Shown here piece by piece: positions 1 to 51,416 of a DNA stretch of 51,416 nt (positions are counted from its first letter, which is position 1; each line of letters opens with the position of its first letter). The position numbers and the translations under genes were made by a program. Source of the stretch: a virus (Duplodnaviria > Caudoviricetes); IMG/VR virus record IMGVR_UViG_3300017913_000244, positions 1 through 51,416 of that record; one strand, given 5' to 3'. The notes beneath the pieces were generated by a model. It saw only the letters and a program-made list of their open reading frames with translations, did no database searches and had not been told where the DNA came from.

Positions 1-507
1 ACAGCAACTCTAGCAACTCCTGGATTTGCAGGTAACTACACTGGTAATTACTCACGTGACTTCGCTGGTGAATACACTGGTAATTACTCACGTGCATTCG
101 CAGGTAATTACACTGGTAACTACAGTCGAGTATTTGCTGGTCAGTACACTGGTACATTCTCTTCTGATTACGTAGGCAACTATGTTGGTAATTATGCACG
201 TACGTTTACGGGTGAGTATACTGGAACGTATAACAGATCGTTCGTAGGTAACTACTCACGTGTCCGTGTATCAGCATACTCACGTCTACGTACGTCTGCT
301 TACACTGGTACTTACTCACGTGATCGAGTTTCTACATACGTCGGTGACTTTATCGGTGACTATGCTCGTAACTTTGCTGGTAATTATACGCGTTCGTTTG
401 AAGGTAACTATGCAAGGTCGTTCCTAGGCAACTATGTCGGTGCAACGATTTCTGATAGTCTGACAAACGTTACTGAAACATATACACTATACGTGAGGGT
501 TGCATAA
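1..507 (+). CDS. 3' end of a repetitive fibre/adhesin-like structural protein (partial, not in ORF track)
   Basis: Frame 1 is open from base 1 to TAA at 505-507 and reads ...FAGNYTGNYSRDFAGEYTGNYSRAFAGNYTGNYSR...TYTLYVRVA*, with an aromatic residue every 4th position. Confidence 0.8.
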   Translation, partial: TATLATPGFAGNYTGNYSRDFAGEYTGNYSRAFAGNYTGNYSRVFAGQYTGTFSSDYVGNYVGNYARTFTGEYTGTYNRSFVGNYSRVRVSAYSRLRTSAYTGTYSRDRVSTYVGDFIGDYARNFAGNYTRSFEGNYARSFLGNYVGATISDSLTNVTETYTLYVRVA

Positions 508-528
508 GCACCCTCACTGTGATATAAT
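500..528 (+). promoter_or_regulatory. sigma70-type promoter
   Basis: TTGCAT(500-505)-17 bp-TATAAT(523-528) with extended -10 TG. Confidence 0.6.
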
Positions 529-532
529 AGTC

Positions 533-564
533 AAAACGGGTCATTCACGTGGCCCGTTTTATTT
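533..564 (+). terminator. stem-loop, probable intrinsic terminator
   Basis: AAAACGGGTCA-ttcacg-TGGCCCGTTTT followed by ATTT; outer arms TAGTCAA/TTGACTA. Confidence 0.55.
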
Positions 565-610
565 GACTACTATATACATTTGAATTGAATTGAACTCTTT
601 GGAGATATAG

Positions 611-1072
611 ATGAGTTATAAGCGATGGATGGATAATGCATTCTGGGAAACAGATCAGAAACAAGAACTAAACTGTATCCTAGAACTTGAAGATGATGTC
701 GGTCGTGTTACACGACAACAAATGTTTTTACATCGTCATAACAAAGATGGAAGTGAAAACGAACTGTTTAATGAAGTAGTTGATGCGCTAAGTGAAGCGC
801 GAATTGACGAGGAAACTGAGGCACGTGTCATTCGTAAGAAGGCAGAGGCTGAAGAATCTAAGATTCGTGAAGAAGAACACAACAAGGCGCGTAAACTAGA
901 AAAACTATTCAACTACAAACTAGAAGCGTTTGAGGTTGAAGAGATTAAAAACTCTAAGAACCGCAAGTTGAAGGCGAAATTGCGTCGTGCAAAATCTAAG
1001 ATCGAAGTGGATATGTACTCGATCATGATTCTACAAGAGCAACTAGAGGCCGAGACAGATGGAGAAGAGTAA
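611..1072 (+). CDS. hypothetical protein (charged, C-terminal coiled coil)
   Basis: 153 aa ORF with GGAGA SD; overlaps the next ORF; no recognisable motif. Confidence 0.75.
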   Translation: MSYKRWMDNAFWETDQKQELNCILELEDDVGRVTRQQMFLHRHNKDGSENELFNEVVDALSEARIDEETEARVIRKKAEAEESKIREEEHNKARKLEKLFNYKLEAFEVEEIKNSKNRKLKAKLRRAKSKIEVDMYSIMILQEQLEAETDGEE

Positions 1073-1787
1073 AGGTTTTATTATTGTTGCGTCTAAGAAT
1101 CGCAACTTTTATTTGTACGCAATCAACCTAGCAGAATCGATTCGAGACTACTATGAGGATTGTAAGATCTGTCTAGTGACAGAAGAACGATTTATTGATG
1201 CACGGGGTGAAGATGTTGCGGATGATATTATCTTCTGTGATGACCACTACCGTGCAAAGTTATGGGGTATGGCTAAGTCACCGTATGACATAACAATGTA
1301 CATTGACGCTGATATGGAAGTAGAGCATGAAGATATCGTCAATGTATGGGATGAACTAAAGGACCATGATATGGTCTTTACTGCGTTAACCGATGACCGT
1401 AGTTACATCTATGCGGAGCGTGACTTTGATACACCGGAAGGTAAAGCAAAGTTCACATTGTGCGGTGCAGTATGTCTATATGATATGAGCAAACCAATTG
1501 TACGTGAGTTCATGGATGATTGGTGGGACTTAACGTATCGTCAGATGAACGATACTTGGTGGCCCGATGGGTATGCAGACAGTCTCAAGTCTTGGGATCA
1601 GTTCTCGCTCTGGTGGTTGACCAACAAAGAAGAAAAGTATAAGGATCTCAAGGTCGGTATCTTTGATGACGATTTGAGATGGAACTATTATAACGCTCTT
1701 AATTGGGCGAGGACAAAACCTGAGACAGGACCAGTGATCATTCGTCACTTCTCGGCAGGTTTAAATAAGGATACTCCAATCATATGA
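1059..1787 (+). CDS. GT-A fold glycosyltransferase / nucleotide-diphospho-sugar transferase
   Basis: SPYDITMYIDADM (DxD after a beta strand), WDQFSL and C-terminal IIRH motifs like GT8-type enzymes. Confidence 0.7.
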   Translation: MEKSKGFIIVASKNRNFYLYAINLAESIRDYYEDCKICLVTEERFIDARGEDVADDIIFCDDHYRAKLWGMAKSPYDITMYIDADMEVEHEDIVNVWDELKDHDMVFTALTDDRSYIYAERDFDTPEGKAKFTLCGAVCLYDMSKPIVREFMDDWWDLTYRQMNDTWWPDGYADSLKSWDQFSLWWLTNKEEKYKDLKVGIFDDDLRWNYYNALNWARTKPETGPVIIRHFSAGLNKDTPII

Positions 1788-2491
1788 CACAGGTAAACGA
1801 TCAATATCTAAAGCACGTGGATGTTAAAAACCCAGAATTGCTTGAGATCCTAGATCAGTATGCAAAACTGCATACGATGGAAGGTTTCAAAGAAAACTGT
1901 CATTTGACTGCGGCACAGCAGATTCGTCAACGTCCATTCTACGTTGGCGAGAAGTATATGCAACAGGTTGTTAACGAAGGCACACGTCACGACGGGTTCC
2001 CAGAATCTCTAGTTGCATACAACTTTAAGTTGTCCGACAAGTCTCACCAGATGTTTGAACCAAATGCTGATCCAATCTTCAAGCGCGATATGACACACCA
2101 TCTACGTGATTTGAATGACAAGATGATGAACTTCTTGTCTGTAAAGCATAACGCGCTTGCAGCGGTATACCCACCAGGCGGTTTTATCTCTTGGCATAAC
2201 AATGCAAATGCTCCTGGTTTCAATTTAATTTTCTCTTACTCAGAAGACGGTTCTGGTTATTTTGATTACATCCATCCAGAGACTAAAGAAGTCATTCGTT
2301 GCCAAGACAAGCCAGGTCAGTGGACATGCAAGGCCGCGTACTTCGGTCACTATGACGAACCAAATAAGTTGATGTATCACGCCGCATCCACAGAAGACTG
2401 GCGCGTTACAGTTTCTTATGTATTTGATTGGTCAGATACATCTGAAGGCTTTCGTGAAATGGTTCTAGAAGACATTTCTTCTGATTATTAA
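1784..2491 (+). CDS. Fe(II)/2OG-dependent oxygenase-like protein (paralog 1)
   Basis: YPPGGFISWHNN...MYHAA...WRVT; double-stranded beta-helix pattern; paralogous to 24240 and 48281. Confidence 0.6.
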   Translation: MTQVNDQYLKHVDVKNPELLEILDQYAKLHTMEGFKENCHLTAAQQIRQRPFYVGEKYMQQVVNEGTRHDGFPESLVAYNFKLSDKSHQMFEPNADPIFKRDMTHHLRDLNDKMMNFLSVKHNALAAVYPPGGFISWHNNANAPGFNLIFSYSEDGSGYFDYIHPETKEVIRCQDKPGQWTCKAAYFGHYDEPNKLMYHAASTEDWRVTVSYVFDWSDTSEGFREMVLEDISSDY

Positions 2492-2510
2492 TTTCTTACT
2501 CCCTAAGTTG

Positions 2511-2518
2511 TATAAATA
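2511..2518 (+). promoter_or_regulatory. T4-type late promoter
   Basis: Intergenic TATAAATA upstream of structural genes. Confidence 0.8.
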
Positions 2519-2553
2519 GAAGAAAACGTTTATACACTTAGGGTCTTTCAGAC

Positions 2554-2910
2554 ATGGCGCATTACGAAGATTTTACAATTGATCAAGGTTCAGATTTAGC
2601 CTTGCAATTGGAATTAGTTAATCCTGACGGATCGACTAAAGATCTAACTGGTCATACTGCATCGGCAAAGATGAAAAAGAACTATAATAGTTCGGCAGAT
2701 GCAACAGTAGATTTTAACGCCATCGTTGCAGATCCACCTACAAGTGGCGTAGTCACGTTATCCCTTACTCATGGACAGACTGATGCCCTGTCTACTCGTG
2801 GTCGTTATGTGTATGATGTAGAGATATCATACGTCGATGGCGATGGCAATGAAATCGTAGAAAGAGTACTTGAAGGTAAAATAAAAGTAAGCCCTTCAGT
2901 CACAAGGTAA
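2554..2910 (+). CDS. virion structural protein (BppU-like Ig-type domain)
   Basis: TIDQGSD...DLTG...GRYVYDVEI...RVLEG pattern common in phage baseplate/fibre-associated proteins; follows a late promoter. Confidence 0.55.
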   Translation: MAHYEDFTIDQGSDLALQLELVNPDGSTKDLTGHTASAKMKKNYNSSADATVDFNAIVADPPTSGVVTLSLTHGQTDALSTRGRYVYDVEISYVDGDGNEIVERVLEGKIKVSPSVTR

Positions 2911-2914
2911 TTAT

Positions 2915-3793
2915 ATGCCTATTCGAAAGGTTTCTAAAACATCTCAAGACTTTTCAGTCAAGCGCATTGAAGGTATTCGAACAGGTACGACTAAAGTTCG
3001 AAGAATCACTGTTGGCAGACCAGTCAGCAGCGTAATTCAGAATATCGGCGCAAATATTAAAACATTCGATGGACTAGGTGATATTCCTGGTATCGAAGAG
3101 TTAAGGCTTGGCGAGATTGGCATCAATACTCAAGATGGTAAATTATATATTAAGCGAGAGTATGATGGCGTACAAACAATTGTAGAAATTGGCGGTGGTG
3201 CTGGAGAAGGTAATCTATCAGCCACGACAACATTCAATGCATACATTTATACTTCAGACGGTACTTTAGAAGTAGTAGGAGGTCCAGATGATGCAGGTAA
3301 TGTTTTACAATATGATCCAGACCCTAATACACCATCCCGAATACAAGTTTATCTGAACGGTGTTTTGTTACATCAAGGCATCGACTATACTGCGACTGAT
3401 GGCGCGACAATTTCTTTAACACACGTTGTAGATGATGAACAAGTTGTTCAAGTTGCTGCCTACAACTCAACGGGTGTTTCTTTGGGAAATGATCTAATAT
3501 TAGATGATCATTTCTCTTTCACTGTAGGCACAAACGAAGAAACCCGACTTTATCACAACGGTGTAGATACTATTATTAAGCATAATGGATTTAATGATAG
3601 TCTTTTTAAAATAAAATATGCGAATGATGATAAATTTATTTTGGGTGATGCCGGCGTTCAACTTCTTGGACACTATACATTAAACGGTCAACCTGTTGTT
3701 ACACAAACAGAAATTGACCTAATTAATTCTCGAATCGACTCATTAGACAGTGACATTCAAGAAATAAAGTCTATTTTGTCACAACTTGTCTAA
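2915..3793 (+). CDS. tail fibre/baseplate-associated structural protein
   Basis: GEIGINTQDGKLYIK fibre N-terminal-type motif, VYLNGVLL..GIDY domain, C-terminal coiled coil. Confidence 0.55.
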   Translation: MPIRKVSKTSQDFSVKRIEGIRTGTTKVRRITVGRPVSSVIQNIGANIKTFDGLGDIPGIEELRLGEIGINTQDGKLYIKREYDGVQTIVEIGGGAGEGNLSATTTFNAYIYTSDGTLEVVGGPDDAGNVLQYDPDPNTPSRIQVYLNGVLLHQGIDYTATDGATISLTHVVDDEQVVQVAAYNSTGVSLGNDLILDDHFSFTVGTNEETRLYHNGVDTIIKHNGFNDSLFKIKYANDDKFILGDAGVQLLGHYTLNGQPVVTQTEIDLINSRIDSLDSDIQEIKSILSQLV

Positions 3794-3823
3794 TAATAAT
3801 AGTCTGGTTAAACTCGTTTTTAA

Positions 3824-3831
3824 TATAAATA
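3824..3831 (+). promoter_or_regulatory. T4-type late promoter
   Basis: Intergenic TATAAATA. Confidence 0.8.
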
Positions 3832-3867
3832 AAAACAGTATATTAACCACCCTTAGTATCCCACACT

Positions 3868-4227
3868 ATGATTAATAACAAGTCTTTCAATAGAGTGCTT
3901 GCTGAAAGTTTATTTAACTTAGCCAAGCAGAAACAGGACCAAGTCGCTGTCACGCCTGGGCAAGAAACTCAACTTTTTGAATATATTGAAGGCACTTCAT
4001 CATCAACAAATGATCGCACTGTTATTCCAGAATCACAGGCGTTCATTGCTCCAGGCGATACCGCCATATTTCCTTTGAATGGAACACCCGCACGTGATGA
4101 TTTAATTGATGTTTGGGTAAATGATGTTCTTCAACATCCTGAAGAAATATATGAAACAATCGGGGATACTATTCAGTTCTTTGAAATCCCTCCCGCTGGG
4201 ACGGACATCTATATTAAATTTCGTTAG
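3868..4227 (+). CDS. structural protein (single VxxNxVxQ beta domain)
   Basis: IDVWVNDVLQHPEEIY resembles domains in the 2915 and 4277 ORFs. Confidence 0.55.
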   Translation: MINNKSFNRVLAESLFNLAKQKQDQVAVTPGQETQLFEYIEGTSSSTNDRTVIPESQAFIAPGDTAIFPLNGTPARDDLIDVWVNDVLQHPEEIYETIGDTIQFFEIPPAGTDIYIKFR

Positions 4228-4276
4228 TATATTATTAAACGTTTAATTTCAAACCTAACTACCGGAGATTACAAGT

Positions 4277-7200
4277 ATGTCATTTAGACAGATTAAATCA
4301 CCAGCATTAGCCGATAAAGCGGTCATTAATACCAAACTTGACGAAAGTGCGGTACAAGGACAAGCAGAACTACAGGGAATGGTTAACCCTGCGGACTGTT
4401 TTACCCTTTTGTATGACGTAAATTCTGACTCGCTAAAGAAAATCGGTGCTGACGACTTCTTTAGTTCGTTCTCAACAACGGATCTAACAGAAGGCGATAA
4501 CCTATACTTTACTCCTGCACGTGCTAAAGAAGCAGTTGCACAAGATATCGCGGATGCGGTAGCAACAGAAACTTCTCGAGCCACAGCTGCAGAAGCCCTA
4601 CTACAACAAAACATCGACGCAGAAGAAGCGGCACGTATTGCTGCGGACGCAAGTTTACAGGCTGCAATCGATGGCGAGATCGCTCGCGCAACTGCACGTG
4701 AAAATGCAATTGAGCTTGGATATCAGACAGCAGATAGTGCTATCAACACTCGTATTGATAACATCATCTCTAACACTGATCCAGCTGCATTGGATTCACT
4801 TGCAGAAATCGTTGCTGCATTCCAAGACGCGGATAGCGTACTAACTGCATCTGTCGTTGCAAACGCAACTGCAATTTCTGATGAAGTTACTCGTGCAACT
4901 ACAGCAGAAGCAGATCTACAATCACAGATCACTTCTGAAGTTACTGCCCGTACTACTGGCGATGCAACTCTACAAGCTGCTCTAAACACAGAAACATCTG
5001 CTCGTATCGCAGGCGACAATGCTCTAGACGCACGTTTGACTACAGAAGAAGGTAATGTAGATCAACTACAATCAGACCTTGCTGATGAAATCACACGCGC
5101 AACTGGTGCTGAAGCAGTAATCGCACAAGATCTTGCTGATGAGGTTGCTCGTGCAACAGCGGCAGAAGCTGCAAACGCACAGTCAATCCAAGACGAAATC
5201 AACGCACGTGCCGCTGCTGACACTCAAGTCCGCACCGACATGACTGCTGCAATTAACTCTGGTGACGCTGCAACTCTACAATCAGCGAAAGATCACGATG
5301 ATCTATTGATCGGTGATGCAACTGTTGACGGTACTGCTGGCAACACTGTAACTGATCGCATCGCAACTGCACTATCATCTGCTAACTCTAAGACAGACGC
5401 AGATGTTGCTGCAGAACAGGCTGCTCGTGAAGCAGCAGACTCAGACCTACAAGCAGGTCTAGACGCAGAAATCGCTCGTGCGACTGCTGCAGAGCAACAG
5501 ATCTCATCTGACTTGGCTGCAGAAGTTACTCGTGCAACTGGCGAAGAAACTCGTATCGAAGCAAAAGTTGATAACATCATCTCTAACACTGATCCAGCTG
5601 CATTGGATTCATTGACTGAGATCGTTACTGCATTCGAATCTGCGGATTCAGATATGAGCGCTTTGATTTCTTCAAACACTGTTGCAATCTCAACAGAAGC
5701 ATCTACTCGTGCATCTGCTGACACTGCACTACAAAATGCAATCAATGCTGAAGCGGCAACACGTGGAACTGCTGATGCAGATCTACAGGCACAAATCGAC
5801 GCAATCGAACTAGATTACGTTGAGCGTGACTCAGACGTTCTTGCTGCAGCAAAAGCATACACAGATCAAGAAGCAGATCTACATCAAGCGGCTGCAATTG
5901 CACACGCTGATGCACAAGACGCTGCCCTAATCGGTGACGCAACAGTAGATGGTACTGCAGGTAACACTGTTTCTGCACGTATCGCAACTGCAAAGCAAGA
6001 GTCTAATGACTTTGCTCAAGGTCTAGTAGACGCAGAAGAAGCTGCTCGTATTGCTGCGGATGACGCACTATCCCTACGCGCTACTTCACTAGAAGGTCGT
6101 ATGGATGATGCTGAAACAGACATCGATCAAAACACAACAGACCTACGTGCAGAAGAAGTTGCACGTGCCGCTGGTGATGCGACTCTACAGTCTAATATCG
6201 ATGCAGAAGCAACTGCTCGTGCTAACGCAGACACTACACTTCAAAACAATATCGATGCAGAAGAAACTGCACGTATTGCTGGTGATGCTGCACTACAACA
6301 GCAGATCACAGACGAAGTTACTCGTGCCACTGGTATTGAGGCAGGTCTACGTGCAGACGTAGATGCAAACACTCAAGGTGTTGCTACAAACGCATCTGCA
6401 ATCAACGTTGAGCGCACACGTGCAATGGCTGCGGAAGCTGCAAACGCACAAGCAATCGCTGATGAAGAAACACGCGCACAAGCTGCAGAAGCAGTTAATG
6501 CACAAGCAATCGCAGACGAAACTACACGCGCTACTGGCGTTGAAGCAGGTCTACGTACAGACGTTGACGCAAACACTGCATCTATCGCAGGTCTAGATTC
6601 AGATCTAGGCGCAGAAGAGTTATTGCGTATCGCTGGTGATGCTGCACTACAACAGCAGATCACAGACGAAATTGCCCGTGCTACTGCCGCTGAAATTGCA
6701 AACGCAAACGCAATTTCTGCTGAAGTTACTCGCGCCACAGGTGTTGAAGCTGGTCTACGCACTGACGTTGATGCAAACGCATCTGACATCGGTGATCTAC
6801 AGTCAGATCTACAAGACGAAATCAATCGTGCAACTGCTGCTGAACTTGCAAACTCGCAAGCAATCCAAGCAGAAGTTACTCGTGCAACTGGTGTCGAAGC
6901 AGGTCTACGTACAGACGTTGATACAGTTACTGGACGTGTTGATGCAATCATCGGTACTTCACCAGAAACTCTAGACACACTACAAGAAATCGTTGCTGCA
7001 TTCGAAGACGCAGACAGTGACCTACAAGCAGTTATCTCTGCAAACTCTGGTCGCTTGACTGTCAACGAAGGCGATATCGACGCACTAGAAGTACGCGCAA
7101 CTGATCTAGAATCACGTGCAACTGCTGTAGAAGGTCGCGCAACTGCACTTGAGACAGAGCAATCTGCTCAGGGTGGACGTTTGACTGTCAACGAAGGTGA

Positions 7201-9748
7201 CATTGACGCTCTAGAAACTAAGGTCGGAACTGCATCTCTACAAACAGTTGCAACTGATCTATCAGCAGCAATCAACGAACTACACGCAGAAATCGACGCT
7301 GACGTTGCTGATCACTCAGCACTAGAAGCTCGTGTAACAACTGCGGAAGGTGAAATCGACGTTCTTCAGAGCGAGATGGATGCCGTCGAACTACGTGCAA
7401 CTTCACTAGAAGGTCGCGCAACAGTTAACGAAGGTGACATCGACGATCTAGAAGCAAAAGTTGGTGTTGGTGGTCTAGACACTGCTGCAACTACTCTAGT
7501 TGGTGCAGTCAACGAACTACACACTCAAGCAGACTCTAACACTTCACGTGTTGGTGTTCTAGAAGGCGAAATGGATGCAGTCGAAGGTCGTGCAACTGTC
7601 CTAGAAGGACGTGCAGATGGTCACGATTCAGACATTTCCGTACTAGCGGGTCGCGTAACAGTTAACGAAGGTGACATCGATTCTCTAGAATCTAAGATGG
7701 GTACTGGCGCATTCAACACAACAGCACAGACTGTTGTTGGTGCGGTTAACGAAGTACACGGCGAAGTTGACGCGGCAGTCGCACGTATCGACGGTCACGA
7801 TTCTGACATCGCTGCAAACTCAGCTGCTATCGCTGCAGAAGTTACACGCGCTACAGACGAAGAAGCACTTATCCGTGCAGAATTCGCTGCGGCAGACGTT
7901 GTCGTTACTAACGCATACATCGCGGCAGACGCAGTTGTTGCATCAAATGCAGCAACAGACGCGACAAACAAAGCAAACACTGCTGAAGCTAACGCTAAGG
8001 TATACGCAGATGGTATCGTCGCCGCAGAAGCGACTCTACGTGAAAACGCAGATGACGTACTAGACGCGAAGATTGACACAGAAATCAATGCACGTCAGGT
8101 TGCTGATAACGCACTAGATTCGCGTCTAGGTGTTGTCGAGTCAGAAATGACTGCAACTCAGATCGCTGCTGGTGTTAATCCAGATGGCACATATGTACAG
8201 CCATCAAACACAAACTACATCGACCTATCTACATCTCTAGCGGATGCTGATCAGAAGTTGGATGCTGCTATCAAGGCAGTTGACACAGGTCGTTTGGCAA
8301 TTGAATCTTCACTACAATCTCAGATTGATGCTGAAGAAGCTGCTCGAATTGCGGGTGACTCAGATCTATCAGACGCACTAGCGGCTGAAGTTCTACGTGC
8401 AACTACAGCAGAACAAGCAAATGCCACTAACATCGCAACAAACGCTCAAGCAATTGCGGACGAGTCTTCACGTGCACAGGGTGTTGAGTCATCTCTACAA
8501 GATCAGATTGACTTCATCACTTCTAACACTGACTCTGCGGCACTAGATTCGCTAACTGAGATCGTTGCTGCATTCCAGAGCGCAGATGGTACTCTAACTG
8601 GTCTAATCCAGCAGAACCAAACTGACATTGCAACTAACGCATCTGGTCTTGCACAAGAGATCACTGATCGTGCAGCACAAGGTGCGGCGATTCGCGGTGA
8701 GTTCGCTGCTGCTGATGCACTATTGCAAGCGGCAATCGACACTAAGGTGAGCAAAGCTGGCGATACAATGTCTGGTGTCCTAAACATGGGCAACAACAAG
8801 GTTGTATCTGTTGCAGATGGCACAAACACTAAGGACGCAGTAAACAAGGGTCAGTTGGATGCAGGTCTTGCTGCACAACACATCTCTCAGTTTACTACTG
8901 ACGACCTAACAGAAGGTTCAAACCTTTACTACACAGACGCACGTTCTCGTGCTGCATTCTCTGTCACAGACGTAGACGGTGAAGGTAATGTTTCTTATGA
9001 CAACGCTTCGGGTGTTCTATCAGTATCAACTGGTAAGGCATTCACAGAGTTGGAAGACGTTACAGATTCAGCTCTAGGTTCTGCGAAGGCAGGATATGTT
9101 GCTCGTGTACGTACTGACGGTACTGCAATCGAACTTGTTGATCCAGCAGAACTACAGTTCAACGATGCTAAGCGCCAGACAATCAATGGTGACGGTGCAC
9201 AGACAGTATTCGCACTAGACTTCTACACAGCAGAAGCTAACGCGATGGTCTTCGTTGGTGGTGTAATTCAGGATCCAACAACTCACTACTCTATCGATGC
9301 AACTGCACAGCAGATCACATTCAACTCAGCAATTCCAGTTGGCACACAGGCGGTTATCATCGCTCAGTCAACTAATTCAGTTGGTGTACTAGATCCTAAG
9401 TCTGTTGGTGTTGAGACGTTCGCGGACAACATCAAACCTGCAGTACAGGGTGTTGACGTACTAGTTGGTACCTCAGCAACAGTAGTATCTTCATTCAATG
9501 CTTCTACAACTCGCGCTGCGAAGTTCATCGTAACTGTTGATCTAAACGGCGAACACGAAGTACGTGAGTGTATGGTTGTCCACGATGGAACTACTGCATA
9601 CATCAACGAGTACGGAATTGTATTCACTGGTTCATCTCTACTAGGTGATACAGACGTACAAATGACTGGTGGCACTGTTGAGCTAACGTACACTGCGGTT
9701 TCTGCAGGTGCGGTAGTCAAGGTCACTAAGACTAGCGTTGACGTATAA
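4277..9748 (+). CDS. very long coiled-coil tail fibre/whisker-like protein (1823 aa)
   Basis: Ala-rich EVTRATAAE / EEAARIAGD repeats, repeated PxxLDS/TLxEIVAAF fibre motif, YadA-like DGTNTKDAVNKGQL neck; located before gp13 (fibritin position in T4). Confidence 0.75.
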   Translation: MSFRQIKSPALADKAVINTKLDESAVQGQAELQGMVNPADCFTLLYDVNSDSLKKIGADDFFSSFSTTDLTEGDNLYFTPARAKEAVAQDIADAVATETSRATAAEALLQQNIDAEEAARIAADASLQAAIDGEIARATARENAIELGYQTADSAINTRIDNIISNTDPAALDSLAEIVAAFQDADSVLTASVVANATAISDEVTRATTAEADLQSQITSEVTARTTGDATLQAALNTETSARIAGDNALDARLTTEEGNVDQLQSDLADEITRATGAEAVIAQDLADEVARATAAEAANAQSIQDEINARAAADTQVRTDMTAAINSGDAATLQSAKDHDDLLIGDATVDGTAGNTVTDRIATALSSANSKTDADVAAEQAAREAADSDLQAGLDAEIARATAAEQQISSDLAAEVTRATGEETRIEAKVDNIISNTDPAALDSLTEIVTAFESADSDMSALISSNTVAISTEASTRASADTALQNAINAEAATRGTADADLQAQIDAIELDYVERDSDVLAAAKAYTDQEADLHQAAAIAHADAQDAALIGDATVDGTAGNTVSARIATAKQESNDFAQGLVDAEEAARIAADDALSLRATSLEGRMDDAETDIDQNTTDLRAEEVARAAGDATLQSNIDAEATARANADTTLQNNIDAEETARIAGDAALQQQITDEVTRATGIEAGLRADVDANTQGVATNASAINVERTRAMAAEAANAQAIADEETRAQAAEAVNAQAIADETTRATGVEAGLRTDVDANTASIAGLDSDLGAEELLRIAGDAALQQQITDEIARATAAEIANANAISAEVTRATGVEAGLRTDVDANASDIGDLQSDLQDEINRATAAELANSQAIQAEVTRATGVEAGLRTDVDTVTGRVDAIIGTSPETLDTLQEIVAAFEDADSDLQAVISANSGRLTVNEGDIDALEVRATDLESRATAVEGRATALETEQSAQGGRLTVNEGDIDALETKVGTASLQTVATDLSAAINELHAEIDADVADHSALEARVTTAEGEIDVLQSEMDAVELRATSLEGRATVNEGDIDDLEAKVGVGGLDTAATTLVGAVNELHTQADSNTSRVGVLEGEMDAVEGRATVLEGRADGHDSDISVLAGRVTVNEGDIDSLESKMGTGAFNTTAQTVVGAVNEVHGEVDAAVARIDGHDSDIAANSAAIAAEVTRATDEEALIRAEFAAADVVVTNAYIAADAVVASNAATDATNKANTAEANAKVYADGIVAAEATLRENADDVLDAKIDTEINARQVADNALDSRLGVVESEMTATQIAAGVNPDGTYVQPSNTNYIDLSTSLADADQKLDAAIKAVDTGRLAIESSLQSQIDAEEAARIAGDSDLSDALAAEVLRATTAEQANATNIATNAQAIADESSRAQGVESSLQDQIDFITSNTDSAALDSLTEIVAAFQSADGTLTGLIQQNQTDIATNASGLAQEITDRAAQGAAIRGEFAAADALLQAAIDTKVSKAGDTMSGVLNMGNNKVVSVADGTNTKDAVNKGQLDAGLAAQHISQFTTDDLTEGSNLYYTDARSRAAFSVTDVDGEGNVSYDNASGVLSVSTGKAFTELEDVTDSALGSAKAGYVARVRTDGTAIELVDPAELQFNDAKRQTINGDGAQTVFALDFYTAEANAMVFVGGVIQDPTTHYSIDATAQQITFNSAIPVGTQAVIIAQSTNSVGVLDPKSVGVETFADNIKPAVQGVDVLVGTSATVVSSFNASTTRAAKFIVTVDLNGEHEVRECMVVHDGTTAYINEYGIVFTGSSLLGDTDVQMTGGTVELTYTAVSAGAVVKVTKTSVDV
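4755..5611 (+). repeat. 44-nt exact direct repeat pair inside the fibre gene (4755-4798 and 5568-5611)
   Basis: TTGATAACATCATCTCTAACACTGATCCAGCTGCATTGGATTCA occurs twice. Confidence 0.85.
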
Positions 9749-9773
9749 GTCATTTAACTTAATATGATAACTC

Positions 9774-9794
9774 GGGGGAGCATCATGTTCCCCC
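9774..9794 (+). other. intergenic stem-loop without a U-tract
   Basis: GGGGGAGCA-tca-TGTTCCCCC between the two fibre genes. Confidence 0.5.
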
Positions 9795-9822
9795 ATCTCT
9801 ACTTTCTAAAAGGTAAACAAAA

Positions 9823-11628
9823 ATGAGTACAAATAAAAAGTTCAGAGTACAGAACGGTATTGACATCACTGGTGAAGTGGTTGTTGGTGGCGTTACTGTA
9901 ATTAATGCTGACGGTACCGTTGTTTCCGATGTAAGTGACCAGTTGGTTCCTCTTCAAAATGATGTCGCTGCTCTAGAGACCTCAGTCGCAAACATTCTTG
10001 GTTCGTCACCAGAAACTCTTGATACACTTCAAGAGATCGTCGCCGCCTATCAAGGCGCTGACGAAGATCTACAACTATTAATTGCAACCGCAGTGTCAAC
10101 GGGTACTGATAACGCTGATGCAATTGCTGAGTTACTACCTCAAATAACAGATAATGATTCAGATATCGCGGCACAAGGTGCTTCGATTGCTCAGTTGTTG
10201 TTAGATGTTGCTGCTTTGAGCGGCGCAGATACAACGCTAACTGACGCAATTTCAGCGAATACTACTGCAATCAGCGACGAGGTAACTCGTGCGACGGCTG
10301 CAGAGCAGTCTAACACAGATGCTATTGCTGCTGTACAGTCACAAGTTAACAACATCTTATCAAATACTGATTCTGCGTCTCTAGATTCACTATCAGAAAT
10401 CGTTGCTGCGTTCCAAGCGGCAGATAGCACTTTGGCGGGCACTGTTGCAGCAAACACTGCGGCACACACTCAGAACGCAAGTGACATCGCTGCAACTAAC
10501 GCTCGTACTTCTGGGATTAGCACATCTTCAGGTTCATCTAACATCCAGATGACTGCTGAAGTTGACATGGATGGTAACGCAGTTACTAACATGGCTGATC
10601 CTTCTTCGGCACAAGATGCAACAACCAAAGCATACGTTGACGCAGCAGACGCAGTTTTGCAAGCAGCAATTGATGAAGGTTCATTTGATGGTTCTGCAAT
10701 CGCTCAAAATCTAGTTCCTGCTGTAACTGATACGTACAGTCTCGGTACACCAGATATGGTCTGGAAAGACCTATACATTGGTCCTGGATCTCTATATCTA
10801 AACGGCACTAAGATTCTTGAAGACAACTCTGGTACAATCACTATGTACGCAGATGCGGGCCAGAATCTATCGTTCGGTGCAACCGGCGGTGGTTCTATCG
10901 ACTTGAACGCTGGAACTGAAAGCATTCAAATGAAGTCTGATATGGTCATGTCTGTCGGTAAGACTATCACAACTGTTGGTGGCGCTGCCACTAAGTTTGG
11001 TGGTCCAGTTGATATGCAGGGTTCAACGATTGATAATGTTGCAATGCCATCTAAGGACGGCGAAGTCGCATCAAAGCTATACGTCGACCAACAAGTAGGC
11101 GGAAGCACTTTACGTGGCGATAAGACGTTTGACTCCAACGTTGTCATCGAAGGCAGTCTAACTGTTTCAGGTACAACTACTACTGTAAACAGCGAGACAA
11201 TCACACTTGCGGACAACATCATTGATCTAAACTCAAATCTAACTAGCGGTTCACCAACAGAGCATGCTGGCATTCGCGTTATGCGCGGTGACGAATCAGC
11301 AGTACAGGTTCGTTGGAATGAGACAGAAGATCACTGGGAAGTTTACAACGGAACTTCATGGACTAAGATCGCACTAGATACAGATGATCTTGCTGAGGGT
11401 TCAGTTAATCTATACTTCACAGAAGCTCGTGCACGTGGTTGTGTATCGGCAGATGATCATTCTTGCATCGACTACAATGAGGCAACTGGTAAGTTCTCTC
11501 TAGACGTTGCGGAAACTGAAGCTGCTATCACACCAGATCAGTCTAAAAACGCTGATAAGCTAGACGGACAACATGGTTCGTACTATCGTATCAACGTCTA
11601 TGACGCAAACGGTACACTAGTAAACTAA
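9823..11628 (+). CDS. tail fibre-like structural protein (601 aa)
   Basis: Shares SPETLDTLQEIVAA, DSLSEIVAAF and DDLxEG.NLYFT motifs with the 4277 ORF; ADPSSAQDATTKAYVD and ADKLDG fibre motifs. Confidence 0.7.
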   Translation: MSTNKKFRVQNGIDITGEVVVGGVTVINADGTVVSDVSDQLVPLQNDVAALETSVANILGSSPETLDTLQEIVAAYQGADEDLQLLIATAVSTGTDNADAIAELLPQITDNDSDIAAQGASIAQLLLDVAALSGADTTLTDAISANTTAISDEVTRATAAEQSNTDAIAAVQSQVNNILSNTDSASLDSLSEIVAAFQAADSTLAGTVAANTAAHTQNASDIAATNARTSGISTSSGSSNIQMTAEVDMDGNAVTNMADPSSAQDATTKAYVDAADAVLQAAIDEGSFDGSAIAQNLVPAVTDTYSLGTPDMVWKDLYIGPGSLYLNGTKILEDNSGTITMYADAGQNLSFGATGGGSIDLNAGTESIQMKSDMVMSVGKTITTVGGAATKFGGPVDMQGSTIDNVAMPSKDGEVASKLYVDQQVGGSTLRGDKTFDSNVVIEGSLTVSGTTTTVNSETITLADNIIDLNSNLTSGSPTEHAGIRVMRGDESAVQVRWNETEDHWEVYNGTSWTKIALDTDDLAEGSVNLYFTEARARGCVSADDHSCIDYNEATGKFSLDVAETEAAITPDQSKNADKLDGQHGSYYRINVYDANGTLVN

Positions 11629-11648
11629 TCACACTTTAGTGATAATAA

Positions 11649-11675
11649 GGGGAGACTTCGGTCTCCCTTTTTTTT
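11649..11675 (+). terminator. Rho-independent terminator
   Basis: GGGAGAC-TTCG-GTCTCCC + T8 (cUUCGg tetraloop). Confidence 0.9.
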
Positions 11676-11688
11676 ACTTTAAAAAACG

Positions 11689-11696
11689 TATAAATA
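11689..11696 (+). promoter_or_regulatory. T4-type late promoter
   Basis: TATAAATA upstream of gp13. Confidence 0.85.
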
Positions 11697-11724
11697 GAGT
11701 TATAGTAAATTTCGGAAACTAACA

Positions 11725-12495
11725 ATGTATTCTACAAGCAGAGAAGAATTGATGGATTATTGCCTACGTGCACTCGGGCATCCTGTTGTTGAAGTTAATA
11801 TTGATGAAGAACAACTAGATGATCGAGTTGATGAGGCTCTACAATGGTTTCGCGAAAATCATCCAGATGGTTCTAAGCGATATTATCTCAAACATCAAGT
11901 TACCCAACAAGACATAGATAATCAATGCATTGATCTAAACGATAATTTAGATCTAACTGCGGTTGTTCGAATGGTTCCCGTTTCGTTTAATACAGCACAT
12001 TCTGGATGGTTTAGTGATGCGTGGCAAGTTATGGCCTATACCATCTCTGACTTTACTCGAGGTCATGGTATGTTAGGGGATCTTGCATATTATGAAAACA
12101 TGCAACAGAGTCTCGCCCTACTTGATATGAAACTAGGTGGTCTGCCTCAGATGACGTTTGATCGCCAATATAATAAAATTAATTTACATATCTCAAAAAA
12201 TCGTTTGAATGTAGATGATTATGTTATTTTTGAAGTTTACGGCATTCGCAATCCGGATGACTCCGTTGATGAGTACAACTCTCTATGGAATCACAGATTT
12301 CTTAAAGAGTACACAACCGCATTGATTAAACGACAATGGGGTCTTAATCTAATTAAATTTGATGGGATGGCATTACCGGGCGGTGTCACAATTAACGCAC
12401 GTCTTATCTATGAAGATGCCCTTGCAGATATTGATCGAATCATTGAGCGTTTCCGTGCAGACGAAGACGAAGGCCCAATGTTCTTCATGGGATAA
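11725..12495 (+). CDS. gp13: neck protein gp13
   Basis: YCLRALGHPVVEVN, KRQWGxNLxKF, LPGGVTIN motifs; synteny. Confidence 0.9.
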   Translation: MYSTSREELMDYCLRALGHPVVEVNIDEEQLDDRVDEALQWFRENHPDGSKRYYLKHQVTQQDIDNQCIDLNDNLDLTAVVRMVPVSFNTAHSGWFSDAWQVMAYTISDFTRGHGMLGDLAYYENMQQSLALLDMKLGGLPQMTFDRQYNKINLHISKNRLNVDDYVIFEVYGIRNPDDSVDEYNSLWNHRFLKEYTTALIKRQWGLNLIKFDGMALPGGVTINARLIYEDALADIDRIIERFRADEDEGPMFFMG

Positions 12496-12498
12496 ACC

Positions 12499-13377
12499 AT
12501 GCCAACTAATCCATATATTACATTAAAAAATAGAGGCGAACAAAGTCTCTATGAAGATATCGTTATCGAAGCGATCAAGTTCTATGGTCAAGATGTCTAC
12601 TATCTTCCACGAGAAGTTGTCGAACGCGAAGATATTTTTCTTGATAGTATCCAGTCTCAGTTTTCAGACGCATATAAAGTAGAGACATATATCGAGAATA
12701 CAGAAGGTTTCGATGGTGAAGGAGATTTATTCACTAAGTTCGGAATCGAATTACGTGATCAAGCAACATTCGTTATTGCACGTCGTCGATGGCGTGAACT
12801 TGTAGGTGATAGATTAGTCGAAGAATATCAGTTTAGACCTAGAGAAGGTGACCTCATCTTCTTGCCTCTTACTGAGTCTTTGTTTGAAGTGAAGAGAGTA
12901 TACACCGAAACACCTTTCTATCAACTATCGCAACTTCCATTATTCAGACTGCAATGTGAATTGTTCGAATTCTCAGATGAAGATTTTGATACGGGTGTTG
13001 ATGCGATTGATCAAGTTGAAGTTGAACATGCGTTTCAGTATGAATTGGTTATGGAACAAGGAACCAAAGAAGATTATTATACACCAGGAGAAATAGTTCG
13101 TCAAGTGTTTGACGATTTTAATCTTGAAGGTGAAGTCACTTCATTTAACTCAGAAACACGTGTGCTTAAGATCGCACATACTGGTGCCGATGATGGTAAG
13201 TATCATGAATGGGCCACTGATCGTGCAGTTATAGGTGCAAATGCTCAGTTGATACCTGTGTCTGAAGAAGAAGGCGTGAATGAAATTGATCGTTTAGATC
13301 AGAAAGAAGTGTTCGATAATTTTGCTGAAGATTTCTTAGACTTTAGTGAATCGAATCCATTTGGAGATATATTCTAA
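12499..13377 (+). CDS. gp14: neck protein gp14
   Basis: GQDVYYLPR, FTKFGIE, RPREGDLIF, SESNPFG. Confidence 0.9.
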   Translation: MPTNPYITLKNRGEQSLYEDIVIEAIKFYGQDVYYLPREVVEREDIFLDSIQSQFSDAYKVETYIENTEGFDGEGDLFTKFGIELRDQATFVIARRRWRELVGDRLVEEYQFRPREGDLIFLPLTESLFEVKRVYTETPFYQLSQLPLFRLQCELFEFSDEDFDTGVDAIDQVEVEHAFQYELVMEQGTKEDYYTPGEIVRQVFDDFNLEGEVTSFNSETRVLKIAHTGADDGKYHEWATDRAVIGANAQLIPVSEEEGVNEIDRLDQKEVFDNFAEDFLDFSESNPFGDIF

Positions 13378-14153
13378 TGATGGGCGGCCATTTTTATCAT
13401 AGACGCGTGAGATCGTGTGTCGCACTGTTTGGTTCTATGTTTGATAATCTACATGTTTTAAGAACAAACAGTTCAGGCAAGGTTTTATCTCAAGTTAAAG
13501 TTCCGTTGTCATATGCACCTGCGCGTTCATTCATCGAAAGACTTGAAGAGATGACGCAAGGCGAAGAGGCAGAACGTCGAGTTGCATTGAAGCTACCTCG
13601 GATGTCATTTGAAATCACGTCAATTGCATACGACGCACAAAGACAATTACCTAAGATTAATCATTTCAAAGTAAACAAACCTGATGGCGCAGACAAATAT
13701 TATGTCGGTGTTCCTTATACGCTTTCTTTTGAACTAAATGTTTATGCGCGTTCGCAAGACGATGCGCTTCAAGTTGTAGAACAGATTATACCTTACTTTG
13801 CACCACAATACACTGTATCAGTTAAACCTTTTGCTGATCAACCTGACATCAAAGAAGACGTGCCTATCAGTCTAACGGGCGTTAGTTTTCAGGATGATTT
13901 CGAAGGTCCGGTAGAACAGCGTCGTACTATTATCTACACTATGTCTTTCGATATGCGTGTAAACTTCTATGGTCCAGAGAATACTGCTCCGATTATTCGC
14001 GAAGTAAATACTAATCTGAATATTATAGATAATGATGGTTCTGAATTTGTCGGTAATATTCAAGTGACTCCAGACCCAATTGACGTGAGCCCTGATGGTG
14101 ATTATGGGTTTAGCGTAGAGATTAATGATAATGATTTTACGAGTGACACATGA
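13377..14153 (+). CDS. gp15: tail sheath stabiliser/terminator gp15
   Basis: FGSMFDN, KVPLSY, LPRMSFE, QVVEQIIPYFAP. Confidence 0.9.
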   Translation: MMGGHFYHRRVRSCVALFGSMFDNLHVLRTNSSGKVLSQVKVPLSYAPARSFIERLEEMTQGEEAERRVALKLPRMSFEITSIAYDAQRQLPKINHFKVNKPDGADKYYVGVPYTLSFELNVYARSQDDALQVVEQIIPYFAPQYTVSVKPFADQPDIKEDVPISLTGVSFQDDFEGPVEQRRTIIYTMSFDMRVNFYGPENTAPIIREVNTNLNIIDNDGSEFVGNIQVTPDPIDVSPDGDYGFSVEINDNDFTSDT

Positions 14154-14539
14154 TGACAGATCGTCGTAAGCCACCAGCACTATTTGATGAAGAACAAAAA
14201 AAGAATTTTGTACACGAGCAGGACTATGAGTACTCTCGTGATACATACTATGATCTGATTGAAAAGGGTCGTGAGTCGCTAGATCTTATGATCGAAGTGG
14301 CGCGTGAATCAGAACATCCACGTGCATTTGAAGTGTTATCCAACATGATCAAAGGGATCGCAGATGTCAACGACAAGTTGATGGATCTCAATAAGAAACA
14401 AAAAGAACTTCAAAAAGAAGACAAACCTGCCGAAGCAACAACTACTAATAATAATCTATTTGTCGGGTCTACTACAGAATTACAGCGTATGCTGATGGGT
14501 GATGAAAAAACTATAGACCACGACGAAGACGATGAGTAG
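14150..14539 (+). CDS. gp16: terminase small subunit gp16
   Basis: DYEYSR, ESEHPRAFEV, NNNLFVGSTTELQ. Confidence 0.9.
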   Translation: MMTDRRKPPALFDEEQKKNFVHEQDYEYSRDTYYDLIEKGRESLDLMIEVARESEHPRAFEVLSNMIKGIADVNDKLMDLNKKQKELQKEDKPAEATTTNNNLFVGSTTELQRMLMGDEKTIDHDEDDE

Positions 14540-16139
14540 TTATACAAAAAACTCCTACTTAGGTAATCCGTTAGTTAAGAAAGATGGTGTCGCAGAAGAA
14601 TGGGACGCCAAGAAACTGCGCGAGTATAAAAAGTGTATGAAAGACCCAGCGTACTTCTGCCGAAAGTACGTCAAAGTCGTGCACCTTGATAAAGGTTTGG
14701 TACCATTCAAACTATACCCGTATCAGGAGAAGATGTTTCAACACTTCAACGACAATCGATTCAACATCGTGTTGGCGTGTCGTCAGTCGGGTAAATCGAT
14801 TAGTTCGGTAGGATATCTTTTATGGTATGCCCTATTCCATCCAGAAAAGACCATTGCGATTTTAGCAAACAAAGGTATGACTGCGCGTGAGATGTTGGCA
14901 CGTGTCACACTCATGCTAGAGAATCTGCCATTCTTTCTTCAACCCGGTTGTAAGGCGCTGAACAAAGGGTCACTGGAGTTCTCTAATAACTCTCGTATCA
15001 TCGCTGCAGCGACATCTGGTTCGTCCATTCGTGGTATGTCGGTTAACCTACTATTTCTAGATGAGTTTGCGTTCGTCGAGAACGCGGCAGAGTTCTATAC
15101 TTCAACCTATCCGGTAATCTCATCGGGTAAGGACACAAAGGTAATTATCACGTCAACCGCAAACGGTATCGGTAACACCTATCACAAGATCTGGGAAGGT
15201 GCGGTGCAGGGCGTGAACGAATACAAACCGTTTCGGGTAGACTGGTGGGATGTTCCTGGCCGTGATGAAAAGTGGAAAGAACAAACGATTGCGAATACAT
15301 CCACTCTACAGTTTGATCAAGAATTCGGCAATACGTTCTTTGGTACAGGTAACACTCTTATTGAAGGGCAGGTTCTTCTTGATCTAAGGGCTCGAGAACC
15401 TATTCATCGATATGAAGGTGGTGATTTGTGCATCTATGAAGAACCTAAAGAAAACCATCAATATATCATGACTGTCGATGTTTGTCAAGGGCGAGGTCAA
15501 GATTATTCAACATTTAACGTCATCGATGTTACGACACAACCCTTTAAACAAGTATGTGTATATCGAAATAATAAAATTTCACCTATTTTATTTCCTAATG
15601 TAATTTACAAGTATGCAAATTTGTACAATGAAGCATATACTGTTATCGAGAACAACGATCAAGGTATGGTTGTATGTGTGGGATTATATCAAGATTTAGA
15701 GTATGAAAATATTCATCTGGAGTCTGCGATAAAATCGGACGCGATTGGTATAAGAATGGATCGTAAAGTTAAGCGTATCGGGTGTTCTTCTATTAAAGAT
15801 ATTATCGAGGCAGGAAAATTAGAAATCGTTGACGAAAACACAATCATGGAGATCTCCACGTTTGTGTCGAAGGGTCAATCATTCGAGGCAAGTGATGGTA
15901 ATCACGATGACTTGATGATGAACTTAGTAATGTTTGGTTACTTCGTGGGCACACAATCATTTGGAGATATGACTGACGTGAATCTAAAACAGATGTTATT
16001 TGATCAAAGAATGAAAGAGATTGAGGACGATATCCCACCGTTTGGCATCATCGATGATGGTAATCCTTATATACCAGAAATCAAAGAAGACGACACATAC
16101 AGTATGGGTTGGGCAAAATATGATCCAACAGATTGGTAA
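14532..16139 (+). CDS. gp17: terminase large subunit gp17
   Basis: Walker A RQSGKS, Walker B FLDEFAF, ITSTANG, nuclease HDDLMM. Confidence 0.95.
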   Translation: MSSYTKNSYLGNPLVKKDGVAEEWDAKKLREYKKCMKDPAYFCRKYVKVVHLDKGLVPFKLYPYQEKMFQHFNDNRFNIVLACRQSGKSISSVGYLLWYALFHPEKTIAILANKGMTAREMLARVTLMLENLPFFLQPGCKALNKGSLEFSNNSRIIAAATSGSSIRGMSVNLLFLDEFAFVENAAEFYTSTYPVISSGKDTKVIITSTANGIGNTYHKIWEGAVQGVNEYKPFRVDWWDVPGRDEKWKEQTIANTSTLQFDQEFGNTFFGTGNTLIEGQVLLDLRAREPIHRYEGGDLCIYEEPKENHQYIMTVDVCQGRGQDYSTFNVIDVTTQPFKQVCVYRNNKISPILFPNVIYKYANLYNEAYTVIENNDQGMVVCVGLYQDLEYENIHLESAIKSDAIGIRMDRKVKRIGCSSIKDIIEAGKLEIVDENTIMEISTFVSKGQSFEASDGNHDDLMMNLVMFGYFVGTQSFGDMTDVNLKQMLFDQRMKEIEDDIPPFGIIDDGNPYIPEIKEDDTYSMGWAKYDPTDW

Positions 16140-16150
16140 ATTTTAATTAT

Positions 16151-16158
16151 TATAAATA
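16151..16158 (+). promoter_or_regulatory. T4-type late promoter
   Basis: TATAAATA upstream of gp18. Confidence 0.85.
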
Positions 16159-16222
16159 GTTACATTGAAATAATTATACCGTATTATGATAACTTATTAT
16201 ACCTTAACAAAAGGAAACTATT

Positions 16223-17896
16223 ATGGCTCTTAAATTTTCTGAGTCACCAGCAGTCAATGTGCGTGAGATTGATCTGACCGGAGTTGTTCCGTCAGTAACA
16301 TCTACTACAGGTGCCTTTGTTGGTGATTTTAACTGGGGCCCTGTAAATACACCAGTTCTAGTCGGTACCGAATCTGAACTGGCGTCATCTTTCGGGTCTC
16401 CTCTCGCGGGAGAAGCATACGCAGGCGACTTCTTGTCTGTCGCGCATTTCCTAAAATATTCTTCAAGCGCATTCGTTGTACGCGCTGCTAAATCAGGTTC
16501 TGCAGCTGCATCTGCTGCACCATTCACTGCAAAGTATCCAGGCGAACTGGGTAACACTGTAACCGTGGAAGTCTGTGACGCTGCTCACTGGCTTGATAGT
16601 TCTGTAGAAACAGTTCCAGTAACTGAAGTTGTTCCTGTGCTTGATTCAGACGGCAATCCAGTCCTAGATTCAGATGGCAATCCAACAACTGAAGTCGTCC
16701 CTGTGCTTGATTCAGACGGTAATCCAGTAACTGAATCTGTTCGTATTGCCCCTACTGATCCATGGGCATATCAAAGTCTTTTCTCTTCTGCTCCAGAAGG
16801 CGACGAACTACACGTTGTCGTCTTGTCACAGGCGGGTACAGACGACGAAGTGGTTTTGGATACGTTCGCTTACGTCTCAACTGATCCAAACGCAAAACTA
16901 GACAACGGTTCAACTAACTTCGTTACAGATGTTGTAACAGCAGGTTCATCTTGGGTAGACTTATCGGGCATCCCAACTGCAGGTCAATACCCATTACAGA
17001 ATGGTGATGACGGAACTGATCCAGAATATGTCGCCGCATACGGTGTGTTCGGTGATAAGGACACTATCCAGATCGACTTCTTGGTTCCACCAGCTGGCGG
17101 TCAAAGTTCTTCTGTTACAATTCAACAAGAATTGGTCAGTATTGCAGAACAACGCAAAGACTGTATCGCAGTTGTTTCTCCATCATTTACTGGTACACTA
17201 ACTGTAGATGCAATGTTGGCACATGTAACATCTCTAGCGCAGAACTCATCATATCTAGTTGTCGATGGCAACTGGTTGAAGGTCTATGACAAGTACAACG
17301 ATAAGTACGAGAATATTCCAGCGGCATCATCAACTGCAGGCATTATGGCTGCAGGTGACGTAACAGATGCACCTTGGTTCTCGCCAGCAGGTTCACGTCG
17401 TGGTCAATACTTGGGTGTTACTGACATTCTAGTCAACCCATCTAAGACAGATCGTGATCGTCTATACAAAGCAGGCATTAACCCAATCGTCAGTTTCCCT
17501 GGCCAGGGCATCATGCTTTACGGTGACAAGACTCACATGTCTCGTCCGTCTGCGTTCGATCGCATCAACGTACGTCGTCTGTTCCTAGTTCTAGAACGCG
17601 CAATCTCTGCAGCTGCTGAGAACGTTATGTTCGAACTAAACGATGAGTTCACTCGTGCAGAATTTGCAAACATCGTAGAACCATTCCTACGTGAAGTTCA
17701 GGGTCGTCGCGGTATCACTGATTTCCGTCTTGTTTGTGACGAAACAAACAATACGCCAGAAGTTATTGATCGCAACGAATTCGTCGCGTCTTGCTTTATT
17801 AAGCCAGCACGTTCAATTAACTATGTCACTCTTAACTTCGTAGCAGTCCGTACTGGTGTCGATTTTGAAGAAGTGGTCGGAACAGCGGGAGTATAA
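16223..17896 (+). CDS. gp18: tail sheath protein gp18
   Basis: SPAVNVREIDLT, PWFSPAG, SAFDRINVRRLF, IKPARSIN. Confidence 0.95.
   Translation: MALKFSESPAVNVREIDLTGVVPSVTSTTGAFVGDFNWGPVNTPVLVGTESELASSFGSPLAGEAYAGDFLSVAHFLKYSSSAFVVRAAKSGSAAASAAPFTAKYPGELGNTVTVEVCDAAHWLDSSVETVPVTEVVPVLDSDGNPVLDSDGNPTTEVVPVLDSDGNPVTESVRIAPTDPWAYQSLFSSAPEGDELHVVVLSQAGTDDEVVLDTFAYVSTDPNAKLDNGSTNFVTDVVTAGSSWVDLSGIPTAGQYPLQNGDDGTDPEYVAAYGVFGDKDTIQIDFLVPPAGGQSSSVTIQQELVSIAEQRKDCIAVVSPSFTGTLTVDAMLAHVTSLAQNSSYLVVDGNWLKVYDKYNDKYENIPAASSTAGIMAAGDVTDAPWFSPAGSRRGQYLGVTDILVNPSKTDRDRLYKAGINPIVSFPGQGIMLYGDKTHMSRPSAFDRINVRRLFLVLERAISAAAENVMFELNDEFTRAEFANIVEPFLREVQGRRGITDFRLVCDETNNTPEVIDRNEFVASCFIKPARSINYVTLNFVAVRTGVDFEEVVGTAGV
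16621..16728 (+). repeat. tandem coding repeat inside gp18 (VLDSDGNP x3)
   Basis: Near-identical 42-nt copies at 16621-16662 and 16687-16728 plus a partial middle copy. Confidence 0.85.
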
Positions 17897-17898
17897 TC

Positions 17899-18423
17899 AT
17901 GTCACTAAGAGTAGATGATTTTAAAGCAAAACTAAAAGGTGGCGGTGCACGTCCTAATTTATTTCGTGTAACTCTAAACTTTCCAGCATATGCCGGCGGT
18001 AACGCAGAACTAACTTCATTTATGTGCAAAGGCGCACAGTTGCCTGCATCAACAATCAATGCTGTCGAAGTACCATTTCGTGGTCGTCAGTTGAAGATTG
18101 CTGGTGATCGTACATTTGAAGATTGGTCAGTTACAGTAATCAACGATACGGGTTTCGAAGTTCGTAACGCGATGGAACGTTGGATGAACGGAATGAACGG
18201 TCACACTGCAAACACAGGTTTTACTAATCCTGTTGCTTATCAGGCGGATCTGATTGTAGATCAGTTAGATAAAGATGGTAGTGTATTAAAGAGCTATAAC
18301 TTCCGTGGTGCATTCCCGAATAGCGTAGGCGCAATCGATCTATCGTACGACACAGTCGATACGGTTGAAGAATTTGAGGTTGCATTCTCTATTCAGTACT
18401 GGGAGTCAAATACTACTAGTTAA
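17899..18423 (+). CDS. gp19: tail tube protein gp19
   Basis: GGARPNLF, FRGRQLKIAGDRTF, synteny. Confidence 0.95.
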   Translation: MSLRVDDFKAKLKGGGARPNLFRVTLNFPAYAGGNAELTSFMCKGAQLPASTINAVEVPFRGRQLKIAGDRTFEDWSVTVINDTGFEVRNAMERWMNGMNGHTANTGFTNPVAYQADLIVDQLDKDGSVLKSYNFRGAFPNSVGAIDLSYDTVDTVEEFEVAFSIQYWESNTTS

Positions 18424-18429
18424 TGGTAT

Positions 18430-18465
18430 TATAAGTAGTTTGATAGGGGGTGTCAACCACCCCCT
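18430..18465 (+). promoter_or_regulatory. variant late promoter TATAAGTA followed by a leader stem-loop
   Basis: TATAAGTA at 18430-18437; AGGGGGTG-tcaac-CACCCCCT at 18445-18465. Confidence 0.5.
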
Positions 18466-18486
18466 CATTTATTATCTGAGGATCAT

Positions 18487-19998
18487 ATGGCAGACGAACG
18501 AAATATATTTCAAGCATTCGGTTTTGAACTAAAACGAGTTCAAAACAAAAAAGACGAAAGCGATAAAACGCCGTCCATCGTACCTAAAGTCGATGAGGAT
18601 GGTGCTGGATATGTTACTGCATCTGGTTCTTACTTTGGTCAGTACGTCGATATGGACGGTGGTGCTGCCAAAGACAATGCAGAATTAATCAAGAAGTATC
18701 GAGCGGTTGCCGAGCATCCTGAATGTGATGCTGCAATCGAAGATATTGTTAATGAATCGATCGTTTCTTCTGAGCTAGAAGGTTCTGTTAGTCTTAATCT
18801 AGATAAGGTCGAGGCACCAGACAGAATTAAGAAAACTATTTTAGAAGAGTTTGACGGCATTGTTTCTATGCTCAACTTTGAAGAGCATGGTCATGATATG
18901 TTCCGTTCATGGTATGTTGATGGCCGTATGTATCATCATCTTATCGTAAACGAATCTAATCTAAAGGCAGGTATTCAGGAGATTCGTCCTGTCGATGCCA
19001 CTAAAATTCGTAAAGTTAAAGAAGTAAAATACAAAAAGGATCCCAAGACCGGTGCTAAACTAGTTGACAAGGTCGATGAATTTTATATATTCCAAGAAAA
19101 GGGTGGTGCATCAACCGGCATTAAGTTGACTCCGGATTCAGTTTCGTATGTTACTTCAGGTCTTTTGGATACGTCAAAGAAACGTGTCATGTCTTATTTG
19201 CAAAAGGCAATCAAACCAGTAAATCAACTGCGCATGATGGAAGACTCTCTAGTCATCTATCGACTCGCACGTGCACCTGAACGTCGCATCTTTTATATCG
19301 ATGTGGGTAACTTACCTAAAGGTAAAGCAGAACAGCATCTAAAAGACATCATGTCGCGCTATCGTAATAAGATTGTTTACGATGCCAACTCAGGCGAAAT
19401 CAAAGATGATCGCAAACATATGTCTATGCTCGAGGATTTTTGGTTACCGCGTAGAGAGGGCGGTCGAGGAACTGAGATCAGCACTCTACCGGGCGGAGAG
19501 AATCTTGGTCAAATTGACGATATTATTTATTTTCAAAAGAAGTTATATCGATCATTGAATGTACCCTTGAATCGTTTAGAGCAAGAATCTCAGTTCTCTT
19601 TAGGTAGGTCTACAGAGATCAATCGAGATGAAGTAAAGTTTCAGAAGTTTATCGATCGACTACGCAAGAAGTTCGGTCATCTGTTTCTTGGTATTCTCAA
19701 AAAACAATTACTGTTGAAAGGTGTATGTACAGAACAAGACTGGGAATCATGGAAAAATGAAATTCAGATTGATTACACAAGAGACAATCATTTTGCTGAA
19801 CTAAAAGATTCCGAACTACTAAGAGAGCGTTTGGCGACTATGGATCAGATCGCTAGTTATGTAGGTGAATATTTCTCACGTGAGTGGGTTATGAAAAACG
19901 TCATGATGTTCAATGATGATGACATTGAAGAAATGACAAAACAAGTTGAAGCCGAGAATGCAAAAAACGGCGATGAAGAAGATGATTTGGAGATTTAA
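18487..19998 (+). CDS. gp20: portal protein gp20
   Basis: WYVDGR, RAPERRIFYIDVGNLPK, EDFWLPRREGGRGTEI. Confidence 0.97.
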   Translation: MADERNIFQAFGFELKRVQNKKDESDKTPSIVPKVDEDGAGYVTASGSYFGQYVDMDGGAAKDNAELIKKYRAVAEHPECDAAIEDIVNESIVSSELEGSVSLNLDKVEAPDRIKKTILEEFDGIVSMLNFEEHGHDMFRSWYVDGRMYHHLIVNESNLKAGIQEIRPVDATKIRKVKEVKYKKDPKTGAKLVDKVDEFYIFQEKGGASTGIKLTPDSVSYVTSGLLDTSKKRVMSYLQKAIKPVNQLRMMEDSLVIYRLARAPERRIFYIDVGNLPKGKAEQHLKDIMSRYRNKIVYDANSGEIKDDRKHMSMLEDFWLPRREGGRGTEISTLPGGENLGQIDDIIYFQKKLYRSLNVPLNRLEQESQFSLGRSTEINRDEVKFQKFIDRLRKKFGHLFLGILKKQLLLKGVCTEQDWESWKNEIQIDYTRDNHFAELKDSELLRERLATMDQIASYVGEYFSREWVMKNVMMFNDDDIEEMTKQVEAENAKNGDEEDDLEI

Positions 19999-20000
19999 TT

Positions 20001-20366
20001 ATGAGTGAAGTAGATACTGTACTAGATCAAGAAGAACTTATGGATCAAGAGGTCGAAGACAGCTTGAGTCAAGAGGTTGAAGATACTGAAGATTATATCA
20101 ACCCTGTTCGTAGTTTTGTTGATGCATTACAATCTGGTAGTTTTAACAACGCAGAGACGTTGTTTAATGATATCTTAGGCGATAAAGTCCAAGATGCATT
20201 AGACGCAGAAAAGATGGCTGTTGCAGATCAGATTTTTAACGGGGCAGATCCTGTTGATCTAAACGACGAAGAAGATGATATCGAACTAGAAGATGATACA
20301 TCTGAAGTCGAATACGGTAGCGAAGCGGAAGAATTTGGTTCGCTTGAAGCAAAAGACGAAGCGTAA
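20001..20366 (+). CDS. acidic prohead core protein (gp67-like)
   Basis: Very Glu/Asp-rich; located between portal and protease as in T4. Confidence 0.55.
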   Translation: MSEVDTVLDQEELMDQEVEDSLSQEVEDTEDYINPVRSFVDALQSGSFNNAETLFNDILGDKVQDALDAEKMAVADQIFNGADPVDLNDEEDDIELEDDTSEVEYGSEAEEFGSLEAKDEA

Positions 20367-20398
20367 TAACAAAAAGTTTCATTTAAAAAACTTTTTCG

Positions 20399-20406
20399 TA
20401 TAAATA
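20399..20406 (+). promoter_or_regulatory. T4-type late promoter
   Basis: TATAAATA. Confidence 0.8.
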
Positions 20407-20426
20407 CATTCTAAAGAGGACTAACA

Positions 20427-20624
20427 GTGAAAACTTTTACAGAATTACGAGAGGCAAAAGACAAGATCGTCTTGAAGAAAAAGATGTCTGGTTATCCTGT
20501 CGTGATCACTAAAACTGCAAAGGGTTTTCACCTGAGTATCGATGGTGATTCTGTCGATACATTTAAGTCACAGAGAGAAGCGGAATCAACCGCAAAACAG
20601 GTCCTAAAGGACTTAGGAAAATAA
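20427..20624 (+). CDS. small prohead/internal protein (gp68 position)
   Basis: GTG start with GAGGA SD; N-terminus MKTFTELRE resembles the T4 capsid-targeting sequence. Confidence 0.55.
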   Translation: MKTFTELREAKDKIVLKKKMSGYPVVITKTAKGFHLSIDGDSVDTFKSQREAESTAKQVLKDLGK

Positions 20625-20625
20625 A

Positions 20626-21285
20626 ATGAAACTGATTAGCGAATACGTAGAAACTGACATCGAATGCATCGTTGAAGCCAAAGAGAATGGCGAGAAGAAC
20701 TTTGTCATTGAAGGTGTATTCGCTCAGGCAGACAAAAAGAATCGCAATGGTCGTATCTACCCTAAACCAACTATGGAGAAGGCTGTAAATACGTACGTTG
20801 AAACACAGGTTAGCAAGAAGCGCGCTGTTGGTGAGTTGAATCACCCAGAGGGCCCGACTGTCAACCTTGATAAAGTTTCCCACCTTATTACTGACTTGAA
20901 ACTTGAAGGCAATGATGTGGTTGGAAAGGCACAAATTTTGAATACCCCAATGGGTCAGATTGTGAAAGGTCTCTTAGAGGGCGGTGTTCAATTAGGTGTG
21001 TCAACTCGTGGAATGGGAAGTCTTGAGAGTAGAAACGGCGTAATGTACGTCAAAGAAGACTTTATTCTTAATACGGTAGATATCGTACAAGATCCAAGTG
21101 CACCGGATGCTTTCGTTAATGGGATTATGGAAGGTGTTGATTGGGTCTGGAATAATGGTATTCTGGAACCTCAAGTCATTGAAGATATAGAGACTGAAAT
21201 TAAGCAAGCACCAATTGCACATCAACCTGAAGTGCAGATGCGTGAGTTCAAGAATTTCCTCTCGTTAATCAAATCTAAACTATAA
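20626..21285 (+). CDS. gp21: prohead protease gp21
   Basis: NRNGRIYP, GELNHP, GVSTRGMGS, DPSAPDA. Confidence 0.95.
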   Translation: MKLISEYVETDIECIVEAKENGEKNFVIEGVFAQADKKNRNGRIYPKPTMEKAVNTYVETQVSKKRAVGELNHPEGPTVNLDKVSHLITDLKLEGNDVVGKAQILNTPMGQIVKGLLEGGVQLGVSTRGMGSLESRNGVMYVKEDFILNTVDIVQDPSAPDAFVNGIMEGVDWVWNNGILEPQVIEDIETEIKQAPIAHQPEVQMREFKNFLSLIKSKL

Positions 21286-21294
21286 GGAGTCACT

Positions 21295-22335
21295 ATGACT
21301 GATTTAAATCAAGTAGAAAGTGAAATCCGCGATCTAGATGTTGAAACAAACGAAGTCGTGGAGGAAACTCTCGAAGAAGCAAAAGCTCCTGCAGCAAAGG
21401 GCGATGCGAAGGTTGATCAACCAGTTGATGAGCCAGAGTCAATCGCTTCTGTCGATAAGGCAGCAAAGAGCACTTCAAAGACTGCCCCACCTAAAACAAA
21501 GGCAGGCATGGTTAACGCTATGTATAAAGCTGCTTCTAAAATGAAGAAAGCAGAACTGACTGACGCATTTAACAAGATGTTCGAAGGAACTGATCTTGTT
21601 GATGATCTTGAAGCCGCTGATACAAACGCAGAACTAGCTGCAATTGTCGAAGGCGAAGCAACACTATCAGAAGAGTTCAAGGAGAAGACTTCGGTCATCT
21701 TCGAGGCTGCAGTCAAGTCTAAGCTTTCTGAAGAAGTATCTCGCCTAGAAGAGCAGTACGCTGAAGAGCTTGCTGAAGAAGTCGAAACAATCAAGACCGA
21801 TCTAGTCGGTAAGGTTGATTCATATCTTAACTATGTAGTTGAATCTTGGATGGAAGAAAACAAGTTGGCGATCCAGAACGGTCTACGTACCGAAATCGCT
21901 GAAAACTTCATGAACGGAATGCGTGACCTATTCGTAGAATCTTACGTTGAAGTTCCAGAGTCTAAGGTAGACCTAGTTGATGAACTAGCAGAGCAAGTAA
22001 GTGAGTTGGAAGAGAAACTAAACTCAACTACTGGTGATGCAATCTCACTTGCTGAGGAACTAGAAACTTACAAGCGTGACACAATCATCGCTGAAGCTTC
22101 TCGTGACCTAGCAGACACTCAAGCTGAGAAGCTACGTGAACTTGTAGAGACTGTTGATTTTGAGAACGAAGAATCGTTCGCTAAGAAGATCAACACCGTC
22201 AAGGAATCATACTTCTCGAAAGAAATTCCAGAGCAGATTGAAGAGTCAGTTTCAGAAGAAGCTGAAGAAGAAGTAGAAGTATCATCATCGATGAACAACT
22301 ACTTAGATGCTTTGCGTAAAACCTCTAAGAAATAA
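21295..22335 (+). CDS. gp22: prohead scaffolding protein gp22
   Basis: LSEEFKEK..IFEAAV, VDSYLNYVVESWM; synteny. Confidence 0.9.
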   Translation: MTDLNQVESEIRDLDVETNEVVEETLEEAKAPAAKGDAKVDQPVDEPESIASVDKAAKSTSKTAPPKTKAGMVNAMYKAASKMKKAELTDAFNKMFEGTDLVDDLEAADTNAELAAIVEGEATLSEEFKEKTSVIFEAAVKSKLSEEVSRLEEQYAEELAEEVETIKTDLVGKVDSYLNYVVESWMEENKLAIQNGLRTEIAENFMNGMRDLFVESYVEVPESKVDLVDELAEQVSELEEKLNSTTGDAISLAEELETYKRDTIIAEASRDLADTQAEKLRELVETVDFENEESFAKKINTVKESYFSKEIPEQIEESVSEEAEEEVEVSSSMNNYLDALRKTSKK

Positions 22336-22346
22336 GGAATCTAACA

Positions 22347-23681
22347 ATGAACAATTCATTCGATCAATTGATTGAGAAGTGGGCACCAGTACTTAATGAA
22401 GAGTCTGCTGGTCAAATCACTGATCATCACCGTAAGGCAGTTACAGCTGCTATTCTAGAAAACCAAGAGCGTGCTCTAAACGAAGAGCGTGCTGCAATGG
22501 GTGGTTTTCTAACAGAAGCACCAACTAACTCTAACGCATCTGTGACCGGTGGTCCAGGCGGTGCGAACTGGGATCCAATCCTAATCTCACTAGTACGTCG
22601 TGCAATGCCAAATCTAATGGCATACGATCTATGTGGTGTACAGCCAATGTCAGGACCAACTGGTCTAATCTTCGCAATGAAGTCAAACTACAAGACTACT
22701 GCAGGCGATGTAGAAGCACTAGGTCTAGACGAGCCAGCATCTGGCTTCTCAGGCGGTCCACACCCAGCAGGTCAAGCACCAACTTCTGCAGGAGCACACT
22801 TGGATCCAGTCGGTCGTCCAATGACTACTGCCCAGTCAGAAGATCTAGGTCGTGGTGAGTCTTTCCAAGAGATGGGCTTCTCGATCGAGAAGACAGCCGT
22901 TACTGCAAAGTCACGTGCACTAAAGGCTGAGTACTCTCTAGAACTAGCGCAAGACTTGAAAGCAATTCACGGTCTAGACGCAGAGACAGAACTAGCAAAC
23001 ATTCTGTCTACAGAGATTCTTGCTGAAATCAATCGCGAAATCGTCCGTTCAATCAACCTACAAGCAACACTAGGTGCTCGTGTGGCTGAATCATCAAACG
23101 TCTCACAAGACGGTGTATTTGATCTATCTCTAGACGCTGACGGTCGTTGGTCTGCTGAGAAGTTCAAGGGTCTAGCAATGCAGATCGAGCGCGAAGCAAA
23201 CTTCATTGCAAAAGATACACGTCGCGGCAAGGGTAACATTCTAGTATGTTCATCTGACGTTGCAACTGCTCTAGCAGCTTCTGGTCAGTTGGATTACACT
23301 CCAGGCGCAGGTATGAACATCGACGATACTGGTAACACATTTGCTGGTACTCTAAACGGTCGTATGCGCGTATTCATCGATCCATATGCAACTGCTAACT
23401 ACGTAACTGTAGGTTATAAGGGTACTAACCCATATGACGCAGGTATGTTCTACTGCCCATACGTACCACTACAGATGGTCAAGGCAGTTGGTGAGAATGA
23501 CTTCCAGCCACGCATCGGGTTCAAGACTCGCTACGGTATGGCTGCAAATCCATTCGTTGGTTCACTAGACGGTTCTTCACGTGAAATCGATGCGACAAAT
23601 GGTTCAAACCAGTACTATCGTATCTTCCGTGTAGACAACATTCTAAATGCGTCTACTCCAGCAGCAGCACCAGCTGAGTAA
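22347..23681 (+). CDS. gp23: major capsid protein gp23
   Basis: LVRRAMPNLMAYDLCGVQPMSGPTGLIFAM, ELAQDLKAIHGLDAE, FQPRIGFKTRYG. Confidence 0.98.
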   Translation: MNNSFDQLIEKWAPVLNEESAGQITDHHRKAVTAAILENQERALNEERAAMGGFLTEAPTNSNASVTGGPGGANWDPILISLVRRAMPNLMAYDLCGVQPMSGPTGLIFAMKSNYKTTAGDVEALGLDEPASGFSGGPHPAGQAPTSAGAHLDPVGRPMTTAQSEDLGRGESFQEMGFSIEKTAVTAKSRALKAEYSLELAQDLKAIHGLDAETELANILSTEILAEINREIVRSINLQATLGARVAESSNVSQDGVFDLSLDADGRWSAEKFKGLAMQIEREANFIAKDTRRGKGNILVCSSDVATALAASGQLDYTPGAGMNIDDTGNTFAGTLNGRMRVFIDPYATANYVTVGYKGTNPYDAGMFYCPYVPLQMVKAVGENDFQPRIGFKTRYGMAANPFVGSLDGSSREIDATNGSNQYYRIFRVDNILNASTPAAAPAE

Positions 23682-23712
23682 TCATAAAAAGAACTAGTTT
23701 ACTAGTCATTTT

Positions 23713-23738
23713 GGGGAGTCTTCGGACTCCCTTTTTTT
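23713..23738 (+). terminator. Rho-independent terminator after gp23
   Basis: GGGAGTC-TTCG-GACTCCC + T7. Confidence 0.9.
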
Positions 23739-23743
23739 ATGCG

Positions 23744-23751
23744 TATAAATA
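23744..23751 (+). promoter_or_regulatory. T4-type late promoter
   Basis: TATAAATA upstream of gp3. Confidence 0.85.
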
Positions 23752-23772
23752 AAATGACTAAGAGGACTTATT

Positions 23773-24240
23773 ATGAGTTTAACAGACAACAAGAATTTTT
23801 TGCAGCCTACTGGTTTTCGTGTTATCATCGAACGTGAACAGTATGCTAACTTAGAGTTCTTTTCACAATCAGTAACGCATCCCGGTTCTACAGTTAATGC
23901 TGTCGAAATCCCTATACCTAGACTTCAAGGGTTTCCTGTGTCTGGTGATACGATTAACTATGGTGATCTGACGCTCAATCTTATTTTAGATGAAGATTTA
24001 TCCGCATATAAAGAAATGCAGAATTGGTTAGAAGACTGCATCTACAATAAGGGAGAAACAGTAAATCATGATATTACAGTCGTGATACTAAACAGTCATA
24101 ACAACTCATGCGGTAAAATTCGTTATAAGAATGCACTACCTACACAGTTAGGTTCTGTTGAGCTAACATCTACGGCGGGTGATGTGTCTTATATAACATT
24201 TGATGTCACGTTTAGATTCAGCGAATTTGAGTTTTACTAA
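23773..24240 (+). CDS. gp3: tail completion/tube terminator gp3
   Basis: NFLQPTGFR, LDEDLSAYKEMQNW; gp23-gp3-uvsY-uvsW synteny of marine T4-like phages. Confidence 0.8.
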   Translation: MSLTDNKNFLQPTGFRVIIEREQYANLEFFSQSVTHPGSTVNAVEIPIPRLQGFPVSGDTINYGDLTLNLILDEDLSAYKEMQNWLEDCIYNKGETVNHDITVVILNSHNNSCGKIRYKNALPTQLGSVELTSTAGDVSYITFDVTFRFSEFEFY

Positions 24241-24884
24241 TGACTATCTCAAAATATGAAATTAAGAATAGATCAGTTCTTGATCTACTTGAAGAATTTC
24301 GATACACGTATCGCGAACTCTATCGCCCAGAAGAGACCAATACTTGCTTATTTGATGAAATGAGAGGCAAAGCTAATCTGTATACTGGTGAAGAAGAGAT
24401 GAGGCGTATTGTAGCGATGGGTGAAGAACATGATGGATCCCCACAGAGCTCTGTCTGCTATCCAATAAAACCTCAACACTACAACGGAACGCATCCGGAA
24501 GAATATCGTAAGACGTGGCATCACATCGACTATAAAATGCGAAGTGAGTTAGGTCTACAGATCAGCGCACTCTCAACACTCTATCCTCCCGGCGGATTCA
24601 TTGGTTGGCATAATAATGCAAATGCCGCAGCATTTAATCTTATCTTCACGTGGTCTGAAAAAGGCGACGGTTGGTGGAAACATATTGACCCTAAGACAGG
24701 TGAAGTCGTAACTATACCCGATGTACAGGGATGGCAATTAAAGGCAGGGCAATTTGGCACATATGGATCTGATCATGTCATGTATCATGCAGCACAAACA
24801 AATTGCTATAGGATTACTCTAGGATACATACTCGGTCAAAACGAAGAATATTGGCAAGATTGTATTGACTACATCACAACTTAG
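24240..24884 (+). CDS. Fe(II)/2OG-dependent oxygenase-like protein (paralog 2)
   Basis: YPPGGFIGWHNN...MYHAA...YRIT. Confidence 0.6.
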   Translation: MTISKYEIKNRSVLDLLEEFRYTYRELYRPEETNTCLFDEMRGKANLYTGEEEMRRIVAMGEEHDGSPQSSVCYPIKPQHYNGTHPEEYRKTWHHIDYKMRSELGLQISALSTLYPPGGFIGWHNNANAAAFNLIFTWSEKGDGWWKHIDPKTGEVVTIPDVQGWQLKAGQFGTYGSDHVMYHAAQTNCYRITLGYILGQNEEYWQDCIDYITT

Positions 24885-24893
24885 TGATATAAT
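24865..24893 (+). promoter_or_regulatory. sigma70-type promoter for uvsY
   Basis: TTGACT-17-TATAAT with extended -10 TG. Confidence 0.75.
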
Positions 24894-24937
24894 ATACTTA
24901 ACTGGTATATTCACGTCTGCAATTTATAAGGTATAGA

Positions 24938-25384
24938 ATGTTAAATCTTGAAGGTATATTGAAAGAGTGGGAAGAAGACTCAGCAATTCCTATTCATCAA
25001 CTAGACGAAACTTCACGCAAAATTCCTAGTCTACATGCAAAGTATTTAGAGTACTTAACTGTGACTAAACTGTCTCTTCGTCGCGCAGAGGCAGCACAAA
25101 AAATACTACTTAAAGATAAGTGGTTATATTATAACGGTAAAATGGATCAACAAGAACTATTAGAGAAGGGTTGGAACCCAGATCCATTCAACGGTCTTAA
25201 AATCTTAAAAGGTGAGATGGATTACTATTACGACGCTGATCCTGAGATTCAGCAATCCGAAGACAAAATTGTCGCACTTAAGACACAGATAGATAGTCTT
25301 ACGGACATTCTTAATATGATTAAATGGAGACATTCGACGATCAAGAACATGATCGACTATCGAAGATTCGAGGCCGGTGGATAA
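24938..25384 (+). CDS. uvsY: recombination mediator UvsY
   Basis: IPSLHAKYL, KWLYYNGK, IKNMIDYRRFEAG; precedes uvsW. Confidence 0.85.
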   Translation: MLNLEGILKEWEEDSAIPIHQLDETSRKIPSLHAKYLEYLTVTKLSLRRAEAAQKILLKDKWLYYNGKMDQQELLEKGWNPDPFNGLKILKGEMDYYYDADPEIQQSEDKIVALKTQIDSLTDILNMIKWRHSTIKNMIDYRRFEAGG

Positions 25385-26897
25385 CAAGATACGTATCAGG
25401 ATGAAAGATTACTCTCACTTTATGGTGGAGGCTCATCCTGCCCAAGAAAATGAGTTGCGAGAGTATTTCTCTTTTTTTGTACCTGGGTATAAATTTATGC
25501 CTGCGTACAAATCGCGTCACTGGGATGGTAAAGTGAAACTTTACAATACAGTAACCAAACAAATGAACGTAGGTCTATATCAGCATCTACGCCGATTTTG
25601 TGCGGACCGATTCTATCAACTAGAAATACTCGAGCATGAAACTTACGGAATACCGTCGTTTAGAGAAGATATCGATCACCCTGCTCTCATCGATTTTCTA
25701 TCTCTTCTTGATGCTCCCTTTAAGCCGAGAGATTATCAGTATAAGGCTATTTCGCACGGCGTTGAGCACCGACGATGTATTCTACTTAGTCCTACTGGTA
25801 GCGGTAAGTCATTTATCATCTACAATCTACTACGTTACTGCTACGAAGTCACCGAAGGAAAAATCTTAGTCGTTGTGCCGACAACCTCTCTCGTAGAGCA
25901 GATGTACAAGGACTTTGAAGACTATGGTTACGACGTAAACGAATTCTGCCATCGTATCTATTCAGGTAAAGAAAAGAATACTGACAAACGCGTTATCATC
26001 TCTACGTGGCAATCTATCTACAAGTTTGGTAAAGATTGGTTCGAACAGTTCGACACTGTATTCGGAGATGAGGTGCATCTATTCAAAGCAAAGTCTCTCA
26101 CTACAATGATGGACAAGTGCATTAATGCCAAATATCGATTTGGTCTTACTGGTACCCTTGATGGTACTGAAACAAACAAACTGGTCTTAGAAGGACTGTT
26201 TGGTCCAACATTCACTGTTACCCGTACAGTTGAACTGCAAAAGTCAAAAGAACTGGCAGAGTTGGACATCTCTATCTTGTTATTAAGATACCACAACGAT
26301 ATCTGTAACATGATGAAAGACAAAAGTTATCAGGAAGAACTTGATTACATTGTCACATATGAACCACGCAATAAGTTTATCAGCAAAGTTGCGTTGGATC
26401 AGACGGGGAATACCCTAGTAATGTTTCAGTTTGTAGAGAAACACGGAAAGGTATTGTATGATATGATCAAAAGTCTAGCACCCGAAAATCGTAAAGTATT
26501 TTACGTTTCAGGTGAGATCGACGCATCTGATCGAGAACAAATACGAGGAATCGTAGAAAAAGAAAATGACGCTATTATTGTCGCTTCTCTTGGGACTTTC
26601 AGCACTGGCATCAACATCCGCAACTTGCATAATATTGTATTTGCGACACCCAGTAAGTCACAAGTCAAAGTACTTCAATCAATTGGTCGTGGCCTTCGTC
26701 AGTCTGACGATGGTAGGACTACTAAGCTTATTGATATCGCTGACGATCTGCACGTCAAGTCTCATAAGAATTTTACTTTAAGACATAGTGCAGAAAGAAT
26801 CAAGATATATACTAAAGAAGGATTTAAATATAAGATTTATCCAATTGATCTAAAACCTATAAGAGTAAAAGATGATGAAGACGAACTCTTCAATTAA
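25377..26897 (+). CDS. uvsW: SF2 DNA/RNA helicase UvsW
   Basis: SPTGSGKS, DEVH, GLTGT, QSIGRGLR. Confidence 0.93.
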   Translation: MDNKIRIRMKDYSHFMVEAHPAQENELREYFSFFVPGYKFMPAYKSRHWDGKVKLYNTVTKQMNVGLYQHLRRFCADRFYQLEILEHETYGIPSFREDIDHPALIDFLSLLDAPFKPRDYQYKAISHGVEHRRCILLSPTGSGKSFIIYNLLRYCYEVTEGKILVVVPTTSLVEQMYKDFEDYGYDVNEFCHRIYSGKEKNTDKRVIISTWQSIYKFGKDWFEQFDTVFGDEVHLFKAKSLTTMMDKCINAKYRFGLTGTLDGTETNKLVLEGLFGPTFTVTRTVELQKSKELAELDISILLLRYHNDICNMMKDKSYQEELDYIVTYEPRNKFISKVALDQTGNTLVMFQFVEKHGKVLYDMIKSLAPENRKVFYVSGEIDASDREQIRGIVEKENDAIIVASLGTFSTGINIRNLHNIVFATPSKSQVKVLQSIGRGLRQSDDGRTTKLIDIADDLHVKSHKNFTLRHSAERIKIYTKEGFKYKIYPIDLKPIRVKDDEDELFN

Positions 26898-27309
26898 ACA
26901 TTTGAAATTAGTAACAGGTGAAGAACTAGTCTGCGAGTTAGTTGAAGAAACCAAAGAGTCTATCATAGTTAATAATGCATTAAGTCTAATGCCTAAAACT
27001 ATGAATGATGGTACAAAGTATTTTGCATTTAAAACTTACATGGTTTATCAAGATACTCCGACAAATGTAATTATGATTTTTACAGACAAAGTGATGTCGA
27101 TCGCAGTTCCTGCAGATGAAATGATAGTGCAATATAAGAATGCATTAAAAGAGATGGCAGAGTATCTTGAAGAAGATTCTGCCCGTCTACTAGAAGAAGA
27201 CTTTAAGGAGTCTCTCTCATTAGATGATTTTTTAGATGAACTAGACAGAAAAGAGGAGCAAGAATTAGATTTTATGGATTCAGATGTTTCTGATATGACC
27301 ATAAACTAA
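26872..27309 (+). CDS. conserved T4-like hypothetical protein (Sm-like N-terminus, acidic tail)
   Basis: KLVTGEELVCE pattern; usual position between uvsW and gp55. Confidence 0.6.
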   Translation: MMKTNSSIKHLKLVTGEELVCELVEETKESIIVNNALSLMPKTMNDGTKYFAFKTYMVYQDTPTNVIMIFTDKVMSIAVPADEMIVQYKNALKEMAEYLEEDSARLLEEDFKESLSLDDFLDELDRKEEQELDFMDSDVSDMTIN

Positions 27310-27341
27310 TTGCTATATTATCCTCCCCTAACGTTAGAGAT

Positions 27342-27370
27342 ATTATATACTATAAATCTCGATCTGTCAA
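27342..27370 (-). promoter_or_regulatory. antisense sigma70-type promoter
   Basis: Reverse complement reads TTGACA-GATCGAGATTTATAGTA(17)-TATAAT, a perfect consensus. Confidence 0.7.
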
Positions 27371-27388
27371 ATTTTTTTATGAGTTGTT

Positions 27389-27829
27389 ATGAAAATAGGA
27401 TTTACTTGTTCCACGTTTGATCTGTTACATGCAGGTCATATTCAGTTATTGCGTCACGCAAAAGATCAGTGTGATTATTTGATAGTGGGTCTTCAAACTG
27501 ATCCTACGTTAGATCGACCTGACACTAAGAACAAACCTATTCAAACCCTTGTTGAACGATACACTCAGCTTCGGGCCGTTCGGTACGTCGATGAAATTAT
27601 TCCTTACGAAACCGAAAAAGACCTAGAAGATATTTTATCTCTTTATAATCTAGATATTCAAATTCTGGGTGAAGAATATAGAGATAAAGATTTCACAGGT
27701 AAAGATATTGGTCGCCGCCGAGGAATAGAACTTTACTTTAATGAACGCTCACATCGATTCGCATCTAGTGAATTGAGGCAGAGGGTTGCCTATAGAACAG
27801 GGATTGATATTGGTCCACGTCATAAGTAA
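27389..27829 (+). CDS. glycerol-3-phosphate cytidylyltransferase-like (TagD family)
   Basis: STFDLLHAGH (HxGH), LIVGLQTD, YVDEIIPYE, RFASSELR. Confidence 0.85.
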   Translation: MKIGFTCSTFDLLHAGHIQLLRHAKDQCDYLIVGLQTDPTLDRPDTKNKPIQTLVERYTQLRAVRYVDEIIPYETEKDLEDILSLYNLDIQILGEEYRDKDFTGKDIGRRRGIELYFNERSHRFASSELRQRVAYRTGIDIGPRHK

Positions 27830-27831
27830 TT

Positions 27832-27860
27832 TTGACAACCGTTACGTTTTTTGATATAAT
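27832..27860 (+). promoter_or_regulatory. sigma70-type promoter for gp55
   Basis: TTGACA-17-TATAAT. Confidence 0.8.
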
Positions 27861-27889
27861 TACAGTTCAAATATAGGCGGTACTTTATT

Positions 27890-28480
27890 ATGAAAGCAAA
27901 AGAAAAACCACATTACGTTAGTAACAAACAATTCTCTCAGGCGGTCGTCGAGTACTGCACTGACGTGCGAGCTGCGAAAGAGAATGATCAACCCATTCCT
28001 GTTGTTCCTGATTACATTGCATCATGTTTTCTAAAAATTGCAGAAGGTCTTTCACATAAAGCGAACTTTGTTCGTTATACCTATCGTGAAGAAATGGTCA
28101 TGGATGCAGTTGAGAATATGCTCAAGGCAATCGAGAATTATAATATAGAAGCAGCAACACGTAGTGGTAATCCAAATGCATTTGCATACTTTACTCAAAT
28201 TTCGTGGTTTGCCTTTTTGCGACGAATTGAGAAAGAAAAGAAACAACAAAACATTAAACTTAAGTGGATGAGCGAAGTCAGTCTGGAAGATGTTTTGGGG
28301 CATGTAGAAGCGGGTGACGCAGAAGATACATCGTCTCGATTTATTGATGTCTTGCGGGAAAGAATTGATGTTGTCCGAGCGGCAGACACAGAGTTTAAGG
28401 CATACGAAAAAGAAGAAAAACAAAGACGCCGACGCGCAGTGAATGTTGACTCAGACTTATCCGAATGGATCGAAGATTAA
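27890..28480 (+). CDS. gp55: late-transcription sigma factor gp55
   Basis: HYVSNK, NFVRYTYREEMVMD, NAFAYFTQI, AFLRRIEKEKKQ. Confidence 0.93.
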   Translation: MKAKEKPHYVSNKQFSQAVVEYCTDVRAAKENDQPIPVVPDYIASCFLKIAEGLSHKANFVRYTYREEMVMDAVENMLKAIENYNIEAATRSGNPNAFAYFTQISWFAFLRRIEKEKKQQNIKLKWMSEVSLEDVLGHVEAGDAEDTSSRFIDVLRERIDVVRAADTEFKAYEKEEKQRRRRAVNVDSDLSEWIED

Positions 28481-28481
28481 T

Positions 28482-28510
28482 TTGACAGACCTATTGGTTT
28501 GTAGTATAAT
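28482..28510 (+). promoter_or_regulatory. sigma70-type promoter for gp47
   Basis: TTGACA-17-TATAAT. Confidence 0.8.
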
Positions 28511-28540
28511 AGTCGTTATATAAGTTGAGTTGAGCACCTT

Positions 28541-29599
28541 ATGAAGATTGCTATTCTGAATGATACCCACTGTGGGTGTCGTAATTCTTCTGACATTTTT
28601 ATGCAATATCAAGAACGCTTCTACGGTGAAGTGTTCTTCCCTTATCTGTTAGAAAACGATATCACCCAGATCCTGCATCTTGGTGACTACTATGACAATC
28701 GTAAAACAGTTAATCTTAAGGCATTGAGTCACAATCGTCAGATCTTTCTAGACAAACTGCGTGAGTATAATATCCATATGGATATCATTCCGGGCAACCA
28801 CGATGTCTACTATAAGAACACCAATGGTTTGAACTCACTCAAAGAGTTGATGGGTCACTACATGAACGAGGTCGATATTCTCATGGATCCCATCGTTCGT
28901 GAGTATGATGGTGTCAAGTTTGGTCTTGTCCCTTGGATCTGCCCAGAGAATGAAAAAGAAGTTAAGACTTTTCTGAATAACTGTGGTGCCGATGTGATTG
29001 GTGGTCACTTTGAACTCGCAGGGTTCGAGATGGACAAGGGCATCGTCTGTAAAGATGGTATGGACCCAAAACCATTAGAAAAGTTTGAGACCGTTCTCTC
29101 TGGTCACTTCCATACTAAGTCGAGTCAAAAAAATATTCACTATCTTGGTGCACAGATGGAGTTCTTCTGGAATGACGCGCATGATCCAAAATATTTTCAT
29201 GTCTATGATACAGAAACTCGTGAGCTAATCCCTGTTCAAAATACAGTGACGATGTTTCATAAAATATATTATGATGAAGATACTGTCAAGTATTTCGAAG
29301 ACTTATCATATCTTGATGGTAAATTCGTTAAACTTATTGTGAACAATCGTTCAGACATTCAAAAGTTCGAGCGTTATGTTGAACGCATTCAGCAACAGAA
29401 GATCCATGAACTGAAGATCGCTGAAGATTTTCGTGAATTTCGTGGTGAAAATGTCTCAGATGAAGATCTAAGGGTTGACGACACGGAAACTTTAATCTAT
29501 AATTACATCCAAGAAGTAGAAACGGACTTAGACAAAGATCGTATCAAAAGTGTTGTGTCTGAGTTGATGGTAGAAGCACAGGCTGTAGAAATCGCATGA
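28541..29599 (+). CDS. gp47: recombination endonuclease subunit gp47 (Mre11/SbcD-like)
   Basis: DTH, LGD, GNHD, SGHFH metallophosphoesterase motifs. Confidence 0.93.
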   Translation: MKIAILNDTHCGCRNSSDIFMQYQERFYGEVFFPYLLENDITQILHLGDYYDNRKTVNLKALSHNRQIFLDKLREYNIHMDIIPGNHDVYYKNTNGLNSLKELMGHYMNEVDILMDPIVREYDGVKFGLVPWICPENEKEVKTFLNNCGADVIGGHFELAGFEMDKGIVCKDGMDPKPLEKFETVLSGHFHTKSSQKNIHYLGAQMEFFWNDAHDPKYFHVYDTETRELIPVQNTVTMFHKIYYDEDTVKYFEDLSYLDGKFVKLIVNNRSDIQKFERYVERIQQQKIHELKIAEDFREFRGENVSDEDLRVDDTETLIYNYIQEVETDLDKDRIKSVVSELMVEAQAVEIA

Positions 29600-31320
29600 T
29601 CAAATTCCAAACGTTACGTTGGAAGAATTTTCTTTCGACGGGTAACTATTTTAATGAAATTAATTTTCTTGACTGCTCCACTAATCTCATTGTTGGTGAG
29701 AACGGTGCAGGCAAGTCTACAATGCTCGACGCACTGTCCTTTGCATTGTTTGGTAAGGCGCATCGAAAGATCAATAAAAATCAGTTGATCAATACAATCA
29801 ACAATAAAGATTGTGTCACTGAAGTGACTTTCACTGTTAACGGTATTCAGTATCGTGTATTGCGTGGTATCAAGCCCGCAAAGTTTGAAATCTGGAAAGA
29901 TGGTGCCATGATCAACCAGAGTTCACACGCACGTGAATATCAAGAAATTCTTGAGAAAAACGTCCTGCAGATGTCTCACAAGAGTTTCCACCAGATTGTT
30001 GTTCTCGGCTCGTCGTCTTTTATCCCGTTCATGCAACTCAACTCAACTTCTCGGCGTGACGTGATTGAAGACCTTCTTGATATTAACATATTTTCCAAAA
30101 TGAATGTGATACTCAAGGAGAAAACCTCTCTCCTCAAAGGCGAGCTAGAGAACAACAACCATTCCATTGAAGTGGTCAAGACGAAGATCAATGCACAGAA
30201 AAAGTACATTCGTGATCTGACTGCCATCAATACGCAGCAACGTAAAGACAAAGAATCTGAGATTGCGGAGTTACAGGCAGAAATCGCAGATCTTAATGCA
30301 GCTAACAGTACTCTCTCAGAAACCGTCAATAATTTGTTGCCTACCATCACAGATGCATTAAGCAATGTTCGTGCCAACAAACAGAAGTTAGAGCAGTACT
30401 ATGCGCAGTTCAAGACCCAAGTAAAGTCTGTTGTCAAAGAGGCAAAGTTTTTTGCTGAGCATGAACATTGCCCGACATGTGATCAAGACATTGCAGAAGA
30501 GCTGCGTAAAGACAAGAAAGATGCAGCGACCACAAAGGCGAAAGATCTGAAGTCTGCTATGGATCAAGCAGAAGAGAAACAACAACAGTACCAGATTGAA
30601 ATTGATTCTCTAGAAAAACAGATGAGTAGTTGTCTGGCTGATCAGAACACCTTGAATAACAATAACCAGACTATCAGTCGGTTGCAAAGATCAATCGATA
30701 AGATTCAACAAGATCTTGTTGAGATGACAGAAAACGATGGTGATATGGGACAGGCTAATTCTGATCTCACCGAACTAGACACAGAGTTACATGATTTAAC
30801 CGACACTAAGTTTCTACTAAACGAACGCGCATCATACAACCGTGTTGCGTCAGAACTGTTACGAGATACAGGTATCAAGACCAAAATCATTCGTCAATAC
30901 GTTCCTGTGATCAATGAGTTAACGAATAAGTATCTACAAATTCTGGACTTCTTTGTTCACTTTGAACTAGACGACAGTTTCAGTGAGACCATTCGATCAC
31001 GGTATCGCGATACTTTTTCGTATGATTCTTTTTCTGAGGGTGAAAAACAGCGTATCGATCTCTCCTTATTATTTACTTGGCGACAAATTGCCAAGATGAA
31101 AAATTCTGTATCAACTAATCTGTTGATATTGGATGAAACGTTTGATTCATCACTTGATGGTGAGGGCGTAGACAATCTTATGAAAATTATTGACACACTC
31201 AAAGAAGACACTAATGTCTTTGTGATCTCACATAAGACTGAACTTGAAGACGCACATTTCGAACGTAAATTGACATTTGTTAAAGAGAAAAACTTCAGCA
31301 GAATGCGAGAGACCACTTGA
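29596..31320 (+). CDS. gp46: recombination ATPase subunit gp46 (Rad50/SbcC-like)
   Basis: GENGAGKS, CPTC zinc hook, FSEGEK signature, LILDE. Confidence 0.95.
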   Translation: MIKFQTLRWKNFLSTGNYFNEINFLDCSTNLIVGENGAGKSTMLDALSFALFGKAHRKINKNQLINTINNKDCVTEVTFTVNGIQYRVLRGIKPAKFEIWKDGAMINQSSHAREYQEILEKNVLQMSHKSFHQIVVLGSSSFIPFMQLNSTSRRDVIEDLLDINIFSKMNVILKEKTSLLKGELENNNHSIEVVKTKINAQKKYIRDLTAINTQQRKDKESEIAELQAEIADLNAANSTLSETVNNLLPTITDALSNVRANKQKLEQYYAQFKTQVKSVVKEAKFFAEHEHCPTCDQDIAEELRKDKKDAATTKAKDLKSAMDQAEEKQQQYQIEIDSLEKQMSSCLADQNTLNNNNQTISRLQRSIDKIQQDLVEMTENDGDMGQANSDLTELDTELHDLTDTKFLLNERASYNRVASELLRDTGIKTKIIRQYVPVINELTNKYLQILDFFVHFELDDSFSETIRSRYRDTFSYDSFSEGEKQRIDLSLLFTWRQIAKMKNSVSTNLLILDETFDSSLDGEGVDNLMKIIDTLKEDTNVFVISHKTELEDAHFERKLTFVKEKNFSRMRETT

Positions 31321-31345
31321 CAAATAGAACTTATTATTATATAAT
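31317..31345 (+). promoter_or_regulatory. sigma70-type promoter for gp45
   Basis: TTGACA-17-TATAAT; -35 box overlaps the gp46 TGA stop. Confidence 0.8.
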
Positions 31346-31374
31346 GTGCAACATATCAACTGAGGAAATCCATC

Positions 31375-32052
31375 ATGGAACTATCTAGCCGGACTGTCGA
31401 GATCCTGCGAAACTTCTCGACAATTAATCCAAACATTGTCGTCAACGGCGGTAACGTGTTGAAGACCATGTCTATCGCAAAGAACATCGTATCTCGTGCG
31501 GAGATCGAAGAGACTTTTCCAAATACTTTTGGCATTTATGATCTGTCAGAATTTCTCTCTGTCTTATCTCTTGTAGACAATCCATCAATTACATTCTCTG
31601 AAAACTACTGCACCGTTTCTGATGGTAGTGGTCTGTCCTCAGTGAAATATTTTTACTCAGATCCAGAGATGTTGTCTGCGCCTAAGAAAGATATTGTCAT
31701 GCCTGAGTGTGAGGTCAAATTCTTACTCACTAACGAAACCCTAAGTAAGATCAAACGTGCGTCATCTGCGCTCGGCTATGACAACATTTCAATTCGTCCT
31801 TCGGGCAATTCAATTGAGATTGCAGTCGTTGACACAGAAGACTCGACATCTAACTCGTATTCGATTCAAGTTGAAGGGCAATTCCCTGCAGGCGAAGAAT
31901 TTAACTTCGTTATGGGCGTGAACAATATGAAACTTCTTGGTGAAGATTATGAGGTATCTGTCTCTACTAAACTGATCTCTCACTTCCGATCAATTAATTC
32001 TAACACGCAATACTTTATTGCACTTGAAAAGTCATCAACATACGGAGCATAA
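31375..32052 (+). CDS. gp45: sliding clamp gp45
   Basis: ILRNFSTIN, FGIYDLSEFL, YFIALE. Confidence 0.92.
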   Translation: MELSSRTVEILRNFSTINPNIVVNGGNVLKTMSIAKNIVSRAEIEETFPNTFGIYDLSEFLSVLSLVDNPSITFSENYCTVSDGSGLSSVKYFYSDPEMLSAPKKDIVMPECEVKFLLTNETLSKIKRASSALGYDNISIRPSGNSIEIAVVDTEDSTSNSYSIQVEGQFPAGEEFNFVMGVNNMKLLGEDYEVSVSTKLISHFRSINSNTQYFIALEKSSTYGA

Positions 32053-32053
32053 A

Positions 32054-32263
32054 ATGACTGACGAACAAGCAAAACTTAATGATTTGGCAAACCGCGTTGC
32101 GCGTAGTACTGTCGCTGTTGTCGATACAATCACTACACGTGGTGGTTTTAAAGGTGAAGAACTCACTACAATCGCACAGTTACGAGATCAAGCAATTCAA
32201 ACTGTTGCTCTCTATGAGGCAGTTGCAAAGCAATTTGCTGAAGACCAATCTGAGGCAGAGTAA
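32054..32263 (+). CDS. hypothetical protein
   Basis: ATG at 32054 after a GGAG SD (shorter than the track ORF); 69 aa, helical. Confidence 0.65.
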   Translation: MTDEQAKLNDLANRVARSTVAVVDTITTRGGFKGEELTTIAQLRDQAIQTVALYEAVAKQFAEDQSEAE

Positions 32264-32268
32264 AGTTT

Positions 32269-32352
32269 TGGTCCCCTAGACCATAATTATTTCTCTCTTA
32301 TTCTTGATTGACTTTTATATTATGATCTTATTGGTCTAGGGACCATTTTTTT
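32269..32352 (+). other. long-loop inverted repeat followed by T7 (terminator or structured RNA)
   Basis: TGGTCCCCTAGACCATAA ... TTATTGGTCTAGGGACCA + TTTTTTT. Confidence 0.6.
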
Positions 32353-32610
32353 ATGATTAAATGGAATCGCGAAATCGCTCGCGAAACTTTAATACATGTA
32401 AGTCTAGGAACTGTAGTTAATTATCCGCTAAATATATTTTATACGTGGTTGGCGCTCGATGTCTGGGGAGTCACGAATCCATTAGTTCTGTCTACTATTT
32501 TGACAGTAGGTATTTCGTTTGTAGCGTTCACGCGAATATATATAGTACGTAGTCTCACTGAAAAGCGAAAAGCAAAGAGACAAGAGTACATTGATAATCT
32601 CAATCTATAA
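32353..32610 (+). CDS. small membrane protein
   Basis: Two hydrophobic segments and a basic C-terminus. Confidence 0.6.
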   Translation: MIKWNREIARETLIHVSLGTVVNYPLNIFYTWLALDVWGVTNPLVLSTILTVGISFVAFTRIYIVRSLTEKRKAKRQEYIDNLNL

Positions 32611-32611
32611 T

Positions 32612-32687
<76 letters not shown>

Positions 32688-32705
32688 CCACTCTAGGAGT
32701 CCCCA

Positions 32706-33296
32706 GTGAGCTTATTGAACAAACTATCAGATTCTTTCGCAAAATCCCAAACTGCATTCTTTAGATTTTTTGCAGATACTTTCTTTCGTAATCGTTATGG
32801 GCATCGTGCGCTTGTTTTAGAAACAGTTGCTGGTGTTCCTGGTATGGTAGGAGGAATGTTAACGCACTTAAAAAGTTTGCGTAGACTACAACGTGGTAAT
32901 GGTCACAAGATTCACGAACTTCTTGCCGAAGCAGAAAATGAACGTAAACACTTGATGTTCTTTATGGAAGTGGTGCATCCATCTATTCTTGAAAGAATTA
33001 TCATCATTGTTGCACAACTAGTCTTCTGGCATTACTATCTTCTACTTTATCTGATTGCGCCTAAAACCGCACATAGAATGGTTGGGTACTTTGAAGAAGA
33101 AGCGGTTCGAAGTTATACAAACTATCTTGAACTAATTGAGGCAGGAGAGATTGAAGATGTCCCTGCGCCACAAATTGCAATTGAATATTATGATTTGCTT
33201 CCTGAAGCAAAATTATCTGAAATGATTAAATATGTGCGTCGTGATGAGATGCATCATGCTAAAGTAAATCACGCATACGGTGATGGTCGCATATAA
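32706..33296 (+). CDS. aox: alternative oxidase (ubiquinol oxidase, di-iron)
   Basis: LETVAGVPGMVGG, EAENERKHL, YFEEEA, RRDEMHH iron-binding motifs; GTG start with AGGAG SD. Confidence 0.92.
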   Translation: MSLLNKLSDSFAKSQTAFFRFFADTFFRNRYGHRALVLETVAGVPGMVGGMLTHLKSLRRLQRGNGHKIHELLAEAENERKHLMFFMEVVHPSILERIIIIVAQLVFWHYYLLLYLIAPKTAHRMVGYFEEEAVRSYTNYLELIEAGEIEDVPAPQIAIEYYDLLPEAKLSEMIKYVRRDEMHHAKVNHAYGDGRI

Positions 33297-33342
33297 ATAA
33301 TCGTTCGAAATCATTTACAGAGTGCGTACAATGTTGTATAAT
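33292..33342 (+). promoter_or_regulatory. tandem late (TATAAATA) and sigma70-type promoters upstream of gp44
   Basis: TATAAATA at 33292-33299; TTTACA(33314)-17-TATAAT(33337-33342). Confidence 0.65.
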
Positions 33343-33377
33343 ACGCACCATCGATTTCTTTATATTATGGGGTACTA

Positions 33378-34322
33378 ATGAGTAATGAATTTCTTTGGGT
33401 TGAAAAATATCGTCCTGTCTCTGTCTCTCAAACTATTCTTCCGAATGAGTTAAAGACAACTTTTCAAAACATTGTGAATGGTGGTGAGATACCAAACATG
33501 ATGTTTGCCGGTTCTGCCGGTACAGGTAAAACCACTGTCGCTCGCGCAATATGTGAAGAACTTGAACTTGACTATATCGTCATCAATGGTTCTGAAGAGG
33601 GCAATATTGATACTCTTCGAGGTAAAATTAAACAGTTCGCCTCTTCTGTTTCTCTGTCGGGTGGTTATAAAGTTGTAATACTAGACGAGGCTGACTATCT
33701 TAATCCACAGTCAACTCAACCTGCGTTACGTGGATTTATTGAAGAGTTCTCTAATAACTGTCGATTCATTATGACGTGTAACTTTGAGAACCGCATCATC
33801 GAACCTCTCCATAGTCGATGTTCGAAATATCAGTTTAACTTTAACAAAAAAACTATGGCCCAACTGTGCGGACAGTTTATGGGTCGACTTAAAACAATTC
33901 TTGAGTCAGAAAAAGTTGAATTTGATAACGATACAGTTGCACAGATTATTATGCGTCACGCGCCCGATTGGCGACGTGTGTTAAATGAATGTCAACGTGG
34001 TTCTATATCAGGAACTTTAAACCTTGCGCCCAGTTCTGATACTGACATCAGCGATACTTACACTCAGCTGTTCAGTGCGATTCGTGACAAGAACTTCAAG
34101 AAGATGCGAACATGGGTCGTCAATAATATTGACGTAGAACCTGCGTCAGTGTTTCGTGGTCTTTATGACAGAATGTATGATCACGTTGCACCGAACAGTA
34201 TTCCGCAACTCGTATTAATTCTTGCGGACTACCAGTATAAGAATGCATTTGTGGCTGATCACGAACTAAATTTGGTTGCTTGCCTCACTGAGGTCATGGC
34301 AAATGTAGAAATTAAACAATGA
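33378..34322 (+). CDS. gp44: clamp loader large subunit gp44
   Basis: LWVEKYRP, GSAGTGKTT, ILDEAD, PLHSRC. Confidence 0.95.
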   Translation: MSNEFLWVEKYRPVSVSQTILPNELKTTFQNIVNGGEIPNMMFAGSAGTGKTTVARAICEELELDYIVINGSEEGNIDTLRGKIKQFASSVSLSGGYKVVILDEADYLNPQSTQPALRGFIEEFSNNCRFIMTCNFENRIIEPLHSRCSKYQFNFNKKTMAQLCGQFMGRLKTILESEKVEFDNDTVAQIIMRHAPDWRRVLNECQRGSISGTLNLAPSSDTDISDTYTQLFSAIRDKNFKKMRTWVVNNIDVEPASVFRGLYDRMYDHVAPNSIPQLVLILADYQYKNAFVADHELNLVACLTEVMANVEIKQ

Positions 34323-34945
34323 ACACAGAAATGACGCCTGCAGATAATGTTCTGTATTTCGATAATAATATCGATGTGCGTATCTGCCCTAAAAATGGAA
34401 TGTCTTCTCTTAAAGAATTGCATAGACTAAAAAGAGGCGTTAAAGAGTATATAGGTATTGTCGATCGTCTTCACAAAGTTAAGTTGTATGGTGATCAGTT
34501 TGATATTCCATTTCGCAAAGATAGTTTTCGCATCGCAGTAAAGCGTGATCCTATAAAAAGATTCATGTCTGCGTGTGAGTATATTGTATCTAATCGATAT
34601 CGATATGAACTGAACGATAGAAGTGATGATTTGCCTATATTGCCTCTAGAGTTAGATGACGTTCTTACTGGTATAGAATCTGGTATCATTAAAAATAATC
34701 ATTTCTACACTCAGACTTGGTATATGGGTAAACCAAGCATGTACGATGTCGTATTCGATCTTGACGAATTAACTACTCTTATGTTATTATTAAATAATGC
34801 AGCAAAACTTGGATTTGATTCACAAAAAGTGAGTATTCACGATAATCGTACTACTCAGAAAGTTTACAACGATGTTTTAACTGAGTCTCAGAAACAAAGA
34901 ATTAGACAGTTTTATTGTAAAGATTATGAGAATGGGTGGTGTTGA
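34319..34945 (+). CDS. sulfotransferase-family protein (Sulfotransfer_2-like)
   Basis: CPKNGMSS (5'-PSB loop), RDPIKRFMS (3'-PB motif), NHFYTQ. Confidence 0.7.
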   Translation: MNTEMTPADNVLYFDNNIDVRICPKNGMSSLKELHRLKRGVKEYIGIVDRLHKVKLYGDQFDIPFRKDSFRIAVKRDPIKRFMSACEYIVSNRYRYELNDRSDDLPILPLELDDVLTGIESGIIKNNHFYTQTWYMGKPSMYDVVFDLDELTTLMLLLNNAAKLGFDSQKVSIHDNRTTQKVYNDVLTESQKQRIRQFYCKDYENGWC

Positions 34946-35337
34946 TGAGTGCTAAGATTGGGCCCTTTGATTTTTTAAACAGTATTAATACAAATAAGAT
35001 CAATTTAATTGATCAAGACCCGGAGGTAGAGTCTAAATATAATGCATTTTTAGTGAATCGCTCTCTGTCATATTTTCCAGATACGGTGTTTATGTCTAAT
35101 GAAATGAACAGATTGCATTATGTGGATTCAAAAATGCAATATGATTTTCTTATAAATATTGTCAGAACCAAAAAAAGATTCTCTAAATGGGATAAACCTG
35201 AACAACGAGCCGACTTGGATTGTATTAAGGAATATTTTGGCTACAGTGAATCAAAAGCGAAACAGATAATTGGACTCTTAACAGAATCGCAAATAAAAAC
35301 AATTAAAGATAAGGTATCCAGAGGTGGAAGAGAATAA
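34945..35337 (+). CDS. gp62: clamp loader small subunit gp62
   Basis: PFDFLNSIN, VNRSLSYFPD, QYDFLINIVR.KKRFSKW, YFGYS; ATG at 34945 preferred. Confidence 0.9.
   Translation: MSAKIGPFDFLNSINTNKINLIDQDPEVESKYNAFLVNRSLSYFPDTVFMSNEMNRLHYVDSKMQYDFLINIVRTKKRFSKWDKPEQRADLDCIKEYFGYSESKAKQIIGLLTESQIKTIKDKVSRGGRE
35151..35158 (+). promoter_or_regulatory. late promoter inside gp62, upstream of regA
   Basis: TATAAATA about 165 nt before the regA start. Confidence 0.55.
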
Positions 35338-35734
35338 TCTAGTCCAATGGAATTCTGATATGATGTTAGAGATAACATTAGCAGAACCAGATGACTTTTT
35401 AAAAGTCAGAGAAACATTAACACGAATAGGTGTTGCGTCACGTCGCGATAACACCTTATTTCAGTCGTGCCATATCTTGCATAAGCAGGGTAGATATTTT
35501 ATCGTCCATTTTAAAGAGTTATTTCTGTTGGATGGTAAGAAGTCAAATCTAGAAGTTTCAGATATGGAACGTCGTAACACAATCGCAACCCTTCTGCAGG
35601 ATTGGGGGCTTGTTAGCATCGTAAATAAAGATGTCGCACGTGACTGTGCGCCTATGAGACAGATTAAAATTATCTCTTATAAAGAGAAGTCAAAGTGGAA
35701 TCTGCAACCAAAGTATAATATTGGAAACAGTTGA
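35324..35734 (+). CDS. regA: translational repressor RegA
   Basis: PDDFLKVRETLTRIG, QSCHILHKQG.YFIVHFKELF. Confidence 0.95.
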   Translation: MEENNLVQWNSDMMLEITLAEPDDFLKVRETLTRIGVASRRDNTLFQSCHILHKQGRYFIVHFKELFLLDGKKSNLEVSDMERRNTIATLLQDWGLVSIVNKDVARDCAPMRQIKIISYKEKSKWNLQPKYNIGNS

Positions 35735-35736
35735 TA

Positions 35737-36276
35737 ATGTCAGATTATTATGGAATTTTTGATGATCGCGAAGATGAGATCAAAACTAAAACTCCGTTCG
35801 TAGGTCGCTTGCCGTTTAATATGGAAGAGGCCTACGGGTGGAACGAGTTCATGAACATGATGGACTCTCACCCCGATGAGTTGTATGATCGCAACTCTGA
35901 TAAGATGCGCATCGGCCTTAACTCTTTTCATAGTCGCGGTAGTGCACCGGACTTTGCGAAGAAAATATATGAGGAGATGCAAGAGGTCTTCACTCTTCAC
36001 GCCAATAAGATCACTAACATTGCATTCAGTGGTTTTGGGCGTGATAGTGGATCTTATCCTTGGCATAAAGATTCAATGGACGTTTTTCTAGTTCAGGTTA
36101 TTAGTACTGTCGGTCTCAAGGTAGAAGGCATCAATAACAATGAACCGTTCGACTTCAATCCAGGGATGTATGTGTACTTGCCTCGTGGTACTCACCACCA
36201 AGTATTTCCAAAAATCTCCCGTGTATCATTTTCGTTTGGCGTAGAGGGGGATCCAGATCCATCAATGTACTACTAA
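35737..36276 (+). CDS. JmjC/cupin-4-like Fe(II)/2OG hydroxylase
   Basis: YPWHKDSMDVFLVQ (HxD), PGMYVYLPRGTHHQV, RVSFSFG. Confidence 0.7.
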   Translation: MSDYYGIFDDREDEIKTKTPFVGRLPFNMEEAYGWNEFMNMMDSHPDELYDRNSDKMRIGLNSFHSRGSAPDFAKKIYEEMQEVFTLHANKITNIAFSGFGRDSGSYPWHKDSMDVFLVQVISTVGLKVEGINNNEPFDFNPGMYVYLPRGTHHQVFPKISRVSFSFGVEGDPDPSMYY

Positions 36277-36285
36277 GGACGATGT

Positions 36286-36537
36286 ATGTCAAAGAAGAAA
36301 AATAACAATGTTGTTTCGTTTTCTGAAGTAGCCGCAAAGAAACAGGAAAAAGAGAAAGAGTTAGAATTTTATTATAGACACTTGGACATGTGCTTGCAAA
36401 AACAAGCGTTCATAGAAATGGACATCAAGGTCACGAAAGAAATAATCGACATGATCGAAAATGAGACTGTCGTGATAGTCGATGATTCTGTACCATTATT
36501 AAGTATAGATGATGACGACTATGATTTAGATGAGTGA
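36286..36537 (+). CDS. hypothetical protein
   Basis: 83 aa ORF with AAGGA SD. Confidence 0.65.
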   Translation: MSKKKNNNVVSFSEVAAKKQEKEKELEFYYRHLDMCLQKQAFIEMDIKVTKEIIDMIENETVVIVDDSVPLLSIDDDDYDLDE

Positions 36538-36591
36538 ATTATTCACACATTGAATGTTACTTTAATACACATTTCGTGTATATATAGTATC

Positions 36592-36653
36592 GAGTGTGCC
36601 GAATAGTCGGGCACTCTTTTTAAACTTGCTTAATTTTAAGGAGTCACAACATG
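36592..36653 (+). promoter_or_regulatory. ROSE-like RNA thermometer in the hsp20 5' UTR
   Basis: 5' hairpin GAGTGTGCCGA-atag-TCGGGCACTC, then ACTTGCTT(36624-36631) pairing with the SD AAGGAGT(36638-36644) with a bulged G. Confidence 0.65.
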
Positions 36654-37139
36654 ACATTAACAGCAAAACAACTGTTCCCACGTTCAGCATTCGTCGGATT
36701 TGATACCATGATCGACGAATTAGACAGAGTCGCACGACACTCGGGTGATACGTTCCCCCCGCATAATATCCTAAAGACGGGAGAGGATCAATACCTAATC
36801 GAGTTAGCCGTCGCCGGATTCACGGAAGACGAGCTCGAGATCGAAGTAAAGAACCGAACACTTACCATTCGAGGGTCTGTAGACGACACTAATAGAGACT
36901 ATATTCACAAAGGTATTTCGACGAAAAAGTTCGAACGCCAGTTCCGTCTGTCGGAGTATGTTGAAGTAATGGGAGCTGATTTCAGGAACGGATTACTCGC
37001 AATTGCATTGGAAGTAATAATCCCTGATAGTCAGAAGCCTCGTAAAATAGAAATCAATTCGGCGCGTACTATTGAAAGCACGCCACAACTATTAAACGAG
37101 GAGAGCAACAATGGAGAAGGGTCGCCTACCGAGCTCTAA
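36651..37139 (+). CDS. hsp20: small heat shock protein Hsp20 (IbpA-like)
   Basis: FPPHNI, IELAVAGF, YIHKGIS.KKFER.F.L, NGLL, KPRKIEI. Confidence 0.93.
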   Translation: MTLTAKQLFPRSAFVGFDTMIDELDRVARHSGDTFPPHNILKTGEDQYLIELAVAGFTEDELEIEVKNRTLTIRGSVDDTNRDYIHKGISTKKFERQFRLSEYVEVMGADFRNGLLAIALEVIIPDSQKPRKIEINSARTIESTPQLLNEESNNGEGSPTEL

Positions 37140-37227
37140 GATCAGTAAGATCGAAGAGATGGGTTGGGTGTTCGCATCGCTATCAAGTGTGTTTGTGATA
37201 GCATTCTGCGTCCAACAGCTAGTCTAA
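37111..37227 (+). CDS. 38-aa putative single-pass membrane peptide (below ORF-track cutoff)
   Basis: GAGGAG SD, ATG at 37111, MEKGRLPSSKISKIEEMGWVFASLSSVFVIAFCVQQLV*; ends right before a terminator. Confidence 0.5.
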   Translation: MEKGRLPSSKISKIEEMGWVFASLSSVFVIAFCVQQLV

Positions 37228-37234
37228 TAAATAA

Positions 37235-37256
37235 GGGGGAGCAATCCCCCTTTTTT
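37235..37256 (+). terminator. Rho-independent terminator
   Basis: GGGGGA-GCAA-TCCCCC + T6 (GNRA loop). Confidence 0.88.
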
Positions 37257-37267
37257 ATGTGAGAAAT

Positions 37268-38068
37268 ATGAAAGCAATACAAATTGTAATGAAAGGAGAT
37301 AAACGGTCTGAAGAGTACGCTGCACTCTCCCGTTGGTCTTTTCAGCGCGCTATCGACGAAGGATACATTGACTCTATCGAAACGTTCGAGGCAATCACAC
37401 CTGACTCAGAAGACTTTCAAAAACACGTAGACAAGTACGTCTGGTCTAAAAGTCTTATGGGTCTTGATATCAAGTCAGGTAAAGATAAAGATGATCACTC
37501 ACCTACAGAGAAAGCGGGAATGTGTTCTCACTGGGAACTTATGCGACAACAGGGTGAATCGGATGAAAAGTTCTGGATCATGGAGCACGACACATGGTTG
37601 ATCGAAGAGCGATATGAGGCGTTCAAACTTCTCGCTGAGTACGCCGAGAACACGCTCTACGCAAACATAGGTCTGTTTATGGGTATGTACTGTATGGACC
37701 AGAGATTTGCTCACTGGGGTCACCACATGCTTGTAAACAATGCCTTTCCCATCAACTGCGGACCTTACTGCGTACTGCAACGTCTTTTTAGAACATATAC
37801 CACACATCATTTAGAGCTCCCAGAGATTGATCATTATGGCATTCGCAACACAGCCTTGCATCCTTGGAATAATTGTGATACAATAGGGGTTGGTCGTGAT
37901 ATAGGAAAATATTTCAATATGCGTGATCACAAGATGACAGGTATACCCACACCAACAACACAATTAATATCTAAGAAACTAAGTGTCACACAAGATCACC
38001 ATGGTTATAAAGATCAGCACATCGAAGAACCTTGGACGCGTCATAAATTTTTTCATGTCATCGATTGA
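37268..38068 (+). CDS. glycosyltransferase family 25-like protein
   Basis: ETFEAI, E.AGMCSHWELM, WIMEHD match the GT25 pattern (GCxxSH...EDD). Confidence 0.6.
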   Translation: MKAIQIVMKGDKRSEEYAALSRWSFQRAIDEGYIDSIETFEAITPDSEDFQKHVDKYVWSKSLMGLDIKSGKDKDDHSPTEKAGMCSHWELMRQQGESDEKFWIMEHDTWLIEERYEAFKLLAEYAENTLYANIGLFMGMYCMDQRFAHWGHHMLVNNAFPINCGPYCVLQRLFRTYTTHHLELPEIDHYGIRNTALHPWNNCDTIGVGRDIGKYFNMRDHKMTGIPTPTTQLISKKLSVTQDHHGYKDQHIEEPWTRHKFFHVID

Positions 38069-38093
38069 CAGGCGGAGCTAAATAAGTTATAAT
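38065..38093 (+). promoter_or_regulatory. sigma70-type promoter for the MTase-CmoA pair
   Basis: TTGACA-17-TATAAT. Confidence 0.8.
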
Positions 38094-38118
38094 ATCGATC
38101 AAATAGTAAAGGTATATT

Positions 38119-39270
38119 ATGACTTATACTCCCTATACTCTAGATGATGTGTACGCCGCATCATCTTTAAAGAAGTTCAATGTCATCTCTACGTTTGCGG
38201 GTGGTGGTGGCTCATCTACTGGTTATCGTCTTGCAGGTGGTGACATTCTCGCGATCAATGAATTTGTCGAAGAGGCAAGAAACACATATCGCGACAACTA
38301 TCCTAACACGCCTATTGTCCCAGATGATATCAAGCAACTCTCTGGTCAAGACTTTTTAGATCTTACAGGTCTTAAGAAAGGCGAACTTGATATACTAGAT
38401 GGGTCACCACCTTGTTCTGCATTCTCGGTTGCAGGTAAGTTATCTCACTCAAAAGAAGGCAAACACTCTGATGGTTGGGGTCAGACTAAGACGTATTCAG
38501 ATGGAATGGTTGTCGAGAACATCGAGGATCTATTCTTTGAGTTTTTACGTGTTGCCAATGATATTCAACCGAAAGTGATCATCGCGGAAAATGTGAAGGG
38601 TCTTACCATCGGTGAGGCGAAAGAGTATTACAATCGTATATTGAACGAATTCGAAAACATTGGGTATGAAGTTGTCTCTGAAGTGATGGACGCACGATAC
38701 TATGGTGTATCACAGACACGATCTCGTGTTATCTTTATTGCAGTACGAAACGATGTCGCAGAAGAAGTTGGTCTTAATTTCTTGACAATGAGTCATTTGT
38801 TTCCAGACCCATCACGTAATGTCGTACCACTAAAAGATGCACTTGTGAATCTAGAATATGATCAAGAAGAAGTAGACTACTTACGTGAAAAATTTGAGCG
38901 TACTGCCTACTGGCGCGATACTGGTTCTAAAATGGAAACATATCCAACTAAAGTATTGACGGGTATGGACTATCATCCAAAGGGTCATCACTTTAATTTA
39001 AAACGTGTGTCTCTTGAGACGCCCGCACCTACATTGACTGCAATGGGTAATGGTGACACAACCGCTGGCGCGTTTCACTGGGCAGAACCAAGAAAGTTGA
39101 CACTTGGTGAATTAAAGCGTATAATGTCACTACCAGATGATTTCAAACTCACTGGTAAATGGAATCAGAAAGCAGAACGTATTGGTCGTATGGTACCACC
39201 ATTGATGATGAAGGCAGTGGCAGAATCCGTATATGAGAACGTATTGAAGGTATACAATGAACGATCGTGA
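38119..39270 (+). CDS. C5-cytosine DNA methyltransferase-family enzyme, predicted carboxymethyltransferase
   Basis: Motif I TFAGGGG, IV GSPPC..FS, VI ENVKG, VIII QTRSR, IX RKLT..ELKR, X IGRMVPP (Arg in place of the canonical Asn). Confidence 0.9.
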   Translation: MTYTPYTLDDVYAASSLKKFNVISTFAGGGGSSTGYRLAGGDILAINEFVEEARNTYRDNYPNTPIVPDDIKQLSGQDFLDLTGLKKGELDILDGSPPCSAFSVAGKLSHSKEGKHSDGWGQTKTYSDGMVVENIEDLFFEFLRVANDIQPKVIIAENVKGLTIGEAKEYYNRILNEFENIGYEVVSEVMDARYYGVSQTRSRVIFIAVRNDVAEEVGLNFLTMSHLFPDPSRNVVPLKDALVNLEYDQEEVDYLREKFERTAYWRDTGSKMETYPTKVLTGMDYHPKGHHFNLKRVSLETPAPTLTAMGNGDTTAGAFHWAEPRKLTLGELKRIMSLPDDFKLTGKWNQKAERIGRMVPPLMMKAVAESVYENVLKVYNERS

Positions 39271-39967
39271 ACCAGATTTTTCTTTTGCGCACCGCGACGA
39301 AGGGTTTGACAACCACATCGATCAGTCGATCCGTGGTTATGCAAATCTACACGCAGATGTAGTGGCGATGTCGCAGTATTTTGTTGAAGACGACAAAAAC
39401 GTGGTTGATATTGGTTGCTCTACAGGTAAGACCATCTATGAGATGATGAAACAGAACAATCAGTTTGCTCCTCATGCGAAGTACACTGGTGTCGAATATG
39501 CATCTGGCTTCATTGATGATATGGATAATCGTTTGACCCAGATTGTCGATGAAGAACTTGGTATCTGTCGATTCATGAATCAAGACATTCGTGACTTCAC
39601 ATTTGAAGACTGCACATTGGTCACGTCACTGTTCACGTTGCAATTTATGCCACCGTCTTGTCGTAAAGATGTTTTGAAAAGAATCTATCACGGACTCGAT
39701 CAGAACGGTGCGTTCATCTTTGCAGAGAAGACCGTGAGTGAAGACGCACGTATTCAAGAGATCATGACGTTCCAGTTTTATGATCACAAACGCAAACACT
39801 TCAGTGGCAATGACATCCTTGAGAAAGAAGTCGAACTACGCCACATGTTGAAACCAAATACATGGAGAGAGTTACACAGTCTATTGATGACTGCGGGATT
39901 TGATTCCAAGAAAATCCAACCGTTCTGGCAGAACCATCTGTTCGTCGGTGCGATTGCAATCAAGTGA
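39257..39967 (+). CDS. cmoA: carboxy-S-adenosylmethionine synthase CmoA-like
   Basis: FDNHIDQSIRGY, DIGCSTG, LFTLQF, GAFIFAEK, HKR and C-terminal FWQ..F..IAIK align with CmoA hallmarks. Confidence 0.8.
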   Translation: MNDREPDFSFAHRDEGFDNHIDQSIRGYANLHADVVAMSQYFVEDDKNVVDIGCSTGKTIYEMMKQNNQFAPHAKYTGVEYASGFIDDMDNRLTQIVDEELGICRFMNQDIRDFTFEDCTLVTSLFTLQFMPPSCRKDVLKRIYHGLDQNGAFIFAEKTVSEDARIQEIMTFQFYDHKRKHFSGNDILEKEVELRHMLKPNTWRELHSLLMTAGFDSKKIQPFWQNHLFVGAIAIK

Positions 39968-39970
39968 GGG

Positions 39971-39999
39971 TTGACAACAACTCTCTTTTCGTTTATAAT
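39971..39999 (+). promoter_or_regulatory. sigma70-type promoter for gp43
   Basis: TTGACA-17-TATAAT, ending 7 nt before ATG 40007. Confidence 0.8.
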
Positions 40000-40006
40000 G
40001 GTGACC

Positions 40007-42472
40007 ATGACTGAATTTTATACATCTGCCCTACGTCGAGGGAATAATATCCTGTATCGCGGTTACAAGAACGGCGAATCTGTCAAAAAGAAAATTACAT
40101 TCAAACCCACACTTTTTATTTCAGGCGACTCGAAATCAGACTGGCGCACTCTAGACGGCAAGTCTGTCGTTGAAATGCAGTTTGATGATATGAGTGCAGC
40201 CACAGATTTTATTTCAACGTATCGCGACGTTGATAATGTTGAGATCTATGGTAATAATAACTATGTCACTCAATTTCTGACACGCAAGTTTCCTAAACGA
40301 ATTGAGTTTGATCGGTCTCTTGTAAATGTTATTAACATCGATATCGAGGTTGCGTCAGACGCTGGATTTCCTGAGCCCGAAACGGCAGATCATCCTGTCA
40401 TCTCAGTTGCGCTACGTGCGAATGACGGCACGTACTGGGTCTGGGGTATGGGTGACTACAATCCTCGAGAAAACGTCTTATACATCAAATGTGATAACGA
40501 ATTTGATCTTCTTACTAAGTTTGTTAACTACTGGTCGACACACACGCCTGACGCGATTACTGGTTGGAATACGCGATTCTTTGATATACCTTATCTGATC
40601 AATCGTATGCGCAAACTGACTGGCGACGACAAGATGTCGAATCGTCTATCGCCATGGGGTATTGTAAGAGAACAGAACATTACGATCAACGGTAAGTCTA
40701 ATCAGGCATATGTTATCGAAGGCGTTGAGTCTCTTGACTATCTTGAAGTATACAAAAAGTTTACTTATACTCAACAAGAATCATATCGCCTTGATCACAT
40801 CGCCCACGTTGAACTAGGAGAACGTAAACTTTCGTATGAAGAACACGGTAACTTGTTCACTTTGTACAAAGAAGATTATCAGAAGTTTATTGACTACAAT
40901 CTGAAAGACGTTGAGTTAGTTCACAAACTGGATGAGAAACTCGATTTGATCTCTCTGATTCTCACGATGGCGTACAAGGCGGGAGTGAACTACACTGATA
41001 CTCTTGGTACCACTAATATCTGGGATTCGATCATCTATCGCATGTTGAACGAACAAAAGATTGCAGTTCCACCTAAGACAGATAAGATCAAGACTCCATA
41101 TCCTGGTGGGTATGTGAAAGAACCTCAAGTCGGGTCTCATGAATGGGTTACATCATTTGACTTGAACTCTCTATACCCGAACATTATTGTGCAGTACAAC
41201 ATGTCACCTGAGACTGTTATGGACGGTATTATCTCTGGTGTCTCTGTAGATGGTTTCTTAGATGGTACTCATGATGTCACGAACGAGAACTATTCTCTTG
41301 CGCCGACGGGGATTCGTTTCTCTCATGATCGCAAGGGTGTAGTGCCTGCCATCATTGAGCAATATTATGCAGAACGTCGTATTATCAAAGATGAGATGCT
41401 CAAGGCTCAACAAGAGATGCAAACTAATCCCAGTAAACAACTGGAGTATCGCATAACCTCACTCAATAATAATCAGATGGCCATCAAGATTTTGATGAAC
41501 TCTCTTTATGGTGCGCTTGGCAATAAATACTTTCGTTATTTTGACCAACGCGTTGCAGAGTCCATTACTCTGGCTGGTCAGTTGGCGATCAAGTGGGCAG
41601 AAAGGACCGTAAACCATGAGATGCAAGAAATTCTTAAAACAGATGAAGATTATGTCGTGGCGATTGACACCGATTCTGTTTACATTCGAATGGGCGATCT
41701 TGTCGATCGTTTTAATCCCGTCAATCCTGTTAAGTTCTTAGATAAAATATGTTCGTCTCATTTTGAAAAGAAACTCGATAAGTCATATGCGAAGATGGCA
41801 GAAATCACGGGCGCATATGTTAATCGCATGGAGATGGGCCGCGAGGTGATCGCAGACCGTGGGATCTGGATGGCAAAGAAACGATACATTCTGAACGTCC
41901 ACAACAACGAAGGTGTCCAGTACACAGAACCCAAACTCAAGATGATGGGCATCGAGGCGATCAAATCATCTACACCTGCTGTTGTCCGTGATAAGATGAA
42001 AGAAATCTTCCGCGTCATCATCGAAGGCACTGAGTCTGATACTCAATCGTTTATCAGTAAATTCAAAACACAATTCAAAACCCTACCGCCCGAAGATGTC
42101 TCTTTCCCTCGTGGCGTTTCTGATCTCGCAAAGTGGTCAGATCGAAACACGGTATACAAGAAGAGCACACCCATCCATGTTCGCGGTGCGTTATGTTACA
42201 ATGCGGCATTGAAGAGTGCGGGTCTTACACAATCATATGAATCAGTAAAAACTGGCGAGAAAATTAAATTTGTGTATCTCAAAGTTCCAAATCGTCTGGG
42301 CGAGAATGTAGTATCATATCCTCTTAATCTGCCCAAAGAACTTGGTCTGCATTCTCACATTGATTACGATACGATGTTTAACAAAACATTTCTTGATCCT
42401 CTTGAGCCAATTCTCGATGCAGTTGGTTGGACCGCAGAACCTGCCGCATCTCTCGAAGACTTTTTCGGTTGA
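40007..42472 (+). CDS. gp43: family B DNA polymerase gp43
   Basis: Exo [32 protein letters not shown]-terminal clamp-binding SLEDFFG; true start probably ATG 40007. Confidence 0.97.
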
Positions 42473-42498
42473 CACATACACTAAGTGTATGATATGAT
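42469..42498 (+). promoter_or_regulatory. sigma70-type promoter
   Basis: TTGACA-18-TATGAT with extended -10 TG, ending 7 nt before ATG 42506. Confidence 0.55.
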
Positions 42499-42505
42499 AC
42501 ATGAC

Positions 42506-43447
42506 ATGTATGAAGTAACCATATTCAAAAATCAATATGATAACAAAACTCATCGTCGAACGTCTTTCCAGAGTTGGTTAGATTTCACGGTGAGTTTGCG
42601 TGATTCATATATGAAACCTGGAGAGAAAGGTGGCGCTAACAGTAGTCCTCTTATTACTCCTAGTGTGTTCGACGTGGGTACGACGCGCAGTAACAAATCT
42701 GTTCTTTATTGGTCTAGTTGGTGTTGCGTTGATGTGGATGATAATATTGACGGCGTTACTGATTCAGAATCTTTAAGAGAATGGTTAAAGAATCGGTTTG
42801 GTCAGTATGACTATATCGTTTATAACACTGCGAGTTGTAGAGAGAATAATATTAAGTTTAGAATTGTGTTTCGTCTAGATGAACGGGTTGAGAACGCTCG
42901 CATTCGTGCATTTTGGCACGCCTTGAATACTGAACTAGGTGAACTTGGCGATCCTCAGACAAAAGATTTATCTAGAATGTATTACGTGCCCGCCCAGTAC
43001 CCTAATGCATATTCGTTCTTTATGATTAACAACGGTGATGCAATTAATGTCTCAGAGTTGATTGCCAAACATCCTTACGTAGAAAAGTCTGGCAATTCTT
43101 TTCTAGATAGACTGCCTCTTGCCATGCAACAGGCAGTGATACAGCACCGTAAAGATGCCCTAAATAACACCGACTATCGATGGTCATCTTATCGTGACTG
43201 CCCATTCTGGCCACGTAAACTTGGTGCAGAATATCAGCAGATCACTGGTACTGGTTGGTATTCAAAGATGTACAAAATTATGATTGCGATTGCAGGTAAT
43301 GCATATAGTAAGGGTTATCCAATCACTGCATCGCAAATCGCAGATCTGTGTCGCGAGTTTGATCGCGAGACTGGTAATTGGTATGAGAACAGACCTCTCA
43401 TTGTAGAGGCAGATCGTGCCTTAGAATATATTTACAAAAACGGATGA
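42506..43447 (+). CDS. AEP-superfamily primase-polymerase-like protein
   Basis: VDVDD (DxD), YNTAS...KFRIVF, DPQTKDLSRMYYVP, helical C-terminal domain. Confidence 0.55.
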   Translation: MYEVTIFKNQYDNKTHRRTSFQSWLDFTVSLRDSYMKPGEKGGANSSPLITPSVFDVGTTRSNKSVLYWSSWCCVDVDDNIDGVTDSESLREWLKNRFGQYDYIVYNTASCRENNIKFRIVFRLDERVENARIRAFWHALNTELGELGDPQTKDLSRMYYVPAQYPNAYSFFMINNGDAINVSELIAKHPYVEKSGNSFLDRLPLAMQQAVIQHRKDALNNTDYRWSSYRDCPFWPRKLGAEYQQITGTGWYSKMYKIMIAIAGNAYSKGYPITASQIADLCREFDRETGNWYENRPLIVEADRALEYIYKNG

Positions 43448-44394
43448 ATGAAATGAAAAAAGTATTAGTAACAGGCGCAGCTGGTTTTATTGGTTCGCAA
43501 TTGGCTGCTAGATTAATGGAACGTGGTCTTGAAGTGAAGGGTATCGATAACTTCAATGATCACTTATACTCACCTCTACTGAAGGCAGATCGAGTGCGAC
43601 ATTTCGGTATCAGTATGTGGGGCTGTGATCTAACAGACGAAATTAAATTAGAAGCACTTCTGCGCGATTTCGAACCCGACACGATTGTTCACTTGGCTGC
43701 TCATGCTGGTGTTCGTGACTCTATGGGTAAAGAGAAACAATATCACGCAAACAACATTGACGGTACACAGAATCTAATTGATATCTGTAAACGATATCTG
43801 CCAGACACACGTATCGTATATGCATCAACATCGTGTGTCTATGCAGGGTCTCAAGTGCCTTGGACCGAAGGACGTGAAACTGGCAAACAGTTGAACCCTT
43901 ACGGGTGGTCAAAGTGGACCAACGAGTGTCAGTTTCAATCATCCGGACTGAACACCGTTGGTCTGCGCTTTTTTACTGTCTATGGCCCATGGGGTCGACC
44001 AGACATGGCGTTGTTTGATTTCACTAAAAACATTCTTGACGAAAATGAAATTACCGTGTATAATTTTGGTGATATGAAACGTGACTTTACTTACATCGAT
44101 GATATTCTTGATGGGATTGAAATCGTATTAGAAAATGATATGATTCCGTCTGGCGAGATTTTTAACATCGGTCGTGGTGAACAAGTCGCGCTCATGGACT
44201 TTATTGGTGAAATTGAAAAGAATACTGGCAAGACAGCAATTAAGAATCTGGCACCTAAACATCCTGCTGATACACTTGAGACTTGGTCAAATACTGCGAA
44301 ACTTCGCAAACTTGGTTACAGTCCTAAAGTAAGTATCGCTGAGGGTGTTGCCCGATTCTATGAATGGTATAAGTCTTATCATAAGGTAGATTAA
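43444..44394 (+). CDS. NAD-dependent nucleotide-sugar epimerase (UDP-glucuronate 4-epimerase-like)
   Basis: VTGAAGFIG, HLAAHAGVR, YGWSK (YxxxK), RFFTVYGPWGRPDMA. Confidence 0.9.
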   Translation: MNEMKKVLVTGAAGFIGSQLAARLMERGLEVKGIDNFNDHLYSPLLKADRVRHFGISMWGCDLTDEIKLEALLRDFEPDTIVHLAAHAGVRDSMGKEKQYHANNIDGTQNLIDICKRYLPDTRIVYASTSCVYAGSQVPWTEGRETGKQLNPYGWSKWTNECQFQSSGLNTVGLRFFTVYGPWGRPDMALFDFTKNILDENEITVYNFGDMKRDFTYIDDILDGIEIVLENDMIPSGEIFNIGRGEQVALMDFIGEIEKNTGKTAIKNLAPKHPADTLETWSNTAKLRKLGYSPKVSIAEGVARFYEWYKSYHKVD

Positions 44395-45353
44395 TGAGAC
44401 AATTTAATAAAAGAAAAAATAACAATACATTCAAGATCGGCATTGTCGGACACGGCTTTGTCGGTCAGGCAGTTGAGTATGCATTTACTCATCCGCTTGT
44501 AGAATTTCAGTTATTTGATCCAAAGTATAATAGTGATGTAGAAGATCTAAAAGACTTGGCACCTGAAGAGCATCCTCATTGCTTTTTCATTTCTGCGCCA
44601 ACGCCGTCTAATGATGACGGTTCTGTAAACTCTTCTATTGTAGAGACTGCGGCAGTCAAGTGTCTGAATTATACAGACGCAACTGTCATCGTTAAGTCTA
44701 CTATCACACCTGATGTGATTGATCGTTTATACGGTGCGATGGATAAAGAGCAGAGAGATCGATTCTGTTACAATCCAGAATTTCTGACTGAGAAAAACGC
44801 AAAGTCAGATTTCGTATCTGCAAAGTTTCATGTCATGGGCGGTACGCCTCAAGCCGTAATGGAAGTTACCGACATTTATGAAATCTTCAGTGGGTGCGAG
44901 TCAAATGAATATCATCGCATGACTGCATATGAAGCATCCTTTGTGAAATATACGATCAATTCATTCTTATCCACAAAGATCACATTCTTTAATCAGTTGT
45001 ATGATCTAGTAAATCTTTATGGTTGTAACTACAATACAATCGTTCGTGCCGCAGGTAAAGATGATCGTGTTGGTCTTGGTCACACACGAGTTCCCGGCTT
45101 TGACGGTAAACGTGGATTTGGTGGTGCATGTTTACCTAAAGACACGAAGGCATTTCTGCGTTTCTCGACACACAAAGACGTTAATGATAATGTTGTATGT
45201 TTTGACTTACTTGAAAAAGTACTTGACATCAACAGTGATTATCGTGTACAATATGACCTCGATGAACGTGAAAAAGTGAACAATATTACATTTGTAGATT
45301 TCGGAGCAAAGAATGTCGATAATGGACAAACTGAAGAAGAACTCGAAGATTAA
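44394..45353 (+). CDS. UDP-glucose/GDP-mannose 6-dehydrogenase-like (short form)
   Basis: GHGFVG, KSTITP, NPEFL, GFGGACLPKD catalytic Cys motif. Confidence 0.85.
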   Translation: MRQFNKRKNNNTFKIGIVGHGFVGQAVEYAFTHPLVEFQLFDPKYNSDVEDLKDLAPEEHPHCFFISAPTPSNDDGSVNSSIVETAAVKCLNYTDATVIVKSTITPDVIDRLYGAMDKEQRDRFCYNPEFLTEKNAKSDFVSAKFHVMGGTPQAVMEVTDIYEIFSGCESNEYHRMTAYEASFVKYTINSFLSTKITFFNQLYDLVNLYGCNYNTIVRAAGKDDRVGLGHTRVPGFDGKRGFGGACLPKDTKAFLRFSTHKDVNDNVVCFDLLEKVLDINSDYRVQYDLDEREKVNNITFVDFGAKNVDNGQTEEELED

Positions 45354-46368
45354 GGAGACTTCTACTTTATCAACGAGCAAATTCTTCACAGAAAAAGATA
45401 TGGTCCCGACAGATGTGCCAATGGTTAATGTGGCACTGTCGGGTTCAGTCAATGGTGGTATCTCGCCTGGTCTTACAGTACTTGCGGGCCCGTCAAAACA
45501 CTTCAAGACATCATTCGCCTTACTTATGGCGGGCGCATATTTAAATGCAAAACCAGATGCAGTCATGTTGTTTTATGATTCAGAGTTTGGTTCGCCTCAG
45601 TCATACTTTGAGCAGTTTGGTATTGATACAGATCGCGTGTTGCACACACCGATCGCAAATGTCGAAGAACTCAAGTTCGACATGATTAATCAACTAGAGA
45701 ATCTTGATCGCGAAGATGATGTGATCATTGTGATTGATTCTATTGGTAATCTTGCGTCCAAAAAAGAACTCGAAGATGCGCTGAATGAGAAGGGTGTTGC
45801 AGACATGTCTCGTGCGAAGGCACTTAAGGGTCTGTTCCGCATGACCACACCTTATCTGACGATGAAGAACATTCCGTTACTTGCGATCAATCACACTTAC
45901 AAAGAGATCGGTTTGTTTCCAAAAGATATCGTCGGCGGTGGTACAGGTATTTACTACTCTGCGGACAACATCTGGATTCTGGGTCGTCAACAAGAGAAGC
46001 AAGGAACTGAGGTTGTTGGTTACAACTTCGTAATCAACGTAGAGAAGTCCCGTTATGTTAAAGAGAAGTCTAAGATCCCGATTGGTGTATCATGGGAAGG
46101 TGGTGTTCAGAAGTATTCGGGTCTACTTGATGTCGCTCTTGCTGGTGGTTATGTCGCTAAGCCTTCTAACGGTTGGTATCAAAAAGTTGACACAACTACA
46201 GGCGAACTCGTTGGGACTAAAGTACGAACAAAAGACACTTTGAGCGCTGAGTTCTGGGAACCTGTATTCGAAACAACTAACTTTGCAGACTTCTTAGAGA
46301 AGACTTACAAGATCGGTTACTCTAGTGAAGTTAACGCAGAACTCATTGCTGAGTTGGAGGAAGCATGA
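45313..46368 (+). CDS. uvsX: RecA-like recombinase UvsX
   Basis: AGPSKHFKT, YDSEFG, DSIGNLASKKE, GGTGIYYSAD. Confidence 0.95.
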   Translation: MSIMDKLKKNSKIKETSTLSTSKFFTEKDMVPTDVPMVNVALSGSVNGGISPGLTVLAGPSKHFKTSFALLMAGAYLNAKPDAVMLFYDSEFGSPQSYFEQFGIDTDRVLHTPIANVEELKFDMINQLENLDREDDVIIVIDSIGNLASKKELEDALNEKGVADMSRAKALKGLFRMTTPYLTMKNIPLLAINHTYKEIGLFPKDIVGGGTGIYYSADNIWILGRQQEKQGTEVVGYNFVINVEKSRYVKEKSKIPIGVSWEGGVQKYSGLLDVALAGGYVAKPSNGWYQKVDTTTGELVGTKVRTKDTLSAEFWEPVFETTNFADFLEKTYKIGYSSEVNAELIAELEEA

Positions 46369-46727
46369 AAGACTTAAATTTAGATAAGCCATCTGAGTTT
46401 CTAGACTATAAACTAGAACCAGTTGTTGTCGATGGAGTTGATGCGTGGAACGTAAATCTGTTACGTTCCCCATATACTGATGTAACTATTCGATATCAAG
46501 GTGTGCGTCTTGATGGTGAGAAAGGTGAAATTAGTTTTAATTTCGATGTTATTGACACACCTGATGAGAATGTGTATAATACTGAAAACGTAGAGCTGCA
46601 AAATTTTGCGGCAGAAGTATTAGAAGATATTTTAGAGGCAGCAATAGAAACTGGCTCTCTCACTGCAAAGGCTATCGATGACGGAAATCAATCTACAACA
46701 GACGATTCTTCGGAATCTACTGACTAA
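46365..46727 (+). CDS. hypothetical protein (gp40 position between uvsX and gp41)
   Basis: 120 aa ORF, ATGA overlap, GGAGG SD; identity suggested by synteny only. Confidence 0.6.
   Translation: MKDLNLDKPSEFLDYKLEPVVVDGVDAWNVNLLRSPYTDVTIRYQGVRLDGEKGEISFNFDVIDTPDENVYNTENVELQNFAAEVLEDILEAAIETGSLTAKAIDDGNQSTTDDSSESTD
46552..46580 (+). promoter_or_regulatory. intragenic sigma70-type promoter for gp41
   Basis: TTGACA-17-TATAAT inside the upstream ORF. Confidence 0.7.
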
Positions 46728-48072
46728 CGATTCTTACATGAGAAAGGTTGCGCCCTTTCTCGCACCTGACTATTTTGAAGGGGTCTACAAAGGCCTCTTT
46801 AAAGAATTCACTTCTTATATCGCAAAGTTCAATAATCTTCCTACGATCGAGGCATTCAAGATCGAAATTGATTCTGCCGATCGTCTGACAGATGAGCAGT
46901 ATCGACAGGCGATAGAAATTCTACCAGACATCTTTAAGTATTCTGAAGAAGATTTAAAGTGGTTAGTCGAGCGCACAGAAAAGTGGTGTCAAGATCGGGC
47001 GGTATTCAATGCTGTCATGGAATCAATAACTATTATTGATGGTAATCATCAATCGTTATCTCGCAATGCAATACCTGACGTTCTATCAAAAGCGTTGTCC
47101 GTGTCTTTTGACACAAATATTGGTCACGATTACTTAGAGAATGCAGATGCTCGATTCGAGTTTTATCATACAGATGAAGAACGATTGCCGTTTGATCTAG
47201 ATTACTTTAATCGCATCACTAAGGGCGGTTTGCCTAATAAGACATTGAATATCGCACTCGCGGGTACTGGTGTGGGTAAGTCTTTGTTTATGTGTCATGC
47301 CGCTGCCGCCGCACTGAGTCAGAACAAAGATGTTCTTTACATTACTATGGAAATGTCCGAAGAGAGAATCGCTGAACGTATCGACGCGAATCTACTCAAT
47401 GTGCCTATCGACCAGTTGACAAATATTAGTAAAGACATGTTTTCAAATCGTGTTAAGAATATTGCAGATAAGACAACAGGCAAGTTGATCATCAAAGAGT
47501 ATCCAACTGGCAGTGCACATGCAAATCATTTTCGCGCATTGTTAAATGAATTGAAATTAAAGAAGAAGTTCACGCCAGATATTATATTCATTGATTATTT
47601 GAACATCTGTGCCTCTTCTAGAACGAAGGCTATGGGCGGTTCTATTAACTCATACACGTACATTAAGTCTATTGCAGAAGAACTTCGTGGTCTCGCTGTA
47701 GAATTCGATGTACCGTTATTCTCGGCGACTCAGACGACAAGATCTGGCTATTCAAATGATGATCTAGGTCTTGAAGATACTTCAGAATCATTTGGTCTTC
47801 CCGCCACGGCAGACCTTATGTTTGCATTGATCACTAATGATGAATTGAGTTCAAATGGTCAGATACTTGTTAAACAGTTAAAGAATCGATATAACGACCC
47901 CCATATGCATCAACGATTCGTTGTCGGTGTTGACCGAAGTAAAATGAGATTATTTGATGTCGATCAAAACTCTTCCCCACTAAATAAAGATGTAGATGAT
48001 GGACCAGCTTTTGATAATTCCAACTCGGGCCAGCGAATAAACACAGAAAAATTCGCTGGTTTCACACTATAA
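46678..48072 (+). CDS. gp41: replicative DNA helicase gp41
   Basis: AGTGVGKS, IIKEYPT, FIDYLNI, SATQTTR, KQLKNRY. Confidence 0.95.
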   Translation: MTEINLQQTILRNLLTNDSYMRKVAPFLAPDYFEGVYKGLFKEFTSYIAKFNNLPTIEAFKIEIDSADRLTDEQYRQAIEILPDIFKYSEEDLKWLVERTEKWCQDRAVFNAVMESITIIDGNHQSLSRNAIPDVLSKALSVSFDTNIGHDYLENADARFEFYHTDEERLPFDLDYFNRITKGGLPNKTLNIALAGTGVGKSLFMCHAAAAALSQNKDVLYITMEMSEERIAERIDANLLNVPIDQLTNISKDMFSNRVKNIADKTTGKLIIKEYPTGSAHANHFRALLNELKLKKKFTPDIIFIDYLNICASSRTKAMGGSINSYTYIKSIAEELRGLAVEFDVPLFSATQTTRSGYSNDDLGLEDTSESFGLPATADLMFALITNDELSSNGQILVKQLKNRYNDPHMHQRFVVGVDRSKMRLFDVDQNSSPLNKDVDDGPAFDNSNSGQRINTEKFAGFTL

Positions 48073-48083
48073 GGAAAATAACA

Positions 48084-48266
48084 ATGGATCCAATCGTACA
48101 TACTGTTTTAGCAGTGGGTTTAATGTGGTGTGCATACTTCATAGGTAAACTATTCGGTAAACAGCAAGGTATTAATGCCGCAGTTGCATTCTTACTACAT
48201 ACTGGTGCGACAACTGAAGCTAAACTGAAAGAGGCAAATGATCTGTTTGAAAATCAAGATCGTTAA
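48084..48266 (+). CDS. small membrane-anchored hypothetical protein
   Basis: AAGGA SD; N-terminal hydrophobic helix. Confidence 0.6.
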   Translation: MDPIVHTVLAVGLMWCAYFIGKLFGKQQGINAAVAFLLHTGATTEAKLKEANDLFENQDR

Positions 48267-48280
48267 TCTAGATTAATATT

Positions 48281-48955
48281 ATGACTGAAGTGGTAATTCG
48301 TAATAAAGAAATGTTAGACGTACTCAACGGGTTCTCCGAAGAGATGCTGTCTAAACCGTCGTACAACGACAAAAAGTATTGGACTTATCGTGAAGAAAAG
48401 GATGTTGACTTGGGGTCTTATTACACCTCACGTGAGTATCTGGAAGAATGTCTTTCACGAGACAGTCTGGTTGGCCCGCCGGATCGGTACTTCGCACAGC
48501 CGATAGCGAAAATGGTGCGAGAAGATAAAGAAACATGGGGAGACTTCATGCAGAAGGTCAAGTACGATTTCGCATCGGAACTTGGCGCACACACTTCTGC
48601 ATTACTCTCTTACTATCCGCCTGGTGGGTTCGTGGGTTGGCACACTAATTACGATGCCAATGCATATCAAGTTTTGTTTACATGGTCAGAGACTGGAGAA
48701 GGTTTCTTCGAGTACTACGACAAACAAAAAGACGAAATTATCAAGATCGAAGATGTGCCTGGCTGGCAATGCAGACACTACTACTTCGGTGCGGAACAAG
48801 AAGAAGATCTGCACTGTTGGCACGCTGCATACACAGAATGTCAACGCATTACCCTCGCCTATAAGTTTGTCAACAACGGAAGCATAAATAATCCCGAAGA
48901 CGTGCAGGCACGTGCCATGCGCGATATGTTAATCGAAGATATAGAGACAGAGTAA
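48281..48955 (+). CDS. Fe(II)/2OG-dependent oxygenase-like protein (paralog 3)
   Basis: YPPGGFVGWHTN...CWHAA...QRIT. Confidence 0.6.
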   Translation: MTEVVIRNKEMLDVLNGFSEEMLSKPSYNDKKYWTYREEKDVDLGSYYTSREYLEECLSRDSLVGPPDRYFAQPIAKMVREDKETWGDFMQKVKYDFASELGAHTSALLSYYPPGGFVGWHTNYDANAYQVLFTWSETGEGFFEYYDKQKDEIIKIEDVPGWQCRHYYFGAEQEEDLHCWHAAYTECQRITLAYKFVNNGSINNPEDVQARAMRDMLIEDIETE

Positions 48956-49326
48956 TGTATTCTGATAAAGTTATAGACCACTACGAGAACCCACGCAATG
49001 TGGGTAAGATGGACAGGGAAGATGAAAACGTCGGAACTGGAATGGTTGGTGCACCTGCGTGTGGTGACGTGATGCAACTACAGATACGAGTCGAGGACGG
49101 AATCATTGAAGACGCAAAGTTTAAGACTTATGGTTGTGGCAGTGCTATTGCTAGTAGTTCTTTACTCACCGAATGGGTCAAAGGAAAAAGTCTCGAAGAA
49201 GCTGGGAATATCACTAATACAGAACTAGCGAAAGAACTCGCACTCCCACCAGTAAAAATCCATTGCAGTGTACTCGCAGAGGATGCGATCAAAGCTGCCA
49301 TCAAAGATTACAAAGAGAAGAACTAA
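48955..49326 (+). CDS. iscU: Fe-S cluster scaffold IscU
   Basis: YSDKVIDHYENPRNVG, APACGDVM, GCGSAIASSS, LPPVKIHCS (HscA-binding motif). Confidence 0.95.
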   Translation: MYSDKVIDHYENPRNVGKMDREDENVGTGMVGAPACGDVMQLQIRVEDGIIEDAKFKTYGCGSAIASSSLLTEWVKGKSLEEAGNITNTELAKELALPPVKIHCSVLAEDAIKAAIKDYKEKN

Positions 49327-50099
49327 TGTTACTTACAGCAGGATGCAGTTTCGTCTGGGGCGACGAGCTGGAAGGTTTTGATAATGACCCGCCGACCCAC
49401 CAACACCTTACCTTTACACATCTTCTTGCAGAGAAGTTGGTTGTCGAATATGTCAATCTTGGTGTTTGTGGCGCGTCTAATGATAAAATCTTTCGTGAGG
49501 TGACTGACTGGTTGCACAATCATCCAGAAAAAAGACCAACCCATATGGTGGTGATGTGGTCTGCGTTCCAACGCGCAGAGATCGTTGAGTACATGCCAGC
49601 AGAAAGAGATGTCAAGATCGGAAGGCAAACCGACGTGACTCAGTTTTCTGCTATGCGGACAGAATGCATCTACGACAGAAGAAAAAGAGCAGTAATGGAT
49701 CGATGGTACGAAGAAGCATATGACTCTCGTACGGATGTCATGCATACACTGAGTATGATGAAGACATTAGAACTTCTTTGTGAGGGTCTAGACATTCAAC
49801 TCATACAAGGGTTCTTTCACAAACGTTGTTGGTCGAATATCATGGCGATCTTGCGCAACGAGAATCTGGACGTAGATGACGATATTCGTGAAGCAGACAC
49901 TTCATCTATGCCTGACTATCAAATGTGGTTGAAGGACGCAATTAAAAATCTACACGTCAATAGTCGTATCGGTGCAGGAAGAGGTAAAGATTTGTTCACT
50001 CTTGCTTTAGAAGGTGATGATGTAAAACCATATGGTCACCCAGGCGAGAAAACTCAAATAGTCTTTACTGACATGCTCTATGATAGGTTCACTTCTTGA
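49326..50099 (+). CDS. SGNH/GDSL-like protein
   Basis: AGCSFVWG (block I-like), NLGVCGASND (block II), C-terminal GHP; ATG at 49326 overlaps the iscU stop. Confidence 0.6.
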   Translation: MLLTAGCSFVWGDELEGFDNDPPTHQHLTFTHLLAEKLVVEYVNLGVCGASNDKIFREVTDWLHNHPEKRPTHMVVMWSAFQRAEIVEYMPAERDVKIGRQTDVTQFSAMRTECIYDRRKRAVMDRWYEEAYDSRTDVMHTLSMMKTLELLCEGLDIQLIQGFFHKRCWSNIMAILRNENLDVDDDIREADTSSMPDYQMWLKDAIKNLHVNSRIGAGRGKDLFTLALEGDDVKPYGHPGEKTQIVFTDMLYDRFTS

Positions 50100-50124
50100 C
50101 ATAACTCTAGTGCTGTAGTATAAT
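50096..50124 (+). promoter_or_regulatory. sigma70-type promoter
   Basis: TTGACA-17-TATAAT. Confidence 0.8.
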
Positions 50125-50155
50125 ACTTGCATCATTTAACTAATGGAGCAGTATC

Positions 50156-50389
50156 ATGCCTTACTTAGACATTTATGTCGATGATGATCAGTTTGAACGT
50201 ATAGTCGTAGAAGAACTAGACTATGCAATTTCTAACGACCCAGAAATTGAAAACGACTCAGAGTTACGCCGAGCGATGATGCTTGTGAGAAACTATTTCT
50301 GTAATCAATCAGAGATCGTTCAGCAAGCATTTCCTTTCATGTATGATTATCAGGAGATGGAAAATGAACTATCAAGCCAACCTAACTAG
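50156..50389 (+). CDS. hypothetical protein
   Basis: GGAG SD; 77 aa, acidic. Confidence 0.6.
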   Translation: MPYLDIYVDDDQFERIVVEELDYAISNDPEIENDSELRRAMMLVRNYFCNQSEIVQQAFPFMYDYQEMENELSSQPN

Positions 50390-50489
50390 AGAGTACGCGC
50401 ACCTTAGAAGAAAGGCGGGGAACAACCCCACACCTAAACAAAGGAAACGAATCGAGAAGCTAGAAAAACTTCTGAGACGTACTCTGTGA
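50364..50489 (+). CDS. 41-aa basic peptide (below ORF-track cutoff)
   Basis: AGGAG SD, ATG at 50364, MNYQANLTREYAHLRRKAGNNPTPKQRKRIEKLEKLLRRTL*; GTGA overlap with the next gene. Confidence 0.55.
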   Translation: MNYQANLTREYAHLRRKAGNNPTPKQRKRIEKLEKLLRRTL

Positions 50490-50983
50490 AACTGATACGT
50501 GCCTTTTCGGTAACTGCATTAGTCTCGATATTTACTTACGTCGGGTATGTGAATGCATCCCCTCAAGTCAGTAATGATGATTTAGAATGCCTTGCACTTA
50601 ATGTTTATCACGAGGCGCGATCTGAGAGTCTCGCAGGACAATATGCGGTTGCGGACGTGGTCCTCAACCGAGTAGAATCGCCTATATATCCTAACAACGT
50701 TTGTGACGTAGTTTATCAGGGAATAATGTGGGAAGGGTTTCCGGTTCGTGATAGATGCCAGTTCAGTTGGTATTGTGACGGTAAGTCTGATCATCCAACA
50801 GAAACTGATTCTTGGTATCGAGCTATCGGTGTTGCGGTCAATATTCTGCATAATGATCAATTCCGTGGGATTACAGAAAGTGCAACGCATTATCATACCG
50901 ACTACGTTAACCCCACATGGAACACATCCATGAACTACATCGGCCGTATCGGGAACCACTTATTTTACTTGGAGACAAGATGA
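50486..50983 (+). CDS. SleB-like cell wall hydrolase (Hydrolase_2)
   Basis: CLALNVYHEARSE, AVADVVLNRV, QFSW, ATHYH, IGNHLFY; N-terminal signal/TM. Confidence 0.88.
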   Translation: MKLIRAFSVTALVSIFTYVGYVNASPQVSNDDLECLALNVYHEARSESLAGQYAVADVVLNRVESPIYPNNVCDVVYQGIMWEGFPVRDRCQFSWYCDGKSDHPTETDSWYRAIGVAVNILHNDQFRGITESATHYHTDYVNPTWNTSMNYIGRIGNHLFYLETR

Positions 50984-51207
50984 TTTTAGAGTGCTTGATG
51001 TGTCTGTCGATTGAGACGACACCCTTAGAACCTGTCCCTACCAAGGTCCAATCTGCCGTTCGTGAAGTTTTTAAAACTTCTTACGGTAAGAAAAGGCCTT
51101 TTTGGCGAACACGTAAAGTCACCGTGACTCTGGACTCTCGTACAAATCTTGTCTTGTCTAGTAGGAGAAAAGAATTGTTCACTGTTGTTCATTATGTCAA
51201 TATATGA
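50980..51207 (+). CDS. hypothetical protein
   Basis: ATGA overlap with the hydrolase stop, GGAG SD; MILECLMC... Confidence 0.5.
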   Translation: MILECLMCLSIETTPLEPVPTKVQSAVREVFKTSYGKKRPFWRTRKVTVTLDSRTNLVLSSRRKELFTVVHYVNI

Positions 51208-51275
51208 TATAATATCTAACTCTACGAAACAATAAATACTCTTGGGTTGGCAACACAACAATAAAGTAGTATAAT
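51185..51275 (+). promoter_or_regulatory. two tandem sigma70-type promoters
   Basis: TTGTTC-17-TATAAT (51185-51213) and TTGGCA-17-TATAAT (51247-51275). Confidence 0.55.
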
Positions 51276-51291
51276 AAGAGGTAAAAGGACA

Positions 51292-51416
51292 ATGGAAGGA
51301 TTAACATATCCGTCAACATATTTTCGTGATGGTGCAGTTGATCTTGGTAATGTATACATTGCAATGGATCCGATGGGAATTATTATCGGAGTATACAAAT
51401 GTCCTGAAAAGGCAAT
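51292..51416 (+). CDS. hypothetical protein (5' part, runs off the window)
   Basis: GAGG/AAGGA SD, ATG at 51292, open to the end (MEGLTYPSTYFRDGAVDLG...). Confidence 0.55.
   Translation, partial: MEGLTYPSTYFRDGAVDLGNVYIAMDPMGIIIGVYKCPEKA

Follow-up and report, generated by a model that had tools for sequence, protein, structure and literature searches.

A predicted CmoX-CmoA cytosine carboxymethylation cassette beside the DNA polymerase gene of an uncultured marine T4-like phage

Introduction

A phage system that carboxymethylates DNA cytosine, i.e., CmoA-CmoX-CmoY of Synechococcus phage S-B43, was described in December 2025 (Yang et al., Nat Commun 2025; PMC12783734). In that system SpCmoA is a proven carboxy-SAM (Cx-SAM) synthase, and phage CmoA has a kcat about tenfold above that of E. 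coli CmoA. Wild-type SpCmoX, whose target motif is GC, accepts Cx-SAM as its only cofactor; its Arg350 touches the carboxymethyl group and overlays Asn304 of M.HhaI, and an R350N mutant accepted neither SAM nor Cx-SAM. The activity of SpCmoX and the arginine contact were shown, the catalytic steps being the authors' proposal, and HhaI cutting was blocked on SpCmoX-treated DNA. The same study reported 5,615 candidate CmoX sequences and listed the sequence specificities of CmoX as an open question (PMC12783734).

Because the family already has this many candidates, one more copy changes little, and the CmoX-CmoA pair reported here is a further example of a known system, not a discovery. An earlier note on this DNA had asked for a literature check on novelty, and its caveat was apt: the system had been published. 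Its outline of phage-made Cx-SAM, a C5-transferase with an arginine pocket, 5-carboxymethylcytosine (5cxmC) and an anti-restriction role has been shown experimentally for the S-B43 orthologues, which are 63% and 56% identical (PMC12783734).

Results

The window, i.e., the whole stretch of 51,416 nucleotides that was analyzed, is a 51.4 kb contig of IMGVR_UViG_3300017913_000244, estimated to be 28% complete, from an uncultured marine T4-like phage. The closest isolate to this phage is C48C1. The pair forms an accessory cassette adjoining the DNA polymerase gene, with the following features:

38065..38093, + strand: promoter 1, sigma70-type, TTGACA-17-TATAAT, before cmoX (perfect consensus match)
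38077..38084, + strand: GCTA(A/T)ATA motif in the promoter 1 spacer (promoter-spacer comparison)
38119..39270, + strand: cmoX (ORF1), predicted DNA cytosine C5-carboxymethyltransferase, 383 aa (8YF3, E 7.8e-150)
38413..38415, + strand: codon of catalytic Cys99 (SPPC; SpCmoX Cys98), invariant in 68/68 non-identical sequences
39049..39066, + strand: six-residue insertion relative to SpCmoX, residues 311-316, after PTLTA of the variable region (alignment)
39097..39125, + strand: promoter 2, perfect sigma70-type, within cmoX motif IX, predicted for cmoA (consensus, codon fixation)
39187..39189, + strand: codon of Arg357, motif X Asn to Arg, predicted contact of the Cx-SAM carboxylate (alignment with SpCmoX R350)
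39257..39967, + strand: cmoA (ORF2), predicted carboxy-SAM synthase, 236 aa (SpCmoA identity, predicted fold)
39827..39841, + strand: E191...R195 in predicted helix 184-197, at the place of E. coli CmoA R199...E203 (alignment, model)
39966..39985, + strand: terminator-like hairpin and T run, right border of the cassette (consensus scan only)
39971..39999, + strand: perfect promoter of DNA polymerase, overlapped by the terminator-like hairpin (consensus scan only)

The arrangement is as first described: the two genes overlap by 14 nt, the start of ORF2 lying inside the end of ORF1, and DNA polymerase B comes directly next (first ATG 40007). The cmoA-pol junction was spanned by contigs from three of four runs, X1, X2 and X4, which have three study codes (the source sample of the window may be X1), so that the assembly did not create the short gap. 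The 269-aa gene upstream of the cassette gave no Pfam, NCBIfam or PHROG match, and an Atlas lead pointed to glycosyltransferase family 25 (28% of the members of one cluster). We rejected it as a tailoring enzyme and do not count it as part of the system, because it is also present in many relatives without nearby cmo genes. Genes for an epimerase and a UDP-glucose dehydrogenase were rejected as system parts on the same grounds.

ORF1 matched PF00145 (E 6.8e-55), in keeping with its original assignment as a C5-cytosine methyltransferase (MTase). In a PDB sequence search its nearest solved structure was 8YF3 (SpCmoX), with the runner-up at 1e-21, and 235 of 372 aligned residues (63.2%) were identical to SpCmoX. 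All nine residues checked are kept, i.e., F26, E48, F49 and D70, the counterparts of the SpCmoX cofactor contacts F25, E47, F48 and D69; S96, P97, P98 and C99, the counterparts of SPPC (S95-C98); and R357. Three further residues, E157, R201 and R203, were invariant in 68/68 non-identical CmoX sequences; we take them to be the ENV and RxR motifs (cytosine-binding Glu and Arg). The codon of R357 reads CGT, inside IGRMVPP, and ORF1 has GRMV in place of the canonical motif X Asn (GN[AS]V; M.HhaI N304). That R357 occupies the position of this Asn was borne out by alignment with GNAVP of M.HaeIII and with R350 of SpCmoX. The comparison with M.MpeI fell short, the local match to 8C56/4DKJ (presumably M.MpeI) spanning residues 135-312 only and ending before R357/N374.

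The co-occurrence survey that the earlier note had proposed gave a consistent picture. Motif X was GRM in 79 of 80 cmoX-anchored viral loci, the remaining locus being cut off there, and cmoA was likewise present in 79/80; in the window, it overlaps the 3' end of cmoX. With 1.5 kb flanks, cmoA was found in 0/80 loci of the sister GLM-type MTases, as against 51/80 and 52/80 in two GRM-type sets. An alternative in which ORF1 is an ordinary SAM-dependent 5mC MTase, and ORF2 either modifies host tRNA or is an unrelated MTase, would fit the Pfam and NCBIfam classification of ORF1 as a C5 DNA methylase. However, the association of the motif X arginine with cmoA, the absence of cmoA from the GLM-type relatives, and the exclusive use of Cx-SAM by wild-type SpCmoX (PMC12783734) make it extremely improbable. 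Since SpCmoX R350N used neither cofactor, an R357N mutant of ORF1 should be inactive and not a converted methyltransferase.

The second gene had been called CmoA-like, and all three of its PDB sequence matches were indeed CmoA/YecO (E ~1e-22). ORF2 was identical to SpCmoA at 128 of 230 aligned residues (55.7%), and its AF2 model (pLDDT 91) had CmoA/YecO as its best six Foldseek matches (TM 0.83-0.87). The SAM-binding residues Y39, D62, G64, S66, D117 and E164 are kept; D89 is Glu, as in SpCmoA. ORF2 scored below the curated cut-offs for bacterial CmoA (TIGR00740, 112.9 vs 193.3 bits; PRK15451, 86.4 vs 285 bits), and by sequence we have filed it with the phage SpCmoA clade, not with the bacterial tRNA equivalog. 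In E. coli CmoA, Arg199 forms a salt bridge to the carboxylate (PMC3663124). The aligned residue in ORF2 is E191, with R195 one helical turn further on, at the position of E203, and Asn132 is replaced by L125. Although the missing Arg199 and the low scores would suit the tRNA or unrelated-MTase alternative, proven SpCmoA has both substitutions (at Arg199 and Asn132) and the same Glu/Arg pattern, and E191 and R195 were present in 59/59 non-identical CmoA sequences, SpCmoA among them. We infer that R195 reaches the active site. The exchange offers a simple handle on the roughly tenfold speed advantage of phage CmoA over the E. coli enzyme. In trees (32/34 chosen rows), the window CmoX fell with loci L004/L005 and the window CmoA fell with L009/L011/L012, a hint of mosaicism.

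Because ORF1 and ORF2 are close relatives of proven CmoX and CmoA, they very likely carboxymethylate DNA cytosine. One perfect promoter had been proposed to drive both genes. Promoter 1 is indeed there, its -35 box overlapping the stop codon of the 269-aa gene, and most close relatives have a 12/12 or 11/12 site at this place; it is not the only one, however, because promoter 2, also a 12/12 site, lies 132 nt upstream of the cmoA start. In all, the window contains 10 perfect TTGACA-17-TATAAT sites versus 0.01 expected. Promoter 2 scored 12/12 in 47/83 scored loci, and its box codons TTG, ACA, CGT and ATA were found in 25, 24, 25 and 22 of 26 representatives (<90% nucleotide identity), relatives that are not independent and a set for which the 0.84 threshold was picked post hoc.

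Promoter 2 is predicted to drive cmoA, although it might instead be functionless, a by-product of encoding LT...RIM in motif IX. The Met codon does contribute to the -10 box, Melnitz-type MTases without nearby cmoA reach 10/12 at this place in 11/80 loci, and S-B43-like cmoX genes score at most 8/12 there in all 80 loci. On the other hand, when the 116 invariant columns are ranked by fixation, all four free codons of the boxes fall in the top 10 (nominal p 3e-5), whereas L329 and G330, in the adjacent spacer, change codon freely, and another perfect site within an ORF is used in the window (46552, before the helicase gene). By these sequence comparisons the promoter 2 codons are synonymously fixed in relatives, and we regard the by-product explanation as rather unlikely. 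The dedicated, conserved and strong promoter before cmoA could also mean that CmoA mainly drains host SAM (or prephenate), weakening SAM-dependent defences, with DNA modification secondary; SAM depletion has been raised as an open possibility, and the high kcat of the phage enzyme would suit it (PMC12783734). Such a primary role is very unlikely in our estimation: cmoA lies beside cmoX in 79/80 loci (in the cmoX-anchored direction), and a need for more cofactor to modify the whole genome accounts for the promoter just as well.

The GCTA motif was present in 19/32 unique cmoX promoter spacers, but in 0/32 pol promoters and 1/37 primase-like promoters (nominal Fisher p 4e-11, relatedness ignored). 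In a more distant cmoX set it occurred in 4/12 promoters, all four already in the first set, and it was also found in 4/12 promoters of the CmoA-less Melnitz-type (GLM-type) MTases. It could be an embedded late promoter, a regulatory site or a product of shared descent; as a CmoX-specific feedback site it was downgraded, given its occurrence before the CmoA-less enzymes.

In other C5-MTases the loop at this place of the target-recognition region reads DNA. In ORF1 this loop, which follows the PTLTA motif, is six residues longer than in SpCmoX; the GC target therefore cannot be assumed for ORF1, and it may not transfer from SpCmoX. Observed/expected dinucleotide ratios in the window, which shift by region, were 0.97 for GC and 0.71 for CC, against 0.67-0.84 for GC in relatives. 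Deducing the target from base composition was dropped, as GC depletion in pol genes was similar whether a cmoX lay nearby (0.52-0.81) or not (0.52-0.82). Where the loop differs, a CmoX enzyme may recognize new sequences, which is of relevance to carboxymethylation-based sequencing and labelling tools.

The modified base had also been suggested as a handle for further modification. S-B43 has the enzyme for this, the glycine ligase CmoY, whereas none was found in the 51.4 kb contig by tblastn with SpCmoY (best E 0.013), with an 18-sequence CmoY profile (best E 0.025) or with PF00733 (no match at E<=1). A 77-aa ORF at 50156-50389, the source of signals at E 0.013-0.025, was too short and was taken as noise. 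Where CmoY is present, its distance from the pair is at most 2.3 kb (27/27 loci, with flanks of up to 10 kb), and in three longer records that have it CmoY adjoins the pair; the window covers 38 kb on the upstream side of the pair and 11 kb on the downstream side. CmoY was also not found in the complete genomes S-CRM01 and G005, both with the pair, in searches for which three control records gave signal. RN05-S, too, has the pair, and the three Synechococcus records matched by CmoY did not include it. With no CmoY ligase near the pair, 5cxmC is probably left unconjugated, and the bare base may be the end product.

With the contig only 28% complete, the missing part of the genome could encode a ligase or another tailoring enzyme, and the base might then be extended to the glycine amide or another adduct. 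The close relatives L006, L007 and L011 (CmoX identity 92-93%) have CmoY, as do 13/26 loci in which the pair is flanked by 5 kb or more on each side, and native S-B43 DNA contains the glycine amide only (PMC12783734). Against this stand the fixed proximity of CmoY, its absence from the broad flanks seen here and the two complete genomes with an unaccompanied pair. Extension is thus a possibility that we take seriously but do not favour; on sequence grounds, the cassette and likely the whole genome lack CmoY, and we lean towards a ligase-free branch.

Discussion

Taken together, the analysis indicates a CmoX-CmoA cassette in which CmoA very probably makes carboxy-SAM and the Arg357 enzyme very probably uses it to write 5cxmC into the phage DNA, probably unconjugated and probably directed against restriction. 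Judging by promoter consensus and codon fixation, host sigma70 polymerase would read cmoX (from 38065) and cmoA (also from promoter 2) early. CmoA would then carboxylate SAM using prephenate, a step shown for SpCmoA; Cys99 would attack C6 of the target cytosine, Arg357 would hold the carboxylate of Cx-SAM, and the carboxymethyl group would pass to C5. The mark would block restriction cutting, and we infer an anti-restriction role in the host of this phage.

CfrBI is regulated by methylation of its promoter site. Both cmo promoters contain a GC site (GCTA in the promoter 1 spacer; GC just 5' of the -10 box in promoter 2), and modified parental DNA might damp the cmo genes, with unmodified daughter DNA switching them on. 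Such own-mark feedback is a weak proposition, because GCTA also precedes CmoA-less MTases and may represent a late promoter embedded there. The compound reading of a ligase-free branch with free 5cxmC in the virion, a loop-set motif and sensing of its own mark is unlikely as a whole. Ligase-free cassettes point to phages whose genomes may naturally contain free 5cxmC, and of these S-CRM01 is in culture and open to direct study.

Among known systems, engineered M.MpeI N374K resembles CmoX in that replacing the motif X Asn by a basic residue lets it use Cx-SAM (according to PMC12783734), but it is engineered and CpG-specific. E. coli CmoA of the tRNA cmo5U pathway (4GEK, 4IWN) has a fold in common with ORF2 (TM 0.84-0.86), and F137 and K198 are kept besides the SAM-binding residues above; however, identity is about 26%, R199/E203, N132 and D89 become E191/R195, L125 and E80, and its partner is CmoB, whereas that of ORF2 is a DNA transferase. 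The S-CRM01 pair (HQ615693.1; annotated as two methyltransferases; 63% and 55% identity) shares IGRMVPP, a similarly long loop, a location near regA, hsp20 and pol, and the lack of CmoY in a complete 178.6 kb record, but has reversed gene order and no internal promoter (5/12). Relative to S-B43, whose order is cmoA-cmoY-cmoX, the window has cmoX-cmoA without CmoY or the ParB-like gene, a longer CmoX loop, its own promoter plus an internal one (found in 0/80 S-B43-like loci), and a place adjoining DNA polymerase. Common to both are adjacent genes in a T4-like phage, the SPPC motif, cofactor contacts and motif X Arg of CmoX, and the SpCmoA E/R pattern at R199/E203.

The cmoX and cmoA Genes and Their Products

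The earlier note described a C5-MTase gene overlapping a CmoA-like gene, and both ORFs were found as it described them. ORF1 (cmoX) encodes the predicted DNA cytosine C5-carboxymethyltransferase, and ORF2 (cmoA), which overlaps it by 14 nt, the predicted synthase of carboxy-SAM (Cx-SAM). The features are:

38065-38093, perfect promoter (TTGACA-17-TATAAT, 12/12 consensus matches) of cmoX
38119-39270, + strand, ORF1 (cmoX), 383 aa, PF00145
39097-39125, perfect promoter inside cmoX
39187-39189, + strand, R357 codon of ORF1, motif X position
39257-39967, + strand, ORF2 (cmoA), 236 aa

When the PDB was searched with ORF1, the top match (E 7.8e-150; the second of 44 matches was at 1e-21) was 8YF3, i.e., SpCmoX of Synechococcus phage S-B43 (PMC12783734). 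In global alignments to the S-B43 genes, ORF1 shared 235/372 identities with SpCmoX and ORF2 128/230 with SpCmoA. SpCmoX residues F25, E47, F48, D69, S95-C98 and R350 were all retained in ORF1, with R350 aligning to R357, whose codon reads as the note had it. As described in PMC12783734, R350 touches the carboxymethyl group and superposes on M.HhaI N304, while an R350N mutant has no activity with either cofactor; SpCmoX uses Cx-SAM as its sole cofactor and makes 5-carboxymethylcytosine (5cxmC) at GC, a mark that blocks HhaI. Judged by these orthologs, the proposal that a CmoA-like protein and an Arg-type C5-transferase together produce 5cxmC is very likely correct. GC is our default guess for the target of the window CmoX; composition, compared among the window, relatives and DNA polymerase (pol) genes, gave no hint of a target motif. 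CC/GG was depleted across the window (0.58-0.78), beyond most relatives, with GC near 1 overall (1-14000 and 28000-48000 compared).

SpCmoA makes Cx-SAM with a kcat of 2.33 per second, versus 0.23 for E. coli CmoA (PMC12783734). Of the contacts described for the E. coli enzyme (PMC3663124), Y39, D62, G64, S66, D117, F137 and E164 were kept in ORF2, whereas D89, N90 and N132 were changed to Glu, Tyr and Leu. The key E. coli R199 aligns to ORF2 E191, and E203 to R195. Both E191 and R195 occurred in 59/59 non-identical CmoA sequences, including SpCmoA, and lie on the same predicted helix of the ORF2 model. Because SpCmoA is active, this Glu/Arg exchange is compatible with CmoA function, and R195 may stand in for R199 in forming the salt bridge. 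ORF2 scored below the NCBIfam CmoA cut-offs; the six best structural matches of its AF2 model (pLDDT 91; 44-sequence alignment) were CmoA/YecO. In Staphylococcus phage PhiSepi-HH3 (L167:3947-5646), CmoA has S...R at the R199/E203 places; its gene adjoins an annotated modification methylase, whose C-terminus carries neither GRMV nor GN[AS]V.

Coupling of cmoX and cmoA among Relatives

The note had called for a survey of co-occurrence between cmoA and MTases with Arg at the motif X position (GRM-type). ORF1 as query matched 399 viral loci. In the best 80 of these, motif X read GRM in 79, the remaining one being cut off; cmoA was present in 79, and a relative of the glycine ligase CmoY in 27. With 1.5 kb flanks, cmoA occurred in 51/80 and 52/80 loci of two further GRM-type sets but in 0/80 of a Melnitz-like set with Leu at that position (GLM-type), although these counts are not independent events, because the sets include near-duplicates and some contigs twice. 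The Leu-type enzymes form a large marine phage C5-MTase family (L003:4010-5227, L330-L409), with GLMVAP in 79/80 loci and no cmoA inside 1.5 kb.

An Accessory Cassette beside DNA Polymerase

The cmoX-cmoA pair is an accessory cassette. It lies directly upstream of pol, as the note had stated, with only ~40 nt between cmoA and the first ATG of the pol ORF, a junction spanned by contigs from three of four runs. Among 81 pol-anchored loci (80 plus the window), we kept the 48 with marker genes on both sides and dropped 33: no cmo gene was nearby in 36, cmoX-cmoA in 9 and all three genes in 3. One genome (G009) carries the cassette elsewhere, so "not nearby" differs from "absent"; cmoA was, however, absent from phage C48C1 (complete) and from records G008 (93%) and G010 (91%). 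In other genomes the pre-pol site is occupied by genes for CmoY, Methyltransf_24, a DruA-like protein or a TAGT glycosyltransferase, or by those for a number of Pfam-less proteins; the window has the shortest cargo form seen (1.9 kb). At this hotspot, DruA-like PF14236, TET-associated glycosyltransferase PF20691 and Methyltransf_24 replace cmo genes (L129:7299-8462, L153:9116-9967, L088:4732-5571).

At 51.4 kb, the window covers part of a T4-like phage genome and occurs in seawater metagenomes; record completeness is estimated at 28%. Its portal, major capsid, sliding clamp, polymerase, UvsX and helicase-like ORFs were recognised from their sequences, and its closest isolate is C48C1 (82% by capsid protein). 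PHROG matches indicated a terminal/alternative oxidase (32706-33296), a NifU-like Fe-S scaffold (48955-49326), a nucleotide-sugar epimerase with UDP-glucose dehydrogenase (43444-45353) and a nucleotidyltransferase (27389-27829). Three paralogous proteins of 214-235 aa (1784-2491, 24240-24884 and 48281-48955; 33-36% identity), lacking a PHROG match, share the motif YPPGG..WH.N and presumably resemble 2OG-Fe(II) oxygenases.

In phage S-B43, CmoY adds glycine, and native DNA contained the glycine amide alone (PMC12783734). Three ways of searching found no CmoY in the window. Where relatives possess one, it lay within 2.3 kb of the pair (27/27 loci). The complete S-CRM01 and G005 (200.7 kb) genomes contained the pair, but CmoY was not found in them, while three control records were positive. 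Speaking against a missing ligase, 26 loci extended 5 kb or more to either side, and 13 of these did possess CmoY, relatives at 92-93% CmoX identity among them; moreover, 72% of the genome lies outside the contig. On balance, the window phage is probably ligase-free.

Promoters

The note had both genes driven by one perfect promoter; that site (38065-38093) stands, one of 10 in the window versus 0.01 expected, but a second perfect site inside cmoX (39097-39125) had been overlooked. The internal site matched 12/12 in 47 of 83 scored loci, including the window (one of 84 was cut off). Codons were compared in 26 representatives below 90% nucleotide identity (mean 74%); in this test the Melnitz outgroup was left out, and the fixation threshold was chosen post hoc. 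The free box codons were TTG in 25, ACA in 24, CGT in 25 and ATA in 22. When the 116 invariant columns are ranked by codon fixation (median top-codon share 0.54), all four fall among the first 10, whereas spacer codons L329 and G330 were variable. S-B43-like genes lacked the site (at most 8/12 across 80 loci). GLM-type genes reached 10/12 at this place in 11/80 loci; motif IX coding therefore favours such a site. The internal site is very likely a real cmoA promoter.

GCTA occurred in the cmoX promoter spacer in 19 of 32 unique cases, versus 1/69 for two neighbouring genes; it also preceded 4/12 CmoA-less MTases and was missing in several cmoX clades. The motif is similar but not identical to TATAAATA, which has 8 sites and appears to be the late promoter of this phage. 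CfrBI exemplifies feedback by an enzyme's own mark (bioRxiv 10.64898/2025.12.04.692298); by analogy, and as a long shot, the cmo genes might be under feedback from CmoX's own mark.

In the stretch 39971-40009, the pol promoter has its -35 box within the hairpin closing cmoA, and its -10 box stops 7 nt before ATG 40007, a position from which pol mRNA would be leaderless or nearly so. Another perfect promoter lies within an ORF upstream of the helicase gene (46552-46580), and two on the minus strand (18428-18456 and 27342-27370) oppose the late-gene direction.

Comparison with Known Systems

The note mentioned recently reported natural phage enzymes, and PMC12783734 describes such a system, counting 5,615 CmoX, 4,257 CmoA and 2,251 ligase candidate sequences. 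The literature searched, which leaves out most subscription journals, contained no other paper on the natural phage system, the rest concerning engineered enzymes or being unrelated. The main text of PMC12783734 does not mention a promoter, R199, Arg-199 or E203, so neither the Glu/Arg exchange nor the promoter inside cmoX was found in that searchable literature. Unlike the window CmoA, that of an Erwinia phage retains the E. coli R...E order; compared with SpCmoX, the window CmoX is six residues longer in the region after PTLTA, which is near-constant within its clade. The CmoX-CmoA system is already published (PMC12783734), and the window adds a new member with small extras.
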